A stretch of DNA of 32,000 bases, from NCBI RefSeq assembly GCF_000025945.1, contig NC_006138.1, positions 2,010,001 to 2,042,000 of the forward strand, written 5' to 3'. The stretch comes from Desulfotalea psychrophila LSv54. Its GTDB lineage: Bacteria; Desulfobacterota; Desulfobulbia; Desulfobulbales; Desulfocapsaceae. Made by a program: the position numbers and the translations under genes. The notes beneath the pieces are model-generated. The model searched no databases, had not been told where the DNA came from, and was given only the letters and a program-made list of their open reading frames with translations. Positions 1-32,000 of this stretch are shown piece by piece; positions within the stretch are counted from its first letter, which is position 1, and every line of letters begins with the position of its first letter.

Positions 1-662
1 TCCGTTCCCCCTCCGGTTTTGAGGACATCCTTGAAACGTATGAGCATGGGGAACCAACGCTCGCCTATCTGCTTGAAGTCTTTAAACTCTGTTTTTTTAA
101 GGAGTTTGCCGCTTTTTGCGTAGAGCTCTTCCCTGAGTGGTACGGAGAGTTCTTGGTCAACCCATATCAGACGTGAATGGTAGGCCACGTCACTTCTTTT
201 TGCCAGCAGGCTAAGCAACCAGCATGGGCGCTCGGCGATGATCTCCGTTCCTTTTACTTCTGCCTGGTAGATTTCGGACAGGCGCGGATTCTCCATCATA
301 TCTTCGTAGGAGAGGTCTGAACCCATCAGGGACTGTCTGAGCATATGGCCAGAAATTTGTATCGTCCTGTCGGTGGTTGGCGAATACATCCAGAGCCGAT
401 CCTCAAGCTTTAACATCTTTGTTCCCCGTTCCCGGGCGGGGGCGAGATATTCAGTATAGGAGCGCTTATCTCTCTGGGACCAGGATTTTGATTTCACCGT
501 TCGGGTACCACGTCTGCTATGGATGATCATCCTGGAGACGATAATCTGGGTATCGGAGGTCATGTTCTTATCCACCCTCTCCAGTACCTCCAGGCCACTT
601 GGCAGGGCCGCATATGAGCTTGTGCTGATAAAGAAAAGGGCAATAATGATAAATGTTTTCAT
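1..662 (-). CDS. LolA-like outer-membrane lipoprotein-sorting family protein (3' end cut by window edge)
   Basis: An open minus-strand frame starts at the ATG at 660-662. This ATG forms a 4-nt ATGA overlap with the stop of the upstream permease at 659-661, and the frame runs out of the window. It is absent from the ORF track because it has no stop in the window. My translation is MKTFIIIALFFISTSSYAALPSG... (signal peptide) ...DRLWMYSPTTDRTIQISGHMLRQSLMGSDLSYEDMME.... The 'MGSDxSYEDM' core is what I remember from the LolA-like (PF17131-type) family. Confidence 0.6.
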   Translation of the reverse strand, partial: MKTFIIIALFFISTSSYAALPSGLEVLERVDKNMTSDTQIIVSRMIIHSRRGTRTVKSKSWSQRDKRSYTEYLAPARERGTKMLKLEDRLWMYSPTTDRTIQISGHMLRQSLMGSDLSYEDMMENPRLSEIYQAEVKGTEIIAERPCWLLSLLAKRSDVAYHSRLIWVDQELSVPLREELYAKSGKLLKKTEFKDFKQIGERWFPMLIRFKDVLKTGGGT

Positions 663-1933
663 GTTTCCAACTCCTTAAACAGTTGGGCTGTCTGCCGCTT
701 GTAGATACCTATCCCGGATAGGGCTGCGCCCAGAAGGGTTGAGGCTATTCCGGGAATAAAACCGATATAGTAGGTGCGGTAGCTGATCTCTGCCCGGATG
801 ATATTTGATATCATCATGCTTGAATTCTTGGTCATGGAGCCAATATCCAGACCGTAGGCTTGAAAATACCAGGCTATCAGGAGGCCGAGTAGGGTGCCTA
901 TGATAGAGCCAATGACTCCGATAATCAGAGCTTCAATGATGATTGAAGCATAGACATGGTGTTTGTTTTCTCCGATTGCCAGCCGTAATCCCATCTCTCC
1001 ATAACGACGCAGGCCACCTATCAGCCCGACATTCCAGAGAACAATGGACATGGCCATGATAAAGACAGCCGAGGCAATGAGGGAGATGTAGTTGGCCAGA
1101 TCTAAGTATTCCCCCAGGCCATCCTGATTTCGCAGGGCAAACATGACCGGCGCATATTCATCATCACTGGTGGCGAAGCCCTCATTAAAGGTCTCTGCAA
1201 TCCGTAGGGCCTCTGAATCATGATAGATACCATCCCTGAAGTAACCGAGGAGCTCCCCCGCGGCATCATCCATATCCAGGGCATGCTGAATGTCAGCGAT
1301 ATCTACCAGCAAGGCCCCTCTGTCCATGGCATTGACCCCAAACTTAATGGTGCCGGCAATGACGAAGTTCTGCATGCTCATGCTGCCATACATGGTTGAG
1401 CTTAACAGGGTCACCGTCTCGCCCGGATGAGCCTTTAACTTCGTGGCAAATTTATCGCCGAGGAGTATTTCTCCTGGACTAAGTGGGAAGCGCCCGCGGA
1501 CAATTGCCTCCCTTATATTAAGGGTGGCAATTTCAGTACTCTCAGGGGAGAGGAGATCGACGGCAAGGCCCATGGCCGGCCCCTGACTACTTGTCTCCCC
1601 CCGGGCATCCGGCACATCCACCAGACCACCAAAACGAATGCGCTTAACCCAGTTTAATTCGCCTTGGCTGGCCCGCAGCTCTTGCAGAAGATTATCGGCT
1701 CCCAGCAGTGCCAGATCATTGGGTATTTGAGATTTGTTTTTTGCATAGGCCCGGCTCATGATTTTGACATGGCCGGTGGAAAATTTGGCGTTTGAGCGGG
1801 CAATGTCTCCCATCTCCCCCTGCATCCATGCCTGGAGAAAGACGGTGAGCATTACACCGATGCTGACGGTGATAATTGGAAACAAACTTCGTGAACGGTC
1901 ACGGAGCAGTCCCTTGAGGAGGAAGGGTATCAT
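659..1933 (-). CDS. ABC transporter permease, FtsX/MacB/LolE-type
   Basis: 424-aa ORF. It has an N-terminal TM helix, a large periplasmic domain of about 230 aa and three C-terminal TM helices, which is the FtsX-family topology. It overlaps the upstream permease by 4 nt, and its stop (659-661) overlaps by 3 nt the ATG (660-662) of the downstream LolA-like gene, implying translational coupling. Confidence 0.85.
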   Translation of the reverse strand: MIPFLLKGLLRDRSRSLFPIITVSIGVMLTVFLQAWMQGEMGDIARSNAKFSTGHVKIMSRAYAKNKSQIPNDLALLGADNLLQELRASQGELNWVKRIRFGGLVDVPDARGETSSQGPAMGLAVDLLSPESTEIATLNIREAIVRGRFPLSPGEILLGDKFATKLKAHPGETVTLLSSTMYGSMSMQNFVIAGTIKFGVNAMDRGALLVDIADIQHALDMDDAAGELLGYFRDGIYHDSEALRIAETFNEGFATSDDEYAPVMFALRNQDGLGEYLDLANYISLIASAVFIMAMSIVLWNVGLIGGLRRYGEMGLRLAIGENKHHVYASIIIEALIIGVIGSIIGTLLGLLIAWYFQAYGLDIGSMTKNSSMMISNIIRAEISYRTYYIGFIPGIASTLLGAALSGIGIYKRQTAQLFKELET

Positions 1934-3093
1934 GGTAGTTTCCCCTTGATGGCATCGGTGGCGCTGAGATGGGAAATTTTGCGGGCTGGAATAAAGCTGA
2001 CGATGGTGACAATAACCATAACAATGAAAATGGTAGTAAAAATCAGGCTGGCACCGTAGATGGGAAAGATCCTGTCGCTGATGGCCAGTCCATAGCTATC
2101 TGTTATCTCCGGCATGGGAATTCCCCAAGTGGCCTGTATATAGAGTAGGGGGATGCCGTATATTGCGGCCACAAATATGGCAAGAATACCATGCATTGTG
2201 CCTTCCAGAGTGAAGAGGCGGATGATTGCTCCCCGTGGCATGCCAAGGGCGATGAGGGTGCCTATCTCCCTGCGCCGACGGAATATGGCTAGCACCTGGG
2301 TATCAAATATTGCCAGTAGGGCCAGAGAGAGGAGGATTGTATAGAGGATATAGCCGCTGATATTTTCCACCTGTAGTATGGCATTAAAGTCTTGGCTTAG
2401 AAATTCTCTGTCCCGAAAGATAAAGCCCTTTTGCGGACCATGGTCCTTTGTCTCCTGGTCCATGACAATGATACTTGCCTCTCCTGCTAGCTGCATCATA
2501 GCCTGGAGACGCTCCAATGGTAGCCACAGTTGCCCTTGGTCAATGGCCGGAACATTGGTCTTCATGATAGCCACCACCTTTCCCTCGGCGGCATCAAAAA
2601 CACCATGGGCATCACGCCAGCGAATGGTTACCGTGTCACCCTTTTGCAGGTTGGTACTTTCAGCCATCCGGGTACCGAGTAAAATTGGAATCTCTGGGGT
2701 CTGCAGTTGCAGGTCAGCGCTTGGCAAATGAAGAATCTCTTGTTTTGGTGTAATGCCCTTGAGCAGGCAGCTTTGCATCCGACCTTGGGGGTAGATGGTC
2801 GCCTGGACGATAAGGATGGGAGTCGCGTCCTTTGAGTCCTGTAATGCCCTTGGCACAGGGGCATGACTTTCCTCCAGAGAAAGAGGGTCATAGGGATCAT
2901 AGTTTTGCTGCCAGTACTGGCCGCCACCGATTTCCCAGTTGAGCATATCGCGGAGGGCCTGTTGCTTCCAACCATCCAGCAGGCCCTGTTGCCAGATGAT
3001 GATCACATAGACCATGGAGAGGACAATAGCATTGAGCCAGGTGCGTAGGCCTGCGCCGAGCAGATTGCGGTAGGCCAGCTTTAGAGAGAGCAT
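1930..3093 (-). CDS. ABC transporter permease, FtsX/MacB/LolC-type (second paralog)
   Basis: 387-aa ORF with the same 1+3 TM topology and a periplasmic domain. It overlaps the ATPase gene by 13 nt (3081-3093). Confidence 0.85.
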   Translation of the reverse strand: MLSLKLAYRNLLGAGLRTWLNAIVLSMVYVIIIWQQGLLDGWKQQALRDMLNWEIGGGQYWQQNYDPYDPLSLEESHAPVPRALQDSKDATPILIVQATIYPQGRMQSCLLKGITPKQEILHLPSADLQLQTPEIPILLGTRMAESTNLQKGDTVTIRWRDAHGVFDAAEGKVVAIMKTNVPAIDQGQLWLPLERLQAMMQLAGEASIIVMDQETKDHGPQKGFIFRDREFLSQDFNAILQVENISGYILYTILLSLALLAIFDTQVLAIFRRRREIGTLIALGMPRGAIIRLFTLEGTMHGILAIFVAAIYGIPLLYIQATWGIPMPEITDSYGLAISDRIFPIYGASLIFTTIFIVMVIVTIVSFIPARKISHLSATDAIKGKLP

Positions 3094-3836
3094 GGCATCT
3101 CTCCCCCATAATTTGTCTCCATTCGTGCTAGGTGAACAGGTCTTTCAATATATTCGTCTGCCACCACCCTGCCATCGTCGAGAGAAATTTTACGTCGAAG
3201 ATAGCCGATAACCTTCTCGTCGTGACTGGCAAAGATAAAGGTTGTATTGAATTCTCTGTTCAGCTTGACCATGGTCTGGAGAATGTGGTGGGAGTTTTTG
3301 GCATCCAGATTGGCGGTAGGTTCATCGGCCAGGACAATTTCCGGGGATTTGACCATGGCCCGGGCAATGGCTACTCGTTGGCTTTCGCCGCCGGAGAGCT
3401 GGGACGGACGAGATTGAGCCTTATCGGTTAAGCCAACTGCCTCCAGGGCCTGCAGAACCATTTTATTTCGTTCTCTGGCCGGTGTTTTTAGTAAGAGGAG
3501 AGGGAACTCGACATTTTCGAAAACCGTATAGACGGGCAGGAGGTTGTAGGTTTGGAAGATAAATCCCAGGCTCTTGTTTCGCAACTGCGATGCCTGGCTA
3601 TGGCTTAGTTCCTTGATGGAGTGGCCCAACACAGTAGCGCTTCCCTTGGTCGGTATATCCAGTGAACCGATAATATTGAGCAGTGTTGTTTTCCCCGAGC
3701 CACTGGGCCCGACTAGGCCGGTGAATTCGCCTCTGGTAAAGGAGAGGGTCACGTTACTCAGGGCGGTAAACTCTCTGTCGCCAATGGGGAATTTTTTTGT
3801 TAGGCCGTTGATGGTGATAATGTTAGAGTTATCCAT
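3081..3836 (-). CDS. ABC transporter ATP-binding protein (LolD/MacB-type)
   Basis: Walker [13 protein letters not shown] signature LSGGESQR, Walker B IVLADEPT and the H-loop (ASHD) are all present. A GAAGGAAG RBS lies upstream of the ATG. Confidence 0.92.
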
Positions 3837-3860
3837 AATATCTTCCTTCTGCTACTTGTT

Positions 3861-5024
3861 TTAATGGTTAAATACTAACAGTATTTGCATTCCCTTGCCG
3901 GCGAAGCTGTTGTTTGTTGCCTGATCCTGCGAGGTCAGTGGTTGCTCGGGATTGGAGAAGAGACTCACGTTTAACTGCCATTCATCATAGGTTCGCTGCC
4001 AGGTGATAAATGGTGACCAATAACTTTCCTGCCAGTCATAGTAGTTAATGGCCACCAGGGTATCGAGGATACCAAGGGGGTAGGTAACTGACAGTGCTGA
4101 GATGGCCTGTCTTTTTTCGTTGCCGAAGGATTTCTTTGACCATCTCCCTTCAAGATGTTCGCCAAGGACATGTAGGCCGTTACCAAGGTCAAAGGTGTAG
4201 TCCATCCCCACGGTTAAAAGTCTCTGATAGGGCAGTTCCACTGCCTCCAGATCCTGACGAGTCAGGCTGGCTTCAAACCAGAGACCTGCGCCCAGATCCC
4301 ATTTTCCATCAAGTCCTAAACGATCTTCTGCAAAGATGGGGAGTGTCTGTCCTGTGGTCTGGGAGAAAAAATCTTTGCCATTTACCCATCTATGATCATA
4401 GGAGAGAGCTATTTCACCGGCGAGGAGAGTGAGCTGGGCTCGTCCGCCATATTCAACCCGCCTCTTCTCCGTGGGCATGGTCTCCCAGCCCTTCAGGTCA
4501 TGGTTGCCGTAGAGCAACCAGAGCCAGATATTGGCATTGTTAGGGAAATAGTATCTGCCCAGTAGGCCATAGACCCCATCGGTCAGCTGCTGAGGGTCGC
4601 GTGGATCAAGGGTGTCGAACCAGCGCAGGGGTCTGAGCAGGGTGGCCGAGCCGAAGCTGATTTTCTGCAGACCTGCGCGCAACTCGTATTGGTTGGCTGC
4701 AAAGCGCAACCAGAGGCGGTAGGGATCTAGGGTAGCATCCTCCTGACTGCCCCCGCCCAGATGCTTTGCCCACTGGGCATTGATCGCAGCCTCCGCACTG
4801 AGTTTATAGTTCTCTGTAAGTGCCTTCTGCCAGGAGAGTTCAGGGATGTATTGCATCCCGAATTGGCTACTATTCTCGCTCGCTATGAGCCAGGTCGATG
4901 CCTGACCGGAGAAATCAACTGTCCCGGCCTGGGCTATTTGGTTCCAGGCAAGGAGTAGGGTGCTGACCAGAAGCCAGCCAAGGGCTTTTCCTTTAAAAGG
5001 ATATCGTTGAAATAGGGTGGACAT
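3861..5024 (-). CDS. Secreted protein, predicted outer-membrane beta-barrel (uncharacterised)
   Basis: I prefer the internal ATG at 5022-5024 (MSTLFQRYPFKGKALGWLLVSTLLLAWNQIAQA = signal peptide), which is preceded by AGGTGA 5 nt upstream. The tracked ORF start at 5075 has no RBS. The mature part is rich in alternating aromatic/polar beta-strand-like stretches (YGLLGRYYF, IWLWLLYGN, LTVGMDYTFDL). It is the first gene of the ABC cluster. I cannot name its family. Confidence 0.55.
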   Translation of the reverse strand: MSTLFQRYPFKGKALGWLLVSTLLLAWNQIAQAGTVDFSGQASTWLIASENSSQFGMQYIPELSWQKALTENYKLSAEAAINAQWAKHLGGGSQEDATLDPYRLWLRFAANQYELRAGLQKISFGSATLLRPLRWFDTLDPRDPQQLTDGVYGLLGRYYFPNNANIWLWLLYGNHDLKGWETMPTEKRRVEYGGRAQLTLLAGEIALSYDHRWVNGKDFFSQTTGQTLPIFAEDRLGLDGKWDLGAGLWFEASLTRQDLEAVELPYQRLLTVGMDYTFDLGNGLHVLGEHLEGRWSKKSFGNEKRQAISALSVTYPLGILDTLVAINYYDWQESYWSPFITWQRTYDEWQLNVSLFSNPEQPLTSQDQATNNSFAGKGMQILLVFNH

Positions 5025-5277
5025 TGATTCACCTGTTGCATCTTGACGGAGATCATGGTGGCAGATCATCTCCAACCTTGCCGCGAATATTTTGAAGGGC
5101 TACTCTAAGCCTATCTTTTCTGAATTAATAGAACAAGTGCGACCCTGCTATGAGCTGGCAGAGAGGAGGAAAAAGAGGCGGGTGGAAGGATGAATCTGGT
5201 AGGTCGAGCCCGTCGGCTATTGATCACGTCGGGATAAGAAGCTGGTCTGGCCCTGTTCTCTCGCTGCCCTCTGCTCT

Positions 5278-6198
5278 TTATTTTGGCATCTGGTTTGAAT
5301 CAGCCATCACTGTTCCGTCAAATAGTTCAGGATATTTTTCTTTCATACAGGATGGGCAAATTCCATGGCTGAACTTTGCTTCGGAATGGTCTGAAATGAA
5401 CTTTTCCAGTTGATTCCAATAGCCCCGGTCGTCCCTGATCTCTTTGCAGTGCATGCAGATGGGGATTATTCCGCTCAGGCTCTTGACCTCAGCCAGAGCA
5501 TCTGTAAGTTCATTGACGGTTCTCAGTAGTTTTTTTCTGGAGAGTGTCAGCTCTGTTTCCAGGCGCTGACTGTTGAGCATGATCCAGCTAATGCCAATCC
5601 CAACCTCATAGATGGTGAGTTCTAAAAAATAGAGCTGATGGCTGCTTCCGGCGTTAAGAAGTCTCTCCTCTGGAGCGAGGAACCATGAGGCCGCACGGGT
5701 GATTATAAAGAGGGCGTCAATGAGATAGAGTGAGGCGATCGCTGTGTGTAGATTTTTGTTTTCCTTCGTTTTGCTTCTGTAAAATTGCCTACTGATCATG
5801 ATGGCAAATGCTGTTATGGGAATAGAGAAAAACAGGCTGCGTAGTACGATGTCATTTTTGCTGAGAGATAAATAGGCGAAGATAGGGAGCGCTATAAGAG
5901 GCAGGCAGTAGTAGCGTCGTTTAAGTCTCTGGTTATGGGTAAATTGTCGGGCAGCATCAAGACGGAGCACCGCGGTAAGAAAGAATAAGAAGTTCGGTAA
6001 AATGGAGCTGAGCCAAAGCGGTATCTGTCCCCGAAGTATCATGGGGATATAGGCAAGTGCTGCAAGGAAAATGGAGAGGAGGAGGGCCTCATAGCCGGAA
6101 TAGGTTTTATAGTTCAGTCTGTAAAAGAGCAGGGCGAAGGCCATAAAGAAGGCTATTCCCATATTGCAGACCATGAGTGTTTTTATATCTAAAGCCAT
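5278..6198 (-). CDS. 7-TM receptor fused to a coiled coil and a C-terminal Cys4 'IRDDxGYW / FSHGICPxC' module
   Basis: About seven hydrophobic helices occupy the first 210 aa or so. A coiled coil follows (SQRLETELTLSRKKLLRTVNELTDALAEVKSL). The C-terminus is IPICMHCKEIRDDRGYWNQLEKFISDHSEAKFSHGICPSCMKEKYPE (CxxC...CxxC). No kinase, GGDEF, EAL, HD-GYP or DNA-binding motif is visible. Confidence 0.75.
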   Translation of the reverse strand: MALDIKTLMVCNMGIAFFMAFALLFYRLNYKTYSGYEALLLSIFLAALAYIPMILRGQIPLWLSSILPNFLFFLTAVLRLDAARQFTHNQRLKRRYYCLPLIALPIFAYLSLSKNDIVLRSLFFSIPITAFAIMISRQFYRSKTKENKNLHTAIASLYLIDALFIITRAASWFLAPEERLLNAGSSHQLYFLELTIYEVGIGISWIMLNSQRLETELTLSRKKLLRTVNELTDALAEVKSLSGIIPICMHCKEIRDDRGYWNQLEKFISDHSEAKFSHGICPSCMKEKYPELFDGTVMADSNQMPK

Positions 6199-6371
6199 CT
6201 CTGCACTCCGGCCTATTAATGTTTTGAGTGTGCCAGGGCGGCTGGTGCCTGTTTTACGGGCTGAGGGAGGGTAATCCGGATCCGTTGTCCTGCAGCATTT
6301 TCACTATGAATAAGTATATCTTTCTTATAGTCGGCAAAGGTTCTCTTGCCAAGAGATTAGGCGGGCTGTGG

Positions 6372-6396
6372 GCGGCTGAAAATTTAAATCAGCCGC
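6372..6396 (-). terminator. Hairpin downstream of the hemerythrin gene (possible terminator)
   Basis: GCGGCTGA (6372-6379) pairs with TCAGCCGC (6389-6396), giving an 8-bp stem and a 9-nt loop. It lies 25 nt past the hemerythrin stop. No clean U-tract follows on the minus-strand transcript. Confidence 0.35.
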
Positions 6397-6420
6397 TCTT
6401 GGCGGAAAAAAATTAAGGTC

Positions 6421-6891
6421 TCAACAAAGGGAAACTGCCCTCTTCGCATCTCCTTGGGGGGCTAAGAGAAGAGCTGCTGAGCATTTTTGCTCTGGAATCT
6501 CTTTGCAGTAGGGGGCATATTTTTTATCCATCTCTTGGATATGGATAATGAACCATTTGTGGATGAAACGATAAAATTTGGCCGCGCCTTTGGGAAAGTT
6601 GTTGCTTATGCCTCTTTGCAGTTTGAGCATTTCAGCTTTGAGTCGGCTGTGTTCTGCTATATGTTCTTCAAGATATGGATAGGCTACTGCCCTCATAGCC
6701 TGCTCTTCTCTGATAAAGTGTTGTTCGGTGTAGGAGATGATCTCTTTGCAGGCCTCTTCGGTAACATCTTTACCTGATCTATCTCGCAGGGTGAAGAACA
6801 TGAGGTCGATTAACTCAACAATCTGCTGATGTTCCCCGTCGAAGTGTTCAACCCCGGTATTGTATGTGTCCTGCCATTTGATAACAGCCAT
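6421..6891 (-). CDS. Bacteriohemerythrin-like metal-binding protein
   Basis: The typical start is present (IKWQDTYNTGVEHFDGEHQQIVELI). The ligand-type motifs are present: H..(x)..HxxxE (HFDGEHQQIVE), HFIREE, HIAEH and HIQEMD. An AAGGGG RBS lies 7 nt upstream of the ATG. Confidence 0.85.
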   Translation of the reverse strand: MAVIKWQDTYNTGVEHFDGEHQQIVELIDLMFFTLRDRSGKDVTEEACKEIISYTEQHFIREEQAMRAVAYPYLEEHIAEHSRLKAEMLKLQRGISNNFPKGAAKFYRFIHKWFIIHIQEMDKKYAPYCKEIPEQKCSAALLLAPQGDAKRAVSLC

Positions 6892-6901
6892 AGCTAACCC
6901 C

Positions 6902-7132
6902 TTATTTTGAAGAGAGCTCTATTCGCTCTTTCGGTGGTGAGGTCACCCCTTGAGTGCTGGCGCATGTTCTCTTAATAAAGAGGGGGACCGTCTTATCGTC
7001 GAAGTTTATCTTAGGATTGACTCTAAAGGCAAATTTAAAAACAATGGGAGGATAATTAGTTCTAGGACAGGATAATAATCTGAGCAGTGAGGTTAAAAGG
7101 ATCTCGTCTAATAGGTGCTGTTGCTGAGTCAT
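6902..7132 (-). CDS. Hypothetical 76-aa protein (doubtful)
   Basis: The ORF ends 10 nt before the hemerythrin ATG, which would fit translational coupling. It has no recognisable RBS at its own ATG and no motif I recognise. Confidence 0.25.
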   Translation of the reverse strand: MTQQQHLLDEILLTSLLRLLSCPRTNYPPIVFKFAFRVNPKINFDDKTVPLFIKRTCASTQGVTSPPKERIELSSK

Positions 7133-7194
7133 TTATTGCATGAGACTTCAGGGCTTTAATGGTCTCTGCTCGGGTGCTGTGATCTGGCAGGAGG

Positions 7195-7220
7195 GCGGGG
7201 AAGACCCGCCAGGTGGCGGG
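7195..7220 (-). terminator. GC-rich hairpin after the EF-hand gene (possible terminator, alternative pairings)
   Basis: Three segments are present: GGCGGG (7195-7200), CCCGCC (7205-7210) and GGCGGG (7215-7220). The middle segment can pair with either flank. The structure lies 35-60 nt past the stop at 7255. The U-tract on the minus transcript is weak (UCUUCC). Confidence 0.35.
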
Positions 7221-7254
7221 CCTTGCTTTTAAGGGGAATGGTCATGGCTAAGGC

Positions 7255-7827
7255 TCAGCCCTTGTCACTCTTCCACGAGTTCCACTCTTTTTTGCTTAAT
7301 TTGCCATCTTTATTTGCATCAGCTTCACGGATAATGCGCTCGGCATTTAATGGATAACTGGTTGTGATCTCTGAGCGCATAATGGTCTGGTCGCCATCCT
7401 TGTCTATTGCTACGAAGCCCTTGGCAAAGCGAACTCTCTCCATCTGATAGTATATTGCGGTTCTTTTTTTGCCACTTTCCAGATAGTAGATAGACATGGT
7501 CTGTGGGCTTGTGAATTGTCCTCTGGCAAAGCCTTCCATCTCTGCAAAGTAAAGACTGGTGCCATCGACACCGATAACGCCGGAGAAAGCTTCTTTGACA
7601 ACAGAGCTTTTTTTGCCGAACCAGAGTTTTTCTCCTGAAAAGAGGGGCCCTTCCTGCTTATTGATAACAAAGACAGCCTTTCCTGTCTTGGTCTCCCCTT
7701 TTGGATTCAGTTTTGTCGCCATACCACCCCATGTACCCCGTACCTCCGGGTAGTTGGTCGCAAAAACGGCAGAACCGAGAAAAAACTGACATAGAACAAT
7801 GATACCGATGATCTTTTTCATAGACAC
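7255..7827 (-). CDS. Secreted protein with C-terminal EF-hand pair (Ca2+-binding type)
   Basis: The signal peptide is MSMKKIIGIIVLCQFFLGSAVFA. Two EF-hand-like loops are present, DKDGDQTIMRSE and DANKDGKLSKKE. A GGAGAG RBS lies 6 nt upstream. Confidence 0.75.
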   Translation of the reverse strand: MSMKKIIGIIVLCQFFLGSAVFATNYPEVRGTWGGMATKLNPKGETKTGKAVFVINKQEGPLFSGEKLWFGKKSSVVKEAFSGVIGVDGTSLYFAEMEGFARGQFTSPQTMSIYYLESGKKRTAIYYQMERVRFAKGFVAIDKDGDQTIMRSEITTSYPLNAERIIREADANKDGKLSKKEWNSWKSDKG

Positions 7828-8014
7828 TCTCCGTGGGTGATGGGGCGTTGTTTGCAGGAGGTACCAAGGGCTCTTACCTCCCCGTCGATTTCACTGGTGC
7901 AGACAGGGGTAAGTGTATCTGGGTTAAAGGTGCGAATGCAACATTTTACAATGAAATACTGAAGGTGGCCTATGATCTCTGGTCTTGAGGGAGTAATATT
8001 TTGGGCAGAAGCAA

Positions 8015-9034
8015 TCAGGGCAATGTTTCAGCTAACATTGGCAGGTCAATAGCTGAGCGCCAACAGTTTCTTCCTGCATTTTTGGCCGCATAGAGGCGGG
8101 CATCGGCCACGCTTAGGAGGGTATTCAACTCAATATCTGCCTTGGGGATAACAGAGGAGACGCCAAGGCTAATTGTCAGTAATCCCTGTGGCTTATTGCG
8201 GGGATGGCTCACCTGAAGCCCGAGGACCTCATTTCTCATTCTTTCAGCTACATGTTCAGCCCCCTTTAGATCAGTATCGGGAAGAATAACAACAAACTCT
8301 TCTCCACCATAACGGGCAACCCTGTCCACGTGTCTCTTGACCGATTTGCATAGAGCATTGGCCACGGCCTTGAGGGCATTATCCCCGACAAGATGGCCAA
8401 AGCTATCGTTATATGCCTTGAAATTATCAACATCAATTAACAAAAGAGAGAGCTCTGAACCCAGGCGAAGGCTTCGCTGTAACTCCTCCTGGTATATCTC
8501 ATCGAAATATCTCCTGTTTAACAGGCCGGTCAAGCCATCCCGGGTTGACAGGAGGGTGAGCTGTTCATTTGTCTCCTCCAACTGTTGCTGGAGCTCTTCA
8601 AGCTCACAGAGACGATTGTCAAGTTCGATAGATTTTTTTTCAAGTTCTTCCTTGTGTTGATATAATTCAAGGAAAACTCCAATCTTACCCTTGAGAATAA
8701 CGGGTTCCAGTGGTTTGAAAAGATAGTCCACAGCTCCTGAATCATAACCTTTGAATATTTGTGCCTTTTCTTTATGTTCGGCGGTCACAAATATTATGGG
8801 AATGTTTTTGGTGTTTTTGTTGCACCGCATAAGTTCAGCTACCTCGTAGCCATCCATCCCTGGCATCTGTACATCGAGGAGAACAAGGGCAAAATCATGG
8901 TCAAGGGTTGCAGCCAGGGCCGCATTCCCTGAGGTGGCCTTGACTAGTTCTATCTCTGCATTGTCGATAAGTGATTCCAGGACCAAGAGGTTTTCCGGCC
9001 TGTCATCAACTATAAGAATTTTTATCTGTGTCAT
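8015..9034 (-). CDS. Response regulator with GGDEF output (diguanylate cyclase)
   Basis: The REC domain is visible (ILIVDDRPENL...LLDVQMPGMDGYEV...FKP). A coiled coil links it to a GGDEF domain with the active-site motif RYGGEEF. An RxxD I-site (RHVD) lies 5 residues upstream of that motif. Confidence 0.92.
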   Translation of the reverse strand: MTQIKILIVDDRPENLLVLESLIDNAEIELVKATSGNAALAATLDHDFALVLLDVQMPGMDGYEVAELMRCNKNTKNIPIIFVTAEHKEKAQIFKGYDSGAVDYLFKPLEPVILKGKIGVFLELYQHKEELEKKSIELDNRLCELEELQQQLEETNEQLTLLSTRDGLTGLLNRRYFDEIYQEELQRSLRLGSELSLLLIDVDNFKAYNDSFGHLVGDNALKAVANALCKSVKRHVDRVARYGGEEFVVILPDTDLKGAEHVAERMRNEVLGLQVSHPRNKPQGLLTISLGVSSVIPKADIELNTLLSVADARLYAAKNAGRNCWRSAIDLPMLAETLP

Positions 9035-9037
9035 TTT

Positions 9038-9610
9038 TTACTTTAGGGAGTCAATAAATTTCAAAAAAGGGGCAATTTCTTCAAGGATCAGGATATGGTC
9101 TGCATTGGTTTTTGCCAAGGCCGCCCGGGGCATTATATCGATAGCCGCTGTTTCCGGGGACTGGACAATGGTAAGCCCCCCATTTTTATAAATATCATTC
9201 AGGCCTGCAGCTCCGTCAGAATTGGCGCCAGTGAGAATGATACCTATGAGCTCGTCGCAGTAGGCGGCGGCAGCCGTTTGAAACAGACGGTCTATTGAGG
9301 GTCGGGAAAAATTCACCCGTTCATCCGCAGACAGGGCAATCGTCCGTTCCTCTTCGAGCAAAAGATGATAGTTCGGTGGGGCAAAATAGATAGTTCCCGG
9401 AGCAATAGGCTCCTTGTCATGAGCCTCTACCACGGTCAGCGAGCAGCACTCCTTGAAGAGGGGCACTAAATAGCTCTCTGGTTCATTGCCGATATGCTGA
9501 ACAATCAGGATGGGTGTTTGGAAATCTGCTTCTAGCTGTGATAATATCTGCTTTAGAGCATGAATGCCACCGGCCGAAGCACCTATAACAATTGCACTAT
9601 ACCTCTTCAT
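9038..9610 (-). CDS. cheB: CheB-type protein-glutamate methylesterase, catalytic domain only (no receiver domain)
   Basis: 190 aa. The Ser-His-Asp context is conserved (IGASAGG, LIVQHI, LTGANSDG). The ORF starts directly at the catalytic domain. Its stop lies 3 nt before the ATG of the GGDEF regulator. Confidence 0.85.
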   Translation of the reverse strand: MKRYSAIVIGASAGGIHALKQILSQLEADFQTPILIVQHIGNEPESYLVPLFKECCSLTVVEAHDKEPIAPGTIYFAPPNYHLLLEEERTIALSADERVNFSRPSIDRLFQTAAAAYCDELIGIILTGANSDGAAGLNDIYKNGGLTIVQSPETAAIDIMPRAALAKTNADHILILEEIAPFLKFIDSLK

Positions 9611-9624
9611 GGGTAGCGATCTTC

Positions 9625-10470
9625 CTAGGGCTTTAAACGTCTTTTGCGGTATATTTTTTCTCGGCCGGCCACTGCCTCAAAACTATCTGCTATCTTTGAA
9701 AATTGTATGCTCTCTTTTGATCCCAAACAGAGAAAACCACCCGGGCAGAGACTGTCGCAAAACAGCTGTAACACCTTTTCCTGCAGGTCTCGGTTAAAGT
9801 AGATCAACACATTTCGACAAAAAATAACATGCATTTCACCGAAAATGCCATCGGATACCAAATTATGGGAAGAAAATAGAACACGTTCTCTCAGGGAGCT
9901 TCTCAGTATCACATTGCTGTCATCGGCTGTATAGTAATCTGAAAAGTCATTTTTACCGCCGGATTTTATATAGTTAGAGGTGTACTCTCGTGCTACATCA
10001 AGGGGGTAGATGCCTTTGCGAGCTTTTTTGAGAATAAGTTCATTGAAATCAGTTGCATAGGTCTGGCTTCTTCTCTTCATGTCCTCCTCTTCCAGAAGAA
10101 TCGCCATTGAGTATACCTCCTGTCCGGCGGAACAGCCTGCATGCCAAATTTTGATGAAGGGATAGGTCAGCAAATGGGGGACAACAATATCTCTTACCGC
10201 CTTGTAAAACCAAGGATCTCTGAACATTTCCGTGACGTTAATCGAGAGATCTATCAGTAATTTTTTAAAGAACTCTTCCTCGTAGATAAGCTTATGCTGC
10301 ATCTCGGAAAAAGTTGTAAGGCCTGACAAAAGACGTCGGTGTTCCAGGCGTCTCTTGGTATGTGTGCCTGCATAATCCCGAAAATCATAACCATACTTTT
10401 GAAAAACAGCCTCGAGAAGCAGGGTGATTTCCAAGCGCTCATTTTCTATTTTTTCAGACGAGACACTCAT
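9625..10470 (-). CDS. cheR: CheR-type protein-glutamate O-methyltransferase
   Basis: I prefer the ATG at 10468-10470 (MSVSSEKIENERLEITLLLEAVFQKYGYDFRDY...), 1 nt after the kinase stop codon (10472-10474). The N-terminal 28 aa of the tracked ORF overlap the kinase and look non-coding. The SAM-binding signature IWHAGCSAGQEVYSMAILL and the downstream FCRNVLIYF motif are present. Confidence 0.87.
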   Translation of the reverse strand: MSVSSEKIENERLEITLLLEAVFQKYGYDFRDYAGTHTKRRLEHRRLLSGLTTFSEMQHKLIYEEEFFKKLLIDLSINVTEMFRDPWFYKAVRDIVVPHLLTYPFIKIWHAGCSAGQEVYSMAILLEEEDMKRRSQTYATDFNELILKKARKGIYPLDVAREYTSNYIKSGGKNDFSDYYTADDSNVILRSSLRERVLFSSHNLVSDGIFGEMHVIFCRNVLIYFNRDLQEKVLQLFCDSLCPGGFLCLGSKESIQFSKIADSFEAVAGREKIYRKRRLKP

Positions 10471-10471
10471 A

Positions 10472-13400
10472 TCAGTACAACCATACCCGCAACATTGAGA
10501 TGAGCTTGTCAGCATCCACAGGCTTGGCCAAATAATCACTGGCTCCGGCCTCAATACACTTACTTCGATCGCCCTTCATGGCCTTTGCGGTTAAGGCTAT
10601 TATGGGTAATTTTTTGTGCTGTATATTTTTGCGGATCTCCTGCATAGCCTCATAGCCATCCATTCGTGGCATCATTATATCCATTAAAACAGCATCAAAA
10701 TGGTCCTGCTCCTTTAATTTCTCAAGGCACTCAATACCGTCTCTTGCCACAACGATATTAATACCTCGTTCCTCTAGAACACTAGAAAGGGCAAAGACAT
10801 TGCGCATATCATCGTCAACAAGGAGGATCTTTCGACCTTTTAAAACAGCCTCCTTGTTGTGAATAAGCTTAAGCATCTGCTGTTTTTCTTCGGGTAAGTC
10901 TGCCTCGACCCTATGCAGAAAAAGGGCTGATTCGTCCAGCAGTCTCTCCGGTGACTTTACGCCTTTGACAATAATCGTTTCAGCATATTTATTGAGCTGT
11001 GCCTCTTCGGTTTGGGTAAGATCACGGCCCGTATAGATAATAATAGGAAGCCTGTAGAGAGATTCGCTTTGTCTGATTTTCTCCAGGAGTTCAAAGCCAG
11101 ACATATCTCCCAGGCCAAGATCAAGAATCATGCAATCATAGCGTTCTCTGTTCAGCTCAAGGATTGCTCCTGCCCCGGAATCAACGGCGGTGGTTTTAAC
11201 ATCAGAATTACCAATTAACTCTATGATGCTCTCACGTTGAATCTTGTCATCTTCCACAAGGAGTAGTCGCTTTACCGATCTTGAGATGACGTTTTCAAGC
11301 TTTGCTAAGGTCTCTTCGACTTTTTCCATGGATACAGGCTTTGTTAGGTAGCCGATGGCTCCCATGCGCATGGCATCCATGGAGCTGTCGGAGGCGGACA
11401 TAAAGTGAACCGGAATATGACGCAGTTTCGAATTATCCTTGAGACGCTCCATAACTGTCCAGCCATCAATACCTGGCAGGCCAATATCAAGTATTATGGC
11501 ACTGGGGGTATAATGATCTGCCAGAGCTAAGCCTGTTTCTCCGTCACTTGCCAAAATACAGGCAAAGCCACGATCCCTGCCTATATCCCGAAGTACCCGT
11601 GAAAAGTTTTCGTCATCTTCAATGATGAGCAGACTTTTGCTGTCACTGTTTATCTGCCCTCTATCGTCCTCTATGTCAACAGATGCTTTATTGGTTATAG
11701 GGCAAATAGTCTCTTCTTTAGAGGGGGGCGTTTTTTTAATTTCTTTGCGAGCAGGCTGTTTCTCGCCGTCTTCAGTTTCAAGCTTTTCCTCAGGGGTATC
11801 TGTTGCAATAGCCTGGTTGTTCAGAGGTAGTGTTATCCTAAAGGTGCTTCCTTCATCCTCAACAGAGCTGAGGGTGATAAAACCGCCCAACAGTTTAGTC
11901 AGCTCCTTGGATATGGAGAGTCCAAGTCCCGTTCCTCCGTATTTCCTGCTGGTGGAGCCATCTACCTGTTGGAAGGCTTCAAAGATATTTTGCTGCTGTG
12001 CCTGCGGTATGCCAATGCCATCATCTTTAACAGCAAAAACAATGGCCTTCTGTCCCTCAAGTCTTGTGTTCAGGAGTTGCTCTGCCGGAGCTGGCTCGAT
12101 TTCCAGGGAGACAGAGCCTTGCAGGGTAAACTTAAAGGAGTTTGTTATCAGATTACGTAGTACCTGCTGTAATCTCTGCGAATCTGTTTTTAGGGTCTGT
12201 GGTAACTGGGGGTTGAGAGTGATATCAAAGGATATACCTTTGTCGTGGGCCAGATCCTTATACAGCCTGTGCAGGTCAGCTTCAATTCGCTTGAAGGGAA
12301 TTTCTTCAATTATCAGCTCAACCTTACCCGCCTCCACCTTTGACAGATCAAGAATATCATTGATCAGGTTGAGTAACTCTGCCCCGGAGGAGTGGATTGC
12401 CCCTGCCGATTCAACCTGTTTATCGCTGAGGTTGCCTGCTTTATTGGTCGAAAGCAGTTGGGATAAGATAAGTATACTGTTAAGGGGCGTTCGGAGCTCA
12501 TGGGACATATTTGCCAGGAATTCTGACTTATATTTGCCGGATGTTTCCAGCTCGTCAACTTTTCCTTCGACAATCTTTTGGGCATCCAGCAGTTCAATGT
12601 TCTTGGTAGAAATTTCTTTTCTCTGTTTTTCCAGTGCCCCGGTTCTTTGCTGGAGTTCCTCGTTGGCAACCCGTAACTCCTCCTGTTGGGCCTGAAGTTC
12701 TGCCTCAGATTGCTTTAAGGCGCGGGTCTGTTCTTCAAGCTCCTCATTGGTAATCCGTAACTCTTCCTGTTGGGCTTGGAGCTCTGTCTCCGACTCTTTA
12801 AGGGCCCTTGCCTGGCTTCCCAGTGCCCTGTTAGAGGATGCCAGTTCTCGTTGTTGCTCCTGGGATTGGTCAAGAAGCGTAGCTATGCGCATTCTTGATT
12901 GGGCAGCATTGAGAATTACAGCAAGATTAGCAGAGCTTTGCTCAATAAAATCTCTCTGTATTTTTGTAAACCTGTTAATGGAGGCAAAGAGTATTACCCC
13001 GACAATATCACCCTCTATGGCGAGAGGCGCTGCAACGAAATAGCCGGGGATTTCTTCACCAATACCATAATTAATAGCAGGGGCATCCTCGACCAGGTTC
13101 GAGAAAGAGAGGAGCTCATTTTCTAAAGCTGCCTGGCCCACTAGGCCTTCACCGAATTTAAAGGTGCTGAAGTTGCCCTTTCTGTCGGAAAAGGCATAGG
13201 AGGAGCGTAGCTCTAGTATGTGGCCATCGTTGAGGTAAATCGCTCCCATGGCAATATTCATATGTTTAACAAAAAAGCGTATGGCTCTTTTGCTCAATTC
13301 ATCGAGGGCTAGGTCTCCGCGCAGGTCGTTGTCAAGAGATTCTCGTCCCGACTTCATCCAGTCAATCTTTTGCAGTTTTTCTGACATATTGTTCAGTGAA

Positions 13401-14548
13401 GCTGCCAGGGTGCCAAGCTCATCATTTCGTTCTATCTCAAGTCTTTCTCCGAGTTTGCCATGGGAGATATTATTGGCAAATTCAATTTCGGCAATAATAG
13501 GACGGGTGAAATTTCTTGAGAGTAACCAGGCAATAATACTTATAAAAAAGATACATACTACAACAACAAGGCCGAACTTTTTGTAAATTGCCCGGATTGG
13601 CGCAGTGATCTCATGGTTGTCAATTTTTGATATTAAATACCAGTCCAGCCCATCTATTTCGAGCAGGTTATAGGCTACAAGTACCTCTGTATCGGCGCTG
13701 TCGCTACACATACTGTGTCCGCCTGCCAGGCCAGCTTTCTCTGCATCAGCCCAGTAACTGAGGTTCTTGGTAAAGGTATAGCCGACAACAAATTTACCAT
13801 CCCCCATTGTTCTCAGGTTACTGCGTAATTCAAATTTACCAGTTTGATCTTGTGGGGTAATTATATATGATTCTCCTGTCTCCCCCATTCCGCGAGTAGA
13901 TTCAATAATCTGGGAGATGAAATCTGCGCTAAACCGTATCAGGATAACGCCTATTTTATGGTTATCCTCTCCAAAAACAGGATAGCCTATGAAGGCCATT
14001 TGCTTGCTACTATCATGGAAAAAAGGTTCGAAATCGGTGATCACAGTCCCCTCTGCGCCCAAGGCCTTCCGCCATGTTTTGGCCAGAACGGTGTCCTTGT
14101 ATTGGCGACTATCCAGCCGCTTCCATACGACTGCTTTTGTGTTCAGGGAAAATAAAACATCACCATGCTCCGCATCAATCAGATAGATATCTTCGTAATT
14201 ATAGCGCTTGGTATAGTTTGCCAGGTGTTCAGTAATGCCCTGAATTTTTTTACTAAAGGTAGCAAGTCCTTCGGGTTGACTGTGGTATTTCTTTAGAGCG
14301 GTGAAGGTGTTATACGTATCTTTGGAACTGGCAAAGACCTGAATGGCGGCAAGATCATTTACGAAATGATCTTCTATCTGGTCTCTGTGGATGTCTTGTA
14401 TTGATAAGAGCTTATTCGTTGCCTCTTGTACCAGAGAGGTTTCGGTCCATTGGCTGTATAAAAAGCCAATAATAATCAGGGGAAGAACCCCAGTTAAAAG
14501 AAAAAGAAACTGTAGCTTTAATCTAATTGGAACATTACTCAAGTGCAC
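10472..14548 (-). CDS. Hybrid sensor histidine kinase: TM-Cache-like periplasmic domain-TM-HAMP-GAF-long coiled coil-HisKA-HATPase-REC-REC-REC
   Basis: 1358 aa.
- Two TM helices flank a periplasmic region of about 300 aa with Cache-like strings (YEDIYLIDAEHGDVLFS; GESYIITPQDQTG).
- A HAMP domain follows TM2, then a GAF-like domain (GEGLVGQAALE...).
- The H-box is FLANMSHELRTPLNSI, and the N/G boxes are RNLITNSFKFT and DDGIGI...GGTGLGLSISK.
- Three receiver domains each keep the acceptor Asp and Lys context (ILDIGLPGIDG..TKP; ILDLGLGDMSG..VKG; LMDIMMPRMDG..AKP).
- The start is GTG at 14546-14548, with GGGGAAG just upstream. A TTG two codons later is an alternative start. Confidence 0.92.
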   Translation of the reverse strand: MHLSNVPIRLKLQFLFLLTGVLPLIIIGFLYSQWTETSLVQEATNKLLSIQDIHRDQIEDHFVNDLAAIQVFASSKDTYNTFTALKKYHSQPEGLATFSKKIQGITEHLANYTKRYNYEDIYLIDAEHGDVLFSLNTKAVVWKRLDSRQYKDTVLAKTWRKALGAEGTVITDFEPFFHDSSKQMAFIGYPVFGEDNHKIGVILIRFSADFISQIIESTRGMGETGESYIITPQDQTGKFELRSNLRTMGDGKFVVGYTFTKNLSYWADAEKAGLAGGHSMCSDSADTEVLVAYNLLEIDGLDWYLISKIDNHEITAPIRAIYKKFGLVVVVCIFFISIIAWLLSRNFTRPIIAEIEFANNISHGKLGERLEIERNDELGTLAASLNNMSEKLQKIDWMKSGRESLDNDLRGDLALDELSKRAIRFFVKHMNIAMGAIYLNDGHILELRSSYAFSDRKGNFSTFKFGEGLVGQAALENELLSFSNLVEDAPAINYGIGEEIPGYFVAAPLAIEGDIVGVILFASINRFTKIQRDFIEQSSANLAVILNAAQSRMRIATLLDQSQEQQRELASSNRALGSQARALKESETELQAQQEELRITNEELEEQTRALKQSEAELQAQQEELRVANEELQQRTGALEKQRKEISTKNIELLDAQKIVEGKVDELETSGKYKSEFLANMSHELRTPLNSILILSQLLSTNKAGNLSDKQVESAGAIHSSGAELLNLINDILDLSKVEAGKVELIIEEIPFKRIEADLHRLYKDLAHDKGISFDITLNPQLPQTLKTDSQRLQQVLRNLITNSFKFTLQGSVSLEIEPAPAEQLLNTRLEGQKAIVFAVKDDGIGIPQAQQQNIFEAFQQVDGSTSRKYGGTGLGLSISKELTKLLGGFITLSSVEDEGSTFRITLPLNNQAIATDTPEEKLETEDGEKQPARKEIKKTPPSKEETICPITNKASVDIEDDRGQINSDSKSLLIIEDDENFSRVLRDIGRDRGFACILASDGETGLALADHYTPSAIILDIGLPGIDGWTVMERLKDNSKLRHIPVHFMSASDSSMDAMRMGAIGYLTKPVSMEKVEETLAKLENVISRSVKRLLLVEDDKIQRESIIELIGNSDVKTTAVDSGAGAILELNRERYDCMILDLGLGDMSGFELLEKIRQSESLYRLPIIIYTGRDLTQTEEAQLNKYAETIIVKGVKSPERLLDESALFLHRVEADLPEEKQQMLKLIHNKEAVLKGRKILLVDDDMRNVFALSSVLEERGINIVVARDGIECLEKLKEQDHFDAVLMDIMMPRMDGYEAMQEIRKNIQHKKLPIIALTAKAMKGDRSKCIEAGASDYLAKPVDADKLISMLRVWLY
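12638..12805. repeat. Tandem 84-bp (28-aa) duplication inside the kinase coiled coil
   Basis: Unit 1 (12722-12805) encodes ALKESETELQAQQEELRITNEELEEQTR. Unit 2 (12638-12721) encodes ALKQSEAELQAQQEELRVANEELQQRTG. 20 of 28 residues are identical, the two units are in frame, and a third unit begins (ALEKQ...). By eye the DNA units match at roughly three quarters of positions. Confidence 0.85.
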
Positions 14549-14736
14549 ATCTTCCCCAAAAAATAGTTGTTATTCTTCTGATTCTGGGGGAAAAATTACA
14601 CCCAAACCAAGCCTGAAAGCATACAGCTGCACTGTACACAGTTGGTTGAAATACACAAGAGGATTAGTCGGTAAATAAGAGGGAGATTTGGGGCAGAGAG
14701 CAGGGTTGAAGGGAGTTAGCTCAAAGAGGGTTGGAT

Positions 14737-14774
14737 AAAAAAAAGCCCTTAACTCAAAGAAGAGCTAAGGGCTT
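14737..14774 (-). terminator. Rho-independent terminator after tRNA-Phe
   Basis: The minus-strand transcript reads AAGCCCUUAgcucuucuuugaguUAAGGGCUU followed by UUUUUUUU. That is a 9-bp stem plus an 8-U tract, starting 20 nt past the tRNA 3' end. Confidence 0.75.
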
Positions 14775-14793
14775 AATATCTTTTACCAATGAA

Positions 14794-14869
<76 letters not shown>

Positions 14870-14889
14870 ACCTCATTGCGTGAGGCAGA

Positions 14890-14918
14890 TATTTACCTAA
14901 TCTCTGCCCGACTGTCAA
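14890..14918 (-). promoter_or_regulatory. Candidate sigma70-type promoter for tRNA-Phe
   Basis: On the minus strand, TTGACA (14913-14918) is followed by a 17-nt spacer and TAAATA (14890-14895). The -10 element ends about 20 nt upstream of the mature tRNA 5' end. Confidence 0.45.
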
Positions 14919-14933
14919 TGCTTTTTTCTCTAT

Positions 14934-15773
14934 TTATTTCTTTTTATGCAGGGATAAGCCGCCCAAATCCAAGTCAAAATCAAGGTCGGCGTTCATATTG
15001 ACGCTACCATCGGGATTTAGGGAGTTGTTCGCTTTTCTGTCTACTGCTCCGGAGGAATCAGTGTCCGATGTTATATCATCGGCAAAGAGTGTATCCAGAT
15101 CCAGATCGTCTAAATCAAAACTTGCATGCCCATTGGACGGGGCTGGCTCTGAGGAGGACTCATCAAATGCTATCTCTTCATCAAGGTCAAAAAAGTCGTC
15201 CTCGGCCTCACCATTACCTGTGTAGTCCGGTTCAAGAAGGTCGTCGAGCTCTGTCAGACCGTCGGATGGTGGTGTCTCCATGTCTTGCGCAGGCCTTGTC
15301 TCTTCATCTGCAAAAAAGCCTTCGCTATCAGGGGGCAGATCAAATTCGTCGTCTGCCTTGCTATCGTCCTCATCCTCTCTTGCGGGGGGCTCTGGCTGCC
15401 CTTCTTCTGTCGATGCTTCGCTGGGCATTTCTGGCAATAAAAAATCAAAGTCAATCTCTTCATCCTCATCATCGAGGGGGAAGAGATCATCGTCAGTTTT
15501 ATCGGTGAGAAGAATATCAAGCTCGCTATCTACAGCCTCTTCGTTAAGAGCTCCGTTCTCGGCAGGAGAGTCATTGTTGGAGGCGTCGTCGGAGGCGTCG
15601 TCGGAGGTATCGTCGGAGGTATCGTCGGAGGTATCTACCTGTAAAAAAGTGGGGCTGGCGGCGTTGAATGTTCCGCCGCTAGCAGCAATGACTTCGTTGG
15701 AGAAATCTTTTTGACACTGTTTACAAGAGGTCAAATGATCAAATGAAATATACCCACACTTAGGACAACGCAT
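14934..15773 (-). CDS. Zinc-ribbon protein with a very long acidic low-complexity tail
   Basis: I prefer the ATG at 15771-15773 (MRCPKCGYISFDHLTSCKQCQKDF = CxxC-x10-CxxC), which has a GGAG-containing RBS (AGAGGAGA) about 4-5 nt upstream. About 250 aa dominated by D/E/S/T/P follow, with recurring [DE]-F-D-[LF]-type motifs (EIDFDFLL, DEFDLPP, DFFDLDEE, ASFDLDDLDLDTLF, DLDFDLDLGGLSL). The C-terminus is basic (HKKK). Confidence 0.7.
   Translation of the reverse strand: MRCPKCGYISFDHLTSCKQCQKDFSNEVIAASGGTFNAASPTFLQVDTSDDTSDDTSDDASDDASNNDSPAENGALNEEAVDSELDILLTDKTDDDLFPLDDEDEEIDFDFLLPEMPSEASTEEGQPEPPAREDEDDSKADDEFDLPPDSEGFFADEETRPAQDMETPPSDGLTELDDLLEPDYTGNGEAEDDFFDLDEEIAFDESSSEPAPSNGHASFDLDDLDLDTLFADDITSDTDSSGAVDRKANNSLNPDGSVNMNADLDFDLDLGGLSLHKKK
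15579..15635. repeat. 12-bp tandem repeat, about 4.75 copies, in frame within the acidic protein gene
   Basis: The plus strand reads GGAGGCGTCGTC GGAGGCGTCGTC GGAGGTATCGTC GGAGGTATCGTC GGAGGTATC. On the coding strand this encodes DDTS-DDTS-DDTS-DDAS-DDAS. Confidence 0.9.
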
Positions 15774-15819
15774 AAAATCTCCTCTTGAAAAAACAGACAT
15801 GCCCATGATCATTAGATGA

Positions 15820-16665
15820 TTACAGGTTCTCCATACTCCAATCCATTCCTATATCACAGGAAATGACAGAGTGGGTTAAGGCACCACTTGAGATAATATC
15901 CACCCCCGTTGTGGCAATGTCTGCCACTGTTTTCAGGGTGACTCCGCCGGAGGCCTCGACGAGAGCACGACCGTCAATCATGGCTACGGCGGTTTTCATA
16001 TCTGCCAGAGACATATTATCAAGCATAATAATATCTGCGCCACAGGCAACACACTCTTCTACCTGTGGCAGGGTGTCGGTCTCGACTTCAATCTTGATGG
16101 TATGAGGGATAGCAAGCCGAGCACGCTCGACAGCTGCTGTGAGAGATCCACAAGCTGCAATATGATTATCCTTGATCATGACCCCATCGGCAAGGTTAAA
16201 ACGGTGGTTACTGCCACCACCGGCTAAAACAGCATATTTTTCCAGCATGCGCAGACCGGGAGTGGTCTTGCGGGTATCGGTAATCCGTACTCCGGTTCCT
16301 TCCACTGCCTGGACAAAAAGGGAGGTCATGGTGGCAATGGCTGAAAGACGTTGGAGGAGGTTAAGTGCAACTCGTTCCGCTTTAAGCAGGTCAACAACGG
16401 GTCCTGAAACAGTGAGGATGATATCGCCCTTCTCTATGTGGGTGCCATCTGCTATGGCATTCTCAACGAGAATAGAGTCGTTTTGTACGCGAAAAACTTC
16501 ACCTGCTACAGCGTCGGCACCGGCAACAACCATGGGCTGACGAGCAACCAGATGGGCTTTGCCCTGTTGCTTGGCGGGGAAGATGGATTCGCTGGTGATA
16601 TCTCCCCGGCCAATATCTTCGGCGAGAAAATTGAGCAGGGTGCTTCGTAATGTATTCTTATCCAT
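15820..16665 (-). CDS. nadC: Nicotinate-nucleotide pyrophosphorylase (quinolinate phosphoribosyltransferase)
   Basis: 281 aa. The typical N-terminus is present (LLNFLAEDIGRGDITS), along with RVALNLLQRLSAIAT, DTRKTTPGLR, KDNH and the ImLDNm-type motif (IIMLDNMS). Confidence 0.9.
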   Translation of the reverse strand: MDKNTLRSTLLNFLAEDIGRGDITSESIFPAKQQGKAHLVARQPMVVAGADAVAGEVFRVQNDSILVENAIADGTHIEKGDIILTVSGPVVDLLKAERVALNLLQRLSAIATMTSLFVQAVEGTGVRITDTRKTTPGLRMLEKYAVLAGGGSNHRFNLADGVMIKDNHIAACGSLTAAVERARLAIPHTIKIEVETDTLPQVEECVACGADIIMLDNMSLADMKTAVAMIDGRALVEASGGVTLKTVADIATTGVDIISSGALTHSVISCDIGMDWSMENL

Positions 16666-16682
16666 AATATTCTATCTTGTTG

Positions 16683-16709
16683 AAGAACTGCAGGCAAGCT
16701 GCAGTTCTT
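16683..16709. other. Perfect 11-bp inverted repeat between valS and nadC
   Basis: AAGAACTGCAG (16683-16693), a GCAAG loop, then CTGCAGTTCTT (16699-16709). No U-tract follows on the minus-strand transcript. Confidence 0.5.
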
Positions 16710-16734
16710 TGCTATTCTATATGATCTCTTCTTT

Positions 16735-19398
16735 TTAGGAGAGTTTTTTTAAGCGGTCACTGGCCTCATCAATCTTGGCAAGCTTGGCGTCAAGCTCTTC
16801 CTTTTCGCCGGTAACCTTCGCCACAACAGCTTCAGGAGCGCCTGCAAGAAACTTGGCATTACCCAACTTGCCATTTATCTGCTTCAGTTTTGCCTCTACC
16901 TTTTTGCGTTCACGAGAGAGCTTTTCAAGCTCTGCCTCTATATCGACAAGACCTGCAAGGGGCACAAATATCTCAATATCGTTATAGATATAGGTCGCCG
17001 CATCCGCTGGTTTTTCTGCCTCTGCAACAACGGTGAAACCTTCAAGGCGGGTCATGTCAGAGATGCCGGAGGTGTAGGATCGAATAATATCAGCCCTCTT
17101 GCTATCATGACAGATAACAGTGGCATTTATCTTGGTTGAGGGATGAACCTCCGCCTCGGAACGAATATTACGAATACCTGTAATAATACCCATAAGAAGC
17201 TCCATCTCCGCTTCGGCCTCTTCGTCCTTCCACTCTTCACGGACTTCAGGAAAGGCTGAAGTGGCGAGGAAACCACGTTCTCCAGGGAGTACACTCCAGA
17301 TCTCCTCGGTGACAAATGGGGTGATGGGGTGCAGGGTTTTGAGGATGGTTTCCAGTACCACCATCAGGCAACCGCGGGCCTGATCTCGGGCGACAAGATC
17401 GTCGCTGAAGAGATCTGACTTGATCCACTCAAGGTACCAATCGCAAAATTCTTTCCAGATAAACTGGTAGTTGAGAGAGGCAACTTCATTGAAGAGGTAG
17501 CCGCGAAGACTTCTATGGATGCCTTCAACCAATTTGGCGGTACGGCTGAGTATCCAGCGATGGCCCAGGGCAAGATCCTTCGGTGTCTCTACAGCTACGC
17601 GAATGCTGTCGTCGCAATCGCCGATATGCATTTGGGCGAAGCGGGCTGCATTCCAAATCTTATTGATAAAGTGACGATATCCTTCGATACGGTCTTCGTC
17701 GAGCTTGATCTCGCGTCCCTGGGCGGCAAAGGCAGTTAAGGTGAAGCGCATGGAGTCGGTGCCGTACTGGGCCATGATCTCAAGTGGATCAATAACATTG
17801 CCGGTGGATTTTGACATCTTCTTGCCATGCTTGTCACGTACCAGAGCATGCAGGTAGACGTCCTTGAAGGGCACCTCATCCATGAGATGGAGCCCCATCA
17901 TCATCATCCGGGCAACCCAGAAGAAGAGGATATCGAAGCTGGTTATCAGGACAGAGGTAGGATAAAAGGTTTGCAACTCTTTGGTGTTCTCAGGCCAGCC
18001 CATGGTGGAAAATGGCCAGAGGGCAGAGGAGAACCAGGTGTCGAGCACATCGGTCTCTTGACTCAGCTTGCTTGAACCACACTTCGGACAGCTGGTGGGG
18101 TCCTCGGTCTCAACGATGAGTTCACCACAATCGGCGCAGGACCAGGCGGGAATACGATGTCCCCACCAGATTTGCCGTGAGATACACCAGTCACGGATAT
18201 TGTCCATCCAACTGTAAAAGGTGTTGTACCAGGTCTTGGGATAGATATTGATCTGGCCATCACGCACCGCATCAACTGCCTTGGCAGCTAGCGGTTTTAC
18301 GGAGACAAACCACTGCAGGGAGGTGGTGGGTTCGATAACGGTCTTACAGCGATAGCAGTGACCTACGGCATGATCGTAATCTTCAATCTCAACCAGATAG
18401 CCCTGCTCGCGAAGATCTTCGACAATCTGCTTGCGGCATTCAAAACGATCAAGGCCGGCATATTTGCCCGCATTGTCGTTCATCATGCCCTTCTCGTCGA
18501 TAACCTTGCAGAGATCAAGCCCATGACGTATACCAATCTCGTAATCATTACGATCATGGGATGGTGTTACCTTCAGGGCCCCGGTACCAAAATCCTTCTC
18601 TACGTGGTGATCAAAGACCACGGGCAGGATACGGTCGGTCAGGGGGAGTTTTATTCCTATTTCACCCAGGTGAGCATAGCGCTCATCATCTGGATGGACG
18701 GCAATGGCTGTATCGCCAGGCATAGTCTCGGGGCGGGTAGTGGCGATAACTACGGAGCCGGAACCATCGGCAAAGGGATAGCGGATGTGATAGAGTTTAC
18801 CCTTGCTATCCTCGTGCTCAACCTCGTCATCGGCAAGAGCCGTCTGACAGCGTGGGCACCAGTTAACGATATAATCGCCCTTATAGATAAGGCCTTCCTT
18901 GTAGAGGCGGACAAATACCTCGCGAACCGAGGTGGAGAGACCCTCGTCCATGGTAAAGCGCTCACGCTCCCAGTCGCAGGAAGAGCCAATCTTTTTTAAC
19001 TGATTAACAATTGTGCCGCCCTTATCTTCGCGCCACTTCCATACCCTTTCAATAAAGGCCTCGCGACCTAGATCGTGACGCCCCTTGCCCTCGGTTGCCA
19101 GCTGACGTTCGACGACGTTCTGGGTGGCAATGCCTGCATGGTCAGTGCCGGGAATCCACATGGTATTATCGCCACACATGCGGTGATAGCGTACCAGGAT
19201 ATCCTGTAGTGTATTGTTTAAAGCATGGCCTACATGGAGTACGCCAGTAACGTTTGGTGGCGGGATAACGATGGAAAATGCATCTTTACCATCCTCCATC
19301 TTCGTTGCAAAAGCATTCTGCTTATGCCAACGAGAAAGCCACTTTTCTTCAACATCTGCAAACTCATATCCTTTACTTAACAAGCTGTCCTGTGCCAT
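16735..19398 (-). CDS. valS: Valine--tRNA ligase
   Basis: 887 aa. It has the class I HIGH motif (PNVTGVLHVGHALN), KMSKS (KMSKSTGN), the editing-domain insertion and the C-terminal coiled coil typical of ValRS. Confidence 0.97.
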   Translation of the reverse strand: MAQDSLLSKGYEFADVEEKWLSRWHKQNAFATKMEDGKDAFSIVIPPPNVTGVLHVGHALNNTLQDILVRYHRMCGDNTMWIPGTDHAGIATQNVVERQLATEGKGRHDLGREAFIERVWKWREDKGGTIVNQLKKIGSSCDWERERFTMDEGLSTSVREVFVRLYKEGLIYKGDYIVNWCPRCQTALADDEVEHEDSKGKLYHIRYPFADGSGSVVIATTRPETMPGDTAIAVHPDDERYAHLGEIGIKLPLTDRILPVVFDHHVEKDFGTGALKVTPSHDRNDYEIGIRHGLDLCKVIDEKGMMNDNAGKYAGLDRFECRKQIVEDLREQGYLVEIEDYDHAVGHCYRCKTVIEPTTSLQWFVSVKPLAAKAVDAVRDGQINIYPKTWYNTFYSWMDNIRDWCISRQIWWGHRIPAWSCADCGELIVETEDPTSCPKCGSSKLSQETDVLDTWFSSALWPFSTMGWPENTKELQTFYPTSVLITSFDILFFWVARMMMMGLHLMDEVPFKDVYLHALVRDKHGKKMSKSTGNVIDPLEIMAQYGTDSMRFTLTAFAAQGREIKLDEDRIEGYRHFINKIWNAARFAQMHIGDCDDSIRVAVETPKDLALGHRWILSRTAKLVEGIHRSLRGYLFNEVASLNYQFIWKEFCDWYLEWIKSDLFSDDLVARDQARGCLMVVLETILKTLHPITPFVTEEIWSVLPGERGFLATSAFPEVREEWKDEEAEAEMELLMGIITGIRNIRSEAEVHPSTKINATVICHDSKRADIIRSYTSGISDMTRLEGFTVVAEAEKPADAATYIYNDIEIFVPLAGLVDIEAELEKLSRERKKVEAKLKQINGKLGNAKFLAGAPEAVVAKVTGEKEELDAKLAKIDEASDRLKKLS

Positions 19399-19517
19399 AT
19401 TTTTCTTCTTCTCTGTGTATATAGGAGTAATCTAAAACAAAAACATATAACGATAACAGAACAGGATACCCCACCACTTCACTGGCTGGCAAGCCTTTTC
19501 TGTAGATCAACTATTCG

Positions 19518-20642
19518 CTAGGCAAAGGAGGTGCTTGAATTTCCCGAATAATGACCACCCCAAGGTTGAGGTAAAAAAATATGTTCATAAATACTGAGTG
19601 CGTATCTATCCGTCATCCCGGCCACATAGTCACAGACGCATCTGTGGGCAAATTGTTGGTCTTCCCACTCTGGAGTCTTTTCTCCATAGGTCCAGTCCAT
19701 GCCCTGTCGTCGAACTAAACCATTTTCTAAAAAATAGTGGTAGAGATCGGTGATAATTCTGCTAGCCTTTTCAAATTCTCGGTAGATTTTTTCTGTTCGA
19801 TAGACATTTTTAAAAAGAAAAGAACGCATTCTGTCAATGGCCTCGAGCATCTCTTCACTGACATGGAGATTGCCATCGTCCCCCCGCAGGGTTTCGACAA
19901 TAAGATCCCGAACCATGGAACCAATCCGGGCGGCATGACTATCGCCGACAACAGCACAAATTTCTTGTGGTAGATCCTTTCTCTTTATCACTCCCGCTCG
20001 CAGGGCATCGTCCATATCATGGTTTACATAGGCGACTATGTCGGCCAAGCGGACAATTTGCCCTTCAAGGGTAATAGCCAGACTCTTGGTGTTTTTGGGT
20101 AATATTTCTCCTTCGCCTTTGGAGTGACGGACAATACCGTTTCGTACCTCAAGGGTAAGGTTAAGGCCCCTGCCATCGTGCTCCAGCATATCAACTACTC
20201 GCAGGCTATGTATATAGTGGCGAAAGCCCTTGGGGTGCAATTTGTTGAGCGTTGCCTCTCCTGCATGGCCAAAAGGGGTATGACCAAGATCATGTCCCAG
20301 GGCAATGGCCTCGGTTAGCGATTCATTGAGACAGAGGGCCGCTGCCACGGTGCGTGCTATTTGGGAAACTTCTAAGACATGGGTAAGACGGGTGCGGTAG
20401 TGATCGCCGGTGGGAGAGAGAAAGACCTGGGTTTTATGTTTCAGACGGCGAAAGGTCTTGGAGTGAAGGATGCGGTCACGGTCCCTCTGAAAAGAGAGGC
20501 GGATGTCACCTATATGCTCTTCTTCAGGAATCATTCTCCCCCTTGAGTTTTTGCTTAGGGTGGCAAAGGGAGAGAGAATTTCTGCCTCTCGCTCTTCCAG
20601 CTGTTGTTTAAGTGATCGTCCCAAAACAGGTTGATATGTCAT
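19518..20642 (-). CDS. dGTPase-like HD-domain triphosphohydrolase (Dgt type 2-like)
   Basis: 374 aa. It contains F.RDRDRILHS..FRRL..KTQVF and the HD motif (RLTHVLEV...LGHDLGHTPFGHAGE). Confidence 0.85.
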   Translation of the reverse strand: MTYQPVLGRSLKQQLEEREAEILSPFATLSKNSRGRMIPEEEHIGDIRLSFQRDRDRILHSKTFRRLKHKTQVFLSPTGDHYRTRLTHVLEVSQIARTVAAALCLNESLTEAIALGHDLGHTPFGHAGEATLNKLHPKGFRHYIHSLRVVDMLEHDGRGLNLTLEVRNGIVRHSKGEGEILPKNTKSLAITLEGQIVRLADIVAYVNHDMDDALRAGVIKRKDLPQEICAVVGDSHAARIGSMVRDLIVETLRGDDGNLHVSEEMLEAIDRMRSFLFKNVYRTEKIYREFEKASRIITDLYHYFLENGLVRRQGMDWTYGEKTPEWEDQQFAHRCVCDYVAGMTDRYALSIYEHIFLPQPWGGHYSGNSSTSFA

Positions 20643-20813
20643 GAACCCTCCGCTGCATAGTGCTTGCTATAATTATGAGTAAAAACAAGTATAAGTTCAA
20701 TTCCTTACTAGAACATAACATAAAAAAAAATTATGGCAAAAATTTTACATTTCTCTTTTTTTTCTATACACTAAAATAGAATTAGTCGTCCTCTCTTATA
20801 CTAAGCAACAGGA

Positions 20814-20861
20814 CAATTATTGATAGATAATTGCAGGCAGAGCTCAATTATCTCAAGATAA
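20814..20861. promoter_or_regulatory. Two AT-rich palindromes upstream of tpx (candidate Fur-family/PerR-like operator)
   Basis: The first is CAATTAT-tgatag-ATAATTG (20814-20833). The second is TTATCT-ca-AGATAA (20848-20861). Both lie 14-60 nt upstream of the tpx ATG, in the divergent dgt-like/tpx intergenic region. Confidence 0.35.
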
Positions 20862-20874
20862 AAAGGAGCAAGGT

Positions 20875-21378
20875 ATGACCCAGGTAAGTCTTAACGGTAC
20901 CATAATAGAAACCATAGGTGATTTGCCGGAAGTTGGAGATATGGCAGCAGATTTCTCTCTTACCGCATCGGATTTATCGACAAAAACCCTTGACGATTAT
21001 ACAGGAAATACGGTGGTCTTAAATATTTTTCCTAGTATCGACACCCCTGTTTGTGCCATGAGCGTTCGTAAATTTAACAGTGATGCCGCAGGTAAAAAAA
21101 ACACTAAGGTTCTTTGTATTTCTGCAGACCTGCCCTTTGCGCATGCCCGTTTTTGTGATGGTGAGGGATTGAAAAATGTTATTCCCCTCTCTGCTTTTCG
21201 CTCCCCAAATTTTGGTAAAGATTATGGGCAGACAATTATAACAGGGCCGCTGACAGGACTTCTCGCTCGGGCCGTGGTTATTATCTCGCCTGCGGGTAAA
21301 ATTCTCTATACAGAGCAGGTGCCAGAGATCACTCAAGAGCCTAATTATAGTAAGGCCCTTCTCCTTCTTGCAGAGTAA
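20875..21378 (+). CDS. tpx: Thiol peroxidase (atypical 2-Cys peroxiredoxin, Tpx)
   Basis: 167 aa. The peroxidatic Cys context is PSIDTPVCA and the resolving Cys context is VLCISADLPFAHARFC. An AAGGAG RBS lies 6 nt upstream. Confidence 0.9.
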   Translation: MTQVSLNGTIIETIGDLPEVGDMAADFSLTASDLSTKTLDDYTGNTVVLNIFPSIDTPVCAMSVRKFNSDAAGKKNTKVLCISADLPFAHARFCDGEGLKNVIPLSAFRSPNFGKDYGQTIITGPLTGLLARAVVIISPAGKILYTEQVPEITQEPNYSKALLLLAE

Positions 21379-21525
21379 TATCTTCGGCAAAAGTATAAAA
21401 AATAAGAAATATATTTGCAAAATACAGATTTAACTTATAGAGATGTTTTCTGAAGACCATAAACACTCCGTTGTTTTGGACAGAGGAGCTTTCTTGTTTT
21501 TTATTACCTATGCTAGGAGAATACA

Positions 21526-22797
21526 ATGTCAGATATTATTTCGGCAGTAGATGCCATGGAAGTTCTCGACTCTAGGGGAAATCCTACCGTACGAGTTTTT
21601 GTTACTTTAGATAATGGCACCACATGTGCGGCATCTGTTCCTTCCGGAGCAAGCACAGGCGAAAATGAAGCAATAGAGCTTCGAGACGGAGATGCATCCC
21701 GCTATCTCGGCAAGGGAGTGCTTAAAGCTGTTGATAACGTAAAAAATATTATTGCTCCTGCCGTAATTGGCAAAAAAATTACTCATCAGGCTGCAATTGA
21801 TAATCTGATGATTGAGCTTGATGGTACCGAGACTAAGTCCAGTCTTGGCGCTAATGCCATTCTCGGTGTTTCCATGGCCGTCGCTCGTGCCGGTGCACGT
21901 TCCAGTCGCCTGCCACTCTACCAATATCTCGGCGGACCAGGCGCCAGACGCATTCCCGTGCCTGCCATGAACATCATTAATGGTGGAGAGCATGCAGATA
22001 ACAGTGTGGACATCCAGGAGTTTATGGCTGTGCCTGTGGGCGCACCAAGTTTTGGAGAGGGTCTACGTTATATTGCAGAGACATTTCATAATTTGAAAAA
22101 GATCCTTAAGAGTCGTGGTCTTGCAACCAGCGTTGGTGATGAGGGTGGCTTTGCGCCAAACCTTGAAAGCAATGAGGCTGCCATGGATATCATCATTGAA
22201 GCCATTGAGGCCAGTGGCTATACCCCAGGAAAAGATATTGCCTTTGCACTCGATAGTGCAGCGAGCTCTTTTTCTCCAGATCTCTGTGGTAGCTATGACC
22301 TGAAATGGTCTGGTGGTGGCAAAAAAGACAGTGCTGATATGATTGCCATGGCTCAAAAATGGATTGAGAAATACCCAATCGTTTCTTGGGAAGATCCACT
22401 TGCTGAAAACGACTGGGCAGGTTTTCAAAAACTGACAGCTGCCGTTGGCGATAAAATTGATGTTGTCGGTGACGATCTCTTTGTTACCAATACCAAGTAT
22501 ATCGCCCGTGGTATTGAAGAGAAGAGTGCCAACTCTGTACTTATTAAGCTCAACCAAATTGGTACAGTAACTGAAAGTATTGATGCCGTGCGCATGTGTC
22601 GTGAGGCGGGTTGGAGATACTTTATCTCTCATCGATCCGGTGAAACAGAAGATACCTTTCTTGCTGATTTTGCCGTAGCAATGGACGGTGGACAACTCAA
22701 AACAGGTTCCGCAAGTCGAAGTGAGCGTATTGCTAAATACAATCGTCTTCTTGAAATCGAGCGAGAGCTTGGTGCTAATGCCCTTTACTACTGGTAG
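21526..22797 (+). CDS. eno: Enolase (phosphopyruvate hydratase)
   Basis: 423 aa. It contains [38 protein letters not shown] and the enolase signature region [13 protein letters not shown]. An AGGAG RBS is present. Confidence 0.97.
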
Positions 22798-22816
22798 ATT
22801 CCTCTAGGATAGATAT

Positions 22817-22847
22817 GGGAGTCAGTTAGCTGTCTGGTCTGACTCCC
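22817..22847 (+). terminator. Hairpin after eno (possible terminator)
   Basis: GGGAGTCAG (22817-22825) pairs with CTGACTCCC (22839-22847), giving a 9-bp stem. The T-tract that follows is weak (TTATCC). Confidence 0.4.
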
Positions 22848-23127
22848 TTATCCGTAAATTCAGTACCATTTCATTCTTTTCTGTCTAGCCTCTGTTAATC
22901 TTGGAAAATCCCCTCTGCAATAAAAATGTATCAGCAAAAGGTATGGGTAGATCCTGCTCTTGATGAGATCTGCTCTTAGCCGAGCTGGTCTTTAGGAAAA
23001 ATGGTCAATTCTTTAAAGTTATCCCGTAGAATGTTATTCTTAAATTTCTTGTGTCTGCAGGAGAAAGACTGTAGGTTTGCCCTGTTTTTCGAAGTTTTTC
23101 ATCTTGAAAAGGAACGGGTGCAGAATT

Positions 23128-23905
23128 ATGGAAGGAATTGATCTGAGTTTTCAGATATTTATTTTTCTCTTTATTGTTGGTGCGGTGGCAGGACTTGTTG
23201 ATTCTATAGCAGGAGGAGGTGGACTCATTGCCCTACCGGCCCTCCTCTTTGTCGGTCTGCCCCCACAGCTTGCTCTGGGAACCAATAAATTGCAGGGTTG
23301 TTTTGGCACTTTTTCTGCAAGCTATAACTTTGTTAGAACAGGCCATGTCTCCCTGCGCGGGGCCTCCTCGGGTATAATCTTTACCCTCTTGGGGGCTGGG
23401 CTTGGTGCTTGGCTTGTTCAGCAACTCTCAGCCGGTTTTACCCAGTACCTCATCCCGGTCATGCTCTGTATCGTTTTTCTCTATATCATGCTCTCTCCCC
23501 GCCTTGGTTTTGAAGAGAGGGGGGCCAAGATGTCGATATTTGCCTTTAGCCTGGTCTTTGGTATGTCTCTTGGTTTTTACGATGGATTTTTTGGTCCCGG
23601 CACAGGTTCTTTTTGGACAATGGCCTGCATGACCATGATGGGAATGAATATGACCCGAGCCTCGGGTTATACAAAGATAATGAACTTCACCCAGTAATAT
23701 TGCGGCACTTTCTCTTTTTGTTGCGGGTGGGAATGTCTGTTATTCAGTGGGCCTGACCATGGCTCTGGGGCAGATACTGGGGGCATCCGTGGGTTCCCAT
23801 CTTGCTATTAAAAACGGAGCAAAATTTATCCGCCCCGTTTTTTTGGCAGTTGTTTTTCTTACTATTACCAGACTCATCTATAATCAAATTTCTCCTGCAG
23901 GCTAG
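23128..23905 (+). pseudogene. TSUP/TauE-SafE (YfcA-like) membrane permease interrupted by a 1-nt frameshift
   Basis: Frame A (23128-23697) encodes MEGIDLSF...LVDSIAGGGGLIALPALL...LGTNKLQG...GFYDGFFGPGTGSFW...YTKIMNFT, then reads Q-stop. The frame entered at 23693 continues as SNIAALSLFVAGGNV...LGQILGASVGSHLAIKNGAKFIRPVFLAVVFLTITRLIY and stops at 23903-23905. Joined, the two parts match the E. coli YfcA layout (..KLLNATSNIGGLLLF..GARMGSRL..KG.K.IRP..) as I remember it. The break lies at the CCC run at 23690-23692. Confidence 0.75.
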
Positions 23906-23913
23906 GCAGGGAA

Positions 23914-24495
23914 TTATTTTTTTCCTTCACATTCTGGGCAAATGGTTTTTATAAAACGATCTTCACCATTTTTTTCTATAAGTTCAAGGTAGTCATGCCA
24001 TGTTCCCTCGTCAATATCTTCAATTTTGTGGCATTTTTCGCAGACGGTGAGGCTGTCCTGCAGGGTGTCGAGTTGATTGATGGCATTTTTTAATTCAGTG
24101 ACGGTGGAGGCAAGCATGTCCTGACTGCGAACAAGGCGATCGGCAACACGTACTCTGGCCCGCAATTCATCACTGTTAAAGGGTTTGGTGATATAGTCAT
24201 CGGCGCCGGCATCAAAACCAAGCAGTATATCATTTTTGCTGCCGTGAGCGGTTAGCAGTATAATATATGGAGGGTTTTCGCTCTCCTGTTCCCTCAGCCT
24301 TTTGCATACTTCCAGTCCATCAACTTCGGGCATTTCCCAGTCAATTATGGCAATCCTAGGTGCCTCTCCACGACCAAAAAGCTCCATGGCCTCTTTTCCA
24401 TCCTTAGCTTCCAGAACGTCGTAGCCCCAATTTTCTAAACTTACCTGCACCATTAGTCTTGTTACAAGTTCATCTTCTGCCACAAGCACTTTCAT
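23914..24495 (-). CDS. Response regulator: REC + coiled coil + divergent CxxC...CxxC tail
   Basis: I prefer the ATG at 24493-24495 (MKVLVAEDELVTRL...), with an AAGGTGA RBS 7 nt upstream. The REC motifs are IIDWEMPEVDG and ITKPF. The C-terminus is VCEKCHKIEDIDEGTWHDYLELIEKNGEDRFIKTICPECEGKK. Confidence 0.8.
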   Translation of the reverse strand: MKVLVAEDELVTRLMVQVSLENWGYDVLEAKDGKEAMELFGRGEAPRIAIIDWEMPEVDGLEVCKRLREQESENPPYIILLTAHGSKNDILLGFDAGADDYITKPFNSDELRARVRVADRLVRSQDMLASTVTELKNAINQLDTLQDSLTVCEKCHKIEDIDEGTWHDYLELIEKNGEDRFIKTICPECEGKK

Positions 24496-24821
24496 AGTCG
24501 TCACCTTGTCGTTAAATAAAAAATAATATCCACCATACAATACAGAAGACCTTACAGTAAAAAGGTTCTATTGTTCCATGTTTTTTTGCTGAGGCCTATT
24601 TATCTTCATAGACTAAGAGTAGGTCTGGTAAGCCCTGTTCTCTTCCCCCAAAAGATGGGAAAATGGGGTAGGGGAAAAATATATATTTTTAAATTCAGTT
24701 GAATAGCGGTTAATTTTTTTGCTACCCTTAGCTTACAGTAGAATGCATTTTTCAGGATTTGACCATCCGCAATAGATAGGGAGGATGGAGCAAACCAACC
24801 TTTCACCTTGGTACATTTTTT

Positions 24822-26159
24822 ATGAAAACCTTTTGTATAAAAAAAGGTCTTAATATTCCCATTAAAGGTGTTGCTGGGCCGCAAATACGGCAGGGAAAAG
24901 TTGTAGATAAAATAGCTTTGATTGCCGATGATTATGTTGGCCTGAGGCCAACTATGAAGGTTGAGGTTGGTGATAAGGTTATCTGCGGTCAACTTCTCTT
25001 TACCGATAAGCAAACGCCCGGTATTCGCTTCACCGCCCCGGCAGCAGGCACGATCAGCGCAATTAACAGGGGGGGGAAACGTAAATTTCTCTCTCTGGTG
25101 ATTGATCTCGCCAAGGATCTTGCCTGTACATTTCTTCACCCTGAAGATGTTTATACGTCTGAAAGTATTGGTGATATTCTTATTCAGTCTGGACTGTGGA
25201 CATGCTTTCGGACCCGGCCCTATGGCAAGATTCCCGGCATAGAGACAAGCCCCCATTCACTTTTTATTACGGCAAGTGATAGTGCACCTCTGGCTCCCTT
25301 GCCCCAGAGCATTATCGCTGAATACAGCGATGAGTATAGTGAGGGACTCAGGCAGCTTCGGGCATATTTCTCCTGTCCCATATATTACTGTACCAATCAG
25401 GAGGCGTTGCTCCCCGCCGAGGAACTGGAGGGGCTTGATTACAACTGTTTTCTGGGGCCTCATCCGGCAGGACTTGCCTCGACTCATATTCATTTTCTTG
25501 ACTCCGCCAGCGAAGATAAGACCGTCTGGAATATATCCTATCAGGATGTTATTTCCATTGGTTATCTCTTTCGTACGGGCCGCCTGATGACAGAGAGGAT
25601 CATTGCCATTACCGGTCCGTCAGCTCGTCAGCCCTCTCTTCTGCGCACCCATATAGGGGCCGATATTCATCAACTCTGCCGTGATGAGGGGTCAGGGGCC
25701 GGGGTGCGAACCATCTCCGGCTCTGTCCTTGCGGGCCGACAGGTAACAGATGAAGAACACTTTTTAGGCCGTTACCACAATCAAATATGTATGCTCGAGG
25801 AGAGTGCGGACAGATCACCTTTTAATTGGGCAATGCCGGGTAGAGATAAATTTTCCGCTCGGCCCATTTTCGCCTCCCTCTTCTCTAAGGGCAAGACGTT
25901 TTCAATGAAGACAGCACTCTATGGAGGTTTTCGGGCAATTTATCCTCTGGGCAGCCATGAGCAGGTCATGCCTCTTGATATCCTGGCGACCCCATTTTTG
26001 CAGGCCATATCAAATCATAATACCAGTAAGGCAAAGGATCTCGGTTGTCTGGAACTGATAGAAGAAGATCTAGCGCTCTGTAGCTTTGTTTGCCCGGGAA
26101 AAAACGAATTTGCTAGTGTTCTTCGTGGCGTATTGGCTAGCATAGAACAGGGCGATTAA
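24822..26159 (+). CDS. nqrA: Na+-translocating NADH:quinone oxidoreductase subunit A
   Basis: 445 aa. The N-terminus IKKGLNIPIKG is typical of NqrA, and this is the first gene of a colinear nqrABCDEF set. No Shine-Dalgarno sequence lies near the ATG. Confidence 0.88.
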   Translation: MKTFCIKKGLNIPIKGVAGPQIRQGKVVDKIALIADDYVGLRPTMKVEVGDKVICGQLLFTDKQTPGIRFTAPAAGTISAINRGGKRKFLSLVIDLAKDLACTFLHPEDVYTSESIGDILIQSGLWTCFRTRPYGKIPGIETSPHSLFITASDSAPLAPLPQSIIAEYSDEYSEGLRQLRAYFSCPIYYCTNQEALLPAEELEGLDYNCFLGPHPAGLASTHIHFLDSASEDKTVWNISYQDVISIGYLFRTGRLMTERIIAITGPSARQPSLLRTHIGADIHQLCRDEGSGAGVRTISGSVLAGRQVTDEEHFLGRYHNQICMLEESADRSPFNWAMPGRDKFSARPIFASLFSKGKTFSMKTALYGGFRAIYPLGSHEQVMPLDILATPFLQAISNHNTSKAKDLGCLELIEEDLALCSFVCPGKNEFASVLRGVLASIEQGD

Positions 26160-26198
26160 GGACTTAGGATAAATCATATAACTGAGATAGAGGAAGAG

Positions 26199-27398
26199 AT
26201 GAGCGTCTTAAATACCTTGTTAAGAAAGATCGAGCACCTTTTTACGGAAGGGGGCAAAGGCCGTTGGTATCCACTCTATGATGCCTTCGATACCTTCCTC
26301 TTTGGTAGCAATCTTACGACAAAAACTGCTCCTCACGTGCGAGATGCCATAGATTTTAAAAGGATAATGACGATTGTCATTATTGCCCTCATTCCCTGTA
26401 CCCTGATGGGTATTTGGAACACAGGTTATCAGGCAAATATTATTATCCATCTACAGCCGGGTGCCGAGTTAGGTGGTTGGCGAAGCCAAATCATGGCTCA
26501 GGTCGGTATTGATCCCCGCAGTTTTTTTTCAAACTTTATCCATGGCGCCCTCTATTTCCTGCCCATTTATCTTGTTACCCTTATTGTAGGCTCCTTTTGG
26601 GAGGGGCTCTTTAATTTGATTCGCGGTCATGAATTTTCCGAGGCATTTTTGGTCACCAGTCTCCTCTTTGCCCTTATTCTTCCTCCAAATATTCCACTCT
26701 GGCAGGTGGCCGTTGGCATTAGCTTTGGGGTGGTTTTTGTTAAGGAGGCCTTTGGAGGAGTGGGACGCAATTTTATGAATCCCGCCCTGGCAGCCCGGGC
26801 ATTTCTCTTTTTTGCCTACCCAGGGCAGATCACCAGTGACAAGGTCTGGACAGCCGTTGACAGTGTCAGTAGCGCTACTCCTCTTTCTCAAATTGCCTCC
26901 AGCACTGGAGATTTCTCATCCCTTGCCATCAGTTGGCAGGACGCCTTTTATGGCATGATCCCCGGCTGTATTGGCGAAACATCTGCCTTGGCCTGTCTCA
27001 TTGGTGCTGCCATTCTTCTGCTGACCCGGATAGCCTCCTGGCGAATTATGCTCTCCATGACCCTTGGCGCTCTTATTTGCTCCAGCTTTTTTTGGTTCTT
27101 CTTGAGTGGCGACAGGCCAATTTATGGTATCCCACCATACTATCATCTGGTATTTGGCGGTTTTGCCTTTGGTCTGGTTTTTATGGCAACGGATCCTGTG
27201 TCGGCTGCCCATACGCAGGTGGGGCAGTGGCTCTACGGTCTCTTTGTCGGCTTTTTGGTCATCCTTATTCGGGTCCAGAATCCCGCATATCCGGAAGGGG
27301 TCATGTTTGCCATTCTTCTCGGTAATGTCTTTGCCCCACTCTTTGATTACTTTGTCATAGAGGCCAACATAAAGAGGAGGAAGCTACGCCATGTTTGA
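26199..27398 (+). CDS. nqrB: Na+-NQR subunit B
   Basis: 399 aa and polytopic. It has the typical N-terminal YPLYDAFDTFLF motif, an FMN-attachment-type motif SSAT (VSSATPL) and MATDPVS. Confidence 0.93.
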   Translation: MSVLNTLLRKIEHLFTEGGKGRWYPLYDAFDTFLFGSNLTTKTAPHVRDAIDFKRIMTIVIIALIPCTLMGIWNTGYQANIIIHLQPGAELGGWRSQIMAQVGIDPRSFFSNFIHGALYFLPIYLVTLIVGSFWEGLFNLIRGHEFSEAFLVTSLLFALILPPNIPLWQVAVGISFGVVFVKEAFGGVGRNFMNPALAARAFLFFAYPGQITSDKVWTAVDSVSSATPLSQIASSTGDFSSLAISWQDAFYGMIPGCIGETSALACLIGAAILLLTRIASWRIMLSMTLGALICSSFFWFFLSGDRPIYGIPPYYHLVFGGFAFGLVFMATDPVSAAHTQVGQWLYGLFVGFLVILIRVQNPAYPEGVMFAILLGNVFAPLFDYFVIEANIKRRKLRHV

Positions 27399-28167
27399 TA
27401 TTCGAGTGGCAAAACCCTTTTATTCAGCCTTGATTCTTGCCTTTGTCTGTTCGGCCCTGGTGGCTGCGGCAGCCGTTGGCCTGCGTCCCCTGCAGGAGGA
27501 GAATAAAAAAAATGATCAGCAAAAAAACGTTCTCTATGCAGCCGGCATATACGATAAAACCAAGTCCGTTGACCAAATGTTTACGGCAGTCACTCCCCGT
27601 CTTGTCGACTTGAAAACAGGGGCCTATATTGCCAGCGATGTTATGACCCCGGAGGAGTACAATCAGGATGAGGCCAGAAGCAATGAGAGGACAAGCAGGC
27701 TCCTGCCTTCTGATGAGGATATTGCCAGATTGAATAGACAGGAAAACATTTCCCTGGTTTATCTGGTGAAAAAAGAGGGGGTACTCAGTCAGATCATCCT
27801 GCCCGTACGGGGTAAGGGGCTGTGGTCAACCATGTTTGCCTATGTGGCAATCAGTTCTGATCTTAATACCATTACCGGGGTCTCATTTTACCAGCACGGG
27901 GAGACTCCCGGCCTTGGTGGTGAGATAACCAATCCACGTTGGTTGGCAAAATGGCAGGGGAAAAAAATCTATGACCAAGAGGGGGCTACGGTCTTTCGCA
28001 TTGCCAAGGGCAGGGCTCAGGGTAAAAATATTGCCTATCGGGTAGACGGACTTTCCGGGGCGACATTTACTGCCCGGGGTGTCAGTGATCTTATGCTCTT
28101 TTGGTTTGGCAATGATGGCTTCAAACCCTATTTGAGCCGATTGGAGAGGGAGAAATATAATGGCTGA
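27391..28167 (+). CDS. nqrC: Na+-NQR subunit C
   Basis: 258 aa. It has one N-terminal TM helix, [11 protein letters not shown] and the flavinylation motif (D)GLSGAT. It overlaps nqrB by 8 nt. Confidence 0.93.
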
Positions 28168-28783
28168 TACTAATAGAGAACTGCTACTACGCTCCATTTT
28201 TAAGCGTAATCCTATCGCCCTTCTGGTTCTGGGGGTCTGTTCGGCCCTTGCCGTCACCGGGCAGATGACGACGGCTCTTGTCATGGCTGTTTGTGTTACT
28301 CTGGTGGTGGCTTTTTCCAGTCTTATCATAAGTCTGGTCCGTTTTCAAATTCCCAATAGCGTCCGTATTGGCATCCAGATAACCGTTATCGCCACCCTGG
28401 TTATTCTGGTGGATCAGTTTCTTAAGGCATTTTACTATGATCTCTCCAAACAGCTCTCCATCTATGTGGGTCTGATTATTACCAACTGTATTGTTATGGG
28501 CCGGGCCGAGGGCTATGCCATGCATAATCCCCCTATAGCAAGTTTTGTCGATGGTATTGGTAATGGGCTTGGTTATGGATTTATTCTCATGTCCGTGGCA
28601 TTTTTTCGTGAGCTCCTTGGCTCGGGTAGCCTCTTCGGGATCACTGTCTTACCACTCACCACCGACGGTGGCTGGTATCAGAGAAATGGTTTATTGGTGC
28701 TACCGGCCAGTGCCTTTTTTCTTATTGCCCTGCTGATCTGGTTGTTTAGAACCATTGATCCCAGCCAACAGGAGAAAGAGTAA
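28160..28783 (+). CDS. nqrD: Na+-NQR subunit D
   Basis: 207 aa and polytopic. The conserved Cys contexts [10 protein letters not shown] and [11 protein letters not shown] are present. It overlaps nqrC by 8 nt. Confidence 0.93.
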
Positions 28784-29391
28784 TGGCCCACTATCTTGAT
28801 ATTATCGTCCGCGCTATATTCATAGAGAACCTGCCTCTTAGTTTTTTTCTGGGTATGTGTACCTTTCTTGCCATCTCTAAGCAGGTGAAGACAGCCATGG
28901 GGCTGGGCTTTGCCGTCTTGGTTCTGCAGATTATAACCGTGCCCATTAACAATCTCCTGCTTACCCATGTTCTCAAGCCGGGGGCCCTGGCATGGCTTGG
29001 TCAGCCCGATCTTGACCTGCGCTTTCTTGGTTTGCTCACCTATATCTCTATTATTGCCGCCGTGGTGCAGGTACTGGAAATGGTCCTGGACCGTTTTATC
29101 CCCGCCCTTTACAACAGTCTTGGTATTTTTCTGCCCTTGCTCACCGTCAACTGTGCAATTTTGGGAGCAAGCCTCTTTATGGTGGAGAGAAACTATACTT
29201 TTGCCGAGAGTGCGGCCTATGGTGTCGGGGCCGGGGGAGGTTTTTTTCTGGCCGTGGTCTGTCTTGCCGGCATTCGGGAACGTCTTGAATATGCCAATCC
29301 TCCTGCTGGTCTGAAGGGGCTGGGCTTGACCTTTATTACTACAGGGCTCATTGCCATCGCCTTTATGGGCTTTGCCGGTATGGAAATATAA
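28783..29391 (+). CDS. nqrE: Na+-NQR subunit E
   Basis: 202 aa and polytopic. The conserved Cys contexts [10 protein letters not shown] and [10 protein letters not shown] are present. Its ATG overlaps the nqrD stop (TAATG). Confidence 0.93.
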
Positions 29392-29411
29392 TAGCTGAAA
29401 GGTGTCTGCTT

Positions 29412-30632
29412 ATGAATGAAGTCTATTTTGCCATCCTCTGCTTCGTTGCCATTCAATTCATCCTGGTCGCACTCATTGTCCTGGCTAAAAAAACACTTTT
29501 GCCAAGTGGTGAGGTGCAAATAACCATTAACGAGACTAAGGAGTGTCGCGTTCCGGCTGGCGGTAAGCTCCTGACCAGCCTTGCCGACAATGGTATTATC
29601 CTCTCCTCGGCCTGTGGTGGGGCAGGAAGCTGTGGCCAGTGCCGGTGCATTGTAACCGAGGGCGGAGGTAGTATTTTTCTTACCGAGCGTTCGCTGATCA
29701 ATAACCGAGATGCCAATCGGGGTATGCGTCTCTCCTGTCAGGTGCCTGTTAAGAGGTCCATGCGGATCCTTGTCCCGCCTGAAATGCTTGAGGCGAAAAA
29801 GTGGCGCTGTAGGGTGGCATCGAACAGAAATGTGGCCACCTTTATTAAAGAAATGGTCCTTCAGCTTCCAGAGGGTGAGAGTGTTGACTTTAAGGCCGGT
29901 GGCTATATTCAGATTGAAATTCCTGCCCATAGCCTTGCCTATAAAGATTTTGATATTGATGAGCGTTTTCTGTCGGATTGGACAAAGTTTAAGATGTTTC
30001 AGTATAAGTCTCTGGTCGCAACTCCTGTCACCCGGGCCTATTCCATGGCCAACTATCCTGGGGAAAAGGGGATCATCAAGCTCAACGTCCGAATTGCCAC
30101 GCCCCCTCCCGGTGAGGTGGCCGCGCCTCCGGGTAAGTCATCCTCATATATATTTAATCTTCAGGAGGGGGATGAGGTAACCATCAGTGGCCCCTTTGGC
30201 GATTTTTTTATGGACGATAGTGATTCTGAGGTGCTTCTCATCGGTGGAGGTGCAGGAATGGCTCCACTGCGCAGCCATGTCTTTGATCTCTTTCAGGGCA
30301 AGCATACTGGGCGTAAGGTCTCTTTTTGGTATGGTGGTCGGAGTCTGCAGGAGGTGTTTTATCAGACAGAGTTGAACGCCCTTGCCAATGAATATGATAA
30401 TTTCACATATCATTTGGGGCTTTCTGATCCGCAAGAGGAGGACAACTGGACTGGGGAGGTCGGGTATATCCATCTCATCTTATATGAGAATTATCTCAAG
30501 GATCATCCTGCCCCTGAGGATATCAACTACTATCTCTGTGGTCCGCCAGTAATGAACAGGTCAGTACAGGAGATGCTTGATAATCTGGGTGTTGAGCGGA
30601 CAAATATTCACTTTGATGATTTTGGAGGGTAG
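29412..30632 (+). CDS. nqrF: Na+-NQR subunit F
   Basis: 406 aa. It has an N-terminal TM helix, 2Fe-2S ferredoxin cysteines ([12 protein letters not shown]...C), the FAD motif RAYSMAN and the NADH motif GGGAGMAP. Confidence 0.95.
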
Positions 30633-30806
30633 ATGATGGGGACATTTTTGCTTTTACTGCTCATTACATTTTGTCTCTTTCTCCTAGCGGCGGGCTTAGT
30701 TAATTTTTCTAAGCGCCGCCAGGAAAAGAGCAAGCTCAGCTGTCTCTGTGGTGGGGCGGGGGGCAATCATTGTTCAGACCGGAAAAAGTCGTGCAAGGAG
30801 CTTTAG
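30633..30806 (+). CDS. nqrM: Small membrane protein, NqrM-like (Na+-NQR maturation factor candidate); below ORF-track cutoff
   Basis: The 57-aa ORF starts immediately after the nqrF stop. A strong SD (GGAGGG, 30624-30629) lies 3 nt before the first ATG and 6 nt before the second. The translation is MMGTFLLLLLITFCLFLLAAGLVNFSKRRQEKSKLSCLCGGAGGNHCSDRKKSCKEL. It has one TM helix and a basic tail with four Cys (C37, C39, C47, C54), which is the general NqrM/DUF539 design. Confidence 0.6.
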   Translation: MMGTFLLLLLITFCLFLLAAGLVNFSKRRQEKSKLSCLCGGAGGNHCSDRKKSCKEL

Positions 30807-32000
30807 GTGGAGCTACCCGCCCTTTTCTTGCCCTGCTGGAAATGACGATGCTTGGCCAATATTTCCGTTAAGTGTACTACCTTAATCGTTGAACCCGCCG
30901 AGGCAACGGCACTGCGCCACTGCATCAGGCAGCCGGAGCAGGTGGTGGTGATGATATCAGGGTTAAGGGCCAGGACCTTATCTCTCAGATCGTCACGGAT
31001 AGCAGTGGATATTTTCATCGCCGCAAGGGAAAACAGGCCTCCCATGCCACAGCACTGGGGGCCATCTGCCAGTTCCACCAGCTCTATTCCGCTACATTCT
31101 TTGAGTAGCTTACGAGGTTCATCGACGATATTCAGCTCGTTGCGGAAATGACAGGGGTCGTGGTAAAATACCCGTAGATTCTTTTGTTCGTTTACTGCCT
31201 TCTCTTCGCTCTTTTTCTCGTCCTTTTTCAAGGTCTGCAAAAATTCAGTCAGCTCGACACAGCGTCCGCTGATCCGTTTGGCCCGTTCCTGCCATGCCTT
31301 CTCATCTGCGAAAACATTTTCCAGGGAGTGCAGTTGGAAGAAGCAGGAGGCGCAGCTGACCAGAATCGGTCCCTCTGTTTTTTCTAAGGCGATAATGTTT
31401 TTTTCTGCAAGCCTTCTTGCCCCGGCCAGATCTCCAGCAGAAAAGGCACTGAGCCCACAGCAGGAAAGTCCTGTCGGCACCTGAAGACTGTAGCCTAGGG
31501 TGGCAAAGAAACGACGGTGTTTCTCCAGCAGGGCAGGGGTGATATAGCTGGTAGCACAACCGGGAAAGTAAAGCAGTGGCTGGAGATCAGGGTCTGTAGG
31601 CAACGGGCAGGGGGCTGTCGCCTCCGACTCTTTACTGTCTGTCAGATGATCTTCACTTAACATGGCCAGACGCAGGCGTAGGCCACTCTCGGCAGGTAGT
31701 CCTTTGGCTAGTAATCTGTCAAGGTGCAGAGCAATCTTGCGTAGGTGGACAAGCATTTGAGGGCGTTCAAGCGCTTTGCCTGCCAAGTATTTTTTGTAGC
31801 CACCCGGTATTACAGTGATTTCACTACGTACCTGCCGGACATGGGCAAGGGTGTCGATTCCCCGAGGGCATACCTGCGAGCAAGCACCACAGAGCAGGCA
31901 TTTGGAGAATATATCTTTAACGTCGGCGCCCGAGGCATCTTCCCCTATTTTTTGCAGGTGTTGTCGGCCGCGGGAAGAGTAAAATTCTTTGCCACCACTT
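30803..32000 (-). CDS. (Fe-S)-binding oxidoreductase subunit, GlcF/HdrD-like (5' end outside window)
   Basis: The frame stays open upstream of the tracked TTG and runs to the window edge. My translation there is ...SSRGRQHLQKIGEDASGADVKDIFSKCLLCGACSQVCPRGIDTLAHVRQV..., a 4Fe-4S CxxCxxCxxxCP motif. Two CCG-type Cys-rich regions follow (LSCCGLSAF; HDPCHF...PQCCGMGG). Its stop codon overlaps the stop of the NqrM-like ORF. Confidence 0.8.
   Translation of the reverse strand, partial: SGGKEFYSSRGRQHLQKIGEDASGADVKDIFSKCLLCGACSQVCPRGIDTLAHVRQVRSEITVIPGGYKKYLAGKALERPQMLVHLRKIALHLDRLLAKGLPAESGLRLRLAMLSEDHLTDSKESEATAPCPLPTDPDLQPLLYFPGCATSYITPALLEKHRRFFATLGYSLQVPTGLSCCGLSAFSAGDLAGARRLAEKNIIALEKTEGPILVSCASCFFQLHSLENVFADEKAWQERAKRISGRCVELTEFLQTLKKDEKKSEEKAVNEQKNLRVFYHDPCHFRNELNIVDEPRKLLKECSGIELVELADGPQCCGMGGLFSLAAMKISTAIRDDLRDKVLALNPDIITTTCSGCLMQWRSAVASAGSTIKVVHLTEILAKHRHFQQGKKRAGSST

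Follow-up and report, generated by a model that had tools for sequence, protein, structure and literature searches.

In the 32-kb stretch of Desulfotalea psychrophila LSv54 DNA analyzed here (hereafter the window), four tightly packed genes occupy positions 8015–14548 of the minus strand, in the order hybrid kinase, CheR, CheB, and REC-GGDEF protein. Pfam profile searches of the four proteins confirmed these assignments. The kinase gene ends with a TGA codon at 10474–10472, a single base before the cheR ATG (10470–10468). A spacer of 14 nt lies between the cheR stop codon (TAG, 9627–9625) and the start of cheB (ATG at 9610), and only 3 nt (AAA) lie between the cheB stop codon (TAA, 9040–9038) and the ATG at 9034 of the REC-GGDEF gene, which ends at 8015. 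Every coordinate in a preliminary description of this locus was reproduced on re-examination.

The upstream boundary is formed by a tRNA-Phe gene and its intrinsic terminator (together 14743..14869, minus strand). The tRNA covers 14794–14869, a 13-bp stem/T-run lies 3′ of it at 14774–14743, and an untranslated gap of 194 nt separates this terminator from the kinase start. On the downstream side, Pfam identified an EF-hand protein at 7255–7827. No terminator-like site was found in the 187 nt between the GGDEF stop codon and the EF-hand gene. Pfam scans detected no MCPsignal, CheW, or CheA-type protein in any sizeable open reading frame of the window; the absence of MCP, CheA, and CheW proposed for the module extends throughout the 32 kb. 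The flanking genes are not conserved among related loci, in agreement with the suggestion of a self-contained module. The cassette is a genuine, self-contained four-gene signaling unit.

The first gene (10472..14548, minus strand) is an open reading frame with a GTG start encoding a hybrid sensor histidine kinase of 1358 amino acids, which matches the Pfam families dCache_1, HAMP, GAF_2, HisKA, HATPase_c, and, three times, Response_reg. Its parts are arranged as transmembrane segment, Cache-like periplasmic domain, transmembrane segment, HAMP, GAF, coiled coil, HisKA, HATPase_c, and three receivers. The Cache-like sensor (residues ∼93–307; 13628..14272, minus strand) is flanked by two hydrophobic segments and was assigned by a dCache_1 match of 41.2 bits, slightly under the 45-bit cutoff. 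Conservation is lowest in this region of the kinase, with an identity of only 0.1–0.45 among 61 orthologues. HAMP (residues 343–393) and GAF (residues 414–546) span 12911..13522, and HisKA (residues 674–741) and HATPase_c (residues 789–910) span 11819..12529, all on the minus strand and assigned by Pfam. The predicted phosphoacceptor His683 sits in the sequence SHELRTPL, and the H-box bin reaches an identity of 0.94 among the 61 orthologues. The three C-terminal receivers (10490..11638, minus strand; Pfam) carry the aspartates Asp1021, Asp1143, and Asp1290. Pfam revealed no HPt domain in the kinase, and we assume that phosphate is transferred directly from its histidine to the aspartate of the cyclase.

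The second gene (9625..10470, minus strand) encodes a CheR-type protein-glutamate O-methyltransferase, which has 281 amino acids if translation begins at the ATG at 10470. In the database, the protein is modeled from a TTG at 10554 with 309 amino acids, which is probably too long; orthologues mostly measure 274–299 amino acids, with a few longer open reading frame calls. The protein matches the Pfam families CheR_N and CheR (E 1e-39) as well as CheR structures in the PDB, its SAM-binding motifs are conserved, and it is 58–77% identical to relatives from many phyla. The third gene (9038..9610, minus strand) encodes the CheB methylesterase/deamidase catalytic domain alone (190 amino acids; Pfam CheB_methylest only, E 1e-57), without a receiver. 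Its catalytic triad consists of Ser12 (GASAGG), His39 (VQHIG), and Asp132 (NSDGAAG), and all three motifs are conserved in an alignment with the structures 3SFT and 6YMZ. None of the CheB orthologues, all about 188–250 amino acids long, contains a REC domain. The last gene (8015..9034, minus strand) encodes a WspR-like response regulator/diguanylate cyclase of 339 amino acids (Pfam Response_reg and GGDEF, the latter with E 4e-47). The protein is built like a WspR-type cyclase, with a REC domain (Asp54), a coiled-coil stalk, a GG[DE]EF motif (GGEEF, 243–247), and, five residues upstream, an RxxD I-site (RHVD, 234–237). GGEEF and RxxD are conserved among orthologues, which bears out the earlier impression of an active-looking GGDEF domain with an I-site.

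We compared 80 gene neighborhoods, drawn from about ten phyla, that each encode a close relative of this CheR. They derive from Desulfobacterota, Vibrionaceae/Shewanella/Ferrimonas, Rhodospirillales, Spirochaetes, Clostridia, Bacteroidota, Acidobacteria, Omnitrophota, and anammox bacteria. Of the 64 loci in which the upstream neighbor could be tested, 58 have a coiled-coil kinase immediately before cheR (61 when three artefacts of open reading frame calling are counted), cheB lies directly downstream in 69–70 of 75, and a REC-GGDEF gene comes next after cheB in 54 of 72. An adjacent cheB is absent from five of the 75 loci. The genes of these recurring cassettes overlap or nearly abut, in the same order and on the same strand. 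An MCP gene occurs within 10 kb at three of the 80 loci and is adjacent at none. A phmmer search found CheW at none of the 80, with a probe that gave no positive match anywhere; on this point, Pfam screening of the window is the firmer basis. Thus, cheR/cheB orthologues adjoin the kinase and do not lie beside MCP, CheA, or CheW genes, and the preliminary description is not refuted by the neighborhood criterion that it had set itself. Because the gene order repeats in most of the 80 loci across many phyla, the arrangement is far beyond chance, and the cassette is widespread and no local accident. The output gene varies between loci and can encode a GGDEF, GGDEF-HD, second-tier kinase, HWE kinase, or PP2C protein. 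In 18 of 72 loci it encodes an unrelated REC protein, and kinase, CheR, and CheB persist there. Since the output is swappable while kinase and CheR are constant, the kinase appears to be the partner of CheR.

The coiled coil between GAF and HisKA contains a 28-residue (four-heptad) repeat, SEAELQAQQEELRVTNEELEEQTRALK, which is present in two copies and near-invariant across phyla. The two units of this signaling helix (12629..12796, minus strand), recognized from sequence and orthologue conservation, comprise residues 585–612 (ESETELQAQQEELRITNEELEEQTRALK) and 613–640 (QSEAELQAQQEELRVANEELQQRTGALE). A leucine every seven residues from 590 to 639 indicates a single register through both units. 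Conservation of the repeat among the 61 orthologues is 0.70–0.78, on par with the ATP-binding boxes. Such high conservation is unusual for a linker. The helix displays heptad-spaced Glu-Glu pairs. In every EEL pair, the Glu next to the leucine (E596, E603, E624, and E631) is a candidate methyl-accepting residue, and deamidation may occur at Q593/Q594 and Q621/Q622. The repeat was found in 606 protein clusters (50% identity); the best 150 of these 606 are all HAMP-GAF-coiled-coil kinases, and judged on these 150 the repeat seems specific for this kinase family.

The preliminary description regarded the kinase itself as the substrate of CheR and CheB, on the premise that these enzymes are known to act only on receptor-type coiled coils, and added that no mechanistic study of CheB-CheR-PAS-kinase fusions was known to its author. 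The premise is wrong. In Bacillus cereus, the CheR-type RsbM has the hybrid kinase RsbK as its substrate and methylates the signaling helix, as an in vitro assay with 14C-SAM showed (PMC4574943 and Chen et al. 2012, cited there), so the lack of a mechanistic study does not hold for the split architecture either. This methylation represses signaling (PMC4574943; PMC12848376; PMC10950880), and RsbM is an orphan methyltransferase with no paired esterase (PMC4574943). A related locus from Bacillus sp. (L081) shows the sigB-cluster layout rsbV-rsbW-sigB-ferritin-rsbY / rsbK-rsbM, and the numbering of its kinase agrees with B. cereus RsbK at D827, D782/783, T857, and M829 (residues given in PMC4574943).

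By BLASTP, the window kinase is 34% identical to the L081 kinase over 759 amino acids (E 7e-118), collinear from HAMP to REC, and its last receiver (residues 1241–1353) shares 55% identity with the one receiver, inhibitory in function, that this RsbK-type kinase has. The CheR proteins share 50% identity over 275 amino acids. Work by Chen et al. in 2012 reportedly placed the methylation sites of RsbK at E439 (major) and E446 (minor). In the S-helix of the RsbK-type kinase, these residues each follow another Glu within EEL pairs that are spaced by heptads, in the register of E596, E603, E624, and E631. With the RsbK sites at these residues, the alignment places the Glu-Glu-Leu pairs of the window kinase at the methylated positions. 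Among possible substrates, the kinase is the best candidate, with a near-invariant heptad Glu-Glu repeat in register with the RsbK-type S-helix.

The window shares with RsbK-RsbM-RsbY a hybrid kinase built from an extracytoplasmic sensor, HAMP, GAF, S-helix, HisKA, HATPase, and REC, an RsbM-homologous CheR adjoining the kinase (1 nt apart), and a REC-containing output protein as partner. Differences concern the sensor (Cache-like here, CHASE3 in RsbK), the receivers (three versus one), and the helix, with two 28-residue repeats here and a run of Q-x-E-E-L-Q-x heptads in RsbK. In addition, the window encodes a dedicated receiver-less CheB, whereas RsbM lacks an esterase (PMC4574943). An RsbY-type output, i.e., a REC-PP2C phosphatase acting on the partner-switching cascade that controls sigma-B, is replaced by the diguanylate cyclase. 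As it is in this output that loci differ from one another, the window is a member of the wider kinase-methyltransferase family and lies outside the sigma-B pathway.

A genetically studied relative is the Cfc system. In Pseudomonas putida, cfcABCDE encodes a kinase, CheR3, CheB3, and a response regulator and feeds the diguanylate cyclase CfcR, a REC-GGDEF-EAL protein whose c-di-GMP production requires CfcA (PMC4951495). Compared by published description, the window matches this gene order of hybrid multisensor GAF kinase, CheR (CfcB/CheR3), CheB (CfcC), and REC protein (PMC4951495), and in both cases the kinase is linked to a REC-GGDEF-type cyclase, in Cfc for the control of c-di-GMP and biofilm formation (PMC4951495; PMC6849547). 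Unlike in the window, CfcR is encoded elsewhere and additionally carries EAL, the sensor is CHASE3, and the in-cluster response regulator differs. The proteobacterial CHASE3 variant is represented by a Mesorhizobium plasmid locus (L082), with CHASE3-GAF kinase, CheR, CheB, and REC-HWE kinase.

The Wsp system of Pseudomonas (WspA-F, WspR) likewise combines a methylatable sensor, CheR (WspC), CheB (WspF), and a REC-GGDEF output, and the cyclase of the window matches WspR (3BRE) over its full length (E 3e-60). However, by Pfam the window cluster lacks counterparts of the MCP WspA, of the CheW proteins WspB/D, and of the CheA-type kinase WspE, and a classical HisKA hybrid kinase is present instead; its CheB lacks the receiver that WspF has. 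With canonical chemotaxis (MCP, CheR, CheB-REC), the cassette shares the enzyme families, intact catalytic residues, and heptad-spaced Glu-Glu pairs on a coiled coil as candidate targets. It differs in that the putative target is a two-stranded parallel kinase S-helix rather than the antiparallel four-helix bundle of an MCP, and in lacking both CheA-driven phosphorylation of CheB and a CheW/CheA array.

CheB-CheR-PAS_10-kinase fusions also place CheB and CheR outside chemosensory clusters and tie them to two-component kinases, but their enzymes are fused and their kinase family is PAS-rich, without HAMP-GAF. They carry a loosely similar heptad N-E-E-L motif beside PAS_10, and a query with this motif matched fragments annotated as "CheB/CheR fusion protein". 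The earlier view of the cassette as a split version of such fusions found no backing in the sequences: no fusion occurs among the best 150 of the 606 repeat-bearing clusters, which leaves it as an analogy.

Based on the observed gene order, domains, intact catalytic residues, deep synteny, repeat conservation, and homology to the RsbK/RsbM locus, we consider it probable that the cassette represents the RsbK/RsbM (or Cfc) type of module, in which a hybrid kinase can be methylated, and that its output is c-di-GMP. CheR and the receiver-less CheB most likely modify the conserved coiled coil of the neighboring kinase, not a chemoreceptor. This idea is well supported yet not new, with RsbK/RsbM as precedent and Cfc as genetically studied relative. 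Judged from the domain order, the Cache-like domain, possibly together with the cytoplasmic GAF, would set the conformation of the long parallel coiled coil, whose S-helix leads into the DHp/CA kinase core. His683 would autophosphorylate and pass its phosphate to Asp54 of the WspR-like protein, the GGEEF site would then make c-di-GMP, subject to product inhibition through RxxD, and the three receivers of the kinase may act within it as phosphate sinks or as inhibitors. If the homology to RsbK/RsbM is a guide, CheR, co-transcribed with the kinase, would use SAM to methyl-esterify Glu residues of the repeat, with the four named above as best candidates; CheB would strip the methyl groups and may deamidate the neighboring Gln-Gln pairs. 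The methylation level would bias the on/off equilibrium of the kinase; in B. cereus, the methylated kinase is off. Lacking a receiver, CheB would be constitutively competent. Feedback through its phosphorylation should be impossible here and would have to operate via conformation-dependent accessibility of the sites or docking of a kinase receiver on the methylated helix. Methylation-based adaptation may result from this scheme, in which the cassette would function as a Wsp-like pathway with one hybrid kinase in place of MCP, CheW, and CheA.

Some observations fit methylation of the kinase less well. Gln and Glu hardly vary within the repeat, although E and Q typically replace each other at the methylation sites of MCPs, and the Gln-Gln pairs are retained even where cheB is missing (L052, L054, and L057). 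The repeat only partly fits the E. coli MCP site consensus (EE-x-x-V-T versus EE-x-x-A-S/T), and three loci (L063, L073, and L076) have this type of CheR without a coiled-coil kinase. Moreover, mutation of the remaining cfc genes in P. putida does not abolish the high-c-di-GMP colony phenotype (unpublished statement in PMC4951495), which makes CheR and CheB modulators at most. An accidental or lineage-specific adjacency without functional link, for which no observation spoke, receives practically no weight, as it is refuted by the synteny of the 80 loci, where order and strand repeat in many phyla with overlapping or near-abutting genes. It is highly improbable that the enzymes modify the coiled-coil stalk of the cyclase (ELEELQQQLEETNEQL), or some other protein, instead of the kinase: the resemblance to the kinase repeat is superficial, the motif is that of a generic WspR stalk and is unconserved in Clostridia and other lineages, and 18 of the 72 loci have a different output gene but retain kinase, CheR, and CheB.

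CheR and CheB could also act in trans on chemoreceptors encoded elsewhere, with the kinase adjacency reflecting mere co-regulation, e.g., a coupling of chemotaxis adaptation to c-di-GMP. Both proteins indeed score as bona fide family members, and the three loci with an MCP gene within 10 kb point the same way. We nevertheless regard action in trans as very unlikely in view of the strict kinase synteny in about ten phyla, where CheW was never present and the flanks are unconserved. The family includes RsbM, which methylates its own kinase (PMC4574943), a chemotaxis role of CfcB/CfcC has been ruled out as summarized in PMC4951495 (citing Garcia-Fontana 2013), and without a receiver CheB could not be controlled by CheA. 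Finally, kinase methylation may be real but static, a brake holding the kinase off until a stimulus arrives, with CheB just resetting or maturing the sites and no stimulus-dependent feedback. Such a brake has been proposed for B. cereus RsbK; the part of CheB would here be deamidation of Gln-Gln and slow turnover. It accords with the constitutive repression by methylation in B. cereus, where no esterase is paired (PMC4574943), with the missing CheB receiver, which supplies feedback in chemotaxis, and with the five of 75 loci that manage without an adjacent cheB. Against it, 70 of the 75 loci, from various phyla, keep cheB beside cheR, implying that reversibility is under selection. In addition, chemotaxis adaptation in E. 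coli also uses conformation-dependent site accessibility, so that a CheB receiver is not strictly needed. A purely static brake seems unlikely to us.

For the demethylation half of such kinase modules, we know of no demonstration in any organism. Returning to reversible methylation of the kinase, we tentatively suggest that the 28-residue repeat is a portable methylation cassette which, together with CheR and a receiver-less CheB, could give a two-component kinase reversible, chemotaxis-like adaptation, with feedback purely through conformational access or receiver docking. If true, this would be a widespread adaptation mechanism outside chemosensory arrays, shared by 606 or more clusters of kinases (clustered at 50% identity).

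The cassette consists of four open reading frames arranged head to tail on the minus strand: a hybrid kinase of 1358 amino acids (10472-14548), cheR (9625-10470), cheB (9038-9610) and a gene encoding a REC-GGDEF protein (8015-9034). Reading the junction sequences bore out all three spacings given in the preliminary description: kinase and cheR meet in TGA-t-ATG, and spacers of 14 nt and 3 nt separate cheR from cheB and cheB from the cyclase gene, respectively. The database model of CheR comprises 309 amino acids from a TTG start at 10554 (minus strand), resulting in an 83-nt overlap with the kinase. Because the CheR orthologues are mostly 274-299 amino acids long, with only a few longer ORF calls, and an ATG is located at 10470 (minus strand), 1 nt past the kinase stop, the annotated start is probably too far upstream.

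Pfam profile searches identified the four proteins as a hybrid kinase, CheR, receiver-less CheB and REC-GGDEF, as initially assigned. The kinase carries a Cache-like periplasmic domain (with a score slightly under the curated cutoff), HAMP, GAF, HisKA and HATPase_c domains and three receivers; CheR is composed of CheR_N and CheR, CheB of the catalytic domain alone and the last protein of REC and GGDEF. An alignment of CheB with the CheB structures 3SFT, 6YMZ, 1CHD and 1A2O revealed that the nucleophile motif GAS(12)AGG, the His of VQH(39) and the Asp of NSD(132)GAAG are kept, as are the SAM-binding motifs of CheR when aligned with the CheR structures of B. subtilis, P. aeruginosa and Salmonella. 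The REC-GGDEF protein is a full-length WspR homologue (3BRE, E 3e-60) with Asp54, a GGEEF motif at residues 243-247 and RHVD five residues upstream of it.

On its 5′ side, the cassette is bounded by tRNA-Phe with a strong terminator; its 3′ neighbor encodes an EF-hand protein, and a terminator scan did not reveal a clear 3′ end of the operon. In line with the preliminary description, Pfam detected no MCP, CheW or CheA-type protein among the sizeable ORFs of the window. Other genes present encode an ABC/FtsX transporter, hemerythrin, NadC, ValS, an HD hydrolase, a redoxin, enolase, TauE, a small REC protein and the Na+-NQR operon. Between tRNA-Phe and nadC lies the gene for a 292-aa protein (14934-15812, minus strand) without Pfam match, whose N-terminus resembles a zinc ribbon (CxxC…CxxC) and whose body is very acidic, with DDTS/DDAS repeats. 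ORFs of 404 amino acids (3861-5075, minus strand) and 216 amino acids (24606-25256, minus strand) likewise belong to no Pfam family; the latter lies antisense to, and overlaps, the start region of nqrA and is possibly not a true gene.

The CheR subfamily of the window is very tight: even between distant phyla, identity amounts to 58-77%. Scanning one genome per species, we obtained at least 577 relatives, selected the best 80 loci, each with 10 kb on either side, and annotated all their ORFs by phmmer, using the window's own domains together with MCP and CheW probes. These loci derive from Desulfobacterota, Vibrio/Photobacterium/Shewanella/Ferrimonas, Rhodospirillales, Spirochaetes, Clostridia, Bacteroidota, Acidobacteria, Omnitrophota and one anammox planctomycete. 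A coiled-coil kinase is encoded directly upstream of cheR in 58 of the 64 loci with enough upstream sequence, and in 61/64 if three more loci with split or over-extended ORFs are included. Directly downstream of cheR, 69-70 of 75 loci harbor a gene for a CheB of 188-250 amino acids, in no case with a receiver, and REC-GGDEF comes next after cheB in 54/72 loci. The order of kinase, CheR, CheB and GGDEF protein recurs in most of these best 80 loci and in many phyla. No CheW was found by the phmmer probe in the 80 loci with their 10-kb flanks, and an MCP is encoded within 10 kb in only three of them, adjacent in none. The preliminary description had considered that orthologous cheR/cheB pairs might normally sit beside MCP/CheA/CheW genes, which is clearly not the case in these loci. 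The EF-hand, hemerythrin, membrane protein, nadC and valS genes flanking the cassette in the window are not conserved at related loci and therefore lie outside the module. Three loci (L063, L073 and L076) encode close CheR relatives without a coiled-coil kinase, L073 and L076 with CheB. At the Moduliflexus/UASB14 loci, a REC-PAS-GAF-PAS kinase without EEL repeat comes next instead.

Across these 80 loci, a Bacillus sigB-cluster locus (L081) and a Mesorhizobium plasmid locus (L082), the gene after cheB represents a variable slot. It encodes REC-GGDEF, REC-GGDEF-HD (HD_5), REC-(PAS)-HisKA-HATPase, a REC-HWE kinase (HWE_HK), REC-PP2C or REC with an uncharacterised Cys-rich domain, while the constant core consists of kinase and CheR, usually together with CheB. 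A variable output next to a constant kinase and CheR is expected if the kinase is the partner of CheR/CheB. The core of kinase, CheR and CheB emerges as a horizontally mobile cassette that is deeply conserved and whose outputs are interchangeable. Bacteroidota loci contain an extra REC-PAS-HK-REC-REC gene upstream of the kinase. The Cys-rich domain (…PIC.xCKxIRDDxGYW…FSHGICPxC…), for which no Pfam match was found, also forms the C-terminal end of a 306-aa multi-TM protein in the window (5278-6198, minus strand), and a related tail ends the small REC protein (23914-24540, minus strand). As it serves as REC output after cheB in anammox and Desulfocapsa-type loci (L055 11506-12171; L077 11429-12058; L079 6026-6679), it looks like an uncharacterised signalling output domain.

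The closest biochemical precedent comes from B. cereus, where RsbK is a CHASE3-HAMP-GAF-S-helix-HK-REC hybrid kinase and the adjoining rsbM encodes a CheR-type methyltransferase. RsbM methylates the RsbK S-helix in a 14C-SAM assay, thereby keeping sigma-B off; it has no paired esterase in B. cereus, and the authors counted 127 RsbK-like kinases in 10 phyla (PMC4574943). That RsbK is associated with CheR had already been noted by de Been and colleagues (cited in PMC12848376; see also PMC10950880). By tblastn of a plasmid collection with the window CheR, we found L081 on a 5.5-Mb Bacillus record (NZ_CP093325.1), which is filed in PLSDB as “plasmid p1”, almost unannotated there, and evidently is a chromosome. 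Its layout is that of the B. cereus sigB cluster, with genes for STAS (RsbV), anti-sigma kinase (RsbW), sigma factor, ferritin-like and REC-PP2C (RsbY) proteins and, divergently oriented, an 896-aa CHASE3-HAMP-GAF-HK-REC kinase followed by CheR. The residues D827, D782/D783, T857 and M829 given for B. cereus RsbK (PMC4574943) are found at the same positions in this kinase, so the RsbK numbering carries over to L081. The window kinase is collinear with it from HAMP to REC (34% identity over 759 amino acids, E 7e-118). Identity reaches 55% between its last receiver and the RsbK-type REC, and 50% between the window CheR and the RsbM-type CheR of L081.

The S-helix of the L081 kinase, the coiled coil between GAF and HisKA, reads TE431E432LQVQSE438E439LQTQAE445E446LQMQAE452E453LRTTNE459Q460L. 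Chen et al. reportedly identified E439 (major) and E446 (minor) as methylation sites of RsbK in 2012. Each of them is the second Glu in one of the EEL pairs, which follow one another at heptad spacing; this agrees with the rule that in MCPs the second member of a Glu pair is modified. In the BLASTP register, the corresponding residues of the window kinase are E596 and E603 (repeat 1) and E624 and E631 (repeat 2).

These two 28-residue (four-heptad) repeats are located between GAF and the H-box (His683) at residues 585-612 (ESETELQAQQEELRITNEELEEQTRALK) and 613-640 (QSEAELQAQQEELRVANEELQQRTGALE), with a Leu at every seventh residue from 590 to 639. With Leu at heptad position d, the Glu-Glu pairs would occupy exposed b/c positions. 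An alignment of 66 orthologues revealed the repeat consensus LQAQQEELRVTNEELEE(Q/R)T in two to three copies that hardly differ by a letter between Clostridia and Vibrio. When 61 kinases were aligned over their full length, the two 28-residue bins of the repeat matched the window residue with identities of 0.78 and 0.70, compared with 0.1-0.45 for the sensor and about 0.4 for GAF, and are equaled only by the H-box, the G-boxes and the receiver active sites. Such constraint would not be expected of a purely structural linker, whereas it would be of a surface that two enzymes recognise. With the 71-residue segment as query, an exhaustive HMMER search against 1.84 billion representative proteins returned 606 repeat-bearing clusters (E <= 1e-3), the best 150 of which are all HAMP-GAF-coiled-coil-HisKA kinases, mostly hybrids, with no MCP or CheB/CheR fusion among them. 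Judged from the sequence, the experimental target may be narrowed to a 56-residue segment with four candidate Glu residues.

The cyclase stalk (ELEELQQQLEETNEQL; window 8530-8640, minus strand; cyclase residues about 132-168) resembles the kinase repeat and was considered as an alternative conserved substrate. This candidate was rejected: it is a generic WspR stalk that differs between lineages and is not invariant in orthologues, and so is probably not the conserved methylation target. The preliminary description had also regarded the cassette as the split version of CheB-CheR-PAS-kinase fusions. A heptad-motif query (…NEELQSTNEELETSKEEL…) matched only short fragments with the JGI name “CheB/CheR fusion protein”, some with PAS_10, and such fusions therefore carry an EEL-type coiled coil with NEEL heptads of their own. 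With the window repeat confined to HAMP-GAF kinases in the best 150 of the 606 clusters, the split-fusion interpretation was rejected and stays an analogy; the CheB/CheR fusions are a parallel solution, not a demonstrated fused form of the window operon.

Another relative is the cfcABCDE cluster of P. putida, which, by its published description, shares kinase, CheR, CheB and REC protein with the window. CfcA is a CHASE3/GAF hybrid kinase, CfcB/CfcC a CheR/CheB pair without a role in chemotaxis and CfcD a REC protein; via His496, CfcA is needed for c-di-GMP synthesis by the orphan REC-GGDEF-EAL protein CfcR, and cfcA and cfcR are adjacent in P. resinovorans (PMC4951495; PMC6849547). Reportedly, P. 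putida mutants in cfcB-E still have the high-c-di-GMP phenotype (unpublished data in PMC4951495). Among the 66 orthologous S-helices, we found essentially no E/Q interchange as a signature of CheB deamidation: the sole change is QQ to QE in one locus (L003), and Gln-Gln is retained in loci without cheB. This neither supports nor refutes CheB-dependent deamidation. The lack of E/Q interchange even without cheB, the retained phenotype of the cfcB-E mutants and the three loci with this CheR type but no kinase weigh against too much confidence in the methylation reading. The cassette is real, and the proposal that the kinase is the substrate of CheR/CheB is probably right. The cassette belongs with the RsbK/RsbM and Cfc-type methylatable hybrid kinases and is not an unknown architecture.

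Most likely, the cassette represents a Wsp-like pathway collapsed into a two-component system, in which the hybrid kinase would combine sensor, methyl-acceptor and kinase in one protein. CheR would methylate the S-helix and the receiver-less CheB would demethylate it; the methylation level would bias autophosphorylation and transfer to the WspR-like cyclase, which would produce c-di-GMP under I-site feedback. By analogy to RsbK, methylation probably keeps the window kinase in the off state and favors docking of its C-terminal receiver to the S-helix/DHp (PMC4574943). Beyond the observed architecture, synteny, conservation and homology of the cassette, we infer methyl transfer to the window kinase, the identity of the sites and the sign of the effect, as well as adaptation and a transfer that passes directly from His to Asp with no HPt domain involved.

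Adaptation through methylation is considered the hallmark of chemosensory arrays. A classical histidine kinase with its own methylation sites would mean that chemosensory logic can be attached to two-component signalling, here with control of c-di-GMP, probably for the decision between biofilm and planktonic life, as output. The prior literature covers only the methyltransferase half in case of RsbK/RsbM and only the kinase-cyclase half in case of CfcA/CfcR. The esterase, present in the window cassette, is absent in B. cereus, whose system is the only one to have been studied biochemically, and unexplored in P. putida. The finding is of value for the wide occurrence of the cassette, for the precise candidate sites and for the presence of this esterase, with which reversibility and adaptation become testable.

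What the first reader, a model, noticed from the sequence alone, without database searches (positions are those of the whole stretch)
12638..12805. Duplicated 28-aa 'ELQAQQEELRxxNEEL' segment in the kinase coiled coil: candidate methylation/deamidation site
Two in-frame 84-bp units lie between the GAF domain and the HisKA H-box. They encode ALKESETELQAQQEELRITNEELEEQTR and ALKQSEAELQAQQEELRVANEELQQRTG, with 20 of 28 residues identical, and a third unit begins. The units are full of Glu/Gln pairs (QQEE, NEELEEQ) in heptad-like register. This resembles the 'EELQSxNEELxxxNEEL' coiled coil I recall sitting next to the CheR domain in CheBR-fusion kinases. It is not the classical MCP methylation consensus (E-E-x-x-A-S/T), so any methylation here would be a distinct recognition mode. 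The position immediately N-terminal to the dimerisation/His-phosphotransfer helix is where a change in helix charge could bias kinase output.
Basis: partly seen in the sequence, partly recalled or inferred. Interest (0 to 1): 0.65.

Follow-up and report, generated by a model that had tools for sequence, protein, structure and literature searches.

The report
Methyl-accepting-like repeats in a sensor kinase
A sensor kinase carries two near-identical 28-residue acidic helix repeats just before its phosphorylated histidine, and across many bacterial phyla such repeats sit next to genes for a chemotaxis-type methyltransferase and methylesterase, so this kinase family is probably tuned by reversible methylation the way chemotaxis receptors are, though no modification has been shown.

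Summary
On the minus strand, residues 582-609 and 610-637 of a 1358-aa hybrid histidine kinase are tandem 28-aa units, 20/28 identical. No shuffle out of 20,000 reached this. They lie between the GAF domain and the phospho-His.

The unit (consensus ALKESEAELQAQQEELRVTNEELEEQT) is almost invariant in 120 orthologues and occurs in at least 374 protein clusters. Its spacing from the His is quantised in heptads.

The operon is kinase-cheR-cheB(catalytic only)-REC-GGDEF, with no MCP, CheA or CheW in the window.
- Loci found through the motif alone had cheR beside the kinase in 66 of 73 informative species.
- Loci found through CheR alone had a motif kinase in 41 of 44 decisive cases.
- All 120 CheB-CheR fusion proteins examined carry a related heptad array (EELQSTN).

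The only [EQ][EQ] pairs conserved along the whole kinase lie in these repeats. [quoted passage not shown]

Best reading, about 0.6: a methyl-accepting adaptation segment built on an S-helix-type linker.

Against it: methylation is untested, there is no E/Q interchange, and 7 loci lack adjacent cheR/cheB. I found no description in the searchable literature. I rate it a new variant of a known kind.

The parts
10472..14548 (-). Hybrid sensor histidine kinase, 1358 aa: dCache_1, HAMP, GAF, long coiled coil, HisKA, HATPase_c, three receiver domains
   Evidence: ORF and translation; Pfam domains; 120 full-length orthologues at 39-65% identity
13628..14272 (-). Periplasmic dCache_1 sensor (aa 93-307). 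Other family members have 4HB_MCP_1, CHASE3, HBM, sCache or PAS here
   Evidence: Pfam
13370..13522 (-). HAMP domain (aa 343-393)
   Evidence: Pfam; found in 31 of 36 diverse family members
12911..13309 (-). GAF domain (aa 414-546)
   Evidence: Pfam; found in 36 of 36 family members
12806..12889 (-). Decayed upstream repeat unit (aa 554-581, ...QEQQRELASSNRALGSQAR). The acidic pairs are lost here; most orthologues keep QQEELRVTNEELEEQT
12722..12805 (-). Repeat unit 1 (aa 582-609) ALKESETELQAQQEELRITNEELEEQTR. Candidate methyl-accepting pairs E595/E596 and E602/E603
12638..12721 (-). Repeat unit 2 (aa 610-637) ALKQSEAELQAQQEELRVANEELQQRTG. Candidate pairs E623/E624 and E630/E631. Its end (QRT; family consensus EERT) fits the S-helix 'ERT' signature
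12533..12637 (-). DHp-proximal coil (aa 638-672). It is conserved as its own segment and aligns with the BarA S-helix region. It is not a third repeat
12326..12529 (-). HisKA / DHp domain. Phospho-acceptor His683 is the codon at 12500..12502, 60 residues after the start of the last EELxxxNEEL
11819..12184 (-). HATPase_c catalytic domain (aa 789-910)
10475..11680 (-). Three receiver (REC) domains (approximate span; best Pfam stretch aa 1241-1353). The protein ends in the family-conserved ...RVWLY
9625..10434 (-). cheR: protein-glutamate O-methyltransferase homologue (CheR_N + CheR). The ORF can be read from TTG at 10554, overlapping the kinase end. The ATG at 10434 (MEITLLLEA...) matches the orthologues
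   Evidence: Pfam; PDB 5FTW E 5e-27; clade alignment
9038..9610 (-). cheB: methylesterase/deamidase catalytic domain only (190 aa, no receiver domain). The GASAGG, VQH and SDG motifs of the Ser-His-Asp triad are present
   Evidence: Pfam; PDB 3SFT E 3e-25 with alignment
8015..9034 (-). REC-GGDEF response regulator (diguanylate cyclase), the likely output of the operon
   Evidence: Pfam; NCBIfam PleD-like; REC-GGDEF present in 27 of the 66 cheR-positive loci

Best explanation
The two 28-residue units are the adaptation segment of a methyl-accepting hybrid histidine kinase.

The kinase resembles a chemoreceptor at its front end: a periplasmic sensor of a type used by chemoreceptors, then HAMP. 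Instead of an MCP signalling domain it continues through GAF and one long helix into its own DHp/catalytic core. That helix is presumed to form a parallel dimeric coiled coil.

The helix is an S-helix-type linker whose N-terminal 28 residues have been multiplied. Each unit displays invariant Glu-Glu pairs (QQEELRVT-NEELEEQT) on a non-core face.

The co-transcribed CheR would methylate one or more of these glutamates using S-adenosylmethionine. The most likely target is the second Glu of E-E-L-R-V/I-T. The receiver-less CheB would remove the methyl groups.

Neutralising charge on this very acidic stretch (net -9 over 56 residues) would change coil stability or register. That change would pass directly into the DHp helix 45 residues downstream and shift the balance between kinase and phosphatase activity. 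Phosphorylation of REC-GGDEF, and so c-di-GMP synthesis, would follow.

Because CheB has no receiver domain, any feedback would come from the enzymes preferring one signalling state of the substrate. The result would be sensory adaptation or memory in a classical two-component system.

Shown: the repeat, its conservation, its fixed heptad phase to the His, the two-way gene linkage with a dedicated CheR/CheB clade, and the shared motif in CheB-CheR fusions.

Inferred: that the repeat is the substrate, which residue is modified, and the effect on the kinase.
For: 1. Conservation. The unit consensus ALKESEAELQAQQEELRVTNEELEEQT is nearly invariant in 120 orthologues. In 36 family members from many phyla (24-52% identical overall), E595, E596, N601, Q621, E623, N629 and E631 are invariant, on a par with the kinase catalytic motifs.
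2. In 91 representative clusters, QQEEL and NEEL of unit 1 are near-invariant. These columns were not constrained by my selection. Non-core positions of the following coil are free to vary: 2.97 bits against 1.6-2.0 bits in the units.
3. The only [EQ][EQ] pairs conserved in at least 80% of members along the whole roughly 1350-aa protein lie in the two units.
4. Phase. The last EELxxxNEEL starts 60 aa before the His in 98 of 128 representatives with an H-box, and 53, 46 or 88 aa before it in most of the others. Copy number varies from about 1.5 to 4 in 28-aa steps.
5. AlphaFold2 predicts one continuous helix over aa 515-670, with pLDDT 84-93 across the units.
6. Forward linkage. Of 80 species loci retrieved by the motif alone, cheR is present in 66 of 73 informative loci. 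It usually starts within -93 to +210 nt of the kinase stop. cheB is also present in 58.
7. Reverse linkage. Of 80 metagenome loci retrieved by CheR alone, 41 of 44 decisive loci contain a motif kinase. Sixteen more show a kinase C-terminus cut off by the contig end.
8. The MCP hairpin-tip signature occurs in only 4 of 161 sequences (about 2 Mb) and never next to the cheR/cheB pair. There is no MCP, CheA or CheW in the window.
9. Fusion evidence. All 120 CheB-CheR-PAS_10 fusions carry the array QEELKSTNEELQSTNEEL.... hhalign against the kinase repeat gives 93% probability, E 2.4e-7. In L053 such a fusion replaces separate cheR/cheB after the kinase.
10. [quoted passage not shown]
11. CheR and CheB look catalytically intact.
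12. Control. E. coli BarA has a homologous linker without repeats or Glu pairs, and has no cheR/cheB neighbours.
Against: - No modification data exist, and none can be obtained with these tools.
- The expected mark of MCP methylation sites, E/Q interchange between orthologues, is absent. Q12 and Q13 are 92-100% Gln; E14, E15, E21 and E22 are 97-100% Glu. The only notable exchange is E24 to Q in unit 2, at 10%.
- The strict pattern [EQ][EQ]xx[AVSTG][ST] holds in fewer than half of 36 diverse members at any one position.
- Seven loci keep an intact motif with no cheR/cheB within 4-8 kb. Three CheR-clade loci have no kinase nearby.
- The whole region from HAMP to the third receiver domain is co-inherited with cheR/cheB, so gene linkage alone does not single out the repeats.
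- The heptad register is ambiguous. Leu may be at d (continuing the DHp register) or at a (S-helix convention), so how exposed the Glu pairs are is an inference.
- The kinase-linked CheR is no closer to the fusion-protein CheR domain (114 and 96 bits) than to B. subtilis CheR (98 bits).
- Profile similarity between two acidic coiled coils can be inflated by composition.
Confidence: 0.6

Rival explanations
1. The repeats are only a structural, lengthened S-helix coiled-coil linker that passes the GAF/HAMP signal to the DHp. CheR and CheB of the operon act elsewhere, either on another part of the kinase or on another protein.
For: - The segment is homologous to the S-helix region of BarA-type kinases, which work without CheR/CheB.
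- S-helices typically carry negative charge at their b and c positions, and the family consensus of unit 2 (LEERTKAL) fits the ERT signature.
- There is no E/Q interchange.
- Seven loci keep the motif without adjacent cheR/cheB.
- Linkage to cheR/cheB applies to the whole conserved kinase core, not just the repeats.
Against: - A purely structural coil does not explain near-invariant residues at non-core positions while the neighbouring coil varies.
- No other conserved Glu/Gln pair exists in the kinase to serve as a substrate.
- CheB-CheR fusion proteins share this motif with the kinase but not HAMP, GAF or the kinase core.
- MCPs are almost never nearby.
Confidence: 0.22
2. The repeats are a docking or pairing element rather than the modified site. 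They would recruit CheR/CheB, as the NWETF pentapeptide tethers these enzymes to MCPs. Alternatively they would pair as a hetero-coiled coil with the similar coil of CheB-CheR fusion proteins. Catalysis would occur elsewhere or not at all.
For: - A related coil is built into CheB-CheR fusion proteins, where it could simply dimerise or target the enzyme.
- In L053 a fusion protein follows the kinase in place of separate cheR/cheB.
- Strict invariance without E/Q interchange suits a recognition surface.
Against: - The standalone CheR and CheB of this operon have no coiled coil of their own to pair with.
- The Glu-Glu-x-x-small-Thr heptad resembles a catalytic site, not the known tether.
- No other conserved candidate acceptor exists in the kinase.
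Confidence: 0.12
3. The repeat is a chance or recent low-complexity duplication with no specific function.
For: The region is rich in E, Q and L, and its heptad periodicity raises background similarity: heptad-preserving shuffles reach 18/28.
Against: - No shuffle out of 20,000 reaches the observed 21/28.
- Ten synonymous differences between the units show that the duplication is old.
- The two-unit arrangement is conserved across many phyla.
Confidence: 0.02

Closest known systems
Methylation helices of methyl-accepting chemotaxis proteins (for example E. coli Tsr/Tar), substrates of CheR and CheB
   Same: - Glu-Glu pairs recur at heptad spacing on a long coiled-coil helix downstream of a periplasmic sensor and a HAMP domain.
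[quoted passage not shown]
- Dedicated cheR and cheB genes are encoded alongside.
- The family uses sensor types also found in MCPs: dCache, 4HB_MCP, CHASE3, HBM.
   Different: - There is no MCPsignal domain, and no CheA or CheW.
- The helix presumably forms a two-stranded parallel coil that runs straight into the kinase's own DHp, not an antiparallel four-helix hairpin.
- Ala is usually replaced by Val.
- There is no E/Q interchange at the candidate sites.
- CheB lacks its receiver domain.
- Methylation has not been demonstrated.
[quoted passage not shown]
   Same: - A parallel coiled-coil linker sits between a sensor module and the DHp.
- It has an acidic non-core face.
- The family consensus LEERTKAL in unit 2 fits the 'ERT' signature.
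- BarA aligns with unit 2 plus the following segment. BarA, TorS and LetS are the best NCBIfam matches, all below their cut-offs.
   Different: - An S-helix is about 40 residues (5 heptads) and single. Here the N-terminal 28 residues are multiplied 2-4 times, with invariant QQEEL/NEEL that BarA lacks.
- This version is linked to cheR/cheB.
- In the window protein the signature reads QRT.
Coiled coil of CheB-CheR-PAS_10 fusion proteins ('two-component system CheB/CheR fusion protein'), including CheR-...-HisKA fusion kinases
   Same: - They share the core QEEL[KR]xTNEEL. hhalign gives 93% probability with 43% identity over 46 columns.
- The coil is present in 120 of 120 fusions.
- Both are physically tied to CheR/CheB.
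   Different: - In the fusions the unit is a 7-residue EELQSTN array placed after PAS_10. In the example read in full (L136) it is far from the H-box, with PAS domains between.
- In this kinase the unit is 28 residues and sits directly before the DHp.
- CheR and CheB are separate proteins here; none of 149 representatives has them fused.
Wsp-type chemosensory pathways that control a REC-GGDEF cyclase (my own knowledge, not tested here)
   Same: A sensor with methylation-type adaptation enzymes controls a receiver-GGDEF diguanylate cyclase.
   Different: Wsp uses an MCP (WspA), CheW-like proteins and a CheA-like kinase. Here a classical HisKA kinase would itself be the methyl acceptor.

Membership tests
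MCP-type CheR/CheB methyl-accepting site | Adjacent Glu/Gln pair in which the second residue is the acceptor | tested here: met
   E14E15 and E21E22 of each unit are 97-100% Glu. They are the only [EQ][EQ] pairs conserved in at least 80% of members along the kinase.
MCP-type CheR/CheB methyl-accepting site | [quoted passage not shown] | tested here: inconclusive
   Position 18 is Val in 66-78% and Ala in 7-8%. Position 19 is Thr in 58-65% and Ser in 6-14%. The window has EELRIT and EELRVA. The strict pattern holds in fewer than 50% of 36 diverse members.
MCP-type CheR/CheB methyl-accepting site | Several sites at heptad spacing on one face of a coiled-coil helix | tested here: met
   The pairs are 7 apart within a unit and 28 apart between units. 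Leu recurs every 7 residues. A continuous helix is predicted. Exposure depends on the register, which is ambiguous.
MCP-type CheR/CheB methyl-accepting site | Glu/Gln interchange at the sites among orthologues (Gln deamidated by CheB) | tested here: not met
   Q12/Q13 stay Gln and E14/E15/E21/E22 stay Glu. Only E24 of unit 2 shows 10% Gln.
MCP-type CheR/CheB methyl-accepting site | Cognate CheR and CheB encoded with the substrate | tested here: met
   Window operon. Forward test 66 of 73. Reverse test 41 of 44.
MCP-type CheR/CheB methyl-accepting site | Demonstrated carboxyl methylation and demethylation | not testable with these tools
   Needs mass spectrometry or labelled-SAM assays.
Methyl-accepting chemotaxis protein (Pfam MCPsignal, PF00015) | MCPsignal domain with the kinase-control hairpin tip | tested here: not met
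   No PF00015 match in the kinase, nor in its coil even at E up to 10. No hairpin-tip motif in the window.
S-helix (signalling helix) | Parallel coiled-coil module between two signalling domains, typically just upstream of the DHp | tested here: met
   It lies between GAF and HisKA. A continuous helix is predicted. It aligns with the BarA linker. The definition is from PMC1592074.
S-helix (signalling helix) | 'ERT' signature in the central heptad; length about 40 residues (5 heptads) | tested here: inconclusive
   The family consensus of unit 2 ends EERT (Arg 52%, Thr 75%). The window has QRT. Unit 1 has EEQT. The helix is far longer than 40 residues. No S-helix profile was available to score.
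CheB/CheR-fusion kinase family | CheB_methylest and CheR domains in the same polypeptide as the coil | tested here: not met
   No CheR or CheB domain in the window kinase, nor in any of 149 motif-bearing representatives.
CheB/CheR-fusion kinase family | EEL-heptad coiled coil (QEELKSTNEELQSTNEEL...) | tested here: met
   Shared core QEEL[KR]xTNEEL; hhalign 93%, E 2.4e-7.
CheR protein-glutamate O-methyltransferase | CheR_N plus the SAM-binding CheR domain | tested here: met
   PF03705 and PF01739. PDB 5FTW E 5e-27. The score is below the NCBIfam equivalog cut-off, 89 against 435 bits, so this is a divergent clade.
CheB methylesterase/deamidase | Catalytic domain with the Ser-His-Asp triad | tested here: met
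   PF01339, E 1e-57. The GASAGG, VQH and SDG motifs are visible in the alignment to 3SFT. This is motif-level evidence only.
CheB methylesterase/deamidase | N-terminal receiver domain that controls activity by phosphorylation | tested here: not met
   The protein is 190 aa and consists of the catalytic domain only. The same holds in most related loci. In some loci a separate REC gene precedes cheB.

The most novel reading that the evidence does not exclude
A widespread family of classical histidine kinases is itself methyl-accepting. It comprises at least 374 clusters at 50% identity and occurs in Desulfobacterota, Vibrionaceae, Alphaproteobacteria, Clostridia, Bacilli, Bacteroidales, Fusobacteria, Spirochaetes, Nitrospirota, Legionellales and others. 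A dedicated CheR/CheB clade would read an 'EEL-heptad' code (QEEL[RK]xTNEEL) on the linker before the DHp. This would give two-component systems, often ones that control c-di-GMP, the same adaptation and memory that chemotaxis receptors have. The very abundant CheB-CheR fusion proteins would carry the same code as a built-in substrate or target.
Probability: 0.5. Interest if true: 0.85.

Novelty: new variant of a known kind. Interest (0 to 1): 0.72.

Why it matters
Reversible glutamate methylation by CheR and CheB is the textbook mechanism of sensory adaptation, but it is known only on chemoreceptors that control CheA. If these repeats are true methyl acceptors, adaptation has been grafted directly onto an ordinary sensor kinase. 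That would mean a two-component system can reset its sensitivity and respond to changes rather than to absolute levels.

It would also give a function to orphan cheR/cheB pairs that lie away from any chemoreceptor gene. Many such pairs come from Bacteroidales, a group I recall as mostly lacking flagellar chemotaxis (my own knowledge, not tested here). The thousands of uncharacterised CheB-CheR fusion proteins would gain a function too.

The prediction is concrete. It names specific glutamates (E596, E603, E624, E631 and their partners) in a 56-residue segment, which can be tested by mass spectrometry and mutagenesis.

Tried and rejected
- Tandem Repeats Finder on the DNA found nothing. The repeat is visible only in the protein.
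- A word-indexed homologue search with the 56-aa motif alone returned only 2 fragments and wasted one capped search. The exhaustive HMMER scan and a degenerate-pattern genome scan took its place.
- E/Q interchange, the usual mark of methylation or deamidation sites, was tested and not found.
- No solved structure contains the motif; the best PDB E-value was 0.13.
- No Pfam family covers it. There were only sub-threshold coiled-coil matches. For the fusion-protein coil, MCPsignal reached E 0.034, which is not significant.
- NCBIfam has no specific model. All kinase matches fall below their cut-offs.
I found no description of a methylated histidine kinase, of this operon type, or of the motif strings; one search matched 0 papers. 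Wuichet and Zhulin 2010, Alexander and Zhulin 2007, and García-Fontana 2013 were not held. Prior mention in those or in subscription journals therefore cannot be excluded.
- I asked whether the kinase-linked CheR is specifically closer to the CheR domain of the fusion proteins. It is not clearly so: 114 and 96 bits, against 98 bits to B. subtilis CheR.
- I asked whether the upstream 292-aa protein and the downstream EF-hand protein belong to the system. They are not conserved in related loci, so I rejected them.
- A dimer or CheR-complex model could not be made, because only single-chain prediction was available.
Full report
**Observation**

The reported segment lies on the minus strand inside ORF 10472..14548. 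This ORF encodes a 1358-aa hybrid histidine kinase.
- Unit 1 is residues 582-609 (window 12805..12722): ALKESETELQAQQEELRITNEELEEQTR.
- Unit 2 is residues 610-637 (12721..12638): ALKQSEAELQAQQEELRVANEELQQRTG.
- They share 20/28 residues and 60/84 nucleotides.
- Of the 18 differing codons, 10 are synonymous. The duplication is therefore old and maintained at the protein level. Tandem Repeats Finder sees nothing in the DNA.
- The best period-28 self-match in the coil is 21/28. The maximum was 12 in 20,000 residue shuffles and 18 in 20,000 heptad-preserving shuffles.

The supposed third unit (aa 638-665) shares only 6/28 residues. A decayed unit lies upstream instead, at aa 554-581.

**Anatomy**

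Pfam gives this order: dCache_1 (93-307), HAMP (343-393), GAF (414-546), a gap of about 125 residues that holds the repeats, HisKA (674-741, His683), HATPase_c (789-910), and three receiver domains.

Three genes follow on the same strand:
- cheR (9625..10434/10554; CheR_N plus CheR).
- A 190-aa cheB that is the catalytic domain only (9038..9610).
- A REC-GGDEF gene (8015..9034).

A tRNA-Phe gene with a strong terminator lies upstream. The flanking genes are not conserved in related loci. The unit is therefore a four-gene operon.

The rest of the window encodes an ABC transporter, hemerythrin, nadC, valS, enolase, Na+-NQR and other genes. There is no MCP, CheA or CheW.

CheR matches solved CheR structures; the best is B. 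subtilis 5FTW at E 5e-27. CheB matches CheB catalytic domains and shows the GASAGG, VQH and SDG motifs.

**Conservation**

All 120 full-length orthologues (39-65% identity; Desulfobacterota, Vibrio, Shewanella, spirochaetes) carry the unit. Its consensus is ALKESEAELQAQQEELRVTNEELEEQT[RK]. There are between about 1.5 and 4 copies, always added or lost in 28-residue steps. The distance to the H-box is fixed.

An exhaustive HMMER scan of 1.84 billion representatives found 374 clusters with E of 0.001 or better. In the best 149:
- The last EELxxxNEEL starts 60 residues before the His in 98 cases, 53 in 20, 88 in 7, 85 in 2 and 46 in 1. Nearly all of these differ from 60 by whole heptads.
- None has a fused CheR or CheB domain.

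In 36 members from many phyla (24-52% identical overall), the repeat residues E595, E596, N601, L604, L611, Q621, E623, L625, N629, E631 and L632 are invariant. That is the same level as the catalytic glycines. The architecture from HAMP to the last receiver domain is constant. The periplasmic sensor varies among dCache_1, 4HB_MCP_1, CHASE3, HBM, sCache and PAS.

In 91 representatives, QQEEL and NEEL of unit 1 are near-invariant, and my selection did not constrain these columns. Non-core positions of the next coil segment vary freely: 2.97 bits against 1.6-2.0 bits.

Along the whole kinase, the only [EQ][EQ] pairs conserved in at least 80% of members are those in the two units.

AlphaFold2, run on the single sequence, predicts one helix over aa 515-670 with pLDDT 84-93 across the units. 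It shows a break at about S670-G671, just before the DHp helix.

**Linkage to CheR/CheB**

*Forward test.* A degenerate-pattern scan of one genome per species, using only the 56-residue motif, gave at least 407 confirmed loci. The best 80 span Desulfobacterota, Vibrionaceae, Alphaproteobacteria, Clostridia, Bacilli, Bacteroidales, Fusobacteria, Spirochaetes, Nitrospirota, Legionellales, Ignavibacteria and Armatimonadota.
- cheR is present in 66 of 73 informative loci. It usually starts within -93 to +210 nt of the kinase stop.
- cheB, also catalytic-only, is present in 58.
- The output gene is REC-GGDEF, REC-HK-REC or REC-x.
- Seven loci, mostly Bacteroidales, keep an intact motif with no cheR/cheB within 4-8 kb.
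- Some loci have two or three motif kinases in tandem before a single cheR-cheB pair (L047, L050). The enzymes may therefore act in trans.

*Reverse test.* A metagenome scan using only an alignment of these CheR proteins returned 80 loci.
- 41 contain a motif kinase, upstream or downstream of cheR.
- 16 show a kinase C-terminus cut off by the contig end.
- 3 are clear negatives: orphan cheR-cheB, or cheR-cheB-REC-GGDEF.
- 20 are uninformative.

The MCP hairpin-tip signature occurs in only 4 of 161 sequences (about 2 Mb), never next to cheR/cheB.

**Fusion evidence**

- In L053 the motif kinase is followed by a CheB-CheR-PAS_10 fusion protein instead of separate genes.
- All 120 homologues of that fusion carry ...REELQxTREGMQSSQEELKSTNEELQSTNEELQSTNEELTTSKEEMQSMNEELQTVN....
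- L136 encodes CheR-PAS_10-(NEELQS)x5-PAS-HisKA-HATPase-REC next to a standalone cheR-cheB pair.
- Profile-profile comparison of the kinase repeat with the fusion coil gives 93% probability, E 2.4e-7 and 43% identity over 46 columns.

The shared core is QEEL[RK]xTNEEL.

**Relation to known sites and modules**

- The fusion heptad E-E-L-Q-S-T fits it, with Ser in place of Ala.
- The kinase heptad E-E-L-R-V/I-T fits it, with Val or Ile in place of Ala.
- The second heptad of the unit, E-E-L-E-E-Q-T, does not fit.

Leu recurs every seventh residue. If the DHp register is continued backwards, Leu is at position d, and E6/Q13/N20/T27 fall at a. The Glu pairs then sit at b and c.

The S-helix paper uses another convention: Leu at a, with 'ERT' at c, d and e (PMC1592074). 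Under that convention the family consensus LEERTKAL at the end of unit 2 is a textbook S-helix signature, and the Glu pairs fall at f and g. The register is therefore unresolved.

E. coli BarA aligns with unit 2 and the following segment. It has a single degenerate YHEEMQHNIDQAT, no Glu pairs, and no cheR/cheB neighbours. BarA, TorS and LetS are the best NCBIfam matches, all below their cut-offs.

The repeats are thus best seen as a multiplied and specialised N-terminal part of an S-helix.

**What argues against methylation**

- There is no E/Q interchange. Q12 and Q13 stay Gln (92-100%), and the Glu pairs stay Glu (97-100%). Deamidation of QQ is therefore doubtful, and Q13 may be a core residue.
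- The consensus match is partial.
- Exceptions exist in both linkage tests.
- The whole kinase core is co-inherited with cheR/cheB.
- Similarity scores between coiled coils can be inflated by composition.
- No structure, Pfam family or NCBIfam model covers the motif.

**Mechanism proposed**

*Shown:*
- A conserved, phase-locked acidic repeat in the helix that feeds the DHp.
- A dedicated CheR/CheB clade encoded with it.
- The same motif fused to CheB-CheR elsewhere.

*Inferred:*
- CheR methylates the second Glu of EELR(V/I)T in each unit, and possibly also a Glu of NEEL.
- The receiver-less CheB removes the methyl groups.
- Charge neutralisation changes coil stability or register in a segment with net charge -9 over 56 residues and a mostly polar second core layer.
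- This shifts the kinase/phosphatase balance, and with it phosphorylation of REC-GGDEF and c-di-GMP synthesis.
- Feedback comes from the enzymes preferring one signalling state of the substrate, because CheB has no receiver domain.

I put this at about 0.6. The rivals are a purely structural S-helix extension with CheR/CheB acting elsewhere (about 0.22), a docking or pairing element (about 0.12), and chance (about 0.02).

**Novelty**

All ten searches of the held literature, plus targeted reading, found no description of a CheR/CheB-modified histidine kinase, of this operon, or of the motif strings.

Several key chemotaxis-genomics papers were not held, so an earlier passing mention cannot be excluded. 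CheB-CheR fusion proteins are a recognised architecture: they appear in source annotations and in the domain list of Alm et al. 2006.

I rate the finding a new variant of a known kind: MCP-style methylation machinery applied to a classical two-component kinase through an S-helix-derived repeat.

Noticed in passing
window 10475..10489 (-), the C-terminus of the kinase: The kinase family ends almost invariably in ...[LM][LM][RK]VWLY followed by 0-2 residues: 117 of 120 orthologues and 70 of 79 long representatives. An aromatic motif at the extreme C-terminus recalls the NWETF tether that MCPs use for CheR/CheB. The spacing differs, however, and there is no flexible linker. Unexplained.
   Followed up: partly
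window 14743..14869 (-): A tRNA-Phe (GAA) gene at 14794..14869 is followed by a 13-bp-stem intrinsic terminator at 14743..14774, just upstream of the kinase gene. Together they mark the upstream boundary of the four-gene operon.
   Followed up: yes
L053 13210..16167: In a Desulfuromonadaceae genome, the motif kinase is followed by a CheB-CheR-PAS_10 fusion protein with its own EELQSTN array. The usual separate cheR and cheB are absent. This looks like displacement by a non-orthologous gene.
   Followed up: partly
L136 2..3805 and 4523..6023: A CheR-PAS_10-(NEELQS)x5-PAS-PAS-HisKA-HATPase-REC fusion kinase, cut at its N-terminus by the contig end, lies next to a standalone cheR-cheB pair of the kinase-linked clade.
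   Followed up: partly
L051, L061, L067, L068, L077, L078, L118, L120, L123, L129, L131: In Moraxellaceae-type loci the gene order is kinase-cheR-REC-cheB-REC-x. A single-domain receiver gene sits directly before the catalytic-only cheB, as if CheB had been split into two genes.
   Followed up: no
L047 5238..16015; L050 4041..12313: Two or three motif kinases occur in tandem. In L050 they are followed by a single cheR-cheB pair. One enzyme pair may therefore serve several kinases, as in chemotaxis.
   Followed up: no
Orthologues P0010, P0092, P0104, P0107, P0108, P0118: Public sources name several orthologues 'tubulin-specific chaperone A'. This is almost certainly a misannotation driven by the coiled coil.
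   Followed up: no
Precomputed Pfam columns: Accessions PF28019.1 (on P0023, P0027, P0086, P0095, P0098) and PF28016.1 (on most CheB-CheR fusions) are absent from the local Pfam copy. They may be recent models of these coils and should be looked up.
   Followed up: no
window 14934..15812 (-): This ORF encodes a 292-aa protein with an N-terminal CxxC...CxxC zinc-ribbon-like motif followed by an extremely acidic, D/E-rich and probably disordered tail. It has no Pfam or NCBIfam match and is not conserved next to the kinase elsewhere.
   Followed up: partly
window 7255..7827 (-): This ORF encodes a 190-aa protein with a probable signal peptide and a single C-terminal EF-hand. It lies 187 bp downstream of the REC-GGDEF gene and is not conserved in related loci.
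   Followed up: partly
window 12638..12721 (-), aa 633-634: Unit 2 of this organism reads NEELQQRT where the family has NEELEERT. Position 24 of unit 2 is the only acidic column with appreciable Gln (10%), mostly in the closest relatives (NEELQERT). It may be the one site that behaves like an E/Q-interchanging modification site.
   Followed up: partly
window 24822..30632 (+): A complete Na+-translocating NADH:quinone reductase-type operon (nqrA-F-like) lies here, with an orphan receiver-domain gene just upstream on the opposite strand at 23914..24540. It is unrelated to the finding.
   Followed up: no
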